Program-made: the position numbers and the translations under genes | The notes under the pieces: model-generated | What the model was told of the DNA's origin: nothing | The model's input: the letters and a program-made list of their open reading frames with translations, nothing else | The model's database searches: none | Assembly: GCA_973895155.1 (NCBI GenBank) | Contig: OZ316892.1 | Location: 30,605,328-30,669,327, forward strand | Reading direction: 5' to 3' | Source of the DNA: Marsupella aquatica | Lineage: Eukaryota > Plantae > Marchantiophyta | DNA length: 64,000 nt | Shown here: positions 1 to 64,000 of the stretch, piece after piece | How positions within the stretch are numbered: position 1 is the stretch's first letter | Layout of the letters: each line of letters starts with the position of its first letter

Positions 1-1574
1 CATCCCCTCTTTAATCCCTGCTGCTAAGTTCCCCGTAAGCCAAAATTCTTGCACCATTGCTACCCGGTCATCCTGCATGAACACCCAACAGGCCTAATAA
101 ACCTCCATTGTCATCCCGTCTGGTCCTGGGGCCTTATCTCTGGGAAGCATCCACAAGACTTCTTTGATTTCTTCTTTTGTTGGCAGCCCTGCCAGCATTT
201 GTATTTCCGTAATTGTCAACACACACTTTGTGTGCACCAGCAATCTGCTTCGCTCATTCAGAGTTTCCATCAGTTCACGCCTAGATGGCTCCTTAGGCGC
301 ATATAATTCCTTACATGTCTTCTCTACTTCTCTCAATATCATCATTGGATTTGTGATCACCCTGCCATCTTCCATCGTGAGGCTCCTCATTGCCTCCCAT
401 TCTCTTTTTGCCTTTACAGTTGCAAAATAAAACCTCGAAGGTTCCTCCCCTTCACCCAACCATTTAATTCGTGCTAACCTTCGTCCTCTGTGGGCCTCCT
501 CTAATTTTTCCACATGTACTTGATGCTCCATATCCATGTAATCTTGCAACTCCTCTTTTGTGTATTCCTCCAGGATCTCCATTTTCAACACACAAAGCTT
601 ATTTCTCAACAGAAGCATTTCTTCATCTTTCTCTTTAGGTGTCGCTTGCTTCTCAATGTATTTACTCCTCATATTCCTGCAGGCCTTGTCAAAGGCTAGA
701 ATAGGTTCAATACAGTCACCCTTTCCCTCCACCCATGTCGTTCCTAGTATTTCGATCATGCCTTCCATCCTGACCAGGGCAGGATTAGCCTTAAATAGAG
801 ATCTTCTCAGTCCCAATTTTCCTTCCTGCCTTCCTTCCATGAGACTAATGCAAATCACAACCGGGTCATGATCAGACAGAGTTTGATCCCCGTCATGCAC
901 CAAATCAACCAGTTTATAAATCCAGTCACCATTTGCACTAAGATAAAACCTTTCCAGTCTCGATTGAACTAGAGACCCCATCCTATTCCTTCTCCATGTG
1001 TAGCGCGTCCCCCGTACCTCCCCCTTAATTAGCAATGCATCCACCAAATTGAATCTAACTTTCAAAAATCTCCAAACTCTGCTTCTTGTCCCTTAATCAC
1101 AGGAGAATCACCTGTGGAGTCCTCCCTAATTTTGGTCATGTTAAAGTCCCCGCATACAATCCAGTTCTCCTGAGGAAGATGCATTTTCAGCTCATGCCAC
1201 AAAATGGCTCTAAGTTGAGTAGTATTCGGTGCGTAAACACTCAGGATTCCAAATTTACAGTCCTAATACTCCACAATCGCCCATATTGCTCGCCCCCTAT
1301 CCATCACTCCAGACGCTACCATCCTGAAATTCAGATGTATTAGTGATGTCATGCCTCCCCGACTTTCCTCTGGTGTCTATGAAACACATTGGTAAGCTGA
1401 CAAAATTACTCTCATGGCCATATCAAGTCTGAACTGATCCGCCTTGATTTCTTGCAGGGCCAATGCATCTATTCATTCCCTCCTTGCTGCAATCCTGTTT
1501 TTCACCACATTCTTCCAGTTTGGTTCGCAGAGCCCACAGACATTCCAAGACACTACCCTCAAAATTTCTCCCAT
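1..1574 (-). pseudogene. LINE ORF2 N-terminal part (endonuclease and linker), disrupted
   Basis: ATG at 1574 gives MGEILRVVSWNVCGLCEP, with stops/frameshifts before ORF 94..1065, which carries SDH and KAPGPDGM. Confidence 0.85.
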
Positions 1575-1605
1575 CTACTCCGCCCCCGGCTCCAGCTCCC
1601 TTGAG

Positions 1606-2472
1606 CTATATCCGCATTTGCCCACCCAAAGAGGTAGCCGAACTCACACTCCCCCCCTTACGGCGCCTCGGTGTGACAATGGTTATGATCTCTCCAGTCG
1701 CCTCCATCTGTGAATCTACAATCAGCAGCGAAGAGTCCCACAGCTCAGTCGAGCCATCCTCACTCCGCGCAGCAGCACTGTTAACAGTCCCTCCAATCTC
1801 CTCTTCCAACCTTACTTCTCCCCCTACATCAGCCGTTACACTATGTGAGAACTGTAGAGACCATTGTTTTTTAGAGTCATGCACTGCCCGATCCCTTTCA
1901 GTGGCCGGCGGAGTTCTCTTCTCTAACTTTCTCGCTCGTTCTTTTCCCTTAGTAGATACATACGCCTCATACTCTGACATTTCCATGTCAGTGTCACCAT
2001 GATACGAATATGCATCTGGATCCATATTTTTGCTACGTGCATCCCTTCTTATTTCAATCTCCTTAGGAGCTATCCTCAAACCAGAGGGTTCAAAGAAGTG
2101 CGCCTCCGCATCAAGCCTTGAATTTGCTCTATTTTCCTCCACATCAGGCCCTATAGATATAAGCTTCGTTCTGTTTTCCCCTGCCTCTTCTTCTAGCTGC
2201 TCCCGCCCTACCAAGGGCAAGGAGCCCTCATTGCCTGCATCTTCCCCCTGCCCCTCCTCTGAAGGTGTTTCTCGCAATTTCATCGGGGAGGACGTCCTTT
2301 CCTTGCTCATCAGCGATTCAATAGCTACTATATCAGCTATGACCGTGTCCTCCCCTCGCAGTGCAGCCAGCCCCGCTCCATTTCTTACTCGCAAGTTCAT
2401 TTCAAGTTGGGTTCTAAGAACCTCCTCCAGATCCCCCTCCGCCACTGCGTCCAACTCCTCAGGAGTTCCCAC
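1606..2472 (-). pseudogene. Probable LINE ORF1 C-terminal fragment
   Basis: 288-aa E/S/R-rich frame ending about 30 bp upstream of the ORF2 ATG on the same strand. No conserved domain recognised. Confidence 0.5.
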
Positions 2473-2529
2473 CAGGTCCTCATAATTATTCTCTTGATCA
2501 TAGGACTTCCGTCTTTAAAGACTAATCCA

Positions 2530-2979
2530 ATGCCAGACCTTGTGGCCCGTGGAAACGGAAGGCTCACAGTTGGGTTTATACAATCTGTCATAGAGCTCAT
2601 CTCCTATCGTGGGGATATTTTCATTGACTGGACTGCTTGTTTGGGAAGTTCATTTGTGGCAAGAGACTATTGTGGTAGATTTGTTATTGGTGTCGAAGGG
2701 CGACGAGAGTTTGTGACTGCTGCAAGATTTATGCTAGATGACATTTTGGAGCCAAAGTCAACTTTGACTCCGGACAAGACAGTCTCAAGGAAAGGGAAAG
2801 AGCAGTTGGACAGAGTTAGATCAATTTTAAACTTTGATTCTGAAGAAAGCAAGTCGGATGTTGTTGGGGAACCTGATGAGGAACATGTTCCCGTTGTCGA
2901 TCTTGGAGATGACGAGGAAGAGAAGACAAATCCTTTGGGATCAGAATTTGAATCCAAGGATGAGGAGTCTTCTCAGTAA
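2530..2979 (+). pseudogene. Unidentified ORF remnant with acidic tail, probably TE-derived
   Basis: Open frame with protein-like composition and no recognisable motif. Confidence 0.2.
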
Positions 2980-4329
2980 TGCTCGTAAGCCCGCTCCAAA
3001 TCCACAACTAGTTTCAATAAGATATTTTTACATGTATATATTTTTAATATCTATGAAAAATTTCAGGTCGGAGTGGAATATGCAGAGAAGGTTTGACCTT
3101 TGAAAAATGATTGCTGAAGCAATGGAGATGACACCAGAAAAACCATTTATTCTTCCATCATACACAGAGAAGGCGGCCAGAAAAGTTGAGAAGTGTTGAA
3201 CATTGTCTTGGGAAACGAAGGACCTTCGTCTAAGGAGAGGTTGTGATAGGAAGTTTTTGGTGAGGAGGTTTGTGGATGACATTTGTAGGAGTGAGTTTGT
3301 GGACGATGAGGCGGAATCTACCGATAGGTCCGAGAGTAGTGAGGCAGAGTCCTCCGATTAGAATAGTTTCCAGCATGCACATTTATTACACAATTCCATT
3401 GTAAACCAATTTCAAGAATCCACATATAATAAATACTATGTTCTTGGTTTATTTGTGTCATTGGTGAGGTTCAAGTTCTATTGAATCTTGAATCTCTATA
3501 AGTCTTGGACTTATAGAGAAAATCATTGGATTATTTCGACCTAGATTGGGAGGCAATATTTTGAATTCTTGGGACCTATGTTGGATAGCGCCAGGCGTTA
3601 GCCAATTTTTTCTGAGTTTATGTTAGCATCGGGCGTTAGCCAAAAAGGTGTGTATCGTGGATATTGTTACCGTTGGAGTCTATTGATAGGCAGCGGATAT
3701 TGTCTAGTGGTCATTGGTCAGCGTCTAGTACTGCCGTTAAATGACTATTTTCTCTCGTTGTTAGGTGGTAAAAATGGGAAACCCTTAACCTTAATTTTTA
3801 TATATTTTAATTTTCGGCCTTTGCAAAAGACACAGTTAATGCCAGGCTTGTTTCCCAGTCTTTTATGTTCTCGTCCATCAGTGTGATAATTATTGTTTCA
3901 CTTTTATAGCGCCTGGCGTTAGCCAAATTGTCTCTTATACTGGTCTTTGGATCCGTTGTCAGGGATTGTTACCGTTGGAATTCTTGTCAATTCTATCAGA
4001 TTTGTTTCCTCGTCATTGACATTGGGCCCTTCCCACCGGTAACTACGCCTATTAAAGGAATGAGATCCACTTCTGCATCCCCAAAACTTTTTGGACATTG
4101 TTCATACAGAGAGTTTTTGTTTTGGGTTTACAGCGCTTTTTTCCTTTCTCGTTCCTTGTTTCGCATCATTTGATAGAGCATCGAGTCCCAAATGTTGGTA
4201 ATGGTAGGGGCGCAAGGCCACCGCGCCATGTGCCATTGTTGGTGGCGCAATCGGAAATTGATCTTTCATCGATCCACATCCATTGTGGACAATGAGACTG
4301 TCGTGATGGAGACATCAGACATTCAAAAT

Positions 4330-4469
4330 TGTCATAAACCATAGTTTACTTTAACCCTAGACTAGAGTAGGTTAACCTTAACCCAATATGTTAACCTCTT
4401 AGGACTATATAAGTCCTTGATATAATGGAAGTGTGTGGAAGATTACAATCATCTACTTTGTTTACAACA
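4330..4469 (+). repeat. Copia 5' LTR (140 bp)
   Basis: TGTCATAAAC...TTTACAACA, identical by eye to 9963-10102, and contains TATATAA. Confidence 0.95.
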
Positions 4470-4484
4470 CGTTATCAGCACGAC
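4470..4484 (+). promoter_or_regulatory. Primer-binding site, half-molecule tRNA-Ile type
   Basis: CGTTATCAGCACGAC directly follows the LTR. It lacks TGG and resembles the complement of the tRNA-Ile anticodon arm, as known for Bianca. Confidence 0.75.
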
Positions 4485-4955
4485 TGGCTCAATGATTTTT
4501 TTTGCCTAGGCTGCCCCAACAGACATATTGAGAGATCATAGTTTTTACATAGAAAATTACCAAGAATGTTACGTTTTTGGCACCGGAATCCTATGTTACC
4601 GCCTAACTACCCCAAAATTGAGTACAATCCCACCTAAAAAGTGATGCTAGTTTACGCAAAAATTGAGCCCGGACATCAGATTGCTATGAGGAAGGCATCC
4701 ATTAGCGATCTCAATCTTCATTGCCGTAAGGATGGATTTGTCTAATTTTTTTGTTCCATCCAACTTATTTCATCAAGGAATCCAATGCAGGATTTGGGAA
4801 ATGCTACGGTGAAATCCCGAAATTGGACTTATAGGTGCTTCGAACCAGCACCTATAACTCCCCGAAGCATATATTTACCAATTGGATAGACCCAAGTATT
4901 ATATATATACACCACCACACCGAGCATTACAATCCCGAGTACAAGCGCAAGAAAT

Positions 4956-7900
4956 ATGGCAACATTGGAGAAATTGCATTTTCAGGCCCTTTCAGTAGAT
5001 GGCAGCAACTACCTAACGTGGTCAGTAGATGCATAAACATATTTTGCATCACTGGAACTCGAAGATACTTTGATAACTGATAATAATCTGACACTACAAC
5101 AGAAGGCTAAGGCCGTTTTCTTATTACGCCAGCATTTGGCTCCTCCACTCAAAACCCAATATATGAACGAGGTCAACCCACGCCTACTATGGGATAAATT
5201 AAAATCAAGATTCGACCATATGCGCGAAGTCTGGCTCCCAGAAGCCCGCCGTGATTGGTATAACCTGCAAGTGATGGACTACACATCAATAGCCAGCTAC
5301 AACAGCGCATTATTTAGAATCACATCCCAATTGGAGTTGTGTGGCCATCCGGTCCCTAATGCAGATATGATTGACAAAACACTAAGCACATTCCCAGAAG
5401 CAAATATAGCCCTCGGTACACAGTACAGAAATATGAGATTTACAGTCTACTCAGACCTCATTGCACATTTACTGGTAGAAGAGAAGCAGCAGACCGTTGC
5501 CCTGCAGAACGCTAGAAAACGACCTGCAGGATCAGCCCCACCACCACAAAAACCAGAAACAAATTATAATATGAGAAACCAAAGGGGACGAGGCAGATCA
5601 AGAGGCAGAGGCGAATATCAAGACAGAAGCAGGAATCAAAATCCCAGAGGCCGAGGAAATCGTTTTTCATACAACTCATAGGGTCGAGGAGCAAGCGGCC
5701 GAGACAGCAGACGAAACACCCCACCTGATAACATCAGAGAAGATAGGCTGTGTTACCAGTGTGGTAAAATAGGACACATAAAGAAGAACTGTTGGGCATC
5801 AGACCAAGCAGCTAAACGACATACAAAAGCAAGGGCCCAATTAAAGCAAAATCCAGAAGGCAACTATATGGAGATGGAGGAAGACTTAGCTAACTATCAG
5901 GACCCGGAAGAAACACCTACACAACAACCTGAAGAATAGGAGACCCATATGGTAACACCAACATCAATACACACCTCATTAGATGACCCCAACCTTGGGA
6001 TAATTGACAGCGGAACATCACATACAATTCTTAAAGACAAGAAGTACTTCCACAGTATCACCCCATCTACACGATCAATGACCACAATTTTGGGTATAAA
6101 CCAGATAGAAGAAGGTAAGGGAGCCGCAACAGTGACATTCCCACAAGGAACAGTTATTGATATTGATGCAGCAATCTTTGCCCCACGAGCTACTCGAAAT
6201 TTGATAAGCTTTCGGGACGTAGTCGCTAATAAATACCAACTGCGAACGGCAAAGACAGATGAAGAGGACACACTACAAATTTTGGAGATTACCAATGATG
6301 GAACCAATATTAAAGAGACATTACCACTCATACCCCCCGGTCTCTATGCGACTCAAATTACTGTAAATTATTCTACAACTGAATCATCAGAAATAACACA
6401 CCTATGGCACTACCGACTGGGACACCCAGGAGTAAATATGTACCAGAGAATTATCAAGGACTCCAGAGGAATCCCACAAGGAGTCAACCCATCCACAATG
6501 AAACAACAATGCTTAGCCTGTTCTCAGGGGAAGCTGATTACAAGACCACCAATACCGAAGACGATCCATGCTATCCCAAATTTTTTGGAACACCTGAACG
6601 CAGATGTATGTGGGCCAATACACCCACCCAGTGGACCGTTTAAGTACTTCCTGGCCATAATTAACTCATCGACTAAATGGTTACAAGTATCCCTCCTTTC
6701 TAGTCGAAACTTAGTCTTTGCACGAATCTTAGCCAATATATTAAAACTTAAAGCACAGTTCCCAGAAAATCCAATCCGGAAACTGAGAGTGGATGGAGCA
6801 GGGGAATTTACCTCCAAAGCATTCGATGATTTCTGTTGGACGGCGGGAATTGACACAGAATACTCAGTTCCCTACATCCATTTTCAAAACAGAATTGCCG
6901 AATCTATTATAAAGCGTATCCAAATGATTACTCGACCACTCCTACTGAACTCCAAGTTACCCCTCTCCGCATGGGGACATGCAGTCCTCCACGCCACCAC
7001 ATTGCTGAAGTACAGGCCCTCAGCGTTTAATACCAAAACTCCACACCACTTAGCGTTCGGATTACCCCCTGACCTGTCACATCTGCGCGTCTTTGGATGC
7101 AAAGTGATGGTCCCCATCCTTGGGCCAAAGCGCACTAAAATAGGACCTCAAAGACAGGAAGGAATCTACGTTGGCTACGACTCCTCATCCATAATCCGTT
7201 ACCTGGAACCGACCACTGCAGACCTATTTAAAGCCAGATACGCAGACTGTCACTTCTATGAAGATTCATTCCCCCAGTTACTTACAGAAAAACCATTGAC
7301 GAGGGATACACCTCCACAAAGCATAAATTGGAACAATCGAAACTTACTCAACCAGGACCCGCGAACGAAGCGAGCGGATGAGGAAGTCCGCAGACTACTA
7401 CACCTCCAAGAAATGTTGGACAAGATCCCCGACGCCTTTAATGATGCAGCCAACGTTACAAGATCCCATGTAGAGGCAGCAAACGTACCAGCTCGAGTAC
7501 AACCTGCCACAAAATCAGCAATGGAGACCACGGCAAAGAAAAAAAGAGGTAGGCCACCAGAATCTAGAGACTCCCGACCACGCCAGAGACTCCCTCATCA
7601 GGTACTACCTGAAACCACGATGCATGCTATTACTAACAAACCAGATAGATCTGACGTACCAGATAATGAAGAAATGGCCATCCCGTACCAATACACCGGA
7701 CAAATCTATAAAAGACCCAACACTGTCGTTGATGCACAATTTGCCTATCACATAGCTCAGCAAATATCAACTGACACTCCGGACCCCCTAACCATTAAAG
7801 AAGCACAAGGAGGTCGGATTGGCCACTGTGGCAAGAGGCCATTAACACTGAAATGGATGCATTGATCCGTAGGCATGTCTTTGGCCCGTTAAAACAAGTC

Positions 7901-9565
7901 CAACCTAACAATGATTACACAGACAGCAGATTCACATTTGTCAGAAAGAGAAATGCCAAAGGAGATGTCATTAGATACCGTGCACGCTTAGTAGCGAAAG
8001 GCTACACTCAAATCCCGGGAAGGGATTATGATTTGACCTATTCACCTGTTATGGATGTGACTACATTCAGGTATCTTATAGCTTTCTCTCGAAAACACCA
8101 ACTCTGTAATATACTAATGGACGTTGTAACAGCGTACCTATATGGAGTACTAGACTCCGAAATTTTCATGAAAGCCCCAAAAGCACTACTCGCAAGAGTG
8201 ACAGAACATGTCCAAGGGAAACATTTCCAGAACTTGAGTAAGGACATGAAGTCGGGAATACGACAGATTGTACCAGATGAGAAGCTCAAAGGCCTAGTGT
8301 TGAGCAGTGGCAACACAAATAAAGATCCACTCCAGCACCCCAGAAAAAGTGGGACTGGACAGCAGGCGTTTGCTGTGCAAGTCCTGAAATCCATCAACGG
8401 GTTAAAACAAAGTGGACGCATCTAGTACCAGAAGTTTAAAACTGAGATGCAAACCCTTGGATTTATCAACAACGATATCGCACCGTGCATATTCATCAAA
8501 CACATCGATACAGAATTCGTCATCCTCGCCCTATACGTCGATGATGTCAACTTATTTGGTACTCCAAGACTCTTACGCAAAACTATTAATACAATGAAGA
8601 GTATTTTCGAGATGAAAGAAATTGGAGAGCCGACATACTGCTTAGGACTACAATTTGAATACCTGCAAACTGGCACATTTATTAGTCAATCAACCTATAC
8701 CAAGAAGATCATTCGACAATTTCATATGCACAATGCATATCCTGTGTCCACACCCATGGAGATGCGGTCATTGGACACAGCTAAGGACATGTTCAGGCGA
8801 CGACAGGAGAATGAACCAGCCCTTGACTCGGATAAGCCATACCTATCAGCCATTGGCGCCCTTCTCTACCTGGCAAACAATACAAGACCGGATATCTCCT
8901 TCGTAGTAAGCTTACTGGCACGACACAGTGCACATCCAACTATTCGGCATTGGAACGGCGTGAAAAGGGTATTCCGCTACCTTCAAGGCTCAATAGATAT
9001 GGGCCTTTTCTTCCCAAACGACAACCCAGATGAACTCATCGGTTATGCAGATGCGGGGTACCTCTCTGACCCACAGGACTCGAAGTCACAGACTGGCTAC
9101 GTTTTCCTGCAAGGGAGAACTGCCATATCCTGGAGGAGTACAAAACAGAGCATGACCACAACCTCCTCGAATCACGCAGAAGTCATCTCTCTCTATGAAG
9201 CATGTCGTGAGGCGATATGGCTCCGCAGTATTATCAACTATATCCTGAAACAAACAGGCAAAACAATATTGACCAAACCAACAATTATTTACGAAGACAA
9301 TAAAGCATGCGTCGACCAAATTGTTGCAGGCTACATGAAGACAGATCGGACCAAACATATTGATCCAAAATTCTTTTTTACGCACGAACAGAGTGGAAAC
9401 CAGATCCAAGTGAAGTGGATCCGTTCACAAGACAATTGCGCCGATCTTTTTACGAAGCCCTTACCTGCGGGACCCCATCGACAGCACGTTACCGCCATCG
9501 GAATGTGTCGACTCTCTACCCTGCTTTCCCCCACTGCCGACGCACCCCACCAAGCAGATGCTTGA
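4956..9565 (+). pseudogene. Copia gag-pol polyprotein (gag, CCHC knuckle, PR, INT, RT, RNase H), disrupted
   Basis: Motifs CYQCGKIGHIKKNC, IIDSGTSHT, LWHYRLGHP/CLAC, ADVCGP, RVDGAGEF, RARLVAKG, LYVDD, GYADAG and IYEDN. In-frame stops at 5034, 5679, 5937 and 8423, and a frameshift near 7810. Confidence 0.93.
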
Positions 9566-9953
9566 AAAACGAAACGAGGACTTTGGAATTTGGGTTTCGA
9601 CCTTTCCCCCCAACACCTCCCTGTTTACCAAATACCCGACCTAAGCTATACACATATACCTCCGACTTTACACCATTACTTCGATTCAATTAACCGTTCG
9701 GGCATAAGACATTATACTTTTAGACATAGTGAACTACTCTTACTCTAAAGTTACCCTAAATTTTAACATACCTTAGAATTTAACAGGATAATTCATCATA
9801 TAGAACATACATTTTATGGACCACAAATTCTAATGATGGTAGTACTCTTCCTTGAGAAGAAAGCAGCAAGTTTTAATGAGGCTACATCAAAAGTGGATTC
9901 CATTTTACACTAGGGTTAAAAGTGTGGTTACTTGACACCCCGTCCAATTAACC

Positions 9954-9962
9954 AAGGGGAAG
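9954..9962 (+). promoter_or_regulatory. Copia polypurine tract
   Basis: AAGGGGAAG immediately before the 3' LTR. Confidence 0.8.
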
Positions 9963-10102
9963 TGTCATAAACCATAGTTTACTTTAACCCTAGACTAGAG
10001 TAGGTTAACCTTAACCCAATATGTTAACCTCTTAGGACTATATAAGTCCTTGATATAATGGAAGTGTGTGGAAGATTACAATCATCTACTTTGTTTACAA
10101 CA
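9963..10102 (+). repeat. Copia 3' LTR (140 bp)
   Basis: Copy of 4330-4469, followed by TSD AAAAT. Confidence 0.95.
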
Positions 10103-10430
10103 AAAATCATCTTTTCTTGCCTCGTGATGAAGGGATGAGTTCTGGGGATTGAAACATTCCATGGCTTCCTGATTCTCCCCCTAGACCATTTCAGGAACGT
10201 TTCTCGATTCACTATCCCACTCCACAAGATCCATCGGCGAATATTGATTGGAAAGTTGAAGTGCGCACTAGGGAGTTCCTTGGGCGTGTTGATTTCCACG
10301 ACACAAATTGTCTAGGTCCTTCTTCCTTAGTTCCAGCTTGAAGACTTCTGAGTCAATCATATTCCCAATTTTGCACATTTGGTTTTTAGCAAGATCGCTA
10401 TAGAGCGAAATCAGGGGTGGACGATGAATG

Positions 10431-10886
10431 TGGATCTTTGTGCAATCTTGGATCTTGAGAAGGACGCCATAGTTTTGAGTAGCGCCCGACGCTAACATGG
10501 GCAGTCATATTGCAGAGACGATCCCTCAGACTCTAAGTTTGGATTGAGTTAGCCATAGTGACATTGAGTTCATATTCGTCAGTGAGGATTTTCCATTGTA
10601 TTACCCTTAGACAAGCCGGTCGGCAATATGTTCAACGATCCTGGATCTTGAGAGGGGAAGATCTTGGATCTTTAGATAGGAATGATTGGGTTTGAGTAGC
10701 GCCCGACGCTTGTGTGGGCTGTCGATCATCCCAACAATGTAGAAGCATGGATGATCCCTCAGACTCTCAATTTGTTTTGAGTTTTTAGCCATCGAAGGTT
10801 ATTTTTGTCGATTATCTCTCAACTTAGTCTTACAATTATAATTTTCCATTGTATTACCCTCGAACAAGCTGGTCGGAAATATGTTA
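10431..10886. repeat. Diverged tandem duplication (two units of ~210-245 bp)
   Basis: Shared blocks TTTGAGTAGCGCCCGACGCT, GATCCCTCAGACTCT and ATTTTCCATTGTATTACCCT occur in both units. Confidence 0.75.
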
Positions 10887-11329
10887 AGCTTTTCAGTAAA
10901 TGAATGACTGTGTTTTCTGAATAAATTTGGTGTTTTGCGAGCACAGTAAGTTGTACATAATTATTTTCCTCACAATAAACGCACTTTAATATCTATGTGG
11001 AAGCCGGAGTATGCATTGCCATCCTCATTGGTTTAAATATGACTTTGTTTTGGACACACCCTAAACCCTAAATTTTTGGAAGACAGCACATGGGATACTT
11101 TGTATGTTTTTGAGGGATTTCAAGTAGTTGACTTCTTAATCTTCACCAAAAGTAGAAACTTCGCACCAAAATCCTGTCTCATAAACATAAGGGGCAAGTC
11201 CAGTATGCACATATGGACAGTAGTGATTTTAGGAATATTCTATCTTACATGTTATCTTGGCAATCTTTGTGTGTCTTGTTCTCAAACATTTTTCCTGTTT
11301 AGTTTTTGTTGTTTCCTGTTTCCTTTTTA

Positions 11330-13490
11330 CTATTTACTGTCACGGTCGTTATACCCATTTTTTCCCTGGCCAGGAGAGCAAGACCGATTGGGCTCATGTA
11401 TTCAAAATGAGTACCAATGGCCCAGGTTTTGGTGTCGATATTCTCAGACAGATGAAGAGTAGAGGTGAGCTGGAAGGAGCATGGGTCAGTTCTGATGTGA
11501 TGCGGAGAATAAGCACTGGGTGGCTGACATTCAGCGCCCATGTGTACGACCATAATTATAGGTCCCTTTGTACCATCTTCACTTGTGAGCTCCGTGCGGA
11601 GGACTCCTTATCTCTCAAAACCGCACGGAGACATATGATTAATTGAAGTTGCCTCTGATCATGATGTGCATGACCCACTCATTGGAGGATTTATTGCCGA
11701 TAATGCCAAGGCTGGATGGATTGCCATTTGGAATGTTTTTTTTGGAGGGGTCCATCACCCAGAGAAGGAGCACAGTAACGCCTTTCACTTTGCTCAATCT
11801 CTTTGTCGGCACACATTGGAGGGTATTCGGGAAGATCGTCGTCAGGAGCACTATAAAATGTGGGAAAGGCTGAGAACAACACCAACATATGTTCAGGCAT
11901 ACCGAGTTGCCGACGAAATCCATCGTTGGTGGAAGGAAGGCAACTGCTATGCTGGGAAATTGAAATCTCTCCAAGGATGGATATCTTGGTGGGTAGTGAG
12001 GTGGAGGTAGTGGGGGAACTTCATCCGCGTAGTAAGTGTCCTATTTCCTTTCTCTTTGATGTCATTGTTTTTTGCTAGCGACCTCGCTAGCATATCAGGT
12101 CCATTTCTGATGGGGGACTTTTTTGCAGACGCAAACCGCAATGGAGTCAGCCTTGATGCCAAATTGTACTGGAGCGGAATCAATCCATGCATCCATGAGA
12201 TCCTGCCAAATGAAGAAACTAGTGGGATTGATTGAAGCATGTGAGGTGGACCAGAATTGTGCTGTGGAGCAAATTGCTGCATTTACTGCCTATAGTGAAG
12301 GTGTTCACAGAGGCCAGGGGCCGACCATTTTTGAGTTAGGATGTAGGAACGCCGATGCTATGGGATCAATGGATGCTTACGAAAAGGCAGCAAATCCTTT
12401 GCTTGAGTCTTCAGCTAAGTATGAATTCTATAGAACAATACCATTACATGGGGATATCCGAACAACATCCATGAAGAGGAAAGGGAAAGCTTCAGCTACA
12501 ATCCATGAGAATGACTCCCACAGACATGACAAAGTGTCACGCACAACAACTTCTCCTTTAGGTCTAAAAAGGTGTAACCTCTATCCTGAATTTTGCTTCG
12601 TCAATGTTTTGGAGACTTCTGCGGATCCAGAAATAGCAAGGAACACAACTTTGGGAACTCATATCGGAGGTTGCTCTCCTGGAGTTATCCATATTTCAAA
12701 TGACGATGGTGATGATGCAAGTCATAATGTCAATGATACCAAGCAGATGGGGACTCAACCTTTGCGTGATGTCGGGGACGACCATCGGGATGCCCCCCAA
12801 AGGATCCCTTCCATCCAAGAGGTTGATGTTTCTTATGGGACCTAGCATCTCAGGCGGAGCGGTAGAGGTGTTGGACCTGTTTGCAACGGGTCGGTTGACC
12901 GAAGCGTTTTTGGAAGAGATGAATGTAGAAATCTCATCAAGGAGACTGGATGTAAGTCCACGTAAGGGGGTATTGTTGGAGTTGCCATTCACGGGTTGCG
13001 ATTATTGTCTCCACATTGCCAATTGTTGTACTTTTGTCCTAACAATAAATGTCACAAGAGCCAAGGACACAGAACTCTAGCTCAACTACCCCCCCCACCC
13101 GAGTCGCTCAAGGTTCAATGTGGGACTTGCCTCTCCCATCCCAAGATAGATTTTTTGCTGGGATTAGGATTCCAGATCAGTGGACTGTCCTATGTTGATG
13201 CAAAAGAAGTTGGGGAGTTCTCCTCCCCCAACCGGGTCGACCTACGAATTGATATTAACTCATTCCCCAAAAAAATCAATCTAACTAATGTGGACCGTTG
13301 GTTGAAAACCTTAAATGGTAAGGGTGCACAGCAACGTTTCAGCAATACTCCAGAGTTGCTCAAGCGCATTGTTTCCGCTACACAAGAGTACATGACAGTT
13401 GTCGGAAATGAGAAGGTAAGTACCGGAAATGGATGGGGTTGGAGATACTTGATCGTCACTCACGAGACTGATTCACAAGTTCCGCACACA
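11330..13490 (+). pseudogene. MULE (Mutator-like) transposase remnant
   Basis: WVSSDVMRR, WLTFSAHVYD, CTIFTCEL, GFIADNAKA and AFHFAQSL match the MULE DDE core (D, ADxxxA, CxFH-equivalent). Multiple stops and frameshifts. Confidence 0.7.
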
Positions 13491-13499
13491 TTGTCAACA

Positions 13500-15687
13500 G
13501 CTTGCATGAGAACTAATGAGTTATTTACCACTAAATATCTTATAATACTGTCCTATATGTCAACCAGGTCCTATTGGGGGGTCCTCCTTGGGCATTTATT
13601 GCTATCATGTCAAAATACTCACACTCATAGGTAGTTTGGTTTCCGCCACCAGAAATGTAGATTCTGCTTGAAACTACCTTCAACTCACACACTCTCAACT
13701 CTCATCCTTCTCCCATAAAACCCAAATATTCATAGTTGTCACCTATGAACCATCTTCCTTTCCTACCCTAATCAATGACCTTAGTACTCACTTAAACTTC
13801 TTTCATCCCCAAGTCTAACCGATGAGTCTTGACTCGCCTCAAGCTCCTGCCCAAGATCTTCAACCACACATCTCTAACTTGTGACCAACTCAATGTCTAA
13901 GCTTTCTCTTATCACTAAAAAACATTATTAATAACACAACTTCAAAATGCACAATCTTCCACCTCTCAACTTCAATATAACAAATGCCAAGGCCTTAGAT
14001 CTTCATCCACTTCTCCATTGGAGCACAATCAACAACCTAGCTTCCTTCAACATAGGTGCATGTACACATCAAGGTGTGATTTCAAAGTAAAAGCATTTTA
14101 CTACACACACAATGAGGTTCATACATGGCACAAACTCCCCATCCAAGCACTACTCCTCAAGCTAGAGCAAGTATGTGCAAGAACACAATGGAAGAAAGGA
14201 CATTGGCCTCAAGGAAAACTTCACTTCTTATACAATTCCTACTAGGCTACTACCCCACAAAGTCCAAAATAGTGGTGTGCACCAAGGCCCAAGTCCACAA
14301 AGACCAAGGACCAGGTAGCCCACCAAGGACCAAGGACCAGGTAGTAGATAGCCCACCAAAGACCAAGGACCCAAGTAGCTCGGTCTTTGGTGAAGTCTTT
14401 GCCACCTACCTACATAGTTAACTTTTAGCTATGGTAATTTCATGTTTTTACCTTTTCTCTAATATCTTGGAAATTTAAAAATATAATGGCTTGAATTATT
14501 TTCCTATCCATTGCTATAAGATATTTTCCCTATATTTTGACATCAAAATTTATTTATAGCTATAACTCCTCAACCCTAAGCCAAATTATTATTTTTAGAA
14601 CATATATTTTCTTGCCCAAGTAAGGTCTAGTTTTGGGTCGGAGGATTCCTGAAATGGTGTCATCCGAGGTGTCATCATTTCAAAAATATATATTTTTAAG
14701 TCCAAAAACTCATAAGAGGCCATATAAACCTTCTCTAACTACTATTTTAACTCTTTATCTACCTTGGACTAAGGGAGAAAGCACTCCACTACTATAAATT
14801 TATTGTTTTTTGGTTTTTTAGAGGTCTCACATAGCCCCCCTCTTAAGTGTGAAGCGTCCCCGCAAACACTAGAACTCTTGATTATGATATTTTTTCAATC
14901 GATCATAGTGCACCCGCACGGGGAACACTTCTCCAGTCAAGGTAGCAACCTTTACAGACCCATTGGCATGCAAAGTTTGAACAATATAAGGTCCCAACCA
15001 CCTGGTGTGAATTGAAGCTTGCCTGGAAAGTGGGCAAACCTGCTGTCATACAACAACACCATGTCACCTGCACAAAAATTGATTGGTCGCAATTTGTTGT
15101 CATGGTATATCTTGGTTAACCCTTGCTTGTGCTTTAAGTTCTTGTTGGCCTCTTCTCTGGTCTCCTCCAATGCCTCCAATTGATAAGCTCTCTCCATCAA
15201 ACTTTTATCTTCCTCCATGCGCTCCTCCATCGTCACCCTTAAGGTTGGCACCTCAAACTCCACCGGTACCAATGAATGCTGCCCAAAAACCAAGTAATAG
15301 GGACTATGGCCTGTTGTAGTTTTGAATGCCAAATTATAGGCATACATCGCTGAATGAAGCTTGTAGTCCCAATCTGTAAACTTATGAGCTGCAACGGTTT
15401 TGTTCAAAATCTTGCCAATGATGCCATTAGCCCTCTCTGTGAGACCATTTGCTTTAGGGTGATAAGGTGTGGTCTTGCGGTGTTTCACTAAGTAGTGATT
15501 AGTGAGTTCTTCCACCACCTCATTCAAGAAATGAGCTCCCCTATCACTCACCAACTCTAAGGGTGAGCCAAACCTTGTGAAAAGTTGTTCATACATAAAC
15601 CTGGCTGCTGTCCTTGCATCATTCTTGACTGTAGCTCTAGTCTCCACCCTAAACTTAGTAACATAGTTAGTAGCCAAGATGATATAA
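13500..15687 (-). mobile_element. 3' remnant of an Athila-like Ty3/gypsy element (integrase, PPT, ~1.3-kb LTR)
   Basis: Integrase frame, then PPT AAGAGGGGGGCTA followed by TGTGAGACC at 14831 on the minus strand. The left LTR boundary is uncertain (~13490-13560). Confidence 0.8.
14900..15687 (-). pseudogene. Gypsy integrase C-terminal half
   Basis: YIILATNY, LVSDRGAHF, TTPYHPKANGLTERANG and LLYDSRF..FPGKL, very similar to the integrase at 48450-49373. Confidence 0.9.
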
Positions 15688-15699
15688 TCAGCCTATTCA

Positions 15700-16000
15700 T
15701 TAAAAGTGTATTATTATTTGATTTATGTACATTTGGGCAATGAAAAATGTACTATTGGGCTTGGAAAAGTGTACATTTGGGGATAGAAAAGTGTACAATT
15801 GGCCTAAAGAGTGTACATTTGGGCAATGAAAAGTGTATATTTGAACATCAAAATAGGTACATTTGGCCTAGAAAGTGTACATTTGAGTGAAAGAAACATA
15901 CATTTGGCTTAAAAAGTGTAAATTTAAGTGCATTTGGTATAGAAAGTGTAACTTTGAGTGCAACAAAGTGTACATTTGGCCTAAAAAGTGTACATTTTCC
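15700..16000. repeat. Tandem array of ~21-bp units (AAAGTGTACATTTGG core)
   Basis: About a dozen degenerate copies starting where the gypsy integrase is cut. Probably subterminal repeats of the Sola-like element. Confidence 0.85.
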
Positions 16001-16397
16001 TACCAACTCTTATTATAATCATTTAAAAGAAAGGAATGAATAGAAAAATAAATTTAATTATGCAAAAAAGCAAACATTCATATTCATAACGATCAAAAGT
16101 TTAGAAACTGAGGAGATAGTATAACTAACACTCAATGGCATGGTCTCACATTAAAACTATTAGAATAGTAAATAACTAGTACGTAAGTTACTATGTTTGA
16201 ATGAGTGACTATCTTACATAAAAACTAGTCACTATCTATTTAATTATTATAGCTTCTAACAACTAAGTCTACTTGTCCATCCTTTGAAGATAACTTTGGA
16301 CAGTTTGTAGAACATTTTGAGGAATCTTCAAACCTCTGCCCGCCATGTTTTCTTCTTTCATTCTAGATTTAAAACCATATATTGCAGAATTTGCATA

Positions 16398-19069
16398 CTA
16401 CCAATGTTGAGCGTTCTCACAAAACCCTGGATCTCGTTCCCATGTCTTAGTGGACATGAAGCAGTTTAGATACCGTGCACTCTCAGTCACATCAAGTTTA
16501 GAGTGTTTAGCCTCCACCATTCGACTGGAAACATTGGAGCATATTGTTGAGGCAGAGGAGGGTTTGTTTGGAGATGTAGTTGGGACTTCATGCTTAGGGT
16601 CCACCGAACCCAAAGCTCTCACCAACCAGAAATGACCTCCACCATTTTTATTCTCCCAGTCATCCTCGGGTCAAAGAAATACAAAGTTCCCTTCACGAAT
16701 ATCCTGTAGGGGAATCCACCATCCTTGTTCTCTCTCAGCTCGAGATCCAACAAATGGTGTTGCTTGATCTTCCATTTCTTTCAAGACCTCATTTTGAAGA
16801 GCCGTCATCTCCGCATTCTCCTCATCTTCACTTGGAGGACCACTTTGTTCCGGTTGGTTGACCTTGTAACCAATGCCGTGGTTAGTCTTAGGCCAAAATC
16901 CATTTTTCAAGGGAAATTGAGTACTTCCCTCCCCTTCTAGTGCGAGCCCATTTGTCAACAACTCCACAATTCTCTCCCAATATTTCACAAGAGGAAATCT
17001 TTCCTTATATGCTATAGATGTCTCATCAGTGCAACTCCTCTCAAAAAATCGAGGTACTTGTTAAGAAATGGGATAATCTCTTCAGATTTTTTGTGTATCT
17101 CTCCAATGGATTTAGCTAAGGGCTCTCCACTAGGTAAAAGAAGAGAATTTGTTGTCAGATCTATTGCCCAAATGCATCTTCCTCCAACTGGAGCCCAAGC
17201 TTGCTTTACATGGGACTTATATTGAAATATTGGTACATTATCTCTCATAGAGAAAAGAAATGATACGGGTTTTGAGTGACCTTGAATATCTTTAACTTTG
17301 AAAGTTTGAAGATATTCTTTGTATGCCCCATCTTTATGGAAACTGAAGTTTGCAAATGATTTGCTCCAAATCTTGTACAGAGTATTCTCTGTAACTGGGG
17401 GAAGCCCCTCTTCCTTCATCTTTGTTCTCACATCTTCCAAAATCTCCAACTTCTTGTAACATGCTGGAAGACGATACTCAATGGAGTCTGTCCCATGAGC
17501 CCCAGCATAAGGTATATGAGGCATGGGCTCTGCATTTTGAGTCAAAAAATCCTCCAACAGAGCTCTTGCATGCAAGGTATTTGACCTTGTTTTCATGGAG
17601 CCCGTGTTTCCATGGAACCCAATTTTGCAACCCTCCACATATCTCCTTTTGTAATCATAATATTTTGTGTGGCTAAAGCCATGGATGATTGCAAATGCAT
17701 GTCTACATACGACCATACCCTTGAGAACATGGTGCCCCTTATCACGAACATCATCTTCTCTGTAGTGGAAGAGGTTGAAAATATGTGATGTTTTTGACTC
17801 GCTAGACATCCCATGAAATTCTATCCAGATATCTTCTATGTCTTCTCTTGGCATAGTCAAACAACATTTTTGCTTGCAACAATTCTCTCTTTTAATTTCA
17901 TCAATCAAAGCTTCCGTTGTTTTTGAAACTGCCTTGGTTTCCAACAACCTTCTCTTCTTTTCAATCGGATCTACATGAGTCCTCTTGTTGAAATTGTATG
18001 GCCTTGTGCGCGGCATTCCCCTATCATTTACATTTGGATAGAGATCATCCCTATCCACCGCCTCCATCCTCTCTGAACCTTCAACCAAAATGTCCAACAA
18101 AAATTTCCCGTTTGCAAGTAGTTTTGTTGAATCAATCCGCCACCGAACCAAAGTAATTACTCCCCTATGGAAGTTGGGAAAGTATTGTGATTCCACCACA
18201 TCTTTCACAACAATCCCTACATGGTCCTTGCCAAGGATTTCATCGTCAACCGCCGTGGTTTCTTGAGGCACAGTGATGGTCCCCGTGGCAACCCTATTGG
18301 TTCGATCTGAACTGATGTATAGTTCGACCAACTCTGACATCCAATTTGACCGTTGGAAATAGTCCCAATTAGTTTTAGAAATTTCAGCTAAGGGAGACTC
18401 CACAACAAAACTCCACTCTATGTTGATATCATCACCCGCATCCTTCTTTGAGAAACTCTTTCTACTTCGGACATCTGCCACATCCTAGAGAACCCATGAG
18501 TCTTTTGCCTTGTCAATTGTGTCAGCCCCATTGTGTTTGTAAGGTAAAACCCTACTCCCATGAATGACATCAGTGACCCTCACACTGATCCGTGATTCAC
18601 CAAGTAAAATGTTGTGACATCTTTCCATTGGATTTGTATTGAAAACAACTCCAAGGGCTACACAACACCCAAAGATGAACATTTCAACCTCATCCCCTTG
18701 CCTCAGAGTGGTCGATGAGTCCTCCTCTACAGTTGGATTTTTCTCCAAATTACTCTCCGGTCGATTTGAACAACTACCTACACTAATGCGTTTTTGAGAA
18801 TTTGTTATCGTTGATAGATATGCGCAAGACAAATCCCAAATGACGCAAGAATCAATGGCATCAAAAAGGTTTTTTGCCCGAGGCATTGGAAATGGTAGTT
18901 TTGTGGTTTGGTCAAAAACTTTCTCAATGAGAACGCCCATTCGATTCTCTCTCAACAATATCTTTTGAACACTATCTTGCGGGTTGATTTTTTGAACTGT
19001 CCCGCTTGCAACATCGTAACCACCAATTGTCAATATCACATTGTCGCCTCTCAAAAATATTCTGGTCAT
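16398..19069 (-). pseudogene. Sola/DUF7869-like DNA transposase remnant with three N-terminal Tnp1/DUF8039-like repeats
   Basis: ORFs 18485..19069 and 17012..18481 share a frame separated by one TAG. Motifs CCKQKCC, VCRHAFAIIHGFS, HGNTG and AEPMPH. Three repeats of VAxGxV...RxxVxIxxV...LP...V(I/L)W. Confidence 0.6.
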
Positions 19070-19134
19070 TCCTACAACGTGTTCACCTACACAATTTAAA
19101 ATGTAAAGTATTAGTTAACAACAGTCCCAACTAG

Positions 19135-19653
19135 GAAGCAGATAGGTGTGAACCCTATCCAAGGACAGTGCGCAAATAGGGATCATTCCCATCAAGAAAA
19201 ATAATGGGTCCATAAACAATCCTTAGCTAGCCCTAAGATCCCTGATCCCTATTCAGACGTTGGATAGGAATGATCCCTGTCCAGACGGTAGATAGGTTCT
19301 GTCACTATCCAAACAGTGGACATAGATGATCACTATAAACGGCGGACAGGGATGATCCCTGTCAGAATGGCGGATAGGGTCTATCACTGTCCAAACGGCA
19401 AACAAGGATCATCCCTGCCTAAGCGGCGGATAGTGTCTCTCATTGTCCAAAGGGCGGACACAGCTGATCCCTGTCCAAATGGCGGATAGGGTCTATCACT
19501 GTCCAAACAATAGACATGGATGATTCAAGGTCCGGATCACTTAGGATCACTCAGCGATCCTATCAAGTAAAACCTTTCATATTGGGGTCTCATAAAGCAA
19601 ATACCTCAAACGACGGAGAGGGATCATCCCTATCCAAATGGCGAACAGGGATC
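19135..19653. repeat. 28-bp quasi-palindromic tandem repeat array, left part
   Basis: Degenerate GGACAGGGATCATCCCTATCCAAANNNN units, cut by the CACTA insertion at 19654. Confidence 0.85.
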
Positions 19654-20481
19654 CACTAGTAGAAACCGGGGGGTATTTAGACCCCATTAAACGACTATTC
19701 AGTACCGTATAGGACTTGGAAACGACTGGGAAGGACTCCAGTCCTTTATAGGACTGCGAGTCGTATGTTTTGTTACTATAATCAACTGAGTCCTTTATAG
19801 AACTGGTTTATAAGTCGTTTAATAGACTGGATTTTCAGTCTATTTTAGTCTTTGTGTGGGTAGCTTTGGTGAGTCGTTTTCAATCTTTTATGGGCTGAGA
19901 TGGTGAGTCGTTGGGAACGACTAAAAAGGTTATGGAGGGTAGTCTTTAAATATACTTTGTGGGGTATGTATAAGTCTTTCATGTCAACTGGATATGAGTG
20001 ATGAAGACCCCACTATACTACTTGGAATGAACCCACTCTTGTGCACAAATAACATATTGCATTCATGTTTTATTGTGTACTTGGAATGAACTCACTCTAT
20101 AAGTTCACCATTCATCATGTTAACATTAGAATACATAGTTTCAGAAAGCCATCTTCTATACCATGTACACTAATATGAATTCACAGATTCAAACTTCATA
20201 GACTACAAAGAAGGTCACAAAGTATTCCTCTATACCATACACACTAATACTGAAATGATACAAAACAGATTCAAGTATCATAGACAATCACCATAGAGCC
20301 ATAGTTTGACATCAATCACTTGTTTCATACATACAGAATTCAGAAATATCAATGTCACACACAACGGCTCCTTCATCCTCTTTACCAAATGGAAAAATTG
20401 GTACAGATATTTCTTGGATCTTTCCAAGGCAATGTCAAAATGTGACACAATTCACATGATTCTATCTACACTTGCATTCAG

Positions 20482-23400
20482 TCACTGCAGACTAACACAC
20501 TCTGATGGCCAGAGCACAAGAGATCCTACTGCATCTGCAATTATTTCCTGAGGTGGATCATCGTCTCTATTCGGAAATGGCAAATTACAATCAGATACAA
20601 TCACTGTAGTCAACAACACTACTACATGGTCATCCGGGACCACTTTGCCATGGAATTTTGCATGATCCGGTCGCAAAATGCCTGTACCCACACATACCTG
20701 CAAGTCATCCTCCCATGATAGAAGATTATGGACTGGCTCTACTGTGGCTATCACCTCCACCTTACCCTGGCTGTTTTTCTTGGCTTTCCTGGGTGGCTTA
20801 TACATGACATTATTCATACCTTGGTTGCGAGTCATGACTTTGGCACGAGTGTTTTGTGCTAGTGATCGAGAATTGGCTACACTCTTCTTCAAAGAATCTG
20901 CATCCATATTTGACACTTCTGATTGTGTAGCAGGATTTCCCTGCGACATCATCTCAGTATCTGCCAACATTGTACTTGCTTCAATTGAAGCATCTACAAT
21001 CTTACTTGCATCCAATGTTGCTCCCAAGTTTTGACGTCGCTTCACCCTGCTCCCACTTGGTTGAGAGTCTGTCAACTCTGCATCAACTACAATTCAGTGT
21101 CATGTCCAACATAAGTCAATCACTCATCACATGTGCTAAATGTACATGTCACCCACCACAAAGTTGTCACTATCTCCTTACCATTATGAACAACCTTCTT
21201 CCCCTTCTTTGCCATTGCCATATGCTCCATGTCTGCTTCTGTTGATCAATAAACACACCACAATATTCACGTTGAATCTATTAACCACTGAATTGTTGCT
21301 CAACATTCATATAGAGGAATTTAAAGCATCAGCTTACCTGATACCTCCTTGGCTATGGTCACTGAGGCACTGGGCACATCTTCTTCATTATTGCTCTTTG
21401 AATCACCTGATACATCAATCATGATGTCACTTCAGATCCCAGTTCATCCAACCAGTTCTTACAGAAAAGATTACCTCCAACCGGCTTAAGCTTCACAAAA
21501 CTCCATGCACTTTTCAAATGTAATGTACTGGATCATAGCAGGTTACCTGTCTCAGCAACCTTCTTGCCCTCTGCTTACTGATTACAGGGTCCTTCTCTGC
21601 CTCCACTCTTCCTGCATTCAAACCATTCACTCAATTCATGAAAACTTACTTCTAACATTTGAACATAGGACACAATGAACAATGGGCCGGTGTCATTTCC
21701 ATACCTGTGTCAGATTTGCCAATTCCCTTTTTTGTTAACAAGGGCACACTTTGTACAATGTTGCCCTCATTGTTTGGTTGGGAACCACCCAACTTTTCAA
21801 TCACAAGCTTGAAATTAGATTCCACTGATGCAAAAAGGTTCGCTACAGATGCCTCCACAATATCCAAACGATCAGCCAATTTACTTTCCACTCGAGGGAG
21901 TCCACACTCTAATGACTTCAACCGTTCACACATCTCTGTGAGAGTTGTAACAGTTCCCTGTCATAACACAGCTTACATATCTCAGATAACTGTCCCCAAG
22001 AACTGGTTGCTTACTTCCTACTACATTTCTTTCTGATGCTCAAGGCCAAATAGTCACAGAACATACAGAATTACAACATAATCACCTGTTTGGAAGTTAC
22101 ACTTGTCACCTCACTCCTTTGTTTCATGAACTCCTCTCTCACTTCTTGTGCTGATGGTTCTTCACCTGTCAATTTCTTCTGCAGTCCACATCAACATACA
22201 TATGAATGAAACCAAGTGTTGATTGTCAATGAAAATGTAATAATGGTAGCAAGATGATAAGTTTGAGGCTTACTATCAGGCATGTCACTGCCTTACCAAT
22301 TGTTCTTTCACTGGAGCATAACTTCCTCTCCCAGCCTGTGAAAGGTGTTTCACTTTGCCTCGAGCATTTGACATCAGTTCACTCTTGCTCTGTCCAGCCT
22401 CCGACATGAACCCTTTGATTAACCGTGTCCATTGATCCAGTTCCAATGATGGGGGTGGTGGCATTCTCCTGTTAGAACCATTGTCTATCCACATCCTTTT
22501 CAACCTATGCCTCTCTTGTTTCAAAATCCTCATTGCATAATCTGATATGCAATCTTCAACTGGGCCCTTACCATCATTACCAACATACTCCCACCGTTCA
22601 AGAATGTCCTTGCAGATAGCAGCCCAATCAGCTTTGTTCTGACTCCTAAACTCTGTAATGCTCAAATCTAACCAACGCAATACTTCTCCTCTTAGGTCAG
22701 AATGCCAACGGTTCTTACCATCACAGTGGGAGTTATCCAACCTTCGGAATTCACTTCTACTTTACCAAATTTGTTACTGTCTCCTGCCTTGGTACTCCCT
22801 GAAGCGCTACTAGGTGTCCCTCCACGGCCTGGGGTCCCTCCACGGCCTGATCTCCCCCCACGGCTTGGATTGCATTGTCCAAACCTCCCTGGAGTCCCTG
22901 CACATTTACAGGATCCATTTACAGTCACTTACATTAGGTAAGTATGAATCATAAATCCCGCTGCCAAATATACAGTGGACTTCAGAGCAATTCTGCAATG
23001 ACCAAGTTACCTCTCCCTTGGCGCATAGATGGTTCTGGACCACCTGTCCTATTGCTTTGTCTTGATGAATTAGGGGCGTTTCTCCCGCCTGTGAATGATT
23101 GCCTCCTATCTGAACGTGGATGGCCTTTGTTGTTTTCGTGATTGTCCCAATCAGAGTCTGCATACCAACAGGTACATGCCACACTCATGGACCTGTAAGA
23201 TAAACTCTTTGCCCTAGCTACACATCAGATAAGTGCATATTGAGCTAAATCTCTACTACCATCACAAAATCACTAGCACAAGGCACTTACTTGTCCAATC
23301 ATCCTCCTCACCTTTCCATTGCCCTCTGTACCCGTCTCTACCACGCTCTGGGTGTTCATATTCATCCCATCCATCTTCTGCTCCATCATAGTCATCATCA

Positions 23401-23633
23401 TAATCATCAGGCGTCCCTTGCCAATAACTCTGGCTCCTTCTAGGGTATGGATTATGTGATTTCTCTCTAGCTGCCCACCTACCTGGGACTTGATGAGGGC
23501 CCTGTGCATCTTGCACAGGTGCATTTTTCTGTGAGCCCCCTGCATCTGGGTCTCCATCCATATCCAATCTTTCCTCTTCACCCCACTCTCCAAGCCCCAT
23601 GTCTGTCTCCATGTCATCACCCTCTTCCCCCAT
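20482..23633 (-). pseudogene. CACTA TnpA/Ptta-like second gene, multi-exon
   Basis: Exon 22285..22740 has the Transposase_24-like pattern QWTRLIKGF...SELMSNAR...HLSQAGRGSY. Exon 20482..21075 ends in a Tnp1-like domain (FHGKVVPDDHVVV...LPFP...AVGSLVLWP). Acidic and coiled-coil exons lie between. Exact splicing is unresolved. Confidence 0.65.
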
Positions 23634-23810
23634 AGCTTCTGCACAGCACCCACAACCAAACAGGGAGAATCAGCACACTAAATTCAAAGTATCAATCAAT
23701 TTCATGCATATCCAACTATCCTAAACATCATTCCAGGCAGCAATTCCCGTTCTGTGACTCTGTGCAGGTAGTCATCCTCAACCTCATACTTGCCAATCGC
23801 CAGCTGTTGC

Positions 23811-26800
23811 CTATTGCAAATCATCAACCTCATCATATTCCATTTGCCCAGGTTCATCATATGTCTCTCTCAATGTTAAGGGGATGTAGTCAGTCCCTGC
23901 CCGAGTTGGAAGTACAGTCTCATGACTAGGATGCTCGAATGCAGCATGGTCATCCAAACTGAACTCTACTTTACTTCCATCCATCCGCCTGTTCCGTGCT
24001 TGGCTATGGCATACCACCCTCCAGCCATGTGACTCCTCCACATCTGCAAAGAAAGCCTGTTCAACTTGGCTAGGGAAAACAAAAGGCTCAGACCATTCTG
24101 GTACTCTGGACCTAAAATTGGCCAACAAGAACCCATCATGATCACGCTTCATGGTGGCCCTTGGTCTCTGCCACTCTGATTTCACCCATGATCCCTTCAT
24201 CAATATCACTGGGACACTTGTGTTACCATAATTCAACACCCAAATGTCGGTCAACTCCCCCACGTAACCCATCTTCATCCACCCCCTCTGTTCTTCAGAG
24301 GTTCTCTGCTCAAACACAAAAATCAAACCACAATCATATGATACACAATGGTCACCCTGCTCATCCCTCACTCGATAATGATTTCCATAAGCTCTCATCC
24401 ATTTGTAGGTCAGAATAGACAATCGTGGTGGCACAGATAGAAGATACAAATCCTTCTCCATATCTGGGTGATGTCTACTATGCTCTCGAATTGTCACCCG
24501 AATCCATTGCTCGAACTGTGGGAAGGGATCCTGCTGCCCAGAGTGTGCAGCTTTTTGCATATCATATTCCCTGCAATATGAGGTACAGGCATAGTTAGGT
24601 CTAAACAACACATGACAACCTAAGATCACCCTTGGAACAGACAAGAAGCATCACAACAAAGGCAAGTCAATTCAATCACTCACCTCCACCATGGTTGCAT
24701 AGGCTCTGTGTTTGCCAGCACATATGAATGAGCCTTGTCTCGAATCGCAACAGGCAGCTGAACAACACGTCCCACACCTTCAACAACCTCGCCACTCACT
24801 CCATCATCTTCACCAGATTTCCAAACTCTTGTCATAGCTTCACCAGACCCAGCCATGTACTCTGTTAGGAATCCCAACGTCTCATCCTTAATGTACCCCA
24901 ATGCCATGGAAGCCTCTGGCCTGTAGTATGTTCTCACATGACCTTTCAACAACTTCATGTATCGCTCCATAGGGTACATCCATCTGGTACTGACTGGCCC
25001 ATACTGCCCTAGCTCTTCTACCACATGGATTAGGAGATGAGTCATAACATCAAAGAAAGCAGGGGGGAAGTATATCTCCAAGTCACAGAGGACATAAGCA
25101 GCATCCTGCTTCAACTGCTCCAATCCTTGGGGATCCCACACTTTCACACATATACGGCGAAATACATTGCACAGTCGAAGAATGACATTACGGACTGGTT
25201 TCTGCATGAGACCTCTGAGGCATAGGGGCAGAATGTGCTGCATCAACACATGGTAGTCATGTGTTTTCATACTGCCAAGTTTATTCTTTGTAATATGCTT
25301 CTTGAAGGCACCAGCATAGCCAGAGGGCACTTTCAGACAGCTCAATCTATACAAGAATGTCTTCCATTCATCCTGTGTGCACACATAGGGAGCTTGGAAC
25401 TTGAGAAGTACATTGGGATTGCTTGCATGGGGCTTCAACCAAAGGTGAGGGCGAATCCCCTTCTGTTGCATATCAGCTCGAACTGCTCCTGTATCTTTCT
25501 CACCCGACAAGAACTTCAGCAAGCTCTCACAAATATTTTTCTCAATGTGCATGACGTCCACATTGTGTTTGCTGGGCTCGAATTCTTGCACTCCACAAAG
25601 CAAAGAATTCAACAACAGAAACACTAATTAACCACATAGGAGGATTGTAACCAACATCAATCCACCATTGCTCCAATCTAAAATTGCAATCATACAGGGG
25701 CTGGAGGCTAAGTACATTACCCTCCAGTACTCCAACTCCAAGTCCATCAAGGTCTGTCTTTTCACACCGTGTTTCACCACTGGATCCTCAGGTTCTCGAT
25801 CAGTGGCACTTCTCTTGTCCCAATCAGCCTTCCTGGCTGCCCACCTCAGGACTTGCTCTCTGGTGACCCTCTGTGGTGGGCCACGAAGCTCTGTTTTGTT
25901 GTTGAAGTGTGCAATTTGAGACCGTGTGTGCCTGTAAGGATGATCAACAGGCAGATACCTTCTATGCCCCTGAAATTTCATACTGTGCAGGGCATGCGAC
26001 CACTCACTTGTCACATTTTTCCCACATGGTGTGCACCCCACATAGCCCTTTGTCACTCGTCCAGATATGATGCCATGGCCTGGGTAATCTGCTATATCCA
26101 GCAAACAAATTGCATGCAGTCTAAAGGGGCTGGGTCGAAGAAGCCCCTTCAGAACATCATGGGTTAACACCCCTTCTATCCACAAAGTCTTCCACTCTTC
26201 CACTGCTGGAGCCAACATGATATCTATGAATTGCTCGGTCACAGAAGCTGGTCCAGGGATTAACAGCACCATCATGACAAAAAACCTCTTTGTAGTCATC
26301 CATGGGGGAAGGTTGTAATTTAGCAGCGTAACCGGCCAACATGAATAACGGTTGTTTTTGTCTCCAAATGGGTTTACTCCATCCAGTGATAGACCAAATC
26401 TAAAGTTCCGCTTCTCTGCAGCAAACTGTGGCCACCTCTCATCAACAAATTTCCAATGGTTGGAATCTCCAATGTGACGCTGCAGGCCATCACTGCTCTT
26501 GTTATCAGGAGTCCATGTCATCAGCTTGGAAATGGCAGGGCATCTAAACAGACGTTGAAGTCTAGGAATGAGAGGAAAATGACGAAGAACCTTGGCAGGG
26601 TGTGTACATTTCCCTACATTCTTGTACCTATGCTTACCACAATGAGGGCATGTCAATTTATCTGCATGCTCTTTGCGAAAGAGAACACACCCATCAGGGC
26701 ATGCGTCAATAGACACATAGTTCAGCCCAAGGTTAGACATCAATTTCCTAGCCTCGTACATATTTTTTGGAATTGAATTACCATCTGGTAACACATTTTG

Positions 26801-27511
26801 GCGCATGAAGGTCAACAACTCTGTCACAAATATATTGGGAACATTGTGATTGCCACAGATGTTCAACAACAACACGACAAAACCCAGCTTGGAGCAGTTC
26901 GACCCCTCGTAGATAGGAATGCAAGCTTCTTTGATGTGTTTTGGGCCCCCAAACACCCACTCCCTCTCTGCTGCACCTTCCCCAATGTCAAAGTCAGGTT
27001 CAGCTTGGCCGTCGCCAATGTGTGGCTGCGGTTCATTGTCCTCTTCTGATTCCACTGTGTCATAAAAAGCATCAAGGTCTTCAAAAATCTCTTGAACCAT
27101 TCTTGGGACATCCATCCCACCGTCCTCAGTGACTGCCTCTCCATCTCCATCTTGGTCATCCACGTTCTCATGTTGGACCCCAGGACCATCCTCTGCACAG
27201 TCTATGTCCTGCTCTACGTAGTCTCTATGCCTAGCTGTATTAGAATCCACAAAGTCAGCTCTCCACTCTTCATCAGAGGAGTCTTCTTCTGCTGGTACAT
27301 TCCAAACCCTCCACCGAGGGTGCCTTTCATGCCGCAGGAGGTGAAGGTGCACAGTGTTCAAACTCAACGACTTGAATCCTTGGCACTATGTGCATGGGCA
27401 TCTCATCCTCCTACTCCTACCTTGGGCGGCCCGGGCTTGTTCACGCATCCACAATTTAGAATCATGATGCCTAATCCTAAATGGGTTGTGAAGAGGCAAC
27501 CTTGGAGCCAT
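23811..27511 (-). pseudogene. CACTA TnpD/Tnp2 transposase (zinc domain, Transposase_21, DUF4218, DUF4216), 3 exons, one premature stop
   Basis: ATG 27511, RCPCT*C..VHLHL (TAG at 27386-27388), IDACPDGCVLF, LRHFPLIPRL, LSLDGVNPF, NYNLPPW, DYPG, DVMHIEKN, KTHDYHVLM, FPPAFFDVMTHL, RWMYPMERY and EPFVFPSQVEQ. Confidence 0.93.
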
Positions 27512-27829
27512 CACTATACACACGCACTCAGCACCCTGTCATTTTATTATGCAAGTGAAAAATACACTTCCTGTTAAGGATTTCACCCCCAACTGTACTT
27601 GCCAAAATACGTAACGTTCCAAAAAAACAAAAAATATAGGTGCCTGAGTCATGTACCTATTCTCAAGTGAATGAGACAAAATTCCTAAATGTTTGAGGGT
27701 GTCAACTCCTCCGCTGTCCTCACATGTACTGCCTCTGCACGTACATCCATGACCATATCAGAGTCCAATCATGTATAGTCATAGACACAGGTGCCAGGTG
27801 CGAGACCGGTGTGAGATGTCCTCATCTTA

Positions 27830-28399
27830 CTACCACATCAAATACGGATACCAATCCTGTTGTCGATGCCACTCAGCCCTGAGGTACTCAGGCATGTACA
27901 TTAAGTCATCAAGGTCTAAACCCTGCTCATGCCATGGTGGTCTTCGATCCGTGCCTACAAGCAGTGGCAGCAGTGCCCTCCATGGTGCACATGTTGCTAC
28001 CAAGTCCCTCCACTGGGTACTAATTAGTCTATATTTGCAGATATCTTGTGCGCCAGATACCACAAGAACCCTTGGCCAGACATGTGTAAGAACTATATCA
28101 TCTGCCAAATCAGGCAACAAGGAACCACCTACAGCATCGTGCTTGTCTAACTCATCTGCTGAAAAGTAAATGTCCTCTTCCGACTGTGCATCCTCATTCA
28201 CCACAGCATTCACAACACATCCAAGGTCTGCAGGCATTATCTCGGATGGAGCTACACTCTGTCTGGTTACCAATCCACACAAGTAAGCCCAAGCAGTAGC
28301 CATGCACGATGCAACCCGTAGGAGGACCCTACATAGGGCCTGACGGTCTGGAAGAGGCAGCATACCCACCAAAGTCTTCAGCCAAACAGAGCCCAGCAA
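27830..28399 (-). pseudogene. F-box-like ORF within CACTA
   Basis: LLPDLADDIVLTHVWPRV...ICKYRLISTQWRDLV resembles the plant F-box consensus (LP.L.DD.....l.R...R.Vs..WR.l). The start is unclear. Confidence 0.55.
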
Positions 28400-28539
28400 G
28401 TAGATTCACAGTCACACCCCACGCAGCAGGAAACAACAATCACTTCAACTGCGACCAACCATGACAAGATGAGTTAGTTCAAGGATCACATTTATTACAA
28501 AATTGTGATTTATACAAAAATATGAGGGACTCCTACTCC

Positions 28540-29387
28540 TCACTCTCTCCCACCTTTGCTAAGCATACATCTCCGCTGAATCTTGGAGGGCCAGGCCTCA
28601 AAAATATCAAAGTCCCAAGCATTCTGTCGCTTCCCTCTAGCTGCTGATTCCAGAAGCCAATCAGGGGAAAGCACCCAAAGATTGTTGTTCATGACAAAAT
28701 CACACACTGTTGTCTTAAAGAATTTTCTGCATATTTTCATGTATGACAGACCTACAACATGAGTGGAGGTTTCTGTTAGACTCTCCTCCACTGTCCCACC
28801 TAGCTCAACAACTATAGACTTGTACAATCTGCACTTAGTCTCCCCAATTCCTTCTTCTGCAAATACCACACTGAACCCCTTCATAATGGTATTCTCTCCT
28901 TGCCATGCTCATTCAATATAGCATCTGCACGCATAGGATGGTGTCCTATGTTGACAACAGGTCCATATTGGACAGAAGCAAAGTTGGGTTTCTCTGCCGC
29001 TGCTTCATAGGCTTCCTTTTCAGCCAAAGCCTCTGTAGTGGCCTCCTTACTCTCCCACAACTCATATTGCTCAGTACTCTGTACACACCTATGTTTAACA
29101 GAATCGGTCAGCCAAGAGACTTCAACTACTTTTAGACCTTGGTTGGTAATGGCAGAATCAATGAAGGACCATGACCACTTGTTCATCACATCCAGCCATG
29201 TCCCCGCAACAACATGTGTAGTCTGTGGAGTGATGTCCTTGACTTCAGTCCCATGGAACTCTGAGAATCATTTTTGTACGATTGGCCAACTCACTTGGGT
29301 GAACCCATAGTGGCCAGGAATCAAAATGGCTTTGATTCCAGCCAACAGAGGCGGGTGGTCAACCTTTGTACGTTTCCTAGAGGCCAT
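28540..29387 (-). pseudogene. Tandem BRCT-domain protein (DNA polymerase lambda BRCT-like) within CACTA
   Basis: ATG 29387 gives MASRKRTK. BRCT1 has TTHVVA...VVEVSWLTDS with a TGA at 29268-29270. The frame changes at 28881-28884. BRCT2 has LGGTVEESLTETSTHVV...VLSPDWLLES. Confidence 0.75.
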
Positions 29388-29985
29388 GTACACACGGGCC
29401 ACCTAATCACTGCAGACCGGAAGATAATGCGTTCACCTGATAATCGGAGGGCCCTTAAAATGCTGCGTTTATAACTTGGTCCAGTCTAGTCGTCTGGTGA
29501 GTCTCTGCTCCGATTCCAAACGGGAGAAATATTGGGACAAACGTACTAGACACCTGCAAGCATGCACCTCATAGTTTGAATATGTGCCTTCACAATATTG
29601 AAGGTGACAAGTGCAATTGTTTTGTGATGCCACATACAGATGTTGTAAATGGGCAGACATTCAATGAGAATACAAAATATTGGTACACTTTAAGGGAATT
29701 CTCGCAAATTAAATAGCCTTGTAACTTATATGCTCATAATGAGAAGTCCTGATTTAATTTAAGCAGTGTCATGTAAGTCGTGATCAAAATGATTGCAGAG
29801 TTAAAAAAGTTCCTAGAAGGCTTAAGGGGAGTTTTTGAAGGCATGTACCCAGGAACAAGTAATGAACTTAGGGTACTTGTTGCCTAAGCATCCTCTCCTA
29901 CAGAGGTCCTTCTTCTCAAAATTGGAATGTCTGCAATCTCCAAGGTATCCACATCAGGTGCACTATGCATGTACATTATTCAGGT

Positions 29986-30664
29986 TCAAAGCCAAGAAAT
30001 GTGATCTCTCATGGGAGTGTGCAAAGTAGGATCTATGGCATGGCGATGACAATAGAAGATCCATCGATCAACACCATGTGCAGAGTGATCATAGATGTGT
30101 CTGTCACAAGCATAGCCTTCTGCTTGACGCTCCTTCAAACAATGAAAGTGCCACATGGTGGGACACCTAACAGTGGACTATGTCCACCCAGAAATCTTCA
30201 TCGTGCTGACCACATGCCTTGCACTTATGAAGTGGGCAAGCTGTGGCAAGATCGGGCAAACATGAAAAACAAAAGAACCTCACACAATATCTGTCAGGGC
30301 ATTTCCTAACAAGTGGTGGAGCATCAACAGAGCCCTCATAAGACCCCAACTTCCCACACTGTGCACACTTAGCCTGCTTCTCCAAACAATCAGTGCACAT
30401 CCAGCCTCCCTGGTGTGCTGACGGGAGGCCCACCCCTGGACAGTTGTTTTCTGCAGCAAGGACAGACTCCGGGTTGAGGTGGAAATGCCTCATGCAAGGG
30501 CCCTCACATATGGCTAAGCCACCACCATCGTCACAAATGGCACAACAATGAGCTGCCTTCTGGAAAATCTGACTTGCGGAGAAGTTACTACCATCTGGCC
30601 CAACTACACCTGTGTTGCTCACCTCTGTCCCCCGCTTCTTGGCTCGGATTTTAGGGCGTGCCAT
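29986..30664 (-). pseudogene. EDM2-type composite PHD finger protein within CACTA (one frameshift)
   Basis: CAICDDGG...CEGPCMRHFH...CTDC...CAQCGKLGS...CPLHKCKAC. After a shift at ~30170 it continues RCPTMWHFHCL...WIFYCHRHAIDPTLHTPMRDHISWL*, matching the EDM2 pattern CRRCPKSYHRKCL...LIYCxxHEID...TPxRDH as recalled. Confidence 0.8.
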
Positions 30665-31333
30665 GCCTACGCATGAGATAGATAGTACAATTTAGCAGAG
30701 TGCACAGACAATACAATTTAGTGTAGTGTACAAAAAGTACAGTGTAGCATATAGACTAGAGTGGCAATTGCTACTACAATGAAATGTTCACACACATGTG
30801 CAGAGTAGACATACTTTTTGGTTTGTTGAGCCCACACTAAAAACTGATCCCCTCGTACAATAGCTCCACCTACACCTCAATTTTGTGGCTATGATTCACC
30901 AAAGGAGATCTGCAACAAGATTTAATGCATTTGAATCACATATAACAGTCGTGACATGTAAAACAGGCATTTTTTGAACAGGATTGGTATCAAGCACTGT
31001 GATCAGGGTTGTAATTTATACATCCTAAATAGGCTATGATAGTGAATGAGACAAATAAGTTAGGCAGAAATCACTTTTTCCAGGTTATCACATGGCCCAT
31101 TAATTCGAGTCTTTGAAAGGAGACTTTTAAGTGAGCTTGCTAGCCTCTTAAATTAGGATATTGTACTTAGTGCAGCCATAATAGGATAAGTTATGTACTG
31201 TTGACCCTAAACCCTGGACCCAAAATTGGTCATAATTCAAAATCTTAAGTAAATATCCTCTCTGTTCAAGTCAAAGTGTTAAGTTATAGGTCAATGGTCT
31301 CTGGTTTGTGCATGCGGTGTGACAAGTGGTCCT

Positions 31334-31783
31334 CTAGAGCGTGTGATCCAAACATGTGTAGACACCAAAGTGACCGGTGGTGGGGTCTGGGAGGGCAGGA
31401 CAAGTGACATCGCCAGGCACACTACAGGATGGCGAGTGGTTCCAGATGATACATTGTGCTCTGTGAAAAAACCGACATCCAAGAGAACGGTCATCCAACT
31501 CTAGGCCAGAAGCCCTACAGGCAGGACAGTCATATTGGCAACTGTGCACACACCCTTGGGCCCTAATTTGTGGCGGGTCATGTACTAGAGACAGAAATAC
31601 CAAGGATGTTGGGAAGGGTGGAGAAGCAGGTACAGGCCGGCTGTAGTTGTTCCTGGCAACAACTGGGTACTCAAAGTACCATGCAGACTGGGCTGGAAGG
31701 ATCCCAAGTCTGACATACTCAAGGCGCAACATCTCTGCCTTGCGTGCAAGCCGCACATGTTCAGCGTTGCGGGTCCTCACCAT
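31334..31783 (-). CDS. Small Cys/His-rich ORF of unknown function within CACTA
   Basis: 149-aa ATG-initiated frame, co-oriented with the other cargo, containing CVHSCQYDCPAC...CRFFH...C...H...C. Confidence 0.35.
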   Translation of the reverse strand: MVRTRNAEHVRLARKAEMLRLEYVRLGILPAQSAWYFEYPVVARNNYSRPVPASPPFPTSLVFLSLVHDPPQIRAQGCVHSCQYDCPACRASGLELDDRSLGCRFFHRAQCIIWNHSPSCSVPGDVTCPALPDPTTGHFGVYTCLDHTL

Positions 31784-34700
31784 AAGTGTTGCTTTTGTGG
31801 AGATGTCGTGTGTTCACGTCCTCTGATAAGCACCTTCGATCAGCAAGGTGAGCAGGAGCTGTACTTGCCTCACCAACAGCAACCAACCTTAAATTATCAG
31901 TTCCCACTCACTGTGTCATTCCATTGGTTCCAGCTAGGGGTCACAGTGTAAACATAGCATGAAACACTCCTAATCAACTTGCTTACAAACTACAATATCC
32001 AGAAAGAGTGAAAGTCTCACCCTCCAGTGAGCAGCAGAGTGGTAGTTCAGTAGATGTGTTGATGTGCAGTTAAACCTCCACTATTGCTTACTTCTGGTGT
32101 ATGCTGCTCAGAAGAAGACATATTAGTAGCAGCAAATTGCAAATAATGGCCATAAGCAAACCGTGAGAGTTTGCAGAATGCTACGACAAATCCATCACAG
32201 CAGTGCTCCACAGGAATGAAACCAAGCAAAATTTGGTGACCTCGGCCAATGACAAGGCCAATGTAGTGAACAATCCTTGACCGATCAGGATATGGATTGG
32301 AATTACAATTAGTCAGCTCTTCTTCTTTGTTTTCTAACTCTGGGGGAAATGAGCATGACCAGGGAATTCTCTGAGAAATAGAAGAATCGCTAAGTACAGT
32401 ATTCTTAAGAGTAGTTTTGTTCTAATTCTGAAATCTACACATAGGACATTTATCATGAAAACTGAAGATCCATTTGACAACTCCATGATAGCCTATTCCG
32501 CATTGTGTCCGCTCCATGCAAGCAAGGGGTATTCATCCGAGCTTAGTCTAACCATGAATGATTGTTCTGGAAGCAGTTGCGACAATGTTTTGGTTTTTTT
32601 CTCCTATCCAACTCAATAGCTCACAAACATGGCATTGGACCCATTAACAAATTATACTTGCCATCATTCTCAACTGTATTACATGGCCCACACTGCTGAC
32701 ATCCCTGACTCTTAAGGGAAACTCATCTCCTGGGCCAACAACATCTCAGATTCTACAAAAATGAGAAACTGTGAAAACTTCTTGATCTCCTATCCTGTGA
32801 TTGTAGCATGTATGATTTGCTGGGACTGCAGGCAGTTCTGGACCTTGCTGCGCTTTATATACAACAACAACCTGAGCTCCATGAATTTGTTTTTAATAGA
32901 CGTGCGTTTGACCACGGCTACAACTCCAAAACAATCACCAAATCAAATCATAACAAAACCCACTCGAAAGCTGAACACTAGAACACTGGGAACACACTCA
33001 AACAGGTTCTGCAAGGATGGCTCTCTGTCGGATCGGCTAGAGAATCAGGCAGGCTTCCTATATATGGTCTGCTCAGAGCCTTCCACTCTGGATTAGACTC
33101 TGAATCCAAATGCGAGTCTACGCTTTCCGTTGCTGGTCACAACGACGGGCAATCAGGATGATGCCATGCCGAGTAGAAGAACAAGAAAGCATTCCATAAA
33201 AGGCACTGAGATGAACCGTATAGTAAAAGTGGTAGTACTTCCGGTAGCACGACCGACTCGCTATGTGACAGTCCGAAGAAAAGCTAAAAGGCTGAAAGGC
33301 GATAGATTTTGTGCTCAATGTGACAGGTTTTTTGAAATGATCAAGCCAAGGTGCAAAGGAAAACTGATTGAAGGTGACATGGGAAAGTTGTCAATGCAGG
33401 AGAAACTCTTGCCTTAGAGTAACCGTGTAACCAGGTAACAATGCAGGAGAAACTCTTGCCTTAGAGTGCTCGACGCTCCTTCAGCTGGATAGGGGCAACT
33501 CCAACTACACGGTCTGGTCCAATCACCGCCTGCTTTGTTACAAGAAGGTGGACTAAGCCACAGCTGATGTCAATCACACTGTAAAAAATGGACAGATGAG
33601 CCATGTCACGAAAGCATATATAGTCATTCCTCAATATTAAATGAGACTATGAGAGGGCATATATAAGTTCACGACTAGGAAAGAGTCTCACCTTGTAGCA
33701 CGGAGATTCTCAAAGCGCACCAAGATGAATCATTGTAGCAGGTGAATGTTGGGCGGTGTCATGTAAGGCGCAAATCAATAGCTCGCTACCTCCTGTCTCC
33801 CCGTCTGTCTCCCGTGCACTTCTGCCTCCCCGTCCGGCTTCCCGTCTGTCTCCCACGTACTTAAATTGAAGTTTTAACAAAAACTGTCAACACCAAGTGC
33901 AGCAAATGCCAACATATTCACACGGCAGAGCATAAAAGTAGTCACAGTTCATGAATCAGTTCCCTATCAAATCATGGGCACTACGCCGAGCACTGCGCAA
34001 GAGACTAGGATAGACACTGCAAACATGGGGACTTTTGTTTGGCAAGAAATCTGGACATCAAACCTTCAACAATGGCAACAGGAAGCATTACATCAAACGA
34101 GAGGACATCAAATGAGCAGTCCGGTTATAGGCAAACGGCGACTGACATAGCGGAGGGAAAAAATGCGCATTGACATAGCGGACATGCGCACATTGACATA
34201 GCGGAGGGGAGAAAAACTACAAAGCCAACTAACCTTTTTAAGGCCCACAATTTCAAGGGGAGGGACAAAGAGAGCAAGCACTCCAATCTCTTCAATCCCT
34301 TCTGCAAGTAGCCGCCAAAATCTACTTCTTGGGGTCCAGCCCACGGATGGAGATCATGCAAGGTGGTCAATCACAGTAAGTGCAATCGTTGCAATCCACA
34401 AACAAGCTGCAAATGAAGACACGCAGGAGGGAAAGTCCGCAACACCAACAACATTACCCTTTGTAAAACCCCGAGCTTATCTTCTAGTTGCCAACGCTCA
34501 AACAAAACCTGCTCGGACACTACCAAAACCCTAATTCCATAAGCTCTCACCTTTGCGACACAACTCCTGCACTATATTCAGCTGGCGTTGGCCCACTCTA
34601 AGCTCCCAAGCTTCACTTTAGTCCGCGCCGTGACTAAAGTTTCACTGCCTCTGTGAGCTTCGCAGTCCACCTTACAGATCGAACAAAGCAATCACCTCCC

Positions 34701-35847
34701 TTCACATCCGCACTAATCACCTTTCGCAAAGAGTTGCAATCACCTTCCGCAATACCAGGAAGCTTGCTCCCTCTCGTTCAATGCCTTCTGCAGCATGAGC
34801 GATCACCTCTGCCGAAGCAACTTCAATCGAACACACAGCAACGGGGCGGGCAGTGACAACATTGACAGTGAACGTTGGACTCTACTCAAACAACCTCAAA
34901 GCTGTCACAAAAGAACGAGGAAACATTGAGGCAGAAAACAAAGTCCCTAGCGCCAGGCAACCAAAGTATCGGGAAACCAAAGGATCGGGACCAAAGGAAG
35001 GGACGACATGCCATTCCAACAACGGGAAGGGGGAACGGGACGCGGGAACGGGCAATTTTTTGATGGTGGGGATGGATGCCAACGATCCAATGGTCCCTAA
35101 ACCCCCATCCCCTTAACATGCAACCCCCGACCCTTCACATCAAACCCCCCCTTAACCCCCTTTAGTGAAAACCCAGCCACCCCCTAGCCTTGACATATAA
35201 ACCCCCTAATGTGCTTAGGACAACTCGACTGTGGCCACACTATGTTTGCAATGCCAGGGTCATCCATTTAGAGCGCCGCTTGCAAGCTTTGGCTCTCAAG
35301 ATCCTCCCAAGGCAGCAAACAAGTTAGGGTTCACGGTCCATGTTCCTTTACCCTAAACCGTTGCGTCACTATTTCAATCGAGTGTTCTTCGGCTGGACGT
35401 GCCCCTTTACTGACCCACACCCCCTTGAGACCGGTACAAATCTACCTTTGTGCATCTCGGCCTTTTATAGATGGATTTAGTAATGGCCAAGAATATGTTG
35501 ACCATCCCTCTGTAGTCCACCCTCCATGAACCTCACTTCATTAAACCCAAAATCTTTTTGGTCACAAAATAAGGCCATTTAATGAGTTATGCCCCTTGCT
35601 ATCACCCTCTTTATAGAATTACCCCTCCTCAGCATAAGTGGTCATTACCCATGATGTGCTAGACTATTCATCCTTCACAAAGTAGCAAGGTTACTTTTCA
35701 TAGTCTTTTAGTGAACCATAAAACACTAATAGTCTTTTGTAGTCTTCAACAAAACCGGTGCAATGGGTATGAGTTGTTTTAAGTATGGAAAAAGGACTTA
35801 GTGGGCTTAGTCCTATAAGGTATGGTCTAAATTGCCCCGGTTTCTAC

Positions 35848-36316
35848 CTATCCAAATGGCAGAGAGGGATCAACCCTATCCAAATGGCGGATAGGGATCA
35901 TCCCCATCCAAATGGTGGACAAAGATCATCTCTATCCAAACGGTGGACAGGGATCATCCCTATCCAAATGGTGGACAGGGATCATCCCTATCCAAAAGCC
36001 GGACAAGGATCATCCCCATCCAAACGTTGGACAGGGATCTCTGCCAAAATGATGGATAGTGTCTATCACGGCGGACAGGGATCATCCCTATCCAAATGGC
36101 GGACAAGGATCATCCCTATCCAAAGGATGGACAGGGATCATCCCTATCCAAAATCCGGACAGGGATCATCCCCATCCAAACGGTGGACAGGGATAATCTC
36201 TATCCAAACGGTGGACAGACATCATTCTTATCCAAAATCTGGACAGGGATCATCCATATCCAAACAGTGGACAGGGATCATCCCTATCCAAAAGCCGGAC
36301 AGGGATCATCCCCACC
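35848..36316. repeat. 28-bp quasi-palindromic tandem repeat array, right part
   Basis: About 16 copies of GGACAGGGATCATCCCTATCCAAANNNN, continuing the 19135-19653 array and cut by TGTCAC at 36317. Confidence 0.92.
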
Positions 36317-37400
36317 TGTCACGCGATTGACATGGGTCTTAACACCAAAAACGTCACTATGGGTGTCAAAACCATCTCCTTGTACCTGAGGATCACGAAG
36401 GGATGTTGTGAAGGCCGGTAAACACCAATTTATGCCCTTAACACCAAACTAGATCATAGCCAGACTCCATCACACATCACCCAAGCTCAATCCCAAGGAA
36501 CCAAGGTTGGGGATCAGGTCTACGCTCATGATAGTTCTAGTGAGAAGGGGTCTTCATATCGGGCCCGTACACACAGGGCCTAGCGCTACGGTGCGCACAG
36601 GTCTATACGTATGCTATGGTGCGTCCCATGGCTCCCTAAACCCAAGAAACCCCCCAGCTCAAGCCGATTCCCGCAGGTTTCGCGCTTGGCGAGGCCGTTT
36701 CCGCGGCTTAGCGGCATGGGACGCTGCTAACCTTCTACTACTACTATTAACATTTTACACACATATACTGGACAGATCCTTCATCGGGTCATGAGATACG
36801 TAGCCGGCCTAATCTAGGCCTTCCCCTGTCTTCCCCTCCGTCTTGTTAGGTATGTTTGGATTCCGCCGCCGGAATGATCCCCAATAGGCTTGGTTAAGCC
36901 GCTAAGACCTCTCTCAGCTCGACACATCCAACTCTCACTCCCCTGCTTACTTTCCTTCCCTTTGGTTGATGTGGGCACTCTTCACACAAGTTAATGCGAC
37001 ACACAAATAGCAAAATGACTCATTCTGACTGAGTCATACCATGCACTTGCCATACAAACAGTACATCTCATACACAAGTTCTGCGAACTAAGCCGTGAGG
37101 CCAACTCTATTCAGCTCTTAGGCATGAGGAAACATGAATATACACAAGGGTCACTGTATGACTAACCGAGAGCTTCTCGTACTACTTGATCCCAGCCCGG
37201 CTGGTGCAAACTAAAAACTTGCTAAAGAAGAGGCCCTGAGCTCCCCGCTGCCCAGGTACTTATCCTGGCAGTGGATCCGCCATTCTTTGCATCGTAAGCC
37301 TAATCTACTTAACAGTAATCTACTTGCCCGAATCTACCTATGTACAGCAAGGCAGGAGCACAAGTGTTGCTCCTACCAGTGGGACCGCAATCCCACTAAG

Positions 37401-38477
37401 CTAAGTGTCAGGGCCGCTCCTGGTCCTGATCCTAATCCTAAACTTGGAGATCAGCGCCCGCCCTGCCCACTCACGCCTCCTCCCTAAAAGGAACGGCGCC
37501 CTTGCACCGTCACGACACCGGTGGTGGATCCTTAATGGACGCCCCAACGCTTCCTCCTCAGCCACTGCCGTAGGCTCATTCTCTGACAGATTACCTGCCC
37601 TTGACTGAGTCAACTCTCCATCGGCCTGACTGGGTCCACCATCGGCGTCGGCATCGGTTACGGCCTCAGCCTCGGCTACGGTCTCCCCGGCCTGCTCAAG
37701 AGGCGGATCTGGAATACCGGCCTCATTACTGAGTAGTTCGGCTTGGGCCGCACCACCCCCACCTGTGATGATAGCGGGATCTATTGCCGTATTCATGCCG
37801 GAGGATGGTGCTGGTTCTACCTCTTTGGTCACCACGGCTTGTGGAGTCGGATTACTCCTTGACCCTGAAGGTTTCCGCTTTTTCTTCTTTTCTGGTTCGG
37901 CAGCTGGTCCCTTCCCCTTCCCACTTACTTCCGGCACTGGTGCAGTTGGCGCGGCTTTTTCTTCGGCCAGTACCACTCCTGGTAACTTGGTTGCCCCAAT
38001 TGGAGTTGGGCCTGATGAAGACAAGCACTTAAATACTGCGGCTTGTTTCTTTAGCCGCTCCGTTTGGTTGTCGGCCCGCCGCTGGAGGTTCTCCATCTTC
38101 CTCGTGATTTCCTCCAACTCCTCCTGGATCTCATCCAGGTCCTTGCGTGCCTCCTCTAGTTCCTTCTGGGCTTCCTCCCGTTCTTGTTTCAAGGTAGTCC
38201 TCTCCTCCTGGGTTGCTCTTAGCTCCTTGTTGAGCTCTGCAATGATGACAGACTCCATCTGGTTCATCTTGGCGTAAGTCTGTTCGAGCATCTCGTCCTT
38301 CTCCCTTAGGTCGGCCTTGAAGCTGGCCGTCAGGGACGCAAGCTCCTGCTGCAGCGCCATAATCCCTTGATAGGATTTCCCTAACTCGGCCTCCTTCTGC
38401 TCAAGGGCTCCGCGGATTTTCTAGAGCTCCCCCTTCAACGCCCATTCCTTTCTTTGGGTCTCCGCCATGGCCCGGCT
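37401..38477 (-). pseudogene. C-terminal part of the LTR-encoded ORF in the solo LTR
   Basis: Homologous to 41245-42216. A 1-bp G deletion near 37543 removes the normal stop. Confidence 0.9.
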
Positions 38478-38592
38478 TGTGATGCCTAGACAGGAATCAC
38501 TCGGCCGGTTAAGTGGGTAAAGCAGGAAGGCACCCTAGGAACACCTTAGTATAGTGACAAAACAAGGAAAATATAAACAATTAGGGGCAACC

Positions 38593-41500
38593 ATGGAACC
38601 CGGGCAGAGGCCGGAGGTAAGGCTGAGGGTGAAAACCCGATTAGGGTTAGGGCGCGTTAAGCGTCGGCGGCTAGGAAGGATCAACGGGAAGAAGGACCGG
38701 CAGAGGAGAGGGGTAAGGAGCGCTTGCAGGAGATGGTGGCTCATTTGCGAGCACGAACTAGGCAGACGACTACGGGAGGCCAACTACTGTCAGCTGCTTA
38801 GGCAAGCACTCGGGGAGAGAGTAGATACCGACGATCAACCTAAGGAGGGTATGAGCAACATCAATCAAGCGGCACATTTCTGGGGATGCCTGTTCGAACG
38901 GGCGACTGAGTACATCAAGACTTACGAGGACGAGGAGTCAGAAAGGGCAGCTCGAGAATGGCAGGAGCTCGCTCGATTGTGGGAGCTGCAAAAGACGGCT
39001 TTCTTAGGAGGCGAACTCATCAAGGACGAGTTCCTGTGGACGCCTACTTCCAATCAACTCGACGATCTTCTGTTTTGCAAGGACAGCGTCGTCGGCATCC
39101 GAGAGGCCATCAAGAACTGCAACGACATACACTGGGAATTAAAGGGTAGCACGGAAAGGTGGACCCAGGCAACGGTGCTAGGAGAAACCTCCACGGCAGC
39201 AGAGATGAAGAGGAAGGGAGCCGTCAACGATGAAGCCACCCCGGCAAAAAGAACGAGGTCGGCGGCACCAAAGAAGCCAGCCGAGCAGCAGAGCAGGAGG
39301 CAGGGAGAAGCCGAAGAGGAGGAGGTCGATCCCATCAAGGCCATTCCAACCAGGGATGACACCTGGAAGGGCTGGGCGGCAACCCTACCGGTGGAGGTGC
39401 AACTACATTTTGCACGGGAGGAGGATGCATGCTTTACGGCCATGCAGACCAAGAAGTACCAAGGCTTCATGGCCGGATCCGGCTTGGAGGCCTTTGTAAG
39501 ATTACCATGGCTGAAGCCGGAGGTACCGGAGTCAGACCTATTAGAATTCGTGGGGTCATGGGAACCCGAGACCAATTGCACGAGGATATATGGGAAGGAT
39601 TTCTATCTTACTCCCAAGGTGATTGCCGAAGTGTTTGGCTTGCCGATGGGCAATAAGACCAAAGTTGATACCAGGAAGACCTTGCCTGACAAGGAGTTCC
39701 GGTCGTTCCCCGGGCCATCAACGAAGAATGGCTTCTTCCGGAACACCTGCACCAACCCGCACATAGGAGAGATGATCGACTTCTTGCGGGTGACCATGCA
39801 TTGTAACTTGCCGAGGGCAGAGATCGGCAAGGCACAGGTCTATCTGGCAGAAAGGCCAGACCCAAGCCGGGACTACAACGGGTACCTCCTCAACCAATTG
39901 AAGAAGATCTTAAAGGAGGAGCAGCAGGTAATCGGCATGGGGAGCGTGTCTCGGCTTGGCTATCACATGCCGCTGTTGTGCCGGTATGCCAGAGGTCAGA
40001 CTTTTGCCCCGGTACTTCCCCTGCAGGTAAGGGCACCCGAGGAAGCTCCAACGCCGAGGCCGTTGGCTGAGAAGCCTCAACCACCTGTTAGTCCTACGAT
40101 CGAGCAGGTGTTTAGGCCCAGGAAGGAAGACTTGCCGATGCAGCAACCAGGCATGCAGAGTCTGCTGAAACTACTGGAGAAAGAAAAGAAATCGGCATCG
40201 GCAACAACAACGGCAACGGCAACAATGCAGGACACTACTACAGAGGTAGGCCTACACCGGCTCACAAGAGAAAACCCCTTTGCTGGAGACAAGGAGAGAA
40301 TCAGGCCGGAATCCAAGCCAGGTGTTCGAATGTACGTGGGAACCTCAAGCTCTGAATCTGAGGCAGAATTGCCTGAAGCTCCTACCGAGGAAGAGGAGAG
40401 GGAGAAGCCGGAAATCCAAGAGGTAGAGGAGGCAGTGGAGGACTGCAGCCATGATAATTCCGGCTATGGGTCGGACCATCACGTTCCAGGAGTAAGGACC
40501 TGTGGCCGGTTTGTCCCCACACTTCCAAGGGTAGTGCGAGGGGACCCCAACCAGCAGAGTAGCCCTGAGTCTCCCCCACCAGATGTTGCTCCCCCGAGCT
40601 TCGACGGCATAAAACAGACGGTGCAGGAATTTCAGGAGCGAATCAAGCAGGAGGAAGAGGCCGCCCTGGCTAAGGAAAAGGATTTACCAGGAGGAGATTG
40701 GCCGGAGGACATCAGGCGGCTAGCCGAAAAAGGAAGCAAACCTCTAGCCACGATTGAAGAGATCCGCAGGACGGCTTGGGAGCAGAGGCCACGATGGGCG
40801 ATGCCGATCACTTCTACTTACTCCACCTACGCTAAGAATAGAGCCATGGAGTATGGTGAGATGTGTGGGGAACTTGCGCTCGGCATCTTTGGAGAGGAGT
40901 TGGAGGTAGGACCCTTTTTCCATAGGGAGCAGTTGGAGAAGCACCAATTAGAAGAAGCGGTGGCTTTAGAGAGAAGCAAGAAGGACGAGGTCATTCGGCG
41001 GCTTAGGAGGATGGAAGCCGAGATTGAAGATCTAAGGGCGGCCAAGAAAGCCCAAGATGAACTGCGGATTAAACGACATGAGCTGAACATCATGCAGGGG
41101 CAGTTGGACGCCGCGCAGGCTGATAATCAGAATATCAAGGATAAACTGACTCAGACGCAGGAAGAGTTGGCCGACACGATCAAAGAAAGGGAAAAGTGGA
41201 AGCAAGAGCTGAAGAATACAGAGGAGGCCCACATAACAACCAACAGCCGGGCCATGGCGGAGACCCAAAGAAAGGAATGGGCGTTGAAAGGGGAGCTCGA
41301 GAAAATCCGCGGAGCCCTTGAGCAGAAGGAGGTCGAGTTAGGGAAATCCTATCAAGGGATTATGGCGCTGCAGCAGGAGCTTGCGTCCCTGACGGCCAGC
41401 TTCAAGGCCGACCTAAGGGAGAAGGACGAGATGCTCGAACAGACTTACGCCAAGATGAACCAGATGGAGTCTGTCATCATTGCAGAGCTCGACAAGGAGC

Positions 41501-42216
41501 TAAGAGCAACCCAGGAGGAGAAGGCTACCTTGAAGAAGGAATTGGAGGAAGCCCACAGGGAGCAGGAGGAGGCCAAAAACGAGCTGGAGGGGGCACGTAA
41601 GGACCTGGATGAAACCCAAGAGGAGTTGGAGGAAATCACGAGGAAGATGGAGAACCTACAGCGGCGGGCCGACAACCAAACAGAGCGGCTGAAGAAACAA
41701 GCCGCAGTATTTAAATGCTTAGCTGCAGCAGGTCCATCTCCTGTTGGGACAAACCAGTTACCAGGGGTGGTAATTGCCGAAGGACAAGCCGCGCCACCTG
41801 CACCAGTGCCGGAGGTAAGTGGGAAGGGGAAGGGACCAGCTGCCGAGCCACCAACGAAGAAGAAGCGGAAACCTTCAGGGTCAAGGAGTAATACGACTTC
41901 ACAGGCCGTGGTGATCAAGGAGGTAGACCCAGCACCGACCCCAGACAGGGTCACGGCTAAGGATCCAACTACCCTAGGGGAAGGGGAGGCCGAAGCCGTG
42001 GGAGTGGCTGAAGCCGAAGCCGTGGGGGTGGCTGAAGCCGAAGCCGTGGGTATTGCCGAGGCCGGTGTCGAGGCTGAAGCCGAAGGTGGACCCAGTCAGG
42101 CCGAGGGAGAGTTGACTCGGTCAAGGGCAGGTAATCTGTCAGTAGGCGGGCCAACGGCAGTGGCTGCGGAGGAAGTGTTGGGGGCATCCATTGAGGATCC
42201 ACCACCGGTGTCGTGA
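38593..42216 (+). CDS. LTR-encoded ~1200-aa protein (PMD/plant-transposon-like segment, acidic/Pro-rich linker, long coiled coil), 5' LTR copy
   Basis: Open from GTG 38554, first ATG 38593, alternative ATG 38851. Motif LLEFVGSWEPETNCTRIYGKDFYLTPKVIAEVFGLP at ~39540-39645. Heptad-rich region ~40930-41710. Confidence 0.85.
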   Translation: MEPGQRPEVRLRVKTRLGLGRVKRRRLGRINGKKDRQRRGVRSACRRWWLICEHELGRRLREANYCQLLRQALGERVDTDDQPKEGMSNINQAAHFWGCLFERATEYIKTYEDEESERAAREWQELARLWELQKTAFLGGELIKDEFLWTPTSNQLDDLLFCKDSVVGIREAIKNCNDIHWELKGSTERWTQATVLGETSTAAEMKRKGAVNDEATPAKRTRSAAPKKPAEQQSRRQGEAEEEEVDPIKAIPTRDDTWKGWAATLPVEVQLHFAREEDACFTAMQTKKYQGFMAGSGLEAFVRLPWLKPEVPESDLLEFVGSWEPETNCTRIYGKDFYLTPKVIAEVFGLPMGNKTKVDTRKTLPDKEFRSFPGPSTKNGFFRNTCTNPHIGEMIDFLRVTMHCNLPRAEIGKAQVYLAERPDPSRDYNGYLLNQLKKILKEEQQVIGMGSVSRLGYHMPLLCRYARGQTFAPVLPLQVRAPEEAPTPRPLAEKPQPPVSPTIEQVFRPRKEDLPMQQPGMQSLLKLLEKEKKSASATTTATATMQDTTTEVGLHRLTRENPFAGDKERIRPESKPGVRMYVGTSSSESEAELPEAPTEEEEREKPEIQEVEEAVEDCSHDNSGYGSDHHVPGVRTCGRFVPTLPRVVRGDPNQQSSPESPPPDVAPPSFDGIKQTVQEFQERIKQEEEAALAKEKDLPGGDWPEDIRRLAEKGSKPLATIEEIRRTAWEQRPRWAMPITSTYSTYAKNRAMEYGEMCGELALGIFGEELEVGPFFHREQLEKHQLEEAVALERSKKDEVIRRLRRMEAEIEDLRAAKKAQDELRIKRHELNIMQGQLDAAQADNQNIKDKLTQTQEELADTIKEREKWKQELKNTEEAHITTNSRAMAETQRKEWALKGELEKIRGALEQKEVELGKSYQGIMALQQELASLTASFKADLREKDEMLEQTYAKMNQMESVIIAELDKELRATQEEKATLKKELEEAHREQEEAKNELEGARKDLDETQEELEEITRKMENLQRRADNQTERLKKQAAVFKCLAAAGPSPVGTNQLPGVVIAEGQAAPPAPVPEVSGKGKGPAAEPPTKKKRKPSGSRSNTTSQAVVIKEVDPAPTPDRVTAKDPTTLGEGEAEAVGVAEAEAVGVAEAEAVGIAEAGVEAEAEGGPSQAEGELTRSRAGNLSVGGPTAVAAEEVLGASIEDPPPVS
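41990..42085 (+). repeat. 24-bp coding minisatellite (AEAEAVGV)
   Basis: GCCGAAGCCGTGGGAGTGGCTGAA units, with one extra unit in the 3' LTR (52873-52993). Confidence 0.85.
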
Positions 42217-43141
42217 CGGTGCAAGGGCGCCGTTCCTTTTAGGGAGGGCGGACGTGGAGGGAGGAGGCGTGAGTGGGCAGGGCGGGCATGGATCTCCACG
42301 TTTAGGATTAGGATCAGAACCAGGAGCGGCCCTGACACTTAGCTTAGTGGGATTGCGGTCCCACTGGTAGGAGCAACACTTGTGCTCCTGCCTTGCTGTA
42401 CATAGGTAGATTCGGGCAAGTAGATTACTGTTAAGTAGATTAGGCTTACGATGCAAAGAATGGCGGATCCACTACCAGGATAAGTACCTGGGCAGCGGGG
42501 AGCTCAGGGCCTCTTCTTTAGCAAGTTTTTAGTTTGCACCAGCCGGGCTGGGATCAAGTAGTACGAGAAGCTCTCGGTTAGTCATACAGTGACCCTTGTG
42601 TATATTCATGTTTCCTCATGCCTAAGAGCTGAATAGAGTTGGCCTCACGGCTTAGTTCGCAGAACTTGTGTATGAGATGTACTGTTTGTATGGCAAGTGC
42701 ATGGTATGACTCAGTCAGAATGAGTCATTTTGCTATTTGTGTGTCGCATTAACTTGTGTGAAGAGTGCCCACATCAACAGAAGGAAGGAAAGTAAGCAGG
42801 GGAGTGAGAGTTGGATGTGTCGAGCTGAGAGAGGTCTTAGCGGCTTAACCAAGCCTATTGGGGATCATTCCGGCGGCGGAATCCAAACATACCTAACAAG
42901 ACGGAGGGGAAGACAGGGGAAGACAGGGGAAGGCCTATATTAGGCCGGCTACGTATCTCATGACCCGATGAAGGATCTGTCCAGTATATGTGTGTAAAAT
43001 GTTAATAGTAGTAGTAGAAGGTTAGCAGCGTCCCATGCCGCTAAGCCGCGGAAACGGCCTCGCCAAGCGTGAAACCCGCAGGAATCGGCTTGAGCTGGGG
43101 GGTTGCTTGGGTTTAGGGAGCCATGGGACGCACCACATTTT

Positions 43142-43159
43142 TGGCGCTAGATGGAGGGG
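43142..43159 (+). promoter_or_regulatory. Primer-binding site
   Basis: TGGCGCTAGATGGAGGGG, 4 nt after the LTR. Resembles the PBS of Tat-type elements (probably tRNA-Arg; identity not verified). Confidence 0.8.
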
Positions 43160-43206
43160 GCATTTCTTAAGCCGTGAGATATGAAGTTAGAACGGAAGCG
43201 TAGGTA

Positions 43207-46200
43207 ATGACTGACCTTACGCCGAGGGAAGAAAGAGTGATTCAACGGGAGAGAGCTCGACTGCAGCAGCTCGCCGGGTGGCATGATACACAGCGACTGA
43301 GAGGGGCAGAAAGAGCTGGTAGCTCCGAAACTGGAAGTGGCGTCGAAGAAGACATACCAGAAGAAGAGTCGGTAAGGAGAAGTGAGTCTCCAACCGACAT
43401 GGGGGAACCAGAGGCACGGCCAGACGAGAGGCCAGGGACCAGATTGAGCCAGCGGTCGCGCATACGTTACAAGGCATTTCATGGGAGAGGAGATGAGGAT
43501 CCGGACGAATGGTTGGATGATTTCGAGGGAACCGCTGCAGCAAATGGAGAATCGGCCATCAAGATGCAGATTCTTCCCGGCCTGTTCAAGGGTGAGGCTA
43601 GGCCTTGGTACAGAGCATTAGATGTGGAAGATCAAGCCATCTGGGATATCTTCAAAACACTCTTTGTTAAGGAGTTTCGACCCATTGGAACTTCAGAACT
43701 AGCAGTGCTGAAGTTGGGACAACTTCGGTTCAAGGAGAACAAATCCTTCAGGAAGTTCTTGCAACGCTTTCAGAAACTGGTAAGACGTACAAAGACCAAT
43801 GCATCTGAAGGTATGCAACTTCAATGGTTGGTGAATGCTTTGCCACAGAAGATGAGTTTTGCAATTAGGAAGGAGAACCCGGAGACTTTAGCCGAAGCAA
43901 TTAAGGATATTCAATTATACATTAATGCAGATATCACAAGCCGGAAGAAACAGCTTAAGTCTGAGAGTTCCTCATCAGAGGAGGGATCACCCCATAAGAA
44001 AAAAGATAAGAAGAAGAAACATTCCAAGAAGTCTAGAAGTGATAAGTCAAGCTCGAATAGTGGGAGTAGCAAGAGTGAGTCATCTTCTAGTTCTGAAGAA
44101 GAAAAAACTAGGAAAAGGAAGGGCAGAAGGAGAGGGAAGACGAAAGTCAAGATGGAGGCTAAGCCACCAGATAACATCGTAGCCCTTACCGAGCAACTTA
44201 AGGCTATCATTGCAGAGGTAAAACCAAAGAAGAAGGTAGTACAGGAGGATAGCTCTGTATGGTGTGCCTTATGTTATAAAACCGGACACCATAAAGATGC
44301 TTGTCCTAAGCTTAATACTAATCATGTTCGGCATGTGGCCGAGATCAGACCATGTCAGGGAGAAGTAGAGTACTTTTTGGGAGATGCCGCTGATAGTGTT
44401 TTCGGCATCAGTGAGACTGGAGCACGAGACCTATCCAACAGACCTGCATCTCTATGGTCAGGGTTAAGGAACAATCCAGGAGAGATGTATCCTCGGATTA
44501 TTCAGAACCCGTCAGTACCTCTTAGGCCGAATGTGCAAAGATTTGCGGCGTGCTATAATTGTGGTCAACCTGGCCATTTTGCTAGAGAATGCCCGAATGC
44601 ACGCAAACAGGGTGATGGACAACCAGCTCAGCTATGTATGGGATGCCGACAGGAAGGTCATATGCTAGGGCAATGTCCTACTTGGTTGGCAGGCCTGGCC
44701 GTAAATCATAAGCTTTTGCCGATCAAGATCTTACCGCCAGGTACTACCCCCGAAGGAGTTCAAATCAACCACATCGAACTAGGATGGCAAGAGGATGCCG
44801 AGGCAGAGTTCGTACCATCTGATGATGAGGCCGAAGCCCTATCAACCTTCTCAGAGGAGGATTTAGATCATAATTGCTACCGGGTCTCTACTCGATCTAC
44901 CAGAAGGAAGGAAAGGTGGGATGGGCTGGCCAAAAATAAAGGGAAGGTTACGGAGGAAAGGATCGACTCTTCGTCAACATCAACAGAAGGAGAAGGGAGG
45001 GCTCCGGCAATACAGGTAAGCCATGAGCCCACCAGTGAAACCAATCCTTCACAAGATAGCGACTTCAATCGAGATCATCCTAAGTTGTTCTACCCCTCTG
45101 TTACGGCTAGTGTTAAGGAACAACTAAGAGAATTAGAAACCCTGGAGAATACCGAAGCCATTGCCAAGGATGTAAAACGAGCAAAAGCATTGTTTGCTTC
45201 GGAAGACCCAACAGCTGTGGAGACTAGCGTGGCAAAACTGGCCGAATCCAAGACGGAAACACCACCAGAAGAGAAGCCGATTGTTCCCTATGACCTGGCT
45301 AAAGATGTACTAGAATCTAGAGTCTCGGCAACAGTAGGTCAACTATTGAAAAATAGCCCGTACTTCCGGAAGCAATTAAGGAAGGCTATTCTCGGCAAGC
45401 CGAGATTACCCAAGGTAGCAACCAGATCCGACGTACTAATGATAGAAGAAGATCAAGGAGCCCCAGCATTACCATTAATGATTCAAGGAGAATTATTACT
45501 ACGGGTACCCATCGATGGAGGATCAGGGGTATGTATTATGATTGATTCAACAGCAAAAGGGTGGGGTCTAACACCGGAGATGACTGGAAGAGTGTTGAAC
45601 ATGGCCAATGGATATCAGGTCATTCCTACGGGAGTGTTAACCGGCATCAAGACAGAGATAGGAGGTATCTTCTTTAGCATTAACTATGTAGTAATGAAAC
45701 CGGTAAATCCTACGTCATTCCGGCTATTGATTGGTAGGCCATGGCTGTACCTAGCCGAGGTAATAGAAGATTGGGGTAAAAAGCAGTTCACTTTCGGGAC
45801 CCCCTCTATCACGGTATCCTGGGACACTAAGGATGACCGTAGGAAAAGCATAAGGGAAGTAGATGGGTACGATAGTGGACTGGAGTCAGCCGATGAAGTA
45901 CGTTGGTTAGAATGCTTCACTAACCTAACCGAAGAAGGTGTCTTTGGACCAGAGGTACCCCCCAGCGGATTATGGCAAGAACCAATGGAAGGTGACTTGG
46001 AAGAAGAAGACGAAGAGGTCGTGGACTGCTTTACAATAGAATCCACCTTTTTAGCTGCAATTCCGGAGGAAGTTAAGGATGTAGACCAATTGGATGAAAC
46101 GGCTAAGTGGGGAGCAGTAGCAGGGACAGTGGATTTTCTGCAGGCGTTGTGGCAGAGCCGACGGGGTCCACAACGCCATCGATCATCGGCAAGGAATTAA
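43207..46200 (+). CDS. gag: Gag-protease polyprotein (capsid, three CCHC knuckles, aspartic protease)
   Basis: FHGRGDEDPDEWL and GEARPWY capsid motifs. Knuckles CALCYKTGHHKDAC, CYNCGQPGHFAREC and CMGCRQEGHMLGQC. Protease IDGGSGVCIM and LLIGRPWL. Confidence 0.95.
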   Translation: MTDLTPREERVIQRERARLQQLAGWHDTQRLRGAERAGSSETGSGVEEDIPEEESVRRSESPTDMGEPEARPDERPGTRLSQRSRIRYKAFHGRGDEDPDEWLDDFEGTAAANGESAIKMQILPGLFKGEARPWYRALDVEDQAIWDIFKTLFVKEFRPIGTSELAVLKLGQLRFKENKSFRKFLQRFQKLVRRTKTNASEGMQLQWLVNALPQKMSFAIRKENPETLAEAIKDIQLYINADITSRKKQLKSESSSSEEGSPHKKKDKKKKHSKKSRSDKSSSNSGSSKSESSSSSEEEKTRKRKGRRRGKTKVKMEAKPPDNIVALTEQLKAIIAEVKPKKKVVQEDSSVWCALCYKTGHHKDACPKLNTNHVRHVAEIRPCQGEVEYFLGDAADSVFGISETGARDLSNRPASLWSGLRNNPGEMYPRIIQNPSVPLRPNVQRFAACYNCGQPGHFARECPNARKQGDGQPAQLCMGCRQEGHMLGQCPTWLAGLAVNHKLLPIKILPPGTTPEGVQINHIELGWQEDAEAEFVPSDDEAEALSTFSEEDLDHNCYRVSTRSTRRKERWDGLAKNKGKVTEERIDSSSTSTEGEGRAPAIQVSHEPTSETNPSQDSDFNRDHPKLFYPSVTASVKEQLRELETLENTEAIAKDVKRAKALFASEDPTAVETSVAKLAESKTETPPEEKPIVPYDLAKDVLESRVSATVGQLLKNSPYFRKQLRKAILGKPRLPKVATRSDVLMIEEDQGAPALPLMIQGELLLRVPIDGGSGVCIMIDSTAKGWGLTPEMTGRVLNMANGYQVIPTGVLTGIKTEIGGIFFSINYVVMKPVNPTSFRLLIGRPWLYLAEVIEDWGKKQFTFGTPSITVSWDTKDDRRKSIREVDGYDSGLESADEVRWLECFTNLTEEGVFGPEVPPSGLWQEPMEGDLEEEDEEVVDCFTIESTFLAAIPEEVKDVDQLDETAKWGAVAGTVDFLQALWQSRRGPQRHRSSARN

Positions 46201-49200
46201 ATACCAAGGGATCGGCATACAAGCCGATTACGAGGGCAGAACAAATTGAGGCCCTATTAGAAGCCGAGAGAGCACAGCGGCCTAACTCTCAGGAGCAAGA
46301 GGTGGATGAGATGGACAGACACGATCCAGAGCCAAGGCAGGAAGGAGAGCCGACCACTAATTCAAAACCGAATAGACCGGTAAGGGGACAATCTATGGAC
46401 ACCAAGGAAGGGACCGACTCGGCTAGTCCAGCCGAGATCCCAGTTTATGGAGGTATGAGATTAGAGAGACTGGAAGCCGAACTGGACCCGAATTTGAAGA
46501 AGCAGATTAATATGATCCAAGCACGGCAATATCGGAAGCTCGACTTAGGAGAGGGAAGAGAACTGAACTTAGGGAGAAACCTAGCACCTGAGCTCGAGAA
46601 AGAGATCAGTGACTTATTGATTAAATTTCAGGATGTGTTTGCATGGAGTCCCCAAGATCTAAAGGGCGTAGATCCAACACTAGGGGAACATCGAATTGAT
46701 CTCATGTTAGGAGCCAAATCATTTCGACAACCAATTCGAAGGATGAACCCGAAGTATTCCCGGCTAGTCAAAACAGAAATCGACAAACTAGTGGAAGCTG
46801 GATTCATCACTCCAGTCCTGCATTCAGACTGGGTGTCTCCAATTGTGATAGTTCCCAAAAAAGCGGGACCCGATGGTAAAACCAAGATCCGGGTTTGTCA
46901 GGATTACAGGAAGCTGAATGAAGCAACATTAAAAGACCATTTTCCTTTACCGTTTACTGATATGGTACTAGACATGGTAGCCAGTCATGAACTATATTCA
47001 TTCATGGATGGATACTCTGGTTATAACCAAATCAGGATTCGGCAGGAAGACCAAATCAAGACGGCCTTCATCACGGAATGGGGGATCTATGTCTTCAATC
47101 GTATGCCGTTTGGACTCTGCAACGCACCAGCTATGTTCCAACGATTAATGGTGAACATTTTTCATGATTACTTGAGAAAGTTCATGGAAATCTTCATTGA
47201 TGACTTTGCAGTATTCGGGAAGGCATCGAAACATGCTAAATACCTCAGGAAAACCTTCATGAGATGTAGGGAGGTGGGTCTCAAGTTACACCCAGATAAA
47301 TGTTTTTTTGCAGTAACCGAGGGGGTGCTACTAGGTCACAAGGTATCAAGGAAGGGCATTGAGATTGACAAAGGTAAGCTAGCAGTATGGCTAGATATCA
47401 TGCAACCTAAGAACATAAAGGATGTAAGATCCTTCTTGGGATGCATTGGTTACTATCGCCGGTTCATCAAGGATTTTGCCAAGCTAGCTTTACCATTAAC
47501 CAATATGCTCAAGGCAGGAGCAGACTTCGAACCCACACCCGAACGAGTCACAGCGGTGGTAGAATTGAAGCAGATGTTAGTAGAGGCCCCAGTCATGATA
47601 GCACCGGACTGGAACAAAGATTTTCATGTTTTTGTAGATGTCTCGGGCTTCTGTATTGGCTCAGTACTAAGTCAGTTGGATGAGAAAAGAAGGGACCATC
47701 CCATATACTTCGCAAGCCGTCAGCTTGCCGATGCCGAACGGAACTACTCTACCACGGAAAGAGAAGCATTAGGAGTCATTTATTCTTGTAAAAAGTTTAG
47801 GCATTATTTACTAGGGTACAAGGTAATCTTTCATACTGATCATGAAAGTTTGAAGTACCTAGTCAATAAGCCGGACCTTACAGGCAGAGTAGCAAGATGG
47901 ATTTTGCTATTACAGGAGTTTGACTATGAGCTGAGGATCAAGCCGGGAAAGTTACATGCCAATGCCGACTTCTTTTCAAGGATCACAGGTACACCTGCCA
48001 CGGATTGCATCGATGATCGATTCCCCGACGAGGAGCTATTCGTTGTGGAAATAGCTGGTACATGGTACCCTGAGATTTTACAATTTCTCAGCACTTCCAG
48101 ATTACAGCCAGGATTAAGCCGAGAGCAAGCCGCAGTCTTTGTGCGGAAGGTCAGACAGTATCAGTGCATTAAAGGCATACTGCACAAGCATGGAATCAAC
48201 GGCACGATTCAAAGGTGTTTGGAGAAGACAGAGGTAAAACGAGTCCTACGGGCCATGCATGGAGAGGAGGCCGGAGGACATTTTGCCCCAGTAACCACGT
48301 CTAAGAAGATATTAAATGCCGGTTACTGGTGGCCCACCTTGCACAAAGATGTCTATCAGTTTATCAAACAATGCGATCCTTGTCAACGAGCGGGCGGACC
48401 AAGGGCGTCCACCAGGCATCCACTGCACCCTATTCTACCTCTGGCACCATTCGAGAAGTGGGGTATTGATTACATTGGACCTCTGAAACCACTGACCCAC
48501 CCTCGACGGAACAAGTACATAATCCTGGCTACGGATTATGCAACTAAATGGGTAGAGGCCAGACCAACAACGAAGGATGATGCAATTACTACGGCTAGAT
48601 TCATGTATGAGCAGATCTTCACCAGGTATGGAGCACCCCTAGAATTAGTTAGTGATAGAGGAACCCATTTTTTGAATGATATAATTAGTCGTTTAAATGA
48701 GCAGTATTTAGTTAAACATAGGCCTACTACTCCCTACCATCCAAAGGCAAACGGGTTGACAGAACGAGCAAACGGAATCATAGGAAAGATATTGAACAAG
48801 ACAGTAGCTCAGAACAAACTCGATTGGGATGATAAATTGTTTGCTGCTGTTTTTGCTTACAATCTGGCCTATAAATCCACTACCGGTCATACACCCTTCT
48901 TCTTAACCTTTGGACAAGAAGCCCTGGTACCCACGCAACTTGAGATACCGACATTTCAAGTTACAATTGAGGAAAGAGCCTCAGCGGAGGAGAGCCTAAA
49001 GGAGCGAGAATATAGGTTAGAAGCTTTAGAGGAAGCGAGAATGATTTCAGCCGAGAGAGTAGAATATAGACAGAATATCATGAAGCAGCAGTATGATAAA
49101 AGGTTAAAAGTAGTTAGTATTCATACCGGTGATCTTGTGCTACTTTATGACAGTAGGTATAGTAGGTTTCCAGGGAAGCTTTACACTCGCTGGTTAGGAC

Positions 49201-49373
49201 CCTTTCGAGTAACCATGATGTTCCCCAATGGCTCCGTGCAATTGGCCAACATTACGGGAGAGGTATATCCAGTTCGCATCCATTATGACCGCCTCAAGAA
49301 ATACTATATGGACGAAGATGAAGTTGTTCGCGAGGACGCTTCACAATTAAGTGGGGAGCTATGTGATGCCTAG
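46107..49373 (+). CDS. pol: Pol (RT, RNase H, integrase) in the -1 frame relative to gag-PR
   Basis: WVSPIVIVPKK, DYRKLN, MPFGLCNAP, FIDDF, VDVSG, YSTTEREAL, TDHESL, H..GGH..C..CQ, WGIDYIGP, SDRGTHF and NGLTERAN. The stop lies inside the 3' LTR. Confidence 0.97.
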   Translation: MGSSSRDSGFSAGVVAEPTGSTTPSIIGKELNTKGSAYKPITRAEQIEALLEAERAQRPNSQEQEVDEMDRHDPEPRQEGEPTTNSKPNRPVRGQSMDTKEGTDSASPAEIPVYGGMRLERLEAELDPNLKKQINMIQARQYRKLDLGEGRELNLGRNLAPELEKEISDLLIKFQDVFAWSPQDLKGVDPTLGEHRIDLMLGAKSFRQPIRRMNPKYSRLVKTEIDKLVEAGFITPVLHSDWVSPIVIVPKKAGPDGKTKIRVCQDYRKLNEATLKDHFPLPFTDMVLDMVASHELYSFMDGYSGYNQIRIRQEDQIKTAFITEWGIYVFNRMPFGLCNAPAMFQRLMVNIFHDYLRKFMEIFIDDFAVFGKASKHAKYLRKTFMRCREVGLKLHPDKCFFAVTEGVLLGHKVSRKGIEIDKGKLAVWLDIMQPKNIKDVRSFLGCIGYYRRFIKDFAKLALPLTNMLKAGADFEPTPERVTAVVELKQMLVEAPVMIAPDWNKDFHVFVDVSGFCIGSVLSQLDEKRRDHPIYFASRQLADAERNYSTTEREALGVIYSCKKFRHYLLGYKVIFHTDHESLKYLVNKPDLTGRVARWILLLQEFDYELRIKPGKLHANADFFSRITGTPATDCIDDRFPDEELFVVEIAGTWYPEILQFLSTSRLQPGLSREQAAVFVRKVRQYQCIKGILHKHGINGTIQRCLEKTEVKRVLRAMHGEEAGGHFAPVTTSKKILNAGYWWPTLHKDVYQFIKQCDPCQRAGGPRASTRHPLHPILPLAPFEKWGIDYIGPLKPLTHPRRNKYIILATDYATKWVEARPTTKDDAITTARFMYEQIFTRYGAPLELVSDRGTHFLNDIISRLNEQYLVKHRPTTPYHPKANGLTERANGIIGKILNKTVAQNKLDWDDKLFAAVFAYNLAYKSTTGHTPFFLTFGQEALVPTQLEIPTFQVTIEERASAEESLKEREYRLEALEEARMISAERVEYRQNIMKQQYDKRLKVVSIHTGDLVLLYDSRYSRFPGKLYTRWLGPFRVTMMFPNGSVQLANITGEVYPVRIHYDRLKKYYMDEDEVVREDASQLSGELCDA
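46131..46190 (+). promoter_or_regulatory. Predicted -1 programmed ribosomal frameshift signal
   Basis: In-phase G GAT TTT (46131-46137), 5-nt spacer, perfect 10-bp stem GGCGTTGTGG/CCACAACGCC. Loop GCCGA is complementary to downstream TCGGC. Confidence 0.75.
49349..49361 (+). promoter_or_regulatory. Polypurine tract
   Basis: AAGTGGGGAGCTA immediately before TGTGATG. The same context is seen at 14832-14866 in the related remnant. Confidence 0.85.
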
Positions 49374-52300
49374 ACAGGAATCACTCGGCCGGTTAAGTGG
49401 GTAAAGCAGGAAGGCACCCTAGGAACACCTTAGTATAGTGACAAAACAAGGAAAATATAAACAATTAGGGGCAACCATGGAACCCGGGCAGAGGCCGGAG
49501 GTAAGGCTGAGGGTGAAAACCCGATTAGGGTTAGGGCGCGTTAAGCGTCGGCGGCTAGGAAGGATCAACGGGAAGAAGGACCGGCAGAGGAGAGGGGTAA
49601 GGAGCGCTTGCAGGAGATGGTGGCTCATTTGCGAGCACAAACTAGGCAGACGACTACGGGAGGCCAACTACTGTCAGCTGCTTAGGCAAGCACTCGGGGA
49701 GAGAGTAGATACCGACGATCAACCTAAGGAGGGTATGAGCAACGTCAATCAAGCGGCACATTTCTGGGGATGCCTGTTCGAACGGGCGACTGAGTACATC
49801 AAGACTTACGAGGACGAGGAGTCAGAAAGGGCAGCTCGAGAACGGCAGGAGCTCGCTCGATTGTGGGAGCTGCAGAAGACGGCTTTCTTAGGAGGCAAAC
49901 TCATCAAGGACGAGTTCCTGTGGACGCCTACTTCCAATCAACTCGACGATCTTCTGTTTTGCAAGGACAGCGTCGTCGGCATCCGAGAGGCCATCAAGAA
50001 CTGCAACGACATACACTGGGAATTAAAGGGTAGCACGGAAAGGTGGACCCAGGCAACGGTGCTAGGAGAAACCTCCACGGCAGCAGAGATGAAGAGGAAG
50101 GGAGCCGTCAACGATGAAGCCACCCCGGCAAAAAGAACGAGGTCGGCGGCACCAAAGAAGCCAGCCGAGCAGCAGAGCAGGAGGCAGGGAGAAGCCGAAG
50201 AGGAGGAGGTCGATCCCATCAAGGCCATTCCAACCAGGGATGACACCTGGAAGGGCTGGGCGGCAACCCTACCGGTGGAGGTGCAACTACATTTTGCACG
50301 GGAGGAGGATGCATGCTTTACGGCCATGCAGACCAAGAAGTACCAAGGCTTCATGGCCGGATCCGGCTTGGAGGCCTTTGTAAGATTACCATGGCTGAAG
50401 CCGGAGGTACCGGAGTCAGACCTATTAGAATTCGTGGGGTCATGGGAACCCGAGACCAATTGCACGAGGATATATGGGAAGGATTTCTATCTTACTCCCA
50501 AGGTGATTGCCGAAGTGTTTGGCTTGCCGATGGGCAATAAGACCAAAGTTGATACCAGGAAGACCTTGCCTGACAAGGAGTTCCGGTCGTTCCCCGGGCC
50601 ATCAACGAAGAATGGCTTCTTCCGGAACACCTGCACCAACCCGCACATAGGAGAGATGATCGACTTCTTGCGGGTGACCATGCATTGTAACTTGCCGAGG
50701 GCAGAGATCGGCAAGGCACAGGTCTATCTGGCAGAAAGGCCAGACCCAAGCCGGGACTACAACGGGTACCTCCTCAACCAATTGAAGAAGATCTTAAAGG
50801 AGGAGCAGCAGGTAATCGGCATGGGGAGCGTGTCTCGGCTTGGCTATCACATGCCGCTGTTGTGCCGGTATGCCAGAGGTCAGACTTTTGCCCCGGTACT
50901 TCCCCTGCAGGTAAGGGCACCCGAGGAAGCTCCAACGCCGAGGCCGTTGGCTGAGAAGCCTCAACCACCTGTTAGTCCTACGATCGAGCAGGTGTTTAGG
51001 CCCAGGAAGAAGGACTTGCCGATGCAGCAACCAGGCATGCAGAGTCTGCTGAAACTACTGGAGAAAGAAAAGAAATCGGCATCGGCAACAACAACGGCAA
51101 CGGCAACAATGCAGGACACTACTACAGAGGTAGGCCTACACCGGCTCACAAGAGAAAACCCCTTTGCTGGAGACAAGGAGAGAATCAGGCCGGAATCCAA
51201 GCCAGGTGTTCGAATGTACGTGGGAACCTCAAGCTCCGAATCTGAGGCAGAATTGCCTGAAGCTCCTACCGAGGAAGAGGAGAGGGAGAAGCCGGAAATC
51301 CAAGAGGTAGAGGAGGCAGTGGAGGACTGCAGCCATGATAATTCCGGCTATGGGTCGGACCATCACGTTCCAGGAGTAAGGACCTGTGGCCGGTTTGTCC
51401 CCACACTTCCAAGGGTAGTGCGAGGGGACCCCAACCAGCAGAGTAGCCCTGAGTCTCCCCCACCAGATGTTGCTCCCCCGAGCTTCGACGGCATAAAACA
51501 GACGGTGCAGGAATTTCAGGAGCGAATCAAGCAGGAGGAAGAGGCCGCCCTGGCTAAGGAAAAGGATTTACCAGGAGGAGATTGGCCGGAGGACATCAGG
51601 CGGCTAGCCGAAAAAGGAAGCAAACCTCTAGCCACGATTGAAGAGATCCGCAGGACGGCTTGGGAGCAGAGGCCACGATGGGCGATGCCGATCACTTCTA
51701 CTTACTCCACCTACGCTAAGAATAGAGCCATGGAGTATGGTGAGATGTGTGGGGAACTTGCGCTCGGCATCTTTGGAGAGGAGTTGGAGGTAGGACCCTT
51801 TTTCCATAGGGAGCAGTTGGAGAAGCACCAATTAGAAGAAGCGGTGGCTTTAGAGAGAAGCAAGAAGGACGAGGTCATTCGGCGGCTTAGGAGGATGGAA
51901 GCCGAGATTGAAGATCTAAGGGCGGCCAAGAAAGCCCAAGATGAACTGCGGATTAAACGACATGAGCTGAACATCATGCAGGGGCAGTTGGACGCCGCGC
52001 AGGCTGATAATCAGAATATCAAGGATAAACTGACTCAGACGCAGGAAGAGTTGGCCGACACGATCAAAGAAAGGGAAAAGTGGAAGCAAGAGCTGAAGAA
52101 TACAGAGGAGGCCCACATAACAACCAACAGCCGGGCCATGGCGGAGACCCAAAGAAAGGAATGGGCGTTGAAAGGGGAGCTCGAGAAAATCCGCGGAGCC
52201 CTTGAGCAGAAGGAGGTCGAGTTAGGGAAATCCTATCAAGGGATTATGGCGCTGCAGCAGGAGCTTGCGTCCCTGACGGCCAGCTTCAAGGCCGACCTAA

Positions 52301-54045
52301 GGGAGAAGGACGAGATGCTCGAACAGACTTACGCCAAGATGAACCAGATGGAGTCTGTCATCATTGCAGAGCTCGACAAGGAGCTAAGAGCAACCCAGGA
52401 GGAGAAGGCTACCTTGAAGAAGGAATTGGAGGAAGCCCACAGGGAGCAGGAGGAGGCCAAAAACGAGCTGGAGGGGGCACGTAAGGACCTGGATGAAACC
52501 CAAGAGGAGTTGGAGGAAATCACGAGGAAGATGGAGAACCTACAGCGGCGGGCCGACAACCAAACAGAGCGGCTGAAGAAACAAGCCGCAGTATTTAAAT
52601 GCTTAGCTGTAGCAGGTCCATCTCCTGTTGGGACAAACCAGTTACCAGGGGTGGTAATTGCCGAAGGACAAGCCGCGCCACCTGCACCAGTGCCGGAGGT
52701 AAGTGGGAAGGGGAAGGGACCAGCTGCCGAGCCACCAACGAAGAAGAAGCGGAAACCTTCAGGGTCAAGGAGTAATACGACTTCACAGGCCGTGGTGATC
52801 AAGGAGGTAGACCCAGCACCGACCCCAGACAGGGTCACGGCTAAGGATCCAACTACCCTAGGGGAAGGGGAGGCCGAAGCCGTGGGAGTGGCTGAGGCCG
52901 AAGCCGTGGGAGTGGCTGAAGCCGAAGCCGTGGGGGTGGCTGAAGCCAAAGCCGTGGGTATTGCCGAGGCCGGTGTCGAGGCTGAAGCCGAAGGTGGACC
53001 CAGTCAGGCCGAGGAAGAGTTGACTCGGTCAAGGGCAGGTAATCTGTCAGTAGGCGGGCCAACGGCAGTGGCTGCGGAGGAAGTGTTGGGGGCGTCCATT
53101 GAGGATCCACCACCGGTGTCGTGACGGTGCAAGGGCGCCGTTCCTTTTAGGGAGGGCGGACGTGGAGGGAGGAGGCGTGAGTGGGCAGGGCGGGCACGGA
53201 TCTCCACGTTTAGGATTAGGATCAGAACCAGGAGCGGCCCTGACACTTAGCTTAGTGGGATTGCGGTCCCACTGGTAGGAGCAACACTTGTGCTCCTGCC
53301 TTGCTGTACATAGGTAGATTCGGGCAAGTAGATTACTGTTAAGTAGATTAGGCTTACGATGCAAAGAATGGCGGATCCACTACCAGGATAAGTACCTGGG
53401 CAGCGGGGAGCTCAGGGCCTCTTCTTTAGCAAGTTTTTAGTTTGCACCAGCCGGGCTGGGATCAAGTAGTACGAGAAGCTCTCGGTTAGTCATACAGTGA
53501 CCCTTGTGTATATTCATGTTTCCTCATGCCTAAGAGCTGAATAGAGTTGGCCTCACGGCTTAGTTCGCAGAACTTGTGTATGAGATGTACTGTTTGTATG
53601 GCAAGTGCATGGTATGACTCAGTCAGAATGAGTCATTTTGCTATTTGTGTGTCGCATTAACTTGTGTGAAGAGTGCCCACATCAACAGAAGGAAGGAAAG
53701 TAAGCAGGGGAGTGAGAGTTGGATGTGTCGAGCTGAGAGAGGTCTTAGCGGCTTAACCAAGCCTATTGGGGATCATTCCGGCGGCGGAATCCAAACATAC
53801 CTAACAAGACGGAGGGGAAGACAGGGGAAGACAGGGGAAGGCCTATATTAGGCCGGCTACGTATCTCATGACCCGATGAAGGATCTGTCCAGTATATGTG
53901 TGTAAAATGTTAATAGTAGTAGTAGAAGGTTAGCAGCGTCCCATGCCGCTAAGCCGCGGAAACGGCCTCGCCAAGCGTGAAACCCGCGGGAATCGGCTTG
54001 AGCTGGGGGGTTGCTTGGGTTTAGGGAGCCATGGGACGCACCACA
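49362..54045 (+). repeat. 3' LTR (4684 bp)
   Basis: Copy of 38478-43137 with a 24-bp insertion, followed by TSD CGGCT. Confidence 0.96.
49477..53124 (+). CDS. LTR-encoded protein, 3' LTR copy
   Basis: Open from GTG 49438, first ATG 49477. Nearly identical to the 5' copy, with 8 extra aa. Confidence 0.85.
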   Translation: MEPGQRPEVRLRVKTRLGLGRVKRRRLGRINGKKDRQRRGVRSACRRWWLICEHKLGRRLREANYCQLLRQALGERVDTDDQPKEGMSNVNQAAHFWGCLFERATEYIKTYEDEESERAARERQELARLWELQKTAFLGGKLIKDEFLWTPTSNQLDDLLFCKDSVVGIREAIKNCNDIHWELKGSTERWTQATVLGETSTAAEMKRKGAVNDEATPAKRTRSAAPKKPAEQQSRRQGEAEEEEVDPIKAIPTRDDTWKGWAATLPVEVQLHFAREEDACFTAMQTKKYQGFMAGSGLEAFVRLPWLKPEVPESDLLEFVGSWEPETNCTRIYGKDFYLTPKVIAEVFGLPMGNKTKVDTRKTLPDKEFRSFPGPSTKNGFFRNTCTNPHIGEMIDFLRVTMHCNLPRAEIGKAQVYLAERPDPSRDYNGYLLNQLKKILKEEQQVIGMGSVSRLGYHMPLLCRYARGQTFAPVLPLQVRAPEEAPTPRPLAEKPQPPVSPTIEQVFRPRKKDLPMQQPGMQSLLKLLEKEKKSASATTTATATMQDTTTEVGLHRLTRENPFAGDKERIRPESKPGVRMYVGTSSSESEAELPEAPTEEEEREKPEIQEVEEAVEDCSHDNSGYGSDHHVPGVRTCGRFVPTLPRVVRGDPNQQSSPESPPPDVAPPSFDGIKQTVQEFQERIKQEEEAALAKEKDLPGGDWPEDIRRLAEKGSKPLATIEEIRRTAWEQRPRWAMPITSTYSTYAKNRAMEYGEMCGELALGIFGEELEVGPFFHREQLEKHQLEEAVALERSKKDEVIRRLRRMEAEIEDLRAAKKAQDELRIKRHELNIMQGQLDAAQADNQNIKDKLTQTQEELADTIKEREKWKQELKNTEEAHITTNSRAMAETQRKEWALKGELEKIRGALEQKEVELGKSYQGIMALQQELASLTASFKADLREKDEMLEQTYAKMNQMESVIIAELDKELRATQEEKATLKKELEEAHREQEEAKNELEGARKDLDETQEELEEITRKMENLQRRADNQTERLKKQAAVFKCLAVAGPSPVGTNQLPGVVIAEGQAAPPAPVPEVSGKGKGPAAEPPTKKKRKPSGSRSNTTSQAVVIKEVDPAPTPDRVTAKDPTTLGEGEAEAVGVAEAEAVGVAEAEAVGVAEAKAVGIAEAGVEAEAEGGPSQAEEELTRSRAGNLSVGGPTAVAAEEVLGASIEDPPPVS

Positions 54046-56705
54046 CGGCTGTTGGCTGTTATGTGGGCCTCCTCTGTATTCTTCAGCTCTTGCTTCCACT
54101 TCTCCCTCTCTTTGATCGTGTCGGCCAACTCTCCCTGCGTCTGAGTCAGTTTATCCTTGATATTCTGATTATCAGCCTGGGCGGTGTCCAACTGCCCCTG
54201 CATAATGTTCAGCTCATGTCGTTTAATCCGCAGTTCATCTTGGGCTTTCTTGGCCGCCCTTAGATCTTCAATCTCGGCTTCCATCCTCCTAAGCCGCCGA
54301 ATGACCTCGTCCTTCTTGCTTCTCTCTAAAGCCACCGCTTCTTCTAATTGGTGCTTCTCCAACTGCTCCTTATGGAAAAAGGGTCCTACTTCCAACTCCT
54401 CTCCAAAGATGTCGAGCGCAAGTTCCCCACACATCTCACCATACTCCATGGCTCTATTCTTAGCGTAGGTGGAGTAAGTAGAAGTGATCGGCATCGCCCA
54501 TCGCGGCCTCTGCTCCCAAGCCGTCTTGCGGATCTCTTCAATCGTGGCTAGAGGTTTGCTTCCTTTTTTGGCTAGCCGCCTGATGTCCTCCGGCCAATCT
54601 CCTCCTGGTAAATCCTTTTCCCTAGCCAGGGCTGCCTCCTCTTCCTGCTTGATTCGCTCCTGAAATTCCTGCACCGTCTGTTTTATGCCGTCGAAGCTCG
54701 GGGGAGCAACATCTGGTGGGGGAGACTCAGGGCTACTCTGCTGGTTGGGGTCCCCTCGCACTACCCTTGGAAGTGTGGGGACAAACCGGCCACAGGTCCT
54801 TACTCCTGGGACGTGATGGTCCGACCCATAGCCGGAATTATCATGGCTGCAGTCCTCCACTGCCTCCTCTACTTCTTGGCCGTCCGGCTTCTCCCTCTCC
54901 TCTTCGTCGGTAGGAGCTTCAGGCAATTCTGCCTCAGATTCGGAGCTTGAGATTCCCACATACATTCGAACACCTGGCTTGGATTCAGGCCTGATTTTCT
55001 CCTTGTCTCCAGCAAAGGGGTTTTCTCTTGTGAGCCGGTGTAGGCCTACCTCTGTAGTAGTGTCCTGCATTGTTGCCATTGCCGTTGTTGTTGCCGATGC
55101 CGATTTCTTTTCTTTCTCCAGTAGTTTCAGCAGACTCTGCATGCCTGGTTGCTGCATCGGCAAGTCCTCCTTCCTGGGCCTAAACACCTGCTCGATCGTA
55201 GGGCTAACAGGTGGTTGAGGCTTCTCAGCCAACGGCCTCGGCGTTGGAGCTTCCTCGGGTGCCCTTACCTGCAGGGGAAGTACCGGGGCAAAAGTCTGAC
55301 CTCTGGCATACCGGCACAACAGCGGCATGTGATAGCCAAGCCGCGACACGCTCCCCATGCCGATTACCTGCTGCTCCTCCTTTAAGATCTTCTTCAATTG
55401 GTTGAGAAGGTACCCGTTGTAGTCCCGGCTTGGGTCTGGCCTTTCTGCCAGATAGACCTGTGCCTTGCCGATCTCTGCCCTCGGCAAGTTACAATGCATG
55501 GTCACCCGCAAGAAGTCGATCATCTCTCCTATGTGCGGGTTGGTGCAGGTGTTCCGGAAGAAGCCATTCTTCGTTGATGGCCCGGGGAATGACCGGAACT
55601 CCTTGTCAGGCAAAGTCTTCCTGGTATCAACTTTGGTCTTATTGCCTATCGGCAAGCCAAACACTTCGGCAATTACCTTGGGAGTAAGATAGAAATCCTT
55701 CCCATATATCCTCGTGCAATTGGTCTCGGGTTCCCATGACCCCACGAATTCTAATAGGTCTGACTCCGGTACCTCCGGCTTCAGCCATGGTAATCTTACA
55801 AAGGCCTCTAAGCCGGATCCGACCATGAAGCCTTGGTACTTCTTGGTCTGCATGGCCGTGAAGCATGCATCCTCCTCCCGTGCAAAATGTAGTTGCACCT
55901 CCACCGGTAGGGTTGCCGCCCAGCCCTTCCAGGTGTCATCCCTGGTTGGAATGGCCTTGATGGGATCGACCTCCTCCTCTTCGGCTTCTCCCTGCCTCCT
56001 GCTCTGCTGCTCGGCTGGCTTCTTTGGTGCTGCCGACCTCGTTCTTTTTGCCGGGGTGGCTTCATCGTTGACGGCTCCCTTCCTCTTCATCTCTGCTGCC
56101 GTGGAGGTTTCTCCTAGCACCGTTGCCTGGGTCCACCTTTCCGTGCTACCCTTTAATTCCCAGTGTATGTCGTTGCAGTTCTTGATGGCCTCTCGGATGC
56201 CGACGACGCTGTCTTTGCAAAACAGAAGATCGTCGAGTTGATTGGAAGTAGGCGTCCACAGGAACTCGTCCTTGATGAGTTCGCCTCCTAAGAAAGCCGT
56301 CTTCTGCAGCTCCCACAATCGAGCGAGCTCCTGCCGTTCTCGAGCTGCCCTTTCTGATTCCTCGTCCTCGTAAGTCTTGATGTACTCAGTTGCCCATTCG
56401 AACAGGCATCCCCAGAAATGTGCCGCTTGATTGACGTTGCTCATACCCTCCTTAGGTCGATCGTCGGTATCTACTCTCTCCCCGAGTGCTTGCTTAAGCA
56501 GCTGACAGTAGTTGGCCTCCCGTAGTCGTCTGCCTAGTTCGTGCTCGCAAATGAGCCACCATCTCCTACAAGCGCTCCTTACCCCTCTCCTCTGCCGGTC
56601 CTTCTTCCCGTTGATCCTTCCTAGCCGCCGACGCTTAACGCGCCCTAACCCTAATCGAGTTTTCACCCTCAGCGTCCTTACCTCCGGCCTCGGCCCGGGT
56701 TCCAT
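54046..56705 (-). pseudogene. N-terminal ~885 aa of the LTR-encoded ORF in the solo LTR, interrupted by the insertion
   Basis: Uninterrupted frame with high identity to the LTR ORF up to ...HITANSR, then a short read-through into the inserted LTR (stop at 54021). Confidence 0.92.
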
Positions 56706-58984
56706 GGTTGCCCCTAATGGTTTATATTTTCCTTGTTTTGTCCCTATACTAAGGTGTTCCTAGGGTGCCTTCCTGCTTTACCCACTTAACTGGCCGAGTG
56801 ATTCCTGTCTAGGCATCACATATGCTTACTGTCATAGGTATATTTCTATTCCGCCGCCGGAATGTACCCATAAACCAGTGACTCCTGACTGATTCCCGAC
56901 TTAGGGACTTCTAAGCCATTGCCCCACCACTCTGCCATTCCACTCTTAGCAATCAGAGCTATGACAGTCCTCACCCAGCCCGCTTCAATGCACCCTGTAC
57001 ACCTCTCAGTGGCACTGCTAGTCCCATCATACACTCAGATTGCCTCACACACACACACATCCATGAGAGAAATGAGGCCTGAGAGGAAAACTCAATTAGA
57101 TTCAAAGATGTGCACAATAGCTCACTGAGAACACTTGATCCGAACACTAGGGCCGAAGGCTGTCTCCTCCAGATTGTGGCATGCTTGCCCCGCAAGCCCC
57201 ATGCTTGCCATGCAAGCTCAATCCTGAACCTGAGCCCGGCTCACTCCAGATTGCGACGGCAGATTGGACTCAAACCAATCCCGTACTTGCCTTGCAAACT
57301 CAATCCTGAACTCAACCTCCTTCACTGCACTTCATTCTTGGGGGCACATACAGATCTCACACCTCCAATTCAGAACGTCAAGTTACGCATACATAGTTGA
57401 CTCGACTTCAAAGCTAGTACCAGGCCTAACGGCGATCTACCCCAGACTACAATGAGGCCCGGCCTCACGCTTGCCCTGCAAGCTCCGCTCTGGCCATAGA
57501 TCCCTTAGTGCTCTCCACCAGACAAAGGCCGGGACTCCCCATGGATCACGTAGCCTTGCCGGACTGAACTGTAAATGCTCCTCCTGTTGCCCCTCAATCA
57601 ATGTCTCAGCCTCCCTAATGTGCTCACCACAAATCAAATTGACATCCTCCCCACAGTTTACAATCACCAATACATCACCTATCACCAAGGCTCTGTATCG
57701 GGGGAAAAGAACCCAGTTGTGCTACCCACTAGAAAGAGCCACAATCCAGCTCGCAAACCTAGCAACCCGTTGCTGTGAAGCTTGGCTGATTACTCCCTGA
57801 GTAATAGCACAACCAAGCTCTCCCCAACACGCAGCATCCAAGTCCAGCCTTGCTTGCACAGAGCTCCTCCCTACTGCTCAGTCTAAGTGAGATCACACAA
57901 CTGAAGTCCCCCCCCCTTGCCTCTACCGGGGGGCTGCTCTATATACTCTCATACTGAGCCCAAATGGGTGGATACTACGCTACTGGAGCCCCATCCCAGC
58001 CCTAACAGAGCCGCCACTATCTCTAACTACTGAACCCTAACTCGCAACTTTATTTCTATCTCGAATTGGCTATGTACTTCGGATTTGGCCCTCCTCCATG
58101 GTTTTCGCGAGCTTGCGCCTCCTCTCCTGATTTCTCTATTCAACCATTTGCTGCGTGGATAGCAGCGTTGGAAGCGGCTTGAGCTCCTCTTTCCAACGAG
58201 GTCAATTATAGCCGATTTGGTCAAATACACAGAGAGTTATGCCCCCGCAACCGAGAGGGGGTACTCACTGCTGCGCTAACCCGAGTTCGGCTAACCTAGC
58301 TATCCTATCTAACCCGAGTAGAGCTAACCCGTGGTCTCAGGTTAGGCCGCTACCCGCTATCCGCTAACCGCTAACCTAAGCTGAGCCCGAACCCGAGCTT
58401 ACCTATGCTAACACTAGAAGAAAACCACCCATTCTGAGACCCTCCCCTATGTGACTTGTGCAAGACCTTCATAAATATGCGACTCCAAGTTTGTGGGTGT
58501 CATGTTAGTTACATCATACCAACTAAGTTTTGGTGAGGCTGTGGGAAGTCATGCTTACAACTTTATCCAATGTCGCTATTGTAACACTGGTAAGTAAGAA
58601 ATAGGTAAGTTATGTTAGTTACTCCACAATAGTGCATTGGACATCATTTTTTAAAATTCCGTCAGCATGCATACCCCATTAGCCAATTTCGGATGCCAAT
58701 CCCTAATGTGCAACTCCCGGTGCAACTACATATTGCACACTCATGGTTCAATAAGTCCAAATCTAAATGGGTATAAATATGGGGGTTTTCATCAAAATGG
58801 TGGGTACTTTCACTTATAATGTGGGGTCATACCTGACTATATTTGGCCTTGTTCTTGACCAAAATGCACTCTCCCCACATTGAACTTTTTGCTAAGTCAT
58901 TTGCATTTGTTCTTTTATGTCCAAACCAACCTGTTTGCTAAGTCACTCGATGGCTGCCCACATGTGAGGGGTACTACTTTCCCT

Positions 58985-59095
58985 CAGGGTCAGTGTACCT
59001 TGGAGGTTGGTTTTGCGAGAGAAATTGGGGCCCGTGCCCTAAGTGTTCAGGGTCAGTGTGCCGCGGAGGTTGGTTTTGCGAGGGAAATTGGGAGT
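58985..59095. repeat. Direct repeat, ~63-bp period
   Basis: CAGGGTCAGTGT...GGAGGTTGGTTTTGCGAG.GAAATTGGG occurs twice. Confidence 0.8.
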
Positions 59096-61525
59096 CGACG
59101 ACCTTCATTCCAGCTGCACTCTTTGCGAACTTCCTGTAGGGGGCAATGAAAGTGTTTGAGCGCGATTGGACTTTAGGGTGCAAATGTGTTTAGGATTGGC
59201 CTGCTACGAGCGTCAGTGTGGAGGTCTGCCAATCAGTTTTGAGGGGAGTCCATTGTCGCTTTTCAACCTGCTGGTGAGCTAAGCTGCTATTGAGTTTCAA
59301 GTGAGAGCTGCCGACTTGGAGTTGAGCTCTGCGAGGTCGAGCTTGAGTGTACATCTGCTCGACATACTTTTGGGAGCTCACAGTTGGCAGGAGGGCCAAG
59401 TCATTGCACAAAAAGTTGCAGCCGTGACAGTGCAAGCTAGGTAGGCGGAGGCTGGTTACTACAAGCAAGGCGGAGGATCACTGCGAGCTAGGCGGAGGAA
59501 TGCTACACTGCTTCACATTGTCAAGAGACATGCTGCATCGGCCCAAGTAAGGTTGCGTTGACCTATCTATCTCTATGTCACCTCTATGTCTGTAAGGTCC
59601 TAACCGATAGTGTGCTTAGTGAGGTCCTGCTTTAAGCTACATTTGTGCGATTGATTGTGTCCTGAGAAGCTTAACCATCACATGGGGGAATGGTAGCGAG
59701 AAAGGAGGGGTGGAGCCTGATGGTCGCCAATATTCAAACAGGGTCGCCTTGCTCGATTTGCAAACTTTCACTTAGGACGTAGATTAAAGCATTAGACTAT
59801 GGGCTTCAATCGCTATGGAAAAGTAGGTTTTTGCTGCGTGGCCCTTCAACAGTTGAGTGGTGTGAGGGCGTGCAAAGACAACGAGAGCTTTGGAAAGTAA
59901 CTGTCATTCAGCCCGTCGTCCGAGTTAAGTTGCTGGTTTTGCAGTTTTACAGTAGTGCTTCATGCGCAATTCATGATACGGGCAGTCAGCGGGCTGCGAC
60001 AATGTAGAGCCTGCGACAGCATTTTGTGAGTGTTGCAAGGTGGGTTTTCTTTGTTTGCTCTTCTATTCTTGGCTGTCAGTCGATTATTCACCCCATCTCG
60101 TAGTGCATTTTCTTTTGTCTTCGTCTTTGGAATCCCTGCTGGGACACGGTCGTAGTAAGCGGAAGAGGTGATCAGGTCCTGGGTTTATCTTTTCTTGAGG
60201 TTTGTGTAAGAGCCGGGATCTGTATTTTGGGACAAAGTAGTGTATGGGAGCTGCAGGGCATCTTTTTAGGGTATGAGATTTTGGTCATGGTACGTAGTGG
60301 AATAAGATGGATTTGCGAACTGGGAGCTTGGATTTACAGAGTTAGGCCTTTGAAAACATATTTTTCTTCTTCATCATTTCTTCCCCTCGTGTCACTATGC
60401 ACCAAATAATCCACGGAGAAATCGTTGTATTCTATAAGGAAGTGAGGATTGGTGACAATATTGTGATACTTTAGGACGTGTTTGTGAACGTTCGCTGGTG
60501 TAGCGATCACCCGGGAATATGTGTTTTATAGCTGGAGTTTTCGATTCTCCAACTAAGTTGCTGATCCTTCCTCGACCTGCTTCATCTTGCAAAAGATTTG
60601 CTTCTAGCTCATTGATGAGGCGGTAATCGTAGTAGGCGTGACTATCGAATAATTTCAGGGCTCTGAAGAGTCACCCGTGGCAGAGAACAATGATTTTGAA
60701 CATCTTGAGAAAGAGTTTCAAGCAAGATCCTTTGGCTTTGCCTTGGGTGATAGCGAACACATGTGTGTAGGCTTCCACACAACGGCGTTCCATGATCTTG
60801 GAACCCACTTGCTTTCTGGAAGTGACTATCCAGAACCTGGGGTCCTCCGGTGGTAGCCTTATCCCAAGGTTTTTGATGTTGCTTCAAAGTTGCTTTGAGC
60901 TGTCGTCTCAGTATCCATTTTCGCATCTTGGATTCGATAGTACTGAAGAGAGTGCCTGAGTTTCAATTGTCCTAAGAGATATCTCAATTCTCTAAGACGT
61001 CCGATTGTCAAGTACAATGTCAAGACTGAGCTGCCAAGATGCAGGTTCATGCATGAACACTCTGTATTTACCTTACCTCGAATATGAGATCCTGGCATTA
61101 ACGAATGACGACAATGTGTTTGCGTGTCCTTTCTGCCCTGTCCCAGCTCAGAATGACTACTCGTAAAGAGCTGCAAAGGCAAAATTGTTTTCGTGTTCTT
61201 CAGATTGGCATGCAACAGTTTTCTCAACAATAATTTAACTATGGGGTGCAACCACAATGAAGTGCACGAGGGCGGAGGGAATCACAGAAATTCACCGGGG
61301 GCAGCTGCATTGACTTCTTGATCCATCGCATGCCTTGCTTGCTTCTGATGATCAAGGGTTGTTTTTTGCGTAGGCCAAGGGCCGCATTTTTGAGGATGCA
61401 CACATGCGAGTTGGCCCTTATTGTATTGAGTAGTATTTGACAGGTTCCCTGTTGAAATTAGATCTGATCTTGGTTTTTGTTGTCGTTCTTTTCCTTCTCT
61501 CTATACTAATGCTTTTGTTTGCCAG

Positions 61526-61638
61526 GACGTCACAGTGATGGGGTCGTTTGATAATTGGATGCGAGGTGAATCCTTGTCTCCAGAGAGTACAGGAACATTC
61601 ACAAATTTCTCCGCTACACTCAAATTGCGGCCAGGCAG
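61526..61638 (+). pseudogene. PTST1: Isolated exon of a PTST1-like CBM48 (AMPK-beta-type glycogen-binding) gene
   Basis: DVTVMGSFDNWMRGESLSPESTGTFTNFSATLKLRPGR, bounded by a CAG acceptor and GT donor. Matches the PTST1 pattern VQVMGSFDGW...LSPE...FSTTL.LRPGR. Confidence 0.75.
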
Positions 61639-62135
61639 GTGGGTGGCTTTTCTTTCAGTCAACCATGAAGTAGGTCGTGTGTTTTTTCTCTTGAAGTTGG
61701 CAATTTTATGCTTCTCGATTCGTTCAACAGTGCGATGAGAAGTGAGGTTACTCCAGTATCTATGTGCACTACGGACCCTCCTGTCCGAATAGTTCACTAT
61801 TGAATTGGTCCTGGATAGATTCGACTATTCAGTTCCCAATTCCAAAGATTCCATCCACTGCCGGTAGATTTTATCCATCCGGCAGATTGTAGAGTCGCTA
61901 GCAGAAATAGTCGTACTGTACTAACTAGGAAGCATGTGAAGAAGTAGTGTTCACAACCTCGTACTCTCGAATTACAACGTTGGAGGTGAATTGTAACTCT
62001 CCGTCCATCTGTACTATGTTTTTAGATCGTAGCAGTTGACCCGAGTGTTTGTCCTTAACGCAGTTACCAGACAGATGCTCTTGTGTTGGTCTGATTCGGA
62101 GTTGAGAATGCAGCAGGTCGAAACTGGTGCAAATT

Positions 62136-62445
62136 TATGGATCAAAGGATACCAGGTTTGGAGTCGAGGCAATTCGAGGGCTCTTACACTCCAAGGTGTT
62201 GATGAATTACCGAATGCTGAGAAGGTTACCATGGGCCCAAAGGTGTAGAAGACATCTGCTTAACGTAATTATTGTCCGTCCCTCATAAAATTATGTCTAG
62301 GTGTGTCGTAGGTGCGTGACATCCTTGTACCAGTCACTCATTGCTTTGTGAATCTGTAACTCTTTTCCAAGGTCAAAATGTGGTTACAGAGCAAAGTTTT
62401 GGTTATCGTGAAGTTAAGAAGGATGGTGTGACGGTGGCAAAGGCC
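62136..62445 (+). pseudogene. HSP60: Fragment of a mitochondrial chaperonin-60 gene (two partial exons plus intron)
   Basis: YGSKDTRFGVEA (frameshift) RALTLQGVDELPNAEKVTMGPK, then an intron from 62243 to ~62370, then GQNVVTEQSFGYREVKKDGVTVAKA. This is the Cpn60 N-terminus. Confidence 0.85.
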
Positions 62446-63253
62446 TTTTGCAAACTTGCCTATGGATCCTTGTCCTCCTATTTCACCTCACTGAAATTCT
62501 CGTTGTTCTTTCTTCTTTAACGTATAGATGAGTGCTATGTTGGAGGACGGAAAGAATCTTTACAATGAAGACGCTCCGTTAATCTTATTTGGTTGCTGCT
62601 CTAGAGCCTTTTCATCCAAATTAATGAAAACATGACTACCTCTGTTTAGTATATTTGTCCAAACACGCTGCAGGATTGGAAGCTCGGTTACTATGGTGAG
62701 AGAGACACCACGGTCCCCCAGGTGCTCTTGATTGCTTCCGTCTGTCGTCTCCCCCTCTGTAGTTATAGCATAGTGTTGTGAATCAGTGCAGCAATGATGT
62801 GAGAAAATTATTGGTGTCACGTTGATGGGTGGGCGGCAGTGGGATAATCGATTAGGCACCGAAGGAACGAAATGAAAGAATGCCGTAAGGGCGCAATCGG
62901 ATCTCTCTCACTCTCTCTTTCAACGCCAGGGGTCCAGGATCTTTGCATGCGACCATAACTATACCCAGAACTGTATGATCCAAGGGCCGCCAGAATGTTG
63001 TACAATGATGGTGGACCACCTGGTGCTGTGGTTGACGAAGAAAAGAACGTGCCCTGCTTAGACACTCTTCGCGCACACAGCCCTTTTGCCATCACAGGTT
63101 GGTCTAGTTGTGCAATTCTGCAAAAATTTCAGACAACAAATGCGGTCCTTGCCGAACACGATGCTCAACAGGATGGTGGAAGTTGCAAGAGTCTCCTAGA
63201 AGTAGTGGAAGGCATGAAGCTTCAAAGCATTCATAGGATTGACAAACCGGTCT

Positions 63254-63487
63254 AGCTGTATGCACACTAATGTAGTGTATAACCAAGCTGTACGCACACT
63301 AATGTAGTGTATAACCAAGCTGTAGATATTTCTAAAGGAAACTGTGGCCCAAATGCTAATCCCTTGACTTCTGGAGGTCACCTGTCTACAAAGCTGTACG
63401 CACACTAATGTAGTGTATAACCAAGCTGTAGATATTTCTAAAGGAAAATGTGGCCCAAAATGCTAATCCCTTGACTTCTGGAGGTCA
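63254..63487. repeat. Compound tandem duplication (32-bp unit within a ~105-bp duplication)
   Basis: AGCTGTACGCACACTAATGTAGTGTATAACCA occurs three times, and GATATTTCTAAAGGAAA...TTCTGGAGGTCA twice. Confidence 0.85.
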
Positions 63488-64000
63488 GGAGATCTTATTT
63501 TGGTTGTTATAGCCAGCCGCATATTATTCCTTTTTTGATGTGAATTTTTACATTCCTGTAATCTGCCTATTCAGCTTGTCTTTCTTCAATCTTGGTGTAT
63601 TTTACGATGGATGTAATTGTTTCTCCCAAAGAGTTCTCCTTCAGATATCTTGTCTGTCTGAAATCTTTTACTTCCATGCCGGCTTTGTAAATTCTTCACC
63701 CCCATGGGTCTTGTCGTTTCGGAATTTGGGGGCTTCCATATGCTTGACTATTCAGCTCTTAGTGCAGATGGTTTTCTCTTGACCATCAGCATTTGGCCAA
63801 AGGGTGTCTTTGCAATCACAGTAGATACGTGTACAGTCTTGAATCAGAGTCAATGCGTTTTGGTGCCTGACTAAAACATTGTTGATGCAGAAAAAGAGAG
63901 GAGGTTCGCCACTTGCTACAAGAATCACCGCAGTCGCTTGATGATCAAATGAATGATGCAATGCAAGATGGCGGGATTCCTGGGGATCCTAATATGATCC

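Follow-up and report, generated by a model that had tools for sequence, protein, structure and literature searches.

Directly upstream of a broken CACTA transposase in Marsupella aquatica lies a cassette of four small genes, some of which carry host-type chromatin, repair and ubiquitin domains. The question raised by this locus is whether the cassette is a set of accessory genes kept by the transposon or host sequence that has been carried along passively. Of all the parts of plant transposons, accessory proteins are the least well understood. The window, that is the whole 64,000-nucleotide stretch of DNA that was analysed, holds the following features.

19138-19660, no strand: subterminal 28-bp repeat array at the gene-3' end, with units at 19243-19508
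20485-22761, minus strand: downstream ORFs of the element, one of which (22288-22761) is a weak Transposase_24 / TnpA-like candidate
23814-27511, minus strand: CACTA (TnpD-like) transposase, broken, with its ATG at 27511 and a TAG at 27386-27388
27833-28363, minus strand: F-box-like gene, 177 aa from MLPLPD, frame intact in this copy
28543-29387, minus strand: tandem-BRCT gene, starting with MASRKRTK at 29387 and ending at 28543
29989-30664, minus strand: EDM2-type triple-PHD gene, in which a 2-nt deletion at about 30169 breaks the frame
31337-31783, minus strand: Cys/His-rich ORF, 149 aa from MVRTRN, frame intact in this copy
32432-35351, no strand: internal segment with a summed contig depth 10-30 times below that of the rest of the element
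35790-36360, no strand: subterminal 28-bp repeat array at the gene-5' end, unit about GGACAGGGATCATCCCTATCCAAA..., exact terminus unplaced

The element and the layout of the cassette

The transposase domains Transposase_21, DUF4218 and DUF4216 are spread over three frames. The Transposase_21 (tnp2) core is matched over profile positions 1-208 of 213 (E = 1.2e-59; 201.5 bits against a cutoff of 28.6), and both further regions of plant TnpD-like transposases are present, DUF4218 at 95.7 bits (cutoff 27) and DUF4216 at 25.8 bits, below its cutoff of 30.6. The TnpA-like candidate downstream scores 16.8 bits with PF03004 (cutoff 28.7). Inverted subterminal arrays, a hallmark of CACTA elements, stand at both ends; the gene-5' array was delimited by TRF at 35847-36312 (period 28/56/84) and has inverted matches to 19243-19524. 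Neither a convincing pair of CACTA...TAGTG terminal inverted repeats, looked for around 19.0-19.3 kb and 36.3-36.6 kb, nor a 3-bp target-site duplication came to light, and the ends may be degraded or located elsewhere. The internal segment 32432-35351 could be a part of the element that varies between copies, or a nested insertion confined to one subfamily; contigs of one run (X2) depart from the window sequence at 32384, with a loose-end string that is absent elsewhere in the window. A contrast drawn in the preliminary description with a second CACTA element bearing random intron-containing scraps was not reproduced: tblastn with the transposase against the 64-kb window (E <= 1e-3) gave no second tnp2 copy.

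Between 27830 and 31813 the minus strand holds five long open frames that make up four small genes, in the order Cys/His-rich ORF, EDM2-type triple-PHD gene, tandem-BRCT gene and F-box-like gene, followed by the transposase. The stop of the F-box-like gene is separated from the ATG of the transposase by 318 bp on the same strand. Five stop-to-stop frames of at least 120 aa are present on the minus strand of this interval; since none of 1000 dinucleotide-preserving shuffles reached five (749 had none and the maximum, four, occurred once), the frame count is beyond chance. The frames are complete, each with its own start and stop; host introns are not visible and the genes appear to be intronless. 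In three of the four an ATG is followed by a basic N-terminus, and these N-termini may act as nuclear localization signals. The preliminary description of a co-oriented, decayed set of ORFs directly upstream of the transposase, several with their own ATG and a basic N-terminus, is therefore accurate: all of the named frames lie on the minus strand, and decay has left one frameshift in the PHD gene, one stop and one frameshift in the BRCT gene, and the TAG and further frame breaks in the transposase.

The proteins of the cassette

The PHD gene opens with a 165-aa ORF (30170-30664) starting with MARPKIRAKKRG, and past the frameshift it continues in 29989-30177; its intact form would be a protein of 226 aa. 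Pfam scores for the ORF all fall below their cutoffs (PHD-1st_NSD, 21.6 bits against 27; PHD_NSD, 18.1 bits against 23.9; PHDvar_NSD, 12 bits). An exhaustive phmmer search of 1.84 billion protein representatives gave 170 matches at E <= 1e-3, one of which (P0147, E = 2.5e-10) falls in a cluster labelled ENHANCED DOWNY MILDEW 2 (EDM2) of Cryptomeria japonica. Long matches keep the finger order PHD-1st_NSD, PHD_NSD, PHDvar_NSD, and in the small relatives P0122 and P0123 the first and third fingers were called. In an alignment of 11 sequences, the columns of which average 35% identity, the zinc ligands (Cys and His) do not vary. On the strength of the phmmer matches and the kept ligands, with Pfam scores below cutoff, three consecutive NSD-like PHD fingers are recognized, and the earlier assignment as an EDM2-type PHD ORF is upheld. 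Matches to solved structures are nearly all to PHD fingers and are weak (best Z of 4.3, best Foldseek E of 0.2).

Judged from its sequence, the PHD protein is a homologue of the EDM2 module. We rejected it as an EDM2 orthologue, as its intact form would have only 226 aa and it lacks both the DNMT1-RFD-like N-terminal domain and the long C-terminal region. The DNMT1-RFD-like domain was found in three of the 20 phmmer matches scanned and is absent from the window frames and from the small relatives scanned. The six nearest relatives, none of them named, have lengths of 166-245 aa and share 42-60% identity with the PHD protein over the stretches that align, whereas identity to named EDM2-type host proteins is 38-45%. 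In the tree (138 columns kept; midpoint root used only for drawing), the window protein and 14 nameless stand-alone proteins of 109-257 aa are split from 110 EDM2-like rows by an unstarred branch with an SH-aLRT of 94. Both ends of the protein are conserved: the HISW end recurs as the end of three relatives, and the N-terminus (MARPK.., MARTK.., MTRTKQ..) is similar to the tail of histone H3, to which PHD fingers bind.

Two lesions interrupt the BRCT gene, an in-frame TGA (29268-29270) and a missing nucleotide at about 28891; read through, the gene would give about 282 aa. Its second repeat is above the Pfam cutoff of 21.3 bits (38.9 bits) and the first is below it (17.2 bits, or 18.6 bits when read through with X). 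The two repeats are 24% identical to each other over 71 aa (E of 4e-4 to 1e-3), and a T present in sister copies joins them, adjacent, in one frame. Among solved structures the sole match is the human BRCA1 BRCT, and it is weak (E = 0.31). Relatives were not found: BRCT2 searched against proteins of 215-2000 aa gave no scoring match among 137 candidates. The double-BRCT assignment thus stands for the second repeat and, by resemblance, for the first, which on its own score falls short.

For the F-box-like ORF the Pfam F-box score is 13.3 bits, and that of its relative P0276 is 19.3 bits, just short of the cutoff of 20.5. Over 172 aa the ORF shares 51% identity with P0276, which starts at the identical position; this start (ML..PD) is kept in place in relatives. 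All of the protein-atlas leads that carry a named family are F-box families (scores 0.84-0.89). The AlphaFold model of the protein is unusable (pLDDT of 36). The F-box-like label given earlier stays a tentative one, the Pfam score narrowly missing its threshold.

The Cys-rich ORF described earlier is present and open over its 149 aa, but family searches, including Pfam, gave none to which it could be assigned. By eye, its C-terminal half looks RING-H2-like. Compared with contigs of three runs (X6, X9 and X10), nine differences are listed, counting the best-supported rows only; six of the nine fall at the third codon position (binomial p of about 0.04) and five are synonymous. The corresponding counts for the transposase are 16/26 and 13/26.

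Copies, divergence and origin of the cassette

The preliminary description proposed that sister copies be sought, and contigs of other runs do hold the cassette as part of the repeated body of the family; it is not absent from other family members. Runs under at least three organism labels yielded contigs that tile the cassette, and among the runs listed 11 of 13 hold part of 27400-32100. Four runs (two organism labels) contain 50% or more of the sampled words, and a run with a third label holds 0.42 of them. At an identity of at least 80%, 6409 (X2), 15191 (X3) and 733 (X5) contigs match 19000-36500, with all 30 bins covered; these sister contigs are mostly 90-100% identical. Summed contig depth, a rough measure that gives no copy number, does not differ in order of magnitude between the cassette bins and those of the transposase, and in the cassette it exceeds the depth of 32432-35351 by a factor of 10-30. 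In a run with a fourth organism label (X6), the summed depth at an identity of at least 80% is 1052-3610 over the PHD ORF and 125-617 over the F-box-like ORF, and near-identical contigs have depths of 6-10.

Some of the sister contigs restore frames that are broken in the window copy. An AC is inserted behind 30169 in some contigs of X2, X3, X5 and X10, and a T behind 28891 in five contigs of X3 and one of X5. When both insertions were applied by script, a 226-aa PHD ORF running from MARPKIRAKKRG through HISWL was obtained and BRCT1 was joined to BRCT2.

A deeper comparison comes from the nearest relatives, the identity of which is similar across the parts of the element (transposase, 61%; PHD, 60%; F-box-like, 51%). 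The diverged PHD and F-box-like relatives have open frames with matching start or stop positions. The small relatives of both come from nameless short contigs of 1.1-5.7 kb and could be host genes; in our reading they too would be transposon-borne. Because among the diverged relatives no contig was seen to span more than one gene of the cassette or to run from the cassette into the transposase, linkage of the cassette beyond this family is something that we infer.

The same material bears on the best-surviving alternative, in which an ancestral element caught host retrogenes or fragments in the manner of a Pack-CACTA, a master copy was amplified and the frames are still intact through youth. 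CACTA and other plant DNA transposons do capture host sequence, this copy decays freely and relatives of the BRCT gene were not found. Moreover, all of the copy-level evidence comes from close contigs, and because these are mostly 90-100% identical, copy-level data cannot separate selection from youth. Passive carriage is nevertheless at odds with the divergence of the proteins. Recent capture was rejected, as the PHD protein is only 38-45% identical to named EDM2-type host proteins and the F-box-like relative only 51% identical; the PHD protein groups instead with small stand-alone proteins. The 42-60% identical relatives of the PHD and F-box-like genes retain open frames, zinc ligands and shared starts or stops at a divergence close to that of the nearest transposase relative. 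A captured fragment is as a rule incomplete, still contains introns and closely resembles its parent gene; in comparison with the protein representatives, the cassette shows neither near-parental identity nor partial frames nor any trace of host introns, and every gene has an ATG and a stop of its own. The earlier statement that the ORFs are strongly diverged from host proteins holds (for BRCT2, no match among proteins of 215-2000 aa), and the near-identical host loci that would mark recent passive capture were not seen among the protein representatives. We regard passive cargo as unlikely, while still a serious competitor.

A second alternative, that the frames are exons of one multi-domain protein or alternative exons of a single transcription unit of the element, is improbable. 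The frames are co-oriented and lie in a row, and the order of a zinc finger, a PHD finger and two BRCTs is that of plant BRCA1/BARD1-type proteins. According to PMC13547354, elements of the En/Spm type splice one transcription unit in alternative ways and thereby obtain several products. Against this, three of the frames open with an ATG that is followed by an N-terminus of similar basic character. The PHD end (HISWL, stop) and the F-box-like start (ML..PD) are shared with 50-60% identical relatives, which are ORFs called on contigs and so biased towards Met-to-stop models; because these positions are kept, real protein ends fit better than exon borders. Least probable of all is that the cassette is a different repeat, nested in or adjacent to the element, for although the CACTA termini could not be placed and 32432-35351 clearly differs in abundance, cover and summed depth are unbroken over 19584-32431 across the junction of the F-box-like gene and the transposase, the 28-bp arrays bracket both cassette and transposase, all genes share one strand and a deletion joint in X3 (its shorter side only 22 letters) links 25135 to 31345.

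Because sister copies hold the stretch and distant relatives of two of its genes exist, the four are likely to be accessory genes of the transposon. Our main reading, to which we give a probability of roughly 0.5, is that they have been kept by a high-copy CACTA family as old acquisitions of host domains and would serve to blunt silencing. The retained accessory toolkit of the preliminary description is thus supported by the repeated body of the element and by the diverged relatives of two genes, but not by the gene order in diverged relatives; the cassette is probably a retained gene set, and we infer that selection maintains its genes. The family would have acquired chromatin, repair and ubiquitin domains from the host long ago and then kept them, and within the nucleus the proteins would work on host chromatin, their most probable use being to blunt the silencing of the element; any anti-silencing or repair role is putative. 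The PHD protein might read histone H3 states as EDM2 does and, where copies of the element are methylated, compete with EDM2 or mimic it; the F-box-like protein might recruit a host factor to an SCF ligase, and the BRCT pair might bind phosphoproteins at excision breaks. Each gene could have a promoter of its own, or one 5' promoter could serve them all through alternative splicing, as happens in En/Spm.

A bolder form of this reading, which we consider quite doubtful, is that the family assembled and long kept its own multi-protein kit against host control. Here, a PHD decoy with an H3-tail-like N-terminus would stand in for the histone-reading module of EDM2, a tandem-BRCT phospho-reader would serve the breaks left by excision and an F-box adaptor would hand a host silencing factor to the SCF ligase. 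Such a kit would give the transposon a means, unrelated to VANC, of countering silencing and aiding repair, and it might also be a way for EDM2-type modules to pass between transposons and hosts.

Comparison with known systems

Like a Pack-CACTA or an element with ULP1-type cargo, this CACTA contains host-derived coding sequence; its frames differ in being compact, complete, without visible introns and far from the host, two of them with diverged relatives. Were the cassette passive cargo after all, it would be ordinary transduplication within a very abundant repeat. The likeness to En/Spm TnpA/TnpD lies in the Transposase_21/tnp2 and DUF4218 domains, the subterminal arrays at both ends and an accessory product next to the transposase. 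TnpA reactivates methylated Spm. In the present element the extra genes lie upstream of the transposase and carry host-type chromatin, repair and ubiquitin domains, whereas the TnpA-like ORF lies downstream and is weakly indicated.

P0 of poleroviruses is a parasite-encoded F-box-like silencing suppressor that hijacks the host SCF. By analogy, the F-box-like protein of the cassette is small, parasite-encoded and a proposed SCF hijacker, although its F-box match is below the Pfam threshold. EDM2 is described in PMC3632883 as a nuclear protein with PHD-finger repeats that alters H3K9me2 and CHG methylation at transposons. The cassette protein matches its PHD repeat, with the three-finger order in the long matches, but is short, is encoded in a transposon and groups with small proteins. 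If the cassette has been kept, it bears on the origin of small EDM2-like PHD proteins and on the exchange of host chromatin domains with mobile elements.

To our knowledge, VANC of VANDAL is the only well-worked example of transposon anti-silencing. According to PMC10398659, VANC counteracts the epigenetic silencing of its own VANDAL family. Both systems have accessory proteins encoded by the transposon and adjoining the transposase, and by this analogy the cassette might be functionally comparable to VANC. VANC comes from a Mutator-like (MULE) element, whereas the cassette belongs to a CACTA element and has PHD, BRCT and F-box-like domains; if kept by the CACTA family, it would be a second case of anti-silencing, mechanistically unlike VANC.

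The CACTA element and the layout of its cassette

The genes of the element, a DNA transposon of the CACTA type, are on the minus strand. Its transposase frames match Transposase_21 (E of 1.2e-59, 201.5 bits) and DUF4218 (95.7 bits) in Pfam, together with a sub-threshold match of the transposase to DUF4216 (25.8 bits against a cutoff of 30.6). The transposase ATG lies at 27511 and is followed by an in-frame TAG (27386-27388) and then by further frame breaks. Neither CACTA/TAGTG termini nor a target-site duplication of the element was found when these were looked for, and the superfamily assignment is therefore based on the transposase and the subterminal arrays. These two arrays of 28-bp repeats bracket the cassette and the transposase. 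The closest relative of the transposase is encoded on a nameless Logan contig (61% identity), and the closest named relatives are from the liverwort Riccia sorocarpa (40-41% identity); the element probably comes from a land plant. No second copy of the cassette or of a tnp2 transposase was detected in the window at E<=1e-3.

Translation of the transposase strand over the cassette, from 31783 to 27833, gives four units, which are listed here with the arrays.

Subterminal arrays and cassette frames (window positions)
35847-36312: subterminal array of 28-bp repeats, inverted relative to the other array
31337-31783, minus: Cys/His-rich frame, MVRTRN..., 149 aa, rich in Cys and His in its C-terminal half
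30170-30664, minus, continued after a frameshift by 29989-30177: PHD frame (translation), MARPKIRAKKRG...
29387 to 28543, minus: BRCT frame, MASRKRTK..., interrupted by a TGA (29268-29270) and, ahead of the second BRCT, by a frameshift near 28891
27833-28363, minus: F-box-like frame, MLPLPD..., 177 aa, its stop 318 bp ahead of the transposase ATG
19243-19508: subterminal array of 28-bp repeats, inverted relative to the other array

The cassette genes are compact, each has its own start and stop, and a short basic stretch opens three of the four. Five frames of at least 120 aa lie on one strand of the 3984-bp stretch, a number that was reached in none of 1000 dinucleotide-preserving shuffles; 749 of the 1000 shuffles contained no frame of this length, and the maximum of four occurred once.

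Several other features of the window were recorded. Two adjoining minus-strand frames of 490 and 209 aa (17012-19114) lie just beyond the 3' subterminal repeats of the CACTA element, and neither matches a Pfam family. A retroelement integrase fragment at 14952-15692 (minus; rve, 26.7 bits, below the cutoff of 32.6) is adjoined by short tandem repeats at 15699-15983. A large repeated unit is present at 36617-43135, 49360-53830 and 53166-56822, two of the copies being direct and one inverted (98-100% identity), with additional inverted arms at 84-99% identity. It contains a coiled-coil-rich frame of 1225 aa (38539-42216, plus strand), the sole Pfam match of which is a weak one to ATG16, and resembles an uncharacterized element or gene that was duplicated recently.

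Copies of the cassette in other sequencing runs

Part of the region 27400-32100 is present in 11 of the 13 sequencing runs listed, none of them an RNA run. At least half of the sampled words were recovered in four runs carrying two organism labels, and the fraction in a run with a third label was 0.42. Contigs matching 19000-36500 at 80% identity or more number 6409 in run X2, 15191 in X3, 733 in X5 and 194 in X6. The preliminary description had placed co-oriented chromatin, repair and ubiquitin modules inside a decayed CACTA copy, and the cassette is found beyond this copy: contigs of X2, X3 and X5 cover all 30 bins of 19000-36500. Summed word depth, which is not a copy number and was used solely to place the cassette within the repeated body, is 23,000-203,000 (X2) and 73,000-387,000 (X3) in the cassette bins (27760-32431) and 38,000-95,000 (X2) and 132,000-233,000 (X3) in the transposase bins (23672-27759). 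The corresponding values at 32432-35351 are 2,800-9,200 and 3,100-15,700, so that the cassette and transposase bins are 10-30 times as deep. The cassette is not private to the window copy and is part of the highly repeated body of the element.

Run X6 has yet another organism label, the fourth. Its contigs that match at 80% identity or more give a summed depth of 1052-3610 over the PHD frame and of 125-617 over the F-box-like frame. Near-exact contigs of this run have a depth of 6-10, so both of these frames appear to be repetitive in X6 as well. The BRCT gene and the spacers have no contig cover in X6 and X9-X11, a gap that is not counted as evidence.

Some contigs from sister copies also supply the bases that repair two of the frames. 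An 'AC' behind position 30169 accounts for 16,914 of 18,174 by depth in X2, 10,968 of 55,018 in X3 and 13.6 of 110.7 in X5; when it is inserted by script, the PHD frame extends to 226 aa, from MARPK... to ...HISWL. A 'T' behind 28891 accounts for 16,047 of 42,332 in X3 (five contigs) and 19.9 of 49.5 in X5, and its insertion by script joins BRCT1 and BRCT2 into a frame of 39 aa, the TGA and 242 aa.

Two joints were seen among the contigs, between 25135 and 31345 in X3 (6209 bases skipped) and between 30866 and 31641 in X2 (774 skipped), and may mark members of the family derived by internal deletion. The first of these deletions would take out three cassette genes (PHD, BRCT, F-box-like) together with part of the transposase gene; the joint is weak, with a short side of 22 letters. 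The segment 32432-35351 lies inside the element, and X2 contigs depart from the window sequence at 32384. Its frames have no matches in Pfam. The segment is possibly an insertion nested in the element or a 5' region specific to a subfamily.

The cassette proteins and their relatives

Pfam matches of the PHD frame are to NSD-type PHD fingers and are all sub-threshold. When this frame was searched exhaustively with phmmer against 1.84 billion representatives, 170 proteins were returned at E<=1e-3, of which 23 were at E<=1e-10 and five at E<=1e-30. Four of the ten clusters looked up were named, one of them 'protein ENHANCED DOWNY MILDEW 2' from Cryptomeria japonica; the six nearest clusters are nameless. 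Long matches contain three NSD-type fingers in order (20 matches scanned), with a DNMT1-RFD domain as well in three of the 20. The label 'EDM2-type PHD' applied earlier is thus correct for the module; the window protein is not an orthologue of EDM2.

The nearest PHD relatives, encoded on contigs of 1.1-5.7 kb, are small (166-245 aa) and share 42-60% identity with the window protein where they match it. Seven Cys and one His are conserved without exception in an alignment of 11 sequences whose columns average 35% identity. Alignment with the relatives identifies the second PHD frame (29989-30177) as the third finger and the C-terminus, which ends in HISWL as in the relative P0129; two others, P0122 and P0126, end a few residues further on. 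A tree was built from 125 rows, namely the window protein and those 124 of the 150 matches listed that extend over 80 or more query residues (26 shorter ones were left out), with 138 columns kept and a midpoint root used for drawing only. A branch with an SH-aLRT of 94 (not starred) separates the window protein, together with 14 proteins of 109-257 aa, from the remaining 110 rows, of which 77 are proteins of more than 600 aa, 24 are of intermediate length and nine are small.

The AlphaFold model of the PHD protein has a mean pLDDT of 64.9, with core residues 51-140 at 74-88. Foldseek returned nothing from the PDB at E<=0.001 (best E of 0.2, NSD2 PHDvC5HCH), and the wide VIA-align search with the model gave a best Z of 4.3, its rows being almost all PHD fingers with scores below the counting level. 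Among solved structures searched by sequence, the AIRE PHD was matched at an E of 0.009. The PHD alignment was also scanned against metagenomes, where 141 pattern matches yielded a sole locus; this was rejected as an unrelated 2925-aa SNF2/CHD-like remodeler that carries PHD fingers, on a 318-kb contig; in viral contigs, 34 pattern matches included no relatives.

An N-terminus of the form MARPK[I/V/K][K/R]AK (window 30629-30664, minus) is common to the window PHD protein and the relatives P0125, P0136 and P0141; P0121 starts with MARTK and P0128 with MTRTKQ. The motif is similar to the start of histone H3, a ligand of PHD fingers, and also to a plain nuclear localization signal, and similar starts are present in the BRCT (MASRKRTK) and Cys/His-rich (MVRTRN) frames. 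Residues 1-46 of the AlphaFold model are below a pLDDT of 50, so that the model gives no sign of an H3-like tail docking on its own PHD finger.

The second BRCT is above its Pfam cutoff (38.9 bits against 21.3). The first is below it, at 17.2 bits or 18.6 bits when read through with X, and the two align with 24% identity over 71 aa (E of 4e-4 to 1e-3). A comparison of BRCT2 with longer proteins only, which is weak evidence, gave none of 137 candidates at E<=1e-3; among solved structures, BRCA1 was matched by sequence at an E of 0.31.

The F-box-like protein and its relative P0276 score 13.3 and 19.3 bits, respectively, against the Pfam F-box (cutoff 20.5), and every protein-atlas lead that has a family name belongs to an F-box family (scores of 0.84-0.89, all below 0.9). 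P0276 (170 aa) was the one relative among 170 candidates, with 51% identity over 172 columns, the same start and a better conserved C-terminal half. The AlphaFold model from this two-sequence alignment is unusable (pLDDT of 36), and 601 pattern matches in viral contigs included no relatives.

No family was found for the Cys/His-rich frame in Pfam or the protein atlas; its pattern, read by eye only, is RING-H2-like. Searches of solved structures by sequence with this frame and with the F-box-like profile gave nothing meaningful. Compared with contigs of X6, X9 and X10, six of the nine differences listed fall at third codon positions (binomial p of about 0.04) and five of nine are synonymous, two Cys codons included; for the transposase, the figures are 16 and 13 of 26, all from a small sample of listed differences only. 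A plus-strand frame of 120 aa (31589-31951) lies antisense to the start of the Cys/His-rich frame and has a weak FYVE zinc-finger match (17.5 bits against a cutoff of 27.8; E of 0.0045, 31 proteins scanned). Either strand may therefore be the coding one at this spot, and the codon-position count favours the minus frame further downstream.

The nearest relatives of the transposase, PHD and F-box-like proteins share 61, 60 and 51% identity with them, and by this measure the three genes are about equally diverged from their nearest known relatives. The small PHD and F-box-like relatives might be host genes; in the diverged lineages, linkage of cassette genes to one another or to a transposase on a single contig was not observed.

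Proposed mechanism and known systems

We infer the whole of the mechanism proposed for the cassette. The short basic N-terminal stretch of three of its proteins would act as a nuclear localization signal, and the F-box-like protein would connect a host protein to SKP1 and the SCF ligase. Viral P0 offers an analogy for such a route to SCF. The stand-alone EDM2-type module made by the transposon would occupy the same H3 states as EDM2 at methylated copies, and would compete there with the host's own reader or bring in the other products of the element. EDM2 itself is described as nuclear, as altering H3K9me2 and CHG methylation at transposons and, by its authors citing unpublished data, as binding histones through its PHD repeat in a modification-dependent manner (PMC3632883). 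For the BRCT pair, binding of phosphorylated partners at the excision double-strand break is predicted; plant tandem-BRCT readers of gamma-H2A.X are reported to exist (PMC11014961). Expression could be via one transcription unit with several products, as is the habit of En/Spm, or via separate genes, as reported for some Arabidopsis EN/SPM families (PMC13547354).

Literature searches, judged by titles and the starts of abstracts, turned up no description of a CACTA element with PHD, BRCT and F-box-like genes, and none of the papers listed for CACTA and EDM2 dealt with a transposon-borne PHD. The main text of an Arabidopsis atlas of transposon products contains no occurrence of PHD, BRCT, F-box or EDM2 (PMC13547354). 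The known kinds with which the cassette is to be compared are captured host genes and transposon accessory proteins, and an anti-silencing function is described as established for VANC of VANDAL elements (PMC10398659).

Follow-up and report, generated by a model that had tools for sequence, protein, structure and literature searches.

What is a gene for a composite PHD-finger module doing among transposons, does it belong to one of them, and what might its product do? The question is raised by the 64,000-nucleotide stretch of Marsupella aquatica DNA analysed here (the window), in which a six-frame motif scan finds such a gene at one place only, on the minus strand at 29986..30664, running from an ATG at 30664–30662 to a stop codon at 29988–29986. 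These are exactly the limits given in the original prediction, which described a stand-alone EDM2-like protein of ~225 residues, carried inside a transposon and interrupted by one frameshift at ~30170. From stop to ATG the gene is 679 nt long, 2 nt short of 226 codons and a stop, and it is read as two ORFs: P0001 (30691..30170, minus strand; 174 aa, with its Met at 30664) and P0002 (30177..29989, minus strand; 63 aa, ending at the stop at 29988–29986). The two frames overlap by 8 bases and differ by +1, so that there is a single frame change inside 30170..30177 (minus strand), at the place expected; other copies have two letters more than the window between 30169 and 30170. A word-index search recovered two uninterrupted relatives on contigs of about 1.1 kb, P0183 (226 aa; 79% identical to the window ORF, E = 4e-85) and P0184 (220 aa; 72%, E = 8e-76), both of which begin with MAR and finish with the same four residues as the second ORF of the window. 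Since these intact proteins share the start and end of the gene seen here, the window holds a broken copy of a 226-codon PHD gene, and their lengths bear out the complete composite module of ~225 residues that repair of the frameshift was expected to give. The start and stop are also kept, with the ORF complete, in relatives down to 44–55% identity, as a stand-alone protein would have it.

Within the protein, finger 1 is preceded by 35 residues and lies at 30386..30550 (minus strand; Pfam PHD-1st_NSD, P0001 residues 48–102, E = 2.4e-4), and finger 2 follows at 30245..30379 (minus strand; Pfam PHD_NSD, P0001 residues 105–149, E = 3.4e-3). Both matches are below the curated cut-offs (21.6 bits with a cut-off of 27 for PHD-1st_NSD, and 18.1 with a cut-off of 23.9 for PHD_NSD), and the relatives P0004 and P0011 pass the cut-offs for PHD-1st_NSD, PHDvar_NSD or PHD_NSD. 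A variant PHD finger 3 and a conserved tail occupy 29989..30238 (minus strand), and the frameshift falls within this segment; finger 3 is assigned from Pfam PHDvar_NSD matches in relatives P0004, P0006 and P0011, from the alignment, and from Foldseek matches to the NSD PHD5-C5HCH tandem (see below). The EDM2-like tail that had been described is indeed present in P0002, where it aligns to the stretch that closes the PHD module in EDM2-named proteins, and the ORF stops 4 residues past the module. A HMMER search of 1.84 billion representatives returned 171 proteins at E ≤ 1e-3, 22 at E ≤ 1e-10 and five at E ≤ 1e-30, and the window retains zinc ligands at 28 of 28 columns that are Cys or His in at least five of the six intact short relatives. 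Because of the number of library proteins matched and the complete retention of these columns, the match of the window ORF to PHD-module proteins is far beyond chance.

The fold was modelled with AlphaFold2 from the relative P0183, rather than from the broken ORF of the window, with a 63-row alignment (pLDDT 87.7, pTM 0.81). The first 23 residues, which are basic in sequence, have pLDDT values below 50 and are predicted to be disordered. A Foldseek search of the PDB with this model places multi-PHD histone readers on top, including the PZP modules of JADE1 and BRPF1 (E = 4e-5 to 1.5e-4) and the PHD5-C5HCH tandems of NSD1, NSD2 and NSD3, which match over ~117 columns with probabilities of 0.99–1.0 and a target-normalised TM-score (TMt) of 0.57–0.61; across the PZP modules and NSD tandems together the probabilities are 0.97–1.0. 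It is the last two fingers of the P0183 model that superpose on the NSD tandem, and the whole-model TM-scores are low (0.2–0.29), as expected if the relative positions of the fingers differ.

As to which of the known finger clusters the module belongs to, P0183 and a Cryptomeria protein named EDM2 align over 212 aa, from finger 1 through the tail, with 34% identity (E = 6e-32). A family profile search finds NSD2 (residues 649–799, E = 2e-20) and NSD3 (E = 3e-18), and a single-sequence search of the PDB at E ≤ 1 returns AIRE PHD1 and a small number of further single fingers but no NSD protein. We scanned 104 of the 150 listed matches with Pfam (30 at E ≤ 1e-3 and 74 at E ≤ 1e-6), and in 27 of these a DNMT1-RFD domain precedes the NSD-type PHD fingers, in proteins of ~550–1400 aa; proteins with the DNMT1-RFD plus PHD combination (e.g. 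that of Cryptomeria) carry the cluster name ENHANCED DOWNY MILDEW 2. A kinase domain and a DNA-ligase domain were each found in one scanned relative, and SET, PWWP, BRCT and transposase domains occur in none of the 104. The word-index search with P0001 recovered no fused or longer forms, which is weak evidence. Because of the EDM2 alignment over 212 residues together with the NSD2 and NSD3 profile matches, the module is placed by these comparisons in the EDM2/NSD finger cluster with EDM2 as its nearest named relative; the homology check proposed at the outset, EDM2 versus NSD, thus comes out on the side of EDM2 with the tail aligned, and the NSD proteins are reached by profile only.

The kinship with EDM2 is nevertheless not a close one. 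A tree of the module (53 rows, 187 columns; IQ-TREE quick method, LG+G4; 10 short rows dropped for low cover) groups ten short proteins in one clade with an SH-aLRT of 100, nine of them 166–245 aa long and the tenth, P0015, of 257 aa. Branches of 0.42 and 0.78 separate this clade from the 43 other, EDM2-like rows, among which are liverwort, conifer and angiosperm proteins, and path lengths inside the clade are 0.8–1.35; the tree is unrooted, and a position as sister to all the others is not separable in it from that of a fast-evolving offshoot. As drawn by this tree, the short family is an old, deeply split lineage apart from the EDM2 clade, and its more distant members P0003–P0008, P0011 and P0015 could be host genes. 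The description 'EDM2-like' thus holds for the module and its tail and is too broad for the protein as a whole, which the phylogeny puts in the separate short clade. Members of the short family have Cys at one finger 2 column where the EDM2-like rows have His, and their finger 2 is shorter, being without an insert of roughly 20 residues found in the EDM2-like rows.

These relationships bear directly on one account of the gene, in which its product mimics EDM2 and acts as a dominant-negative or decoy on the marked nucleosomes that host EDM2 occupies, and so alters how RNA is processed at heterochromatic introns. In published descriptions EDM2 binds H3K9me2 and provides the chromatin contact of a complex at intronic heterochromatin, to which it recruits ASI1/IBM2 and EDM3/AIPP1 (PMC7529245), and a protein that aligns with the entire EDM2 PHD module, tail included, and is without every other EDM2 domain has the composition a decoy for such a recruiter might have. 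A long branch nevertheless separates the family from all 43 EDM2-like rows, the Cys-for-His ligand and the missing finger 2 insert leave the same mark specificity not assured, and finger 1 of P0183 has its best match among solved structures in AIRE PHD1 (E = 9e-4). There is also no evident benefit to the element from blocking EDM2, and we regard this account as unlikely.

Other copies of the gene were sought in public sequence data. Eleven public runs were listed, nine of which have part of the stretch, as contigs of unrecorded kind from organisms coded A to E (one of the nine has no organism on record), and none of the eleven is recorded as RNA; contigs were aligned from four runs on 19000–36600 and from four runs on 29950–30700. 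Two extra letters (AC) behind 30169, which close the frameshift, are present in 1977.8 of 2103.4 units of contig depth in run X1 and in 16913.5 of 18174.4 in run X3 (93–94% in both), but in only 10967.6 of 54797 (20%) in run X2 and 13.6 of 110.7 (12%) in run X5. One X1 contig of 244 nt, with a depth of 1977.8, matches the window in every letter but these two, and loose contig ends at 30169 in X1 and X5 represent a second variant, giving the residue that is seen in P0183. The break in the window is therefore a two-base gap that is absent from most of the depth in organism A. Unshifted copies, a search for which had been recommended, thus do exist, both as the intact proteins P0183 and P0184 and as the AC-bearing contigs, and it is not the case that all copies are disrupted. 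X1 further contains a second variant of the gene, about 10–13% different and of similar depth. A separate small feature is seen at 30509–30521, where the window differs from almost all of the X1 depth at five of 13 bases (four differences synonymous and one Ala to Val); the cluster has the look of a short tract found only in the window copy or in a minor variant.

The differences between copies carry information on whether the protein matters. The 40 of 68 differences that are listed fall at 38 places in the ORF, and 19 of these are synonymous, 19 non-synonymous and none a stop, in an ORF with 79% non-synonymous sites and in which 4.2% of single changes would create a stop codon (one-sided binomial p = 7e-5; crude dN/dS (omega) 0.27, from this partial list, with transition bias ignored and sites treated as independent). 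The 26 listed differences that mark the second X1 variant are also evenly divided, 13 synonymous and 13 non-synonymous (p = 0.001). This deficit of amino-acid-changing differences points to constraint on the PHD protein, as do the uninterrupted reading frames of P0183 and P0184, together with the retention of the ligands at 44–55% identity.

CACTA elements capture fragments of host genes, and the gene could be such a captured piece, carried as neutral cargo without function like many others in plant DNA transposons. That the window copy and its neighbouring ORFs are broken would fit, as would the state of the close relative P0003, in which the module is lost after residue 141. Set against this are the complete ORF with conserved start and stop in divergent relatives, the 28 retained Cys/His columns, the equal division of synonymous and non-synonymous differences with no stops where about 4% would be expected of random changes, and the depth of a clade that is separate from host EDM2. 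With these in view neutral carriage seems decidedly unlikely.

A probable end of the element is seen on either side of the gene. Its left terminus (19656..19690, plus strand) begins CACTAG, and contig depth rises at this point; its right terminus (35820..35852, minus strand) shares ~24 nt with the left end in inverted orientation and has lost the CACTA letters themselves. No 3-bp target-site duplication is readable at the element ends, the right terminus being imperfect. Termini of the form CACTACAA were considered separately and rejected; their two matches in the window are at chance level and neither is near the element. Between the ends is a TNP2-type CACTA transposase (23814..27538, minus strand) with matches to Transposase_21 (E = 1e-59), DUF4218 (E = 2e-27) and DUF4216 (E = 2e-5), for which there are 46 matches of at least 1025 aa, 44 of them named plant proteins at 31–41% identity and two fungal proteins at 28–30%. 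A weak TnpA-like ORF is at 22288..22761 (minus strand; Pfam Transposase_24, E = 7.6e-3, below cut-off). The PHD gene is upstream of the transposase and of a tandem-BRCT ORF that lies between them, all on the same strand.

Contig depth offers a way of asking whether the gene and the transposase travel together. Summed contig depth in X1, which is not copy number, is 445 at 19000–19586, 1823–7735 per bin over 19587–32500, and 373–683 over 32501–34848, and contigs that resemble the window have a depth of 1872–1978 over the PHD gene and 1766–2073 over the transposase. Because these two depths are equal, the PHD gene and the transposase would be in the same repeated unit; the observation from one window and the equal depths argue for this. 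The location of the gene inside a transposon, as originally proposed, is upheld by the transposase on the same strand, the CACTA end and the matching depth. Within the termini, the interval 32501–35435 has a contig depth several-fold lower than the rest (in X1, 373–1014 versus about 1800–7700), which would fit either an insertion nested in the element or a segment missing from most copies.

The same data make it highly improbable that this is a low-copy host PHD gene overrun by transposons and caught by chance between pieces of them. Such a history would accommodate the imperfect right terminus and the absence, among the contigs shown, of one spanning both the PHD gene and the transposase. It is at odds, however, with the 1021 contigs of X2 and 72 of X1 that map to the 751 bases of the gene region and the at least two X1 variants at about equal depth, and with a window-like depth over the gene that is the same as over the transposase and several times that of 32501–34848.

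The copy of the element in the window is decayed and dead, because the BRCT and transposase ORFs are broken in addition to the PHD gene. The tandem-BRCT ORF (28540..29387, minus strand; Met at 29387, stop at 28542–28540; Pfam BRCT, E = 1e-9 and 6e-3) is interrupted by an in-frame TGA at 29270–29268 and a one-base gap at 28891, and the transposase has in-frame stops at 27388–27386 and 25630–25628. Other copies have one more base at 28891 (1767.5 of 1767.5 depth in X1), which makes the BRCT ORF continuous in them. The tandem-BRCT ORF starts at a Met of its own, has a basic N-terminus and looks like a second small accessory gene of the element. The transposon setting originally proposed stands as regards the element itself and is incomplete in other respects, as the adjoining tandem-BRCT ORF went unmentioned and the copy is ridden with lesions. 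Between the BRCT ORF and the transposase there is also an ORF of 191 codons (27833..28405, minus strand), part of which weakly resembles an F-box (Pfam E = 0.082), with atlas scores of 0.88–0.89 to F-box clusters, a recognition that is below the threshold of the tool; if the F-box is real, this ORF would be a third accessory gene, and we regard it as a weak lead.

In plants, BRCA1 and BARD1 combine a PHD domain with a BRCT-BRCT pair, and capture of the two ORFs from such a gene was considered and rejected, as BRCT is found in none of the 104 scanned PHD relatives and a search of the PDB with the BRCT ORF reaches BRCA1 only at E = 0.31. The same two results count against a proposal that retains the pairing in another form, namely that the PHD and tandem-BRCT proteins work together at the double-strand break left by excision and bias its repair so as to restore the donor copy. 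The two ORFs are adjacent and on the same strand, each with its own Met and basic N-terminus, and the BRCT ORF is continuous in other copies, all of which would fit; we nevertheless consider a role in steering repair very unlikely. A broader proposition is that this cut-and-paste element carries a chromatin toolkit upstream of its transposase, in which an EDM2-type histone reader is joined by a phospho-reader with tandem BRCT domains and perhaps by an F-box protein; the reader would represent an ancient transposon lineage of the EDM2/NSD module and not a recent capture. We hold this to be an outside chance. If true, chromatin sensing, steering of break repair or removal of host silencing factors could explain the very high copy number.

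The remainder of the window is also rich in repeats. Arrays of a near-palindromic ~28-nt unit lie just outside both termini of the CACTA element (19140–19650 and 35855–36315), and a further unit at 18031–18060 is inside an ORF of 490 codons (17012–18484, minus strand) that has no Pfam match at E ≤ 0.01; the arrays may belong to this element or to one into which it has inserted, and could be subterminal repeats of a larger element. A young LTR retrotransposon occupies 38478–54043, with direct repeats ~10.9 kb apart that are 99–100% identical, and encloses a Ty3-type gag-pol (43204–49373). Each of its LTR-like repeats contains an open frame of 1225–1233 codons with a weak match to Pfam ATG16 (E = 0.003, below cut-off), and a third, inverted copy of the repeat, 98% alike, is at 54046–56673; such long ORFs in LTR-like repeats are unusual. 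Retrotransposon pieces are also present at 5940–9565 and 14952–15692, with an integrase and a reverse transcriptase of Ty1/copia type and an integrase core. Taken as a whole, the window resembles a set of transposons nested in one another, and no host gene is evident in it.

Taking the evidence together, we favour the reading, by a little better than an even chance, that the PHD gene is an accessory gene of a many-copy CACTA family and that its intact product is likely the element's own reader of histone H3 tails. We infer H3-tail reading because the module is kin to that of EDM2 and resembles solved H3-tail readers. The product would be a small nuclear protein with a basic, disordered N-terminus that docks on nucleosomes with a particular pattern of H3 marks, and acts without the effector domains that EDM2 carries. 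Having no effector domain, it would either dock the element's proteins on marked chromatin, for which RAG2, a protein with a PHD finger that serves a recombinase of transposon origin, offers a parallel (PMC4411706), or compete with host readers; we rank docking above competition because the family is far from EDM2 and its ligands have diverged. Docking in turn might steer where the transposase acts, or might keep the genes of the element expressed in silenced chromatin.

Transposon accessory proteins that resist silencing or choose targets are known, as are host-like chromatin domains on transposons, for example the chromodomains on integrases. For a plant CACTA family that encodes an EDM2-type reader as a gene of its own, no precedent turned up in the literature: a full-text search found no report of a plant DNA transposon with an EDM2-type PHD reader, and the main text of an Arabidopsis atlas of transposon products (PMC13547354) does not once contain 'PHD', 'EDM2' or 'BRCT'. 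If it is under selection, a reading module of this type owned by a transposon would give direct access to the question of how such an element perceives its own silencing or turns it to use, because EDM2 binds H3K9me2, the mark of transposon silencing, and controls transcripts passing through transposons that have been silenced. At 226 aa it would also be a compact natural module with which to test what the EDM2/NSD-type finger cluster reads.

Comparison with known systems helps to place the gene. EDM2 of land plants has the same composite three-finger module and conserved tail, in a protein of about 1200–1400 aa rather than 226 aa. In addition to its fingers it has an N-terminal DNMT1-RFD-like domain, a long C-terminus and a methyltransferase-like (ELP) domain, described as C-terminal and N6-adenine methyltransferase-like (PMC7529245), none of which the window protein has. 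To these differences are added the separate clade, the Cys-for-His ligand and the shorter finger 2 noted above, and the carriage of the window family by a transposon. More similar in size are the PHD-only 'EDM2-like' proteins of grasses (the rice Os03g0266600 cluster and a wheat/Aegilops cluster), which are 259–345 aa long and consist of essentially the same module, and the nearest ESM Atlas cluster to P0183 (score 0.93), a streptophyte cluster of 65 members, has a similar PHD-only make-up. The grass proteins are, however, annotated host genes on chromosomes with ~31–38% identity to the window protein, and in the tree their representatives (P0017 and P0024) cluster with the EDM2-like rows and not with the window family. 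NSD1, NSD2 and NSD3 are linked to the window protein by profile matches, the fold of the last two fingers and the NSD-named Pfam families, but these methyltransferases have SET and PWWP domains, neither of which is present in the ORFs of the window or in the 104 scanned relatives.

Two further systems are comparable in biology rather than in sequence. The PHD finger of RAG2 reads histone. RAG2, of the RAG/Transib lineage, is unlike the window protein in several respects, as it has no sequence kinship with it, combines a beta-propeller with one PHD finger, and belongs to another transposon superfamily and to animals. VANC of the Arabidopsis VANDAL elements is a known transposon accessory protein that fights silencing; in this system a plant DNA transposon encodes accessory proteins countering the silencing of their own family (PMC5735166, PMC10398659); VANC differs in its sequence-specific binding of DNA motifs of the element, the lack of a PHD module, and its membership of a Mutator-like superfamily. 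RAG2 in turn is described as an accessory protein with a PHD finger that has been traced to a transposon (PMC4411706), and the likeness, a PHD accessory protein beside a transposase with the same transposon origin, makes it the best precedent for how the PHD gene of this CACTA family may work.

Follow-up and report, generated by a model that had tools for sequence, protein, structure and literature searches.

The window (i.e. the whole 64,000-nt stretch of Marsupella aquatica DNA that was analysed) contains a 15.6-kb Ty3/Gypsy retrotransposon inserted into an inverted third LTR of the same family, whose two halves (i.e. 56820-54046 and 38472-36615) form its flanks. The features, with coordinates in the window, are as follows.

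36610..36614 and 56821..56825, minus strand: target site duplication (TSD) GCATA of the solo LTR
36615..38472, minus strand: solo LTR, 3' half
38473..38477 and 54046..54050, plus strand: TSD CGGCT of the full element
38478..43137, plus strand: 5' LTR, 4,660 bp, TG...CA, terminal inverted repeat 7/8
38593..42216, plus strand: LTR-resident ORF, 5' copy, 1,207 aa from the first ATG
42217..42275, plus strand: possible relic of an old terminal polypurine tract (PPT) cassette
42217..43137, plus strand: non-coding LTR tail, 921 bp, TATA-like motifs at 42936 and 42985
43142..43160, plus strand: primer binding site (PBS)
43207..46200, plus strand: gag-protease ORF
46107..49373, plus strand: RT-RNase H-integrase frame, intact, stop at 49371-49373
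46131..46177, plus strand: predicted -1 frameshift signal at the protease/RT junction
49322..49361, plus strand: active PPT cassette, within the integrase end
49362..54045, plus strand: 3' LTR, 4,684 bp
49477..53124, plus strand: LTR-resident ORF, 3' copy, 1,215 aa from the first ATG, intact
54046..56820, minus strand: solo LTR, 5' half

Self-BLAST returned a single direct repeat of 4,684 columns (38478-43137 versus 49362-54045) with 99.19% identity. The two LTRs differ by 14 scattered substitutions and one in-frame 24-bp indel, and both begin with TGTGATGC and end with GCACCACA. The first-pass annotation had placed the PPT across the end of integrase with the repeat beginning straight after it, and had the repeat ending in CA before the PBS with CGGCT on both flanks. 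Both descriptions were borne out: the PPT itself (49346-49361) lies in the integrase frame and is followed by TG at 49362, the 5' copy of the repeat ends in CA at 43137, and CGGCT stands on both sides of the element. With gag-PR-RT-RH-IN in that order between the LTRs, and with TG/CA ends, PBS, PPT and TSD all present, the element qualifies as an intact and young Gypsy retrotransposon outside the chromoviruses, with true 4.7-kb LTRs. A TTTT spacer separates the 5' LTR from the PBS-like TGG motif, which may be of the tRNA-Asn type; no tRNA gene for comparison was found among 22 loci scanned. The U5/PBS fold was not beyond shuffles (z -1.11) and no Rfam match was obtained within 36500-57000.

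Gag-pro and RT-RH-IN occupy separate, overlapping reading frames. Pfam identified Retrotrans_gag and zf-CCHC in the first of these, and the protease motif was recognised visually and in an alignment with relatives. At the junction, the heptamer G GAT TTT (gag-pro frame) is followed by a 5-nt spacer and a perfect 10-bp stem; the fold of this signal (z -2.81) was top among 3,065 40-nt windows across gag-pol, and pol is likely made through a -1 frameshift downstream of protease. The native RNase H retains its acidic residues, and Pfam gave no RVT_3 hit (i.e. additional RNase H) in the polyprotein. No chromodomain was detected by Pfam and the integrase frame stops at the LTR start (12 nt into the 3' LTR), in contrast to chromoviruses.

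Each LTR contains a stop-free sense frame (38539-42216 and 49423-53124), and at the local base composition a run of 1,207 codons without a stop has a probability of ~1e-24. The ORF fills 77.8% of the 5' LTR, in accordance with an initial description of one intact sense ORF of ~1200 aa covering about 78% of each LTR. That the element has two copies of it and a solo LTR one was likewise confirmed within this single window, by the copies at 38478-43137 and 49362-54045 and by the inverted solo LTR; enclosure of the ORF by LTR boundaries and TSDs was verified for the full element and this one solo LTR. The solo LTR is older and 98% alike, with an identical TG start and the same end position. The separate TSDs of the two copies, each 5 bp, indicate two independent integrations with the same ~4.6-kb ends. 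The solo copy is broken: it is split by the insertion, its ORF is free of stops over codons 1-~885, and the 3' half contains one premature stop and, close to where the ORF ends, a deletion of 1 nt. A diverged block (~80-90%) spans the C-terminal part of the ORF, the non-coding tail is near-identical and the terminal CA reads TA.

Selection on the ORF was assessed by comparison with this solo copy. Codons 1-883 differ by 30 synonymous and 23 non-synonymous changes (dN/dS 0.21, p 6e-8), and dN/dS is 0.08 in the core domain (aa 251-480). Third positions account for 33 of the 53 changes (p 2e-4 when the 53 changes are re-dealt), both shifted sense frames give dN/dS of 1.0 and 1.5, and the indels across the stop-free parts (3, 21 and 24 nt) are all multiples of three. 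The dN/dS check proposed by the first-pass annotation came out well below 1 for this pair, and the LTR ORF is under purifying selection. The element's own two ORFs gave a non-significant dN/dS of 0.59 on 12 changes, as expected after insertion. Antisense LTR ORFs (182-224 aa) were regarded as shadows, the sole minus frame with a low dN/dS sharing its third positions with the sense frame.

The 1,207-aa protein consists of a basic N-terminus, a domain at aa ~87-215, the core at aa ~250-480, an acidic/proline-rich linker, a heptad-rich charged helical region at aa ~790-1050, which may form a coiled coil, and a low-complexity tail. Three basic clusters are present. Homologues of the aa ~87-215 domain exist without a name, and Atlas gave no usable match for aa 80-230. 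No transmembrane segment was found (top 19-residue hydropathy 1.11), and the protein appears to be nuclear with a coiled coil and does not resemble env. Pfam named nothing in the LTR ORF apart from coiled-coil noise; for the core domain no hit was obtained even at E 10, including Transposase_32/ATHILA, and none of 21 homologues matched those two families at E 0.1. No direct link to PMD (PF10536) was found, nor any relative in viral_contigs. A word-indexed protein search returned no full-length homologue among 7,993 candidates, and a second one, which says little, being restricted to proteins of 1,303-3,720 aa, returned none among 3,582. For the core domain, AlphaFold gave a mediocre model (pLDDT 61.5, pTM 0.31), to which neither PDB (best Z 4.5) nor BFVD offered a clear match. 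The Atlas leads for the protein were Transposase_32 (0.88) and ATHILA (0.87), both under 0.9, and hhalign against Transposase_32-type ORFs scored 29.1 versus at most 20.9 in 20 shuffles (E 0.0017, probability 15%), weakly suggesting a link to these families. There is perhaps an even chance that the protein is no envelope but an oligomeric factor similar in kind to Transposase_32/ATHILA, which would act on chromatin in the nucleus on behalf of the element, in counter-silencing or integration help.

Among 79 loci, the sole close relative with context was a metagenome contig, L001, which is collapsed and circularly permuted, so that its LTR limits are set from PPT and PBS only. Its pol is 55% identical, its RT-RH groups with that of the element (SH-aLRT 95), and a reading-frame break after protease is common to both, although the joint is a stop codon in L001 and a predicted frameshift in the element. 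L001 reads integrase, PPT-like tract, 745-aa ORF, second PPT, TGTGATG LTR start, ~990 bp, PBS and gag. The ORF is internal, between two PPTs and ahead of a ~990-bp LTR, whereas that of the element lies inside the LTR. The L001 ORF matched the alignment of the LTR-ORF core domain (HMM E 4e-5; hhalign 94%, E 1e-7, 114 columns) but not a Transposase_32 alignment. In L008, an element with two LTRs, a first PPT and then TG occur ~200 nt ahead of a Transposase_32 ORF and a second PPT lies at the LTR. The terminal PPT is situated 45-110 nt behind the ORF in L001 and in a further contig, L005. The latter was rejected as a second LTR-ORF element, being a concatemer with a 6,190-bp repeat that lacks a TG start and has the PPT after the ORF. 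A quick RT-RH(-IN) tree, built without REXdb and Tat Z1/Z2 references, placed the element in a liverwort-containing clade at an open fork beside Athila-type entries and outside the Transposase_32-bearing Athila-type clade; in the RT-RH tree it lay outside the degenerate-RH clade. Its pol groups with liverwort elements, and the element likely belongs to a liverwort.

The 921-bp tail has the size of an ordinary LTR and would hold the promoter, R and U5. Directly behind the ORF stop are a GC hairpin, a pyrimidine run and a purine run, and this is the best site in the LTR for both L001 PPT cassettes (score 31 for the first and 27 for the second). The likeness is suggestive only and not significant alone, since 28/300 and 45/300 shuffles score equally well. 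The tail itself has no detectable likeness to the L001 LTR (48 versus a shuffle mean of 49). Together, the active PPT cassette and the LTR start agree with L001's terminal PPT/LTR junction in 39/45 columns.

Our preferred reading, to which we give a probability of roughly 0.68, is a young Gypsy element with a selected 1,200-aa accessory gene in a true LTR, the gene likely having entered U3 by a shift of PPT and integrase end. The ancestor would have carried an Athila-type 3' accessory gene internally, with a PPT on either side. Plus-strand priming and the integrase end would then have moved from the PPT behind the gene to the one in front, and the resulting upstream shift of the left LTR boundary would have absorbed the gene into U3. 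The old terminal PPT would have decayed behind the ORF stop, and the tail would represent the former ordinary LTR. Such a boundary shift leaving a decayed second PPT is judged probable. The first-pass annotation had suggested that the ORF was absorbed into the LTR; the internal homologue in L001 gives this direct comparative support, with the boundary shift as the presumed route. As the active PPT resembles the terminal cassette of L001 and not its first, a plain switch needs an added conversion or template-switch step. That same resemblance fits a different route, in which a deletion between the PPT repeats removed the internal ORF and a template switch or capture put it back into the original U3, ~115 nt downstream of the former LTR start; the slightly better score of the relic with the first L001 PPT fits this as well. 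This relocation is unlikely: two rearrangements are required, the ORF is immediately followed by a PPT-like motif, at the position of the terminal PPT in relatives, and the tail is of ordinary LTR length. An explanation of the long repeat by misassembly, or by later duplication of sequence around a conventional element with short LTRs, is scarcely credible. In the L005 contig an internal ORF does occur both before and after gag-pol, but in the element the LTRs begin with TG at the PPT and end with CA at the PBS, and there are 14 scattered LTR differences and two different TSD pairs. Equally, an ORF without present function, open merely through the youth of the copies, would agree with LTRs 0.3% apart and the lack of significant selection between them, yet is very improbable given the constraint relative to the solo copy, whose LTR already had the ORF, and the in-frame indels.

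With regard to expression, a parallel is offered by MMTV sag, which is about a quarter of the length of the LTR ORF. It too is an accessory ORF of the LTR; each provirus carries two copies, and it persists in solo LTRs and is subject to purifying selection (PMC4667437). MMTV is a mammalian betaretrovirus, its protein is unrelated and most, not all, of sag lies in U3. The ORF of the element quite probably lies in U3, such that genomic RNA would carry it once, at the 3' end, reverse transcription would place it in both LTRs, and it would be read from the 3' LTR copy by a spliced or internally started message. The main LTR promoter would then be downstream of the ORF. Alternatively, and compatibly with either origin, the LTR could be a stand-alone gene module with its own promoter at the left end and protein made from 5', 3' and solo LTRs. 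A TATAAA at 38572, the one copy of this hexamer listed for the LTR, another Met at codon 87, at the point from which homologues match, the lack of significant selection over codons 1-86 (2 synonymous, 3 non-synonymous, p 0.35) and the promoter inside the U3 of MMTV sag (PMC4667437) point this way. Such autonomy is nonetheless doubtful: the first ATG follows the LTR start after just 115 nt, it has a strong context retained in the solo copy, the TATAAA is too near to serve it, and the sole solo LTR seen is broken. More speculative still is a liverwort lineage in which the LTR would be a self-contained cassette for a nuclear counter-silencing protein, duplicated at each replication, outliving gag-pol loss and acting in trans from solo LTRs.

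No plant precedent for an LTR-resident gene was found in the literature, with the Repbase, GyDB and REXdb sequences outside the comparison. Reviews assign plant extra ORFs to the internal region and regard long LTRs as non-coding (PMC7264820, PMC6431247). Retrosat2 ORF0 was dismissed as a precedent, its described position being upstream of gag-pol and outside the LTR (PMC3485330), and the 'ORFs within the LTR' of PMC6673714 are ORFs between LTRs. Pipelines mask LTRs, and a gene-in-LTR layout would hence be missed. The element would be a counterpart of MMTV sag among retrotransposons. Considered alongside L001 and L008, it offers a specific way in which LTRs could grow by kilobases, through movement of the left boundary to a spare upstream PPT. 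It also makes the role of Athila-type accessory ORFs testable, as selection is strong, 5' and 3' copies are distinguishable by their alleles and the gene is not lost when a solo LTR forms.

Among known groups, Athila (REXdb non-chromovirus|OTA|Athila) shares the 5-bp TSD and the lack of additional RNase H, chromodomain or other extra polyprotein domain; its range of 7.3-22.8 kb includes the size of the element, and its PBS for tRNA-Asp, -Asn or -Ala would agree with the putative tRNA-Asn type seen here (PMC6317226). Athila also has a sense extra ORF 3' of pol (ATHILA ORF1 PF03078, Transposase_32 PF20167) and an extra PPT, reported in Athila4 and Calypso (PMC2829016). The element differs in having the ORF in the LTR and not in the internal 3' region, no 3' internal spacer and a gag-pro/pol split after protease. 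Tat elements (TatI-III, Ogre, Retand) have an additional and a degenerate native RNase H, unlike the element; Tat Z1/Z2 are liverwort Tat without the additional RNase H (PMC10508981). Phygy/Selgy have a 4-bp TSD, a Trp or Ala PBS and no extra ORF, in contrast to the two 5-bp TSDs and long extra ORF found here. Ogre, Retrosat2/Tekay and Burro resemble the element in combining LTRs of 3-6.5 kb with extra ORFs (PMC6431247, PMC3485330), but their ORFs are described as lying internally and the long LTRs as non-coding, and Ogre has an additional RNase H and Tekay a chromodomain. Ogre and Retand share the separation of gag-pro from RT-RH-IN (PMC6317226).

Self-BLAST of the window returned a single long direct repeat (99.19% across 4,684 columns), which the first-pass annotation had interpreted as the LTR pair of a Gypsy retrotransposon with a CGGCT target-site duplication (TSD). 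This interpretation was borne out, and the features concerned are as follows.

38478-54045 (+), Gypsy retrotransposon, bordered by CGGCT
38478-43137 (+), 5' LTR, containing an intact sense ORF of 1,207 aa
49362-54045 (+), 3' LTR, containing an intact sense ORF of 1,215 aa
54046-56820 and 36615-38472 (-), halves of a further LTR belonging to this family

Both LTRs start with TGTGATGC and end with GCACCACA, and the differences between them amount to 14 substitutions plus a 24-bp indel that preserves the frame. A PBS-like motif follows the 5' LTR whilst the PPT is located within the final codons of integrase, as had been proposed. The ORF occupies 77.8% of the LTR, in agreement with the earlier estimate of about 78%, and the internal region (6.2 kb) consists wholly of gag-pro and RT-RH-IN. 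The minus-strand halves flanking the element, also detected by self-BLAST, constitute a third copy that starts with TGTGATG at 56820, as in the element's LTRs, ends at 36615 and has GCATA on either side. This copy is a solo LTR and was the target of the element's jump. A comparison of boundaries, TSDs and solo LTRs, as suggested in the first-pass annotation, showed that two separate integrations within the window (i.e. the element and the solo copy) used the same ORF-containing ends, indicating that the 4.6-kb unit is a real LTR. The LTR-resident ORF is a genuine feature. The solo copy is now broken, being split and having one premature stop and a 1-nt deletion close to its end. Its 36615-38472 half belongs to a mosaic, with identities of ~98% over the first 3 kb of the ORF, 80-90% across ~0.7 kb of the C-terminal part and 99% in the non-coding tail. 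The element lies head-to-head within a solo LTR from its family (36615-56820), an arrangement that generates two inverted repeats (2.8 kb at 98% and 1.9 kb at 89%), which could be a source of hairpin RNA.

Selection was examined by comparing codons 1-883 of the LTR ORF with the solo copy, as had been advised earlier. In this one copy comparison, 30 synonymous and 23 non-synonymous changes gave a dN/dS of 0.21 (P = 6e-8; P = 2e-4 in a simulation preserving substitution types), with a minimum of 0.08 in aa 251-480, and shifted sense frames gave 1.0 and 1.5. The accessory gene in the LTR is still selected and, as the ORF was already inside the LTR in both compared copies, it was under selection in the current arrangement. 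The C-terminal part exhibited a value of 0.46 across a much more diverged block, whose divergence suggests recombination between subfamilies. Codons 1-86 (5 changes) and the element's two LTRs (12 changes) were too similar for a selection test.

The nearest named RT-RH matches were from the liverwort Calypogeia fissa (69-70%). The RT phylogeny proposed earlier was generated as a quick IQ-TREE of 37 rows picked from 111, with no REXdb references among them. The element grouped with two Calypogeia rows and a related sequence, P0006 (100), then with the metagenome locus L001 (95) and Riccia rows (99), separate from Transposase_32-bearing Athila-type rows (100) and degenerate-RNase H rows (99). 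TSD length, an intact RNase H and the absence of an additional RNase H or chromodomain fit Athila and do not fit Tat, Phygy or Selgy; the element is therefore termed Athila-like, with membership in Athila not assigned. A candidate -1 frameshift signal at 46131-46177 comprises G GAT TTT at 46131, a motif of the -1 frameshift type in the gag-pro frame, and, downstream of it, the coding region's strongest hairpin; pol is likely made by -1 frameshifting. The predicted signal is placed after protease and not between gag and protease. At the same joint, L001 has a stop whose context is of the readthrough type, P0006 is continuous and ~25 other relatives have PR fused to RT. The predicted recoding point shifts position within the element's clade.

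Pfam assigned no named domain to the LTR ORF protein. A full HMMER search with aa 51-480 detected 21 proteins at E <= 0.001, the best with 41% identity over the core domain (aa ~250-480); ten were looked up, two being Calypogeia fissa proteins and eight lacking an informative name. Atlas leads were Transposase_32 (0.88) and ATHILA ORF-1 (0.87), both below the reliable range of Atlas. A core-domain profile (18 rows) weakly matched an alignment of 10 Transposase_32-type ORF pieces, scoring above 20 of 20 shuffles. Transposase_32 and PMD are related; this kinship was looked for and not found in the present analysis. The protein contains three basic clusters and a long charged helical region, and a sequence scan detected no transmembrane segment. 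The available text of PMC11728184 describes a 3' ORF in Athila that bears Transposase_32 together with a nuclear signal, that of PMC13547354 predicts oligomerisation of the Athila domain and VANC via coiled coils, and that of bioRxiv 10.1101/2024.09.27.615353 links PMD-C to VANC's domain. The odds of a nuclear chromatin role for the LTR ORF protein are about even.

One metagenome scan yielded 79 loci, two of which matched the core-domain profile (L001, E 4e-5; L022, E 0.0014). L001 has the order integrase, PPT-like tract, 745-aa ORF, second PPT, TGTGATG-starting LTR of ~990 bp, PBS and gag. Its ORF is homologous to the LTR ORF (hhalign 94%), and its second PPT and LTR start match the element's junction in 39/45 columns. 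Another locus, L008, has two real LTRs of 1,609 bp and a first PPT followed by TG ahead of its ORF. The simplest reading of these arrangements is that the LTR ORF would represent the 3' accessory gene typical of Athila-like elements, now residing in the LTR, and that the LTR's left boundary would have shifted to the front of the gene. An extra PPT is described for Athila4 and Calypso in the available part of PMC2829016, according to which an upstream PPT is usable only with a proper attachment site. The fact that the active PPT is terminal-type argues for conversion or a template switch en route, or for relocation as the alternative to a boundary shift. The best site for both L001 cassettes (i.e. 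each PPT with neighbouring sequence) in the element's LTR is just 3' of the ORF stop, leaving a 921-bp tail; neither match beats shuffles by itself (28/300 and 45/300 as good). A boundary shift in front of the gene is still the simplest reading.

Duplication of the kind found in locus L005 was excluded: in L005, a repeated internal ORF is present on either side of gag-pol, but the repeat does not start with TG and the PPT lies 3' of the ORF. L005 (1-18746) is a concatemer-like contig of an Athila-type element whose internal 3' ORF of 1,267 aa is unnamed by Pfam and has a profile match to Transposase_32-type ORFs (95%). In the Athila-type L008 (14924-18281), the first PPT and TG precede a 925-aa ORF, and L022 shows the same motif.

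TATA-like motifs occur in the tail at 42936 and 42985 and, in L001, ~100 nt from the LTR end, so the LTR ORF is probably in U3. In that case, the ORF would occur a single time in the genomic RNA, at the 3' end, and would be placed in each LTR by reverse transcription, with a subgenomic message serving for translation of the 3' copy. A TATAAA at 38572 may belong to a separate promoter for Met 87. Full-text literature searching (a narrow phrase search, without Repbase or GyDB) found no plant element whose LTR contains a complete gene. Extra ORFs are placed internally, or their position is given only relative to the polyprotein, as up- or downstream (PMC7264820 and the available text of PMC6317226); the accessible parts of PMC6431247 and PMC3485330 describe long LTRs with internal ORFs, and that of PMC4667437 presents MMTV sag as the exception among LTRs. 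The available portions of PMC12885004, PMC10508981 and PMC6673714 contained no further case of an LTR-resident gene. The plant LTR-resident gene is likely to be novel.

Elsewhere in the window, a Copia element (4330-10102) has LTRs of just 143 bp (99.3%), which is very short, and its polyprotein is interrupted by stops and a frameshift. Pieces of a CACTA/En-Spm transposase (Transposase_21, DUF4218, DUF4216) are present at 23811-27385 (-), and two related arrays of 28-bp tandem repeats (19243-19524 and 35847-36312) may represent the subterminal repeats of this CACTA/En-Spm element. Between the two arrays is a PHD-finger-like ORF with weak NSD-type matches (30167-30691, -). Two ORFs of 490 and 209 aa in one frame at 17012-19114 (-) have no Pfam matches and appear transposon-like by eye.

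Follow-up and report, generated by a model that had tools for sequence, protein, structure and literature searches.

How does a gene of more than 1000 codons come to lie inside the long terminal repeat (LTR) of a retrotransposon, and what might its product do for the element? The question arises from a stretch of 64,000 nt of Marsupella aquatica (contig OZ316892.1, positions 30,605,328 to 30,669,327), called the window in the following. An earlier note on this DNA had described an LTR protein in which a PMD-type (Plant Mobile Domain) domain is fused to an SMC-like coiled coil, and had proposed a nuclear factor acting on silencing or targeting.

The window holds a full-length element whose two LTRs appear in a self-comparison as a 99% direct repeat. 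They differ by 0.3%, so that the family is young. The order reverse transcriptase, RNase H, integrase without a chromodomain places it among the Ty3/Gypsy non-chromoviruses. In the gag and pol frames no Pfam match to a chromodomain or a second RNase H was found; a single RNase H region is present, without a match to the additional archaeal RNase H (aRH) of the Tat clade. The best identities of pol to named proteins are to liverworts, namely 64–65% to Calypogeia over part of the query and mostly 51–57% to Riccia, which points to a liverwort or another bryophyte as the probable host. The accessory ORF lies within the TG...CA repeat of an element with target-site duplication, primer binding site (PBS) and polypurine tract, such that the designation as LTR protein holds. 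Since the polypurine tract precedes the ORF, the latter is placed inside the LTR. An earlier member of the same family left a solo LTR, 4633 bp in total, which has its own duplication TATGC at 36610–36614 and 56821–56825 and was split by the insertion of the element. As these two independent target duplications set identical borders, the ORF is contained wholly within the LTR. A tandem repeat or an assembly artefact was rejected on the same two duplications and on the left junction, which was found in one contig of run X1, possibly the source sample. The ORF is thus duplicated in both LTRs and was left behind in the solo LTR. There are TATA-like words at 38572, 42601 and 42936 as well as a cluster of TGTA words (a type of 3' end signal), four in number, at 42599–42687, such that the ORF may lie either in U3 or in R. 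No GT..AG joint was listed for DNA-type contigs, and none of the 16 runs listed as containing the sequence was an RNA run.

Table 1. Coordinates of the element, its LTR-borne ORF and the older solo LTR in the window.
Feature	Position	Strand	Remarks
Ty3/Gypsy non-chromovirus retrotransposon, full-length	38478–54045	+	15,568 bp; 5-bp duplication CGGCT at 38473–38477 and 54046–54050
5' LTR	38478–43137	+	4660 bp, TG...CA; terminal TGTGATGC / GCACCACA form an inverted repeat (7/8 positions)
Dispersed [A/T]GCCG	38478–49361	.	context of 107/444 CG dinucleotides
Accessory ORF, 5' LTR copy	38539–42216	+	1225 codons from stop to stop
Constrained N-terminal segment, residues 105–215	38851–39183	+	dN/dS 0.19; no match found to anything
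Basic clusters KRKG and PAKRTR	39208–39258	+	KRKG 39208–39219, PAKRTR 39241–39258
Conserved domain, residues 285–490	39391–40008	+	distantly related to an unnamed family of retrotransposon ORFs; VANC21-like fold predicted
Predicted coiled coil, residues 800–1065	40936–41733	+	proline-free, hydrophobic periodicity
Basic cluster KKKRKP	41857–41874	+	retained also where the solo LTR has diverged
In-frame tandem repeat, 24-nt unit	41989–42050	+	more units in 3' LTR; unit contains GCCGA and AAGCCG
Primer binding site TGGCGCTAGATGGAGGGG	43142–43159	+	behind 5' LTR
gag with zinc knuckle, then protease-like stretch	43204–46200	+	protease by eye; no Pfam protease match
RT-RNase H-integrase	46107–49373	+	-1 frame; stop codon 12 nt within 3' LTR
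Conserved box GTTCGCGAGGACGC and polypurine tract AAGTGGGGAG	49326–49361	+	tract at 49349–49358; within pol end, upstream of ORF
3' LTR	49362–54045	+	4684 bp; differs from 5' LTR by 14 substitutions and an in-frame insertion of 24 nt
Accessory ORF, second intact copy, inside 3' LTR	49423–53124	+	1233 codons; 50 nt past pol stop
Older solo LTR of same family, 3' piece	36615–38477	-	premature stop at codon 921, late frameshift, more diverged middle
Older solo LTR of same family, 5' piece	54046–56820	-	ORF codons 1–905, 98% identical

The frame is not a product of chance: when the bases of the LTR were shuffled 300 times, the longest frame reached 369 codons, compared to 1225 in the actual sequence. 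It is moreover under purifying selection. Between the ORF and the solo LTR copy, 28 of the changes in residues 105–900 are synonymous and 19 are replacements (dN/dS 0.19, p 2e-8), with 7 and 2 in the conserved domain (dN/dS 0.08); for residues 922–1066 of the coiled coil a dN/dS of 0.20 was obtained. Contigs from four runs, each of a different study, were also compared in the domain: of the 40 differences listed, in a listing that has 88 further rows, 34 were synonymous, as against 22% of the possible changes; one frameshifting insertion was also listed there. Translation probably starts at Met105 (38851), giving a protein of 1121 aa, because codons 1–104 are without sign of selection. A start at Met19 was rejected, with 2 synonymous and 5 replacement changes in codons 1–104 (few changes, which makes this a weak measure).

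The motifs quoted in the earlier note are all found in this single plus-strand ORF, with GLEAFVRLPW at 39481–39510 and LLEF...FGLP, which includes the W.PET word, at 39538–39645. The basic clusters are real as well but lie outside the interval 39400–41710 given for the protein, which covers only residues 288–1058. From their pattern we take KRKG and PAKRTR to be NLS-like, i.e. predicted import signals. The proposed heptad stretch was borne out: the proline-free residues 800–1065 show an excess of hydrophobic periodicity at 3.5–3.67 (477 versus 236 ± 55) that was reached by none of 500 shuffles, though single 28-residue windows were significant in only 3 of 9 cases and 35-residue windows, scored in a cruder way, in 1 of 8. 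A coiled coil is thus predicted, but the label SMC-like goes no further than that, as Walker A and LSGG are absent from the ORF and no SMC profile matched. That the protein does not resemble env agrees with simple hydropathy. The highest 19-residue value of 1.11 sits in an Ala/Glu repeat, and the N-termini at Met19 and Met105 are not hydrophobic (0.16 and 0.75).

Relatives of the protein became visible through profiles. Word-seeded protein searches with the ORF, which examined 657 and 3111 candidates, did not uncover a relative; this reflects the sensitivity of the search and not absence, and no match was obtained against viral contigs. When 78 metagenome loci were collected via their integrase, direct tblastn and phmmer searches of the ORF against them returned nothing significant, so the link to relatives is by profiles only. 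Ten of the 78 loci carry behind pol a sense ORF or ORF piece with a common 210-residue domain. A profile of six of these, from which our protein was left out, ranked the three copies of the window at the top of the non-family frames (3092 frames, E 0.018–0.035) and scored the domain at 14.8 bits, a value attained by none of 5000 shuffles. A profile search then yielded 987 clusters at E ≤ 0.001. With a profile of the best 150 of these the domain reached 18.5 bits (none of 10,000 shuffles as high), a slightly circular test as the 987-cluster query contained this protein among its seven rows. Identities to family members of 12–23% make the membership remote. The second conserved block of the family, present in 11 of 47 long members, was not found in this protein, and residues 105–215 and 715–810 matched none of the 150 profile hits used. 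The basic residues of the family are partly lost in this protein.

In eight of the ten loci (L002–4, L006–9 and L019) the box and the polypurine tract known from the window stand directly behind pol and ahead of the ORF. For L004 and L008 the sequence past the tract forms an inverted repeat with the sequence that precedes the PBS at the opposite contig end, and the ORF therefore lies inside the LTR there too. L005 has box and tract behind the ORF, followed by an LTR of about 1 kb and a PBS, while a tract-like run lacking the box stands ahead of the ORF; L024 resembles L005, but its contig ends early. Compared with the loci that have the ORF in the LTR, L005 thus indicates at least one move of the gene across the border of the LTR. 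In an integrase tree of 48 rows, made with a quick method from search hits only, the element of the window groups with L001 in a clade of 24 rows that also holds Riccia rows, L005 and the ORF-in-LTR clade; with its open basal forks the tree would allow either direction of the move across the polypurine tract. The relatives have TATA words and a shared GGTGAG, and their PBS is presumably Athila-type.

Does the domain belong to a named protein family? For PMD (PF10536) no match was obtained for the ORF at E ≤ 1, for the domain at E ≤ 10 or for any of 64 relatives at E ≤ 0.05, and it was not among the 25 families listed, of 43 Pfam families in all, for 114 rows. The W.PET word, proposed as a mark of PMD, is present but not conserved in the family alignment. 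PF04195 (Transposase_28), likewise suggested for comparison, matched neither ORF nor domain nor the 64 relatives. The third candidate, PF20167 (Transposase_32), did not match the protein, though it did match 2 of the 64 relatives weakly (E 0.005 and 0.014; 15.7–17.2 bits at a curated cut-off of 45). By language-model features of the ESM Atlas the nearest named clusters are PF20167 at 0.89–0.90, the value of 0.90 going with 150 of 256 features shared, which we treat as a lead only. By sequence features PF20167 thus appears, weakly, as the nearest named family. The family profile did not score the PF20167-bearing proteins P0036 and P0110; by eye, EF...IYGK...IAEVFG resembles the P0110 domain. 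DUF1985 gave no Pfam match for ORF, domain or the 64 relatives and was not among the families listed, and a Pfam search with the domain found nothing.

On the level of the predicted structure a likeness to a known protein was found. The predicted domain (residues 285–490) matches VANC21 (PDB 9lnk_A, 295–550) over 188 residues, which suggests that it is folded like the portion of VANC21 that is bound to DNA. Foldseek searches of PDB and BFVD, including 40 chains that were re-examined, and sequence searches of the PDB gave no meaningful match. VANC is described as structurally related to PMD/MAIN including PMD-C (bioRxiv 2024.09.27.615353, PMC13547354), such that the term PMD-type may apply at the fold level, only indirectly via VANC21, but not as a PF10536 match.

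Because VANC proteins work via short motifs that accumulated in their own elements, as described in PMC5735166, we searched for a word of this family. The context [A/T]GCCG accounts for 107 of 444 CG sites in the element, for 8 of 183 in a Copia neighbour and for 39 of 799 in positions 1–36500. Taking all three genes together, the word is enriched beyond codon use: GCCGA, TCGGCA and AAGCCG exceed synonymous-codon shuffles with z values of 5.8–7.5, where the null maxima were 3.7–3.9. This enrichment extends over both strands and several frames and was obtained with the tandem repeat excluded; for pol alone it was not significant. In the non-coding parts of the LTR alone no repeated word stands out. 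The word is not concentrated in non-coding or promoter-like DNA, and CpG is no better preserved in the element than in the Copia element. The word of the L002–L009 clade is TCCGGA (CCGGA 142 versus 54 in L004), and that of L005 is AGCGCT, visible as short runs in non-coding parts. When only gag-pol was considered, z exceeded 5 in 7 of 8 elements with the ORF in the LTR and in 1 of 15 others, 56 of the 78 loci being excluded for holding under 1000 nt of long frames. Several observations speak against a link between ORF and word: seven of these eight elements form one clade, L013 has a CG word but no ORF was seen within 470 nt behind its pol, and, as noted above, the word is not concentrated in non-coding DNA and CpG is not better preserved.

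The predicted VANC21-like fold together with the many occurrences of the word argues that the element likely protects its copies against silencing by the host. Our preferred reading, to which we would give about an even chance, is that an LTR-encoded protein with a predicted VANC21-like domain binds [A/T]GCCG(A) and keeps the copies of the family from being silenced. A promoter in the first part of the LTR, where a TATA-like word stands at 38572, would drive its expression. The protein would then enter the nucleus via its predicted import signals, oligomerise through the predicted coiled coil and bind many word sites along each family copy, at which DNA methylation or Polycomb marks would be lowered. 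Protein and word would change together between families. The gene may have crossed the LTR border by a switch of the plus-strand priming site, and solo LTRs could then supply the protein in trans.

One possible if rather doubtful alternative is another nuclear accessory function (transactivator, RNA export or particle helper), where the word load would stem from host factor sites or from context-dependent CpG loss. It would accommodate L013 with its CG word and no ORF seen, the lack of concentration of the word in promoter-like parts and the partial loss of the basic residues; the extra protein of Grande is likewise nuclear with a role described as not known (PMC7264820). However, neighbouring elements in the same genome are without the word and the word differs by family, which a host-wide mutation bias explains poorly, and the sole fold match is to a DNA-bound domain. 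We consider it unlikely that the protein binds DNA as a tether and directs the integration complex to the CG word, with the result that new insertions fall into older family copies. The element did insert into a solo LTR of its own family, its target duplication AGCCG/CGGCT is one of the enriched words, it has no chromodomain, and Phygy elements are reported to favour NCGN targets (PMC6317226). Yet this is a single insertion, and the duplication of the solo LTR itself, GCATA, contains no CG. Target words loaded into essential genes would also invite self-destruction, and the structural match is to an anti-silencer rather than a targeting factor.

Very unlikely in our view is that binding of the protein to the word leads to repression of the element, as copy-number control or self-silencing of the kind first described for MAIN/MAIL1. 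PMD proteins do act in Arabidopsis silencing according to PMC5418596, and a gene carried by solo LTRs would work in trans and become more abundant as copies accumulate; against this, the TE release in mail1 was later explained as indirect (bioRxiv 2024.09.27.615353), and the family is young, with 38,160 variant contigs in run X1 (not a copy number). Although the 3' LTR copy follows pol at the position of env with a predicted coiled coil, and the copy in the solo LTR is disrupted, both an env-like protein and a functionless passenger frame can be practically dismissed, being largely refuted by hydropathy, with neither signal nor membrane segment, and by purifying selection, as well as by a family of 987 clusters.

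Accessory genes that lie in or overlap U3 and are duplicated with the LTR are known as sag in MMTV and nef in HIV; in contrast to the present ORF these are much shorter, and they encode unrelated proteins of animal retroviruses. Closest to the preferred anti-silencing reading are VANC21 and VANC6 of the Mutator-like VANDAL elements of Arabidopsis (PDB 9lnk; PMC5735166, PMC10398659), which are alike in predicted fold, in being element-encoded, in their coiled coil and in family-specific short words that are enriched in the element and differ between families. VANDAL is, however, a DNA transposon, whereas here the gene sits in the LTR of a Ty3/Gypsy retrotransposon and has no DUF1985 match. The VANDAL words are described as non-coding tandem arrays, a pattern to which L005 comes nearer, whereas here a CG-holding word is dispersed through genes. 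VANC is described as dicot-specific (PMC13547354), while the host here is a bryophyte.

Among plant Ty3/Gypsy elements, the PMD-A extra ORFs of Tat/Ogre (PMC4408406, PMC5418596) likewise encode a globular domain followed by a coiled coil, in non-chromoviruses with a Gag ORF apart from RT. As described there, their position in these aRH-bearing seed-plant elements is internal, either sense on the 5' side or antisense on the 3' side, and they match PF10536, whereas the present ORF is sense, inside the LTR and without PF10536 or aRH match. Athila ORF1/Transposase_32 (PF03078, PF20167; PMC11728184, PMC6317226) is likewise a sense ORF behind pol; here neither profile matches, the relatives stay far below the cut-off and the ORF is downstream of the polypurine tract. 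The ORFs of Retand and Grande (PMC11963269, PMC7264820) are also accessory, have a coiled coil (labelled Smc) and are thought to be nuclear, but are reported as antisense, internal and matching PF04195 Transposase_28, none of which applies here.

Our literature search found no paper on an ORF inside plant LTRs; the supplements of PMC4408406 and PMC6317226 bear on this novelty, and the VANC21 structure paper and Sasaki 2022 may mention retrotransposon relatives. The element shows that an LTR can hold a gene of 1100 residues, and surveys of the internal region would miss such genes. PMC4408406 reports that the Tat-like elements of mosses lack extra ORFs, and an LTR position of the gene may be behind this report. 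The role of extra ORFs of plant Ty3/Gypsy elements is called unknown in PMC7264820 and PMC4408406, and the origin of PMD, from a host gene or from a Gypsy element, fully open in PMC5418596; TE-encoded PMD-C as an anti-silencer is under test by the authors of bioRxiv 2024.09.27.615353. The element provides a testable pair, consisting of a domain predicted to be VANC-like and a word that is its candidate target, and a related clade provides a second pair. Tentatively, and as a possibility we judge rather less probable than its opposite, there may exist a widespread lineage of bryophyte LTR retrotransposons with LTR-borne self-recognition of the VANC type, i.e. a DNA binder of VANC/PMD fold and an own CG word per family, spread over the entire element, with solo LTRs supplying the protein in trans, that would be older than, and possibly the source of, PMD/VANC of seed plants. 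If the anti-silencing reading is true, sequence-specific anti-silencing would extend from the DNA transposons of dicots to the retrotransposons of bryophytes.

The core of the polypurine tract, TAAGTGGGGAGC, occurs twice in the Ty3/Gypsy main element, at 49348-49359 ahead of the 3' LTR and at 46101-46115, close to the end of the gag frame and immediately upstream of the reverse transcriptase. The internal copy is possibly a central priming site. Gag and pol overlap by 94 nt, and this overlap contains TTTTCTGCAG|G (46134-46144), which by its sequence looks like a 3' splice site. Ogre elements carry an intron between protease and reverse transcriptase, and the position of the candidate site in the main element is reminiscent of this arrangement. 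A simple pattern search found no phase-matched donor for it.

A possible splice donor, judged from its sequence, lies upstream of the LTR accessory ORF in related metagenome loci: GAGTGGTGAG is common to L002-L004 and L007, where it stands between a TATA-like word and the ORF start. Its counterpart in L005 is GTTGGTGAG (4200-4210), and GGAGGTAAG occurs in the window at 38615.

Among the related loci, L008 carries at 1-1400 the 3' portion of its LTR. Within 1.4 kb this portion contains 23 copies of TCCGGA and shows internal duplications, and it is the most VANDAL-like array that was seen. In L013 (952-7245) ACCGG is enriched within gag-pol (31 versus 10), yet no ORF of the accessory family was seen in this locus. 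L017, from a neighbouring clade, has a different sense ORF of 252 codons behind pol (7076-7831) without credible Pfam match.

Other elements of the window are listed below. In the Gypsy fragment the same polypurine tract box directly follows pol, and is succeeded by a short LTR-like stretch that lacks the accessory ORF. A 490-codon frame, noted together with the CACTA-like genes and repeat arrays, had no Pfam match.

Further elements and repeats in the window
Feature	Position	Strand	Remarks
Related Gypsy fragment	15690-13600	-	integrase 62% identical
Copia element (control)	4327-10102	+	143-bp LTRs, 99% identical; pol interrupted
CACTA-like genes	17012-27385	-	Transposase_21, DUF4218, DUF4216
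28-nt subterminal-type repeat arrays	19243-19653, 35791-36363 (19.3 and 36 kb)		mutually inverted
22-nt repeat array	15726-15997 (15.8 kb)		
Apparent ORF-less LTR, related family	about 58006 to 36400	-	encloses solo LTR; common word GGCGGCGGAAT..A.A.ATACCTA

Three related LTR layers are thus apparently nested, the ORF-less LTR around the solo LTR and the latter around the main element. The solo LTR (piece at 36615-38477, minus strand) shares about 98% identity with the 5' LTR outside a far more diverged section at 41400-42200 (5' LTR coordinates). It is a mosaic, a pattern that suggests recombination between subfamilies.
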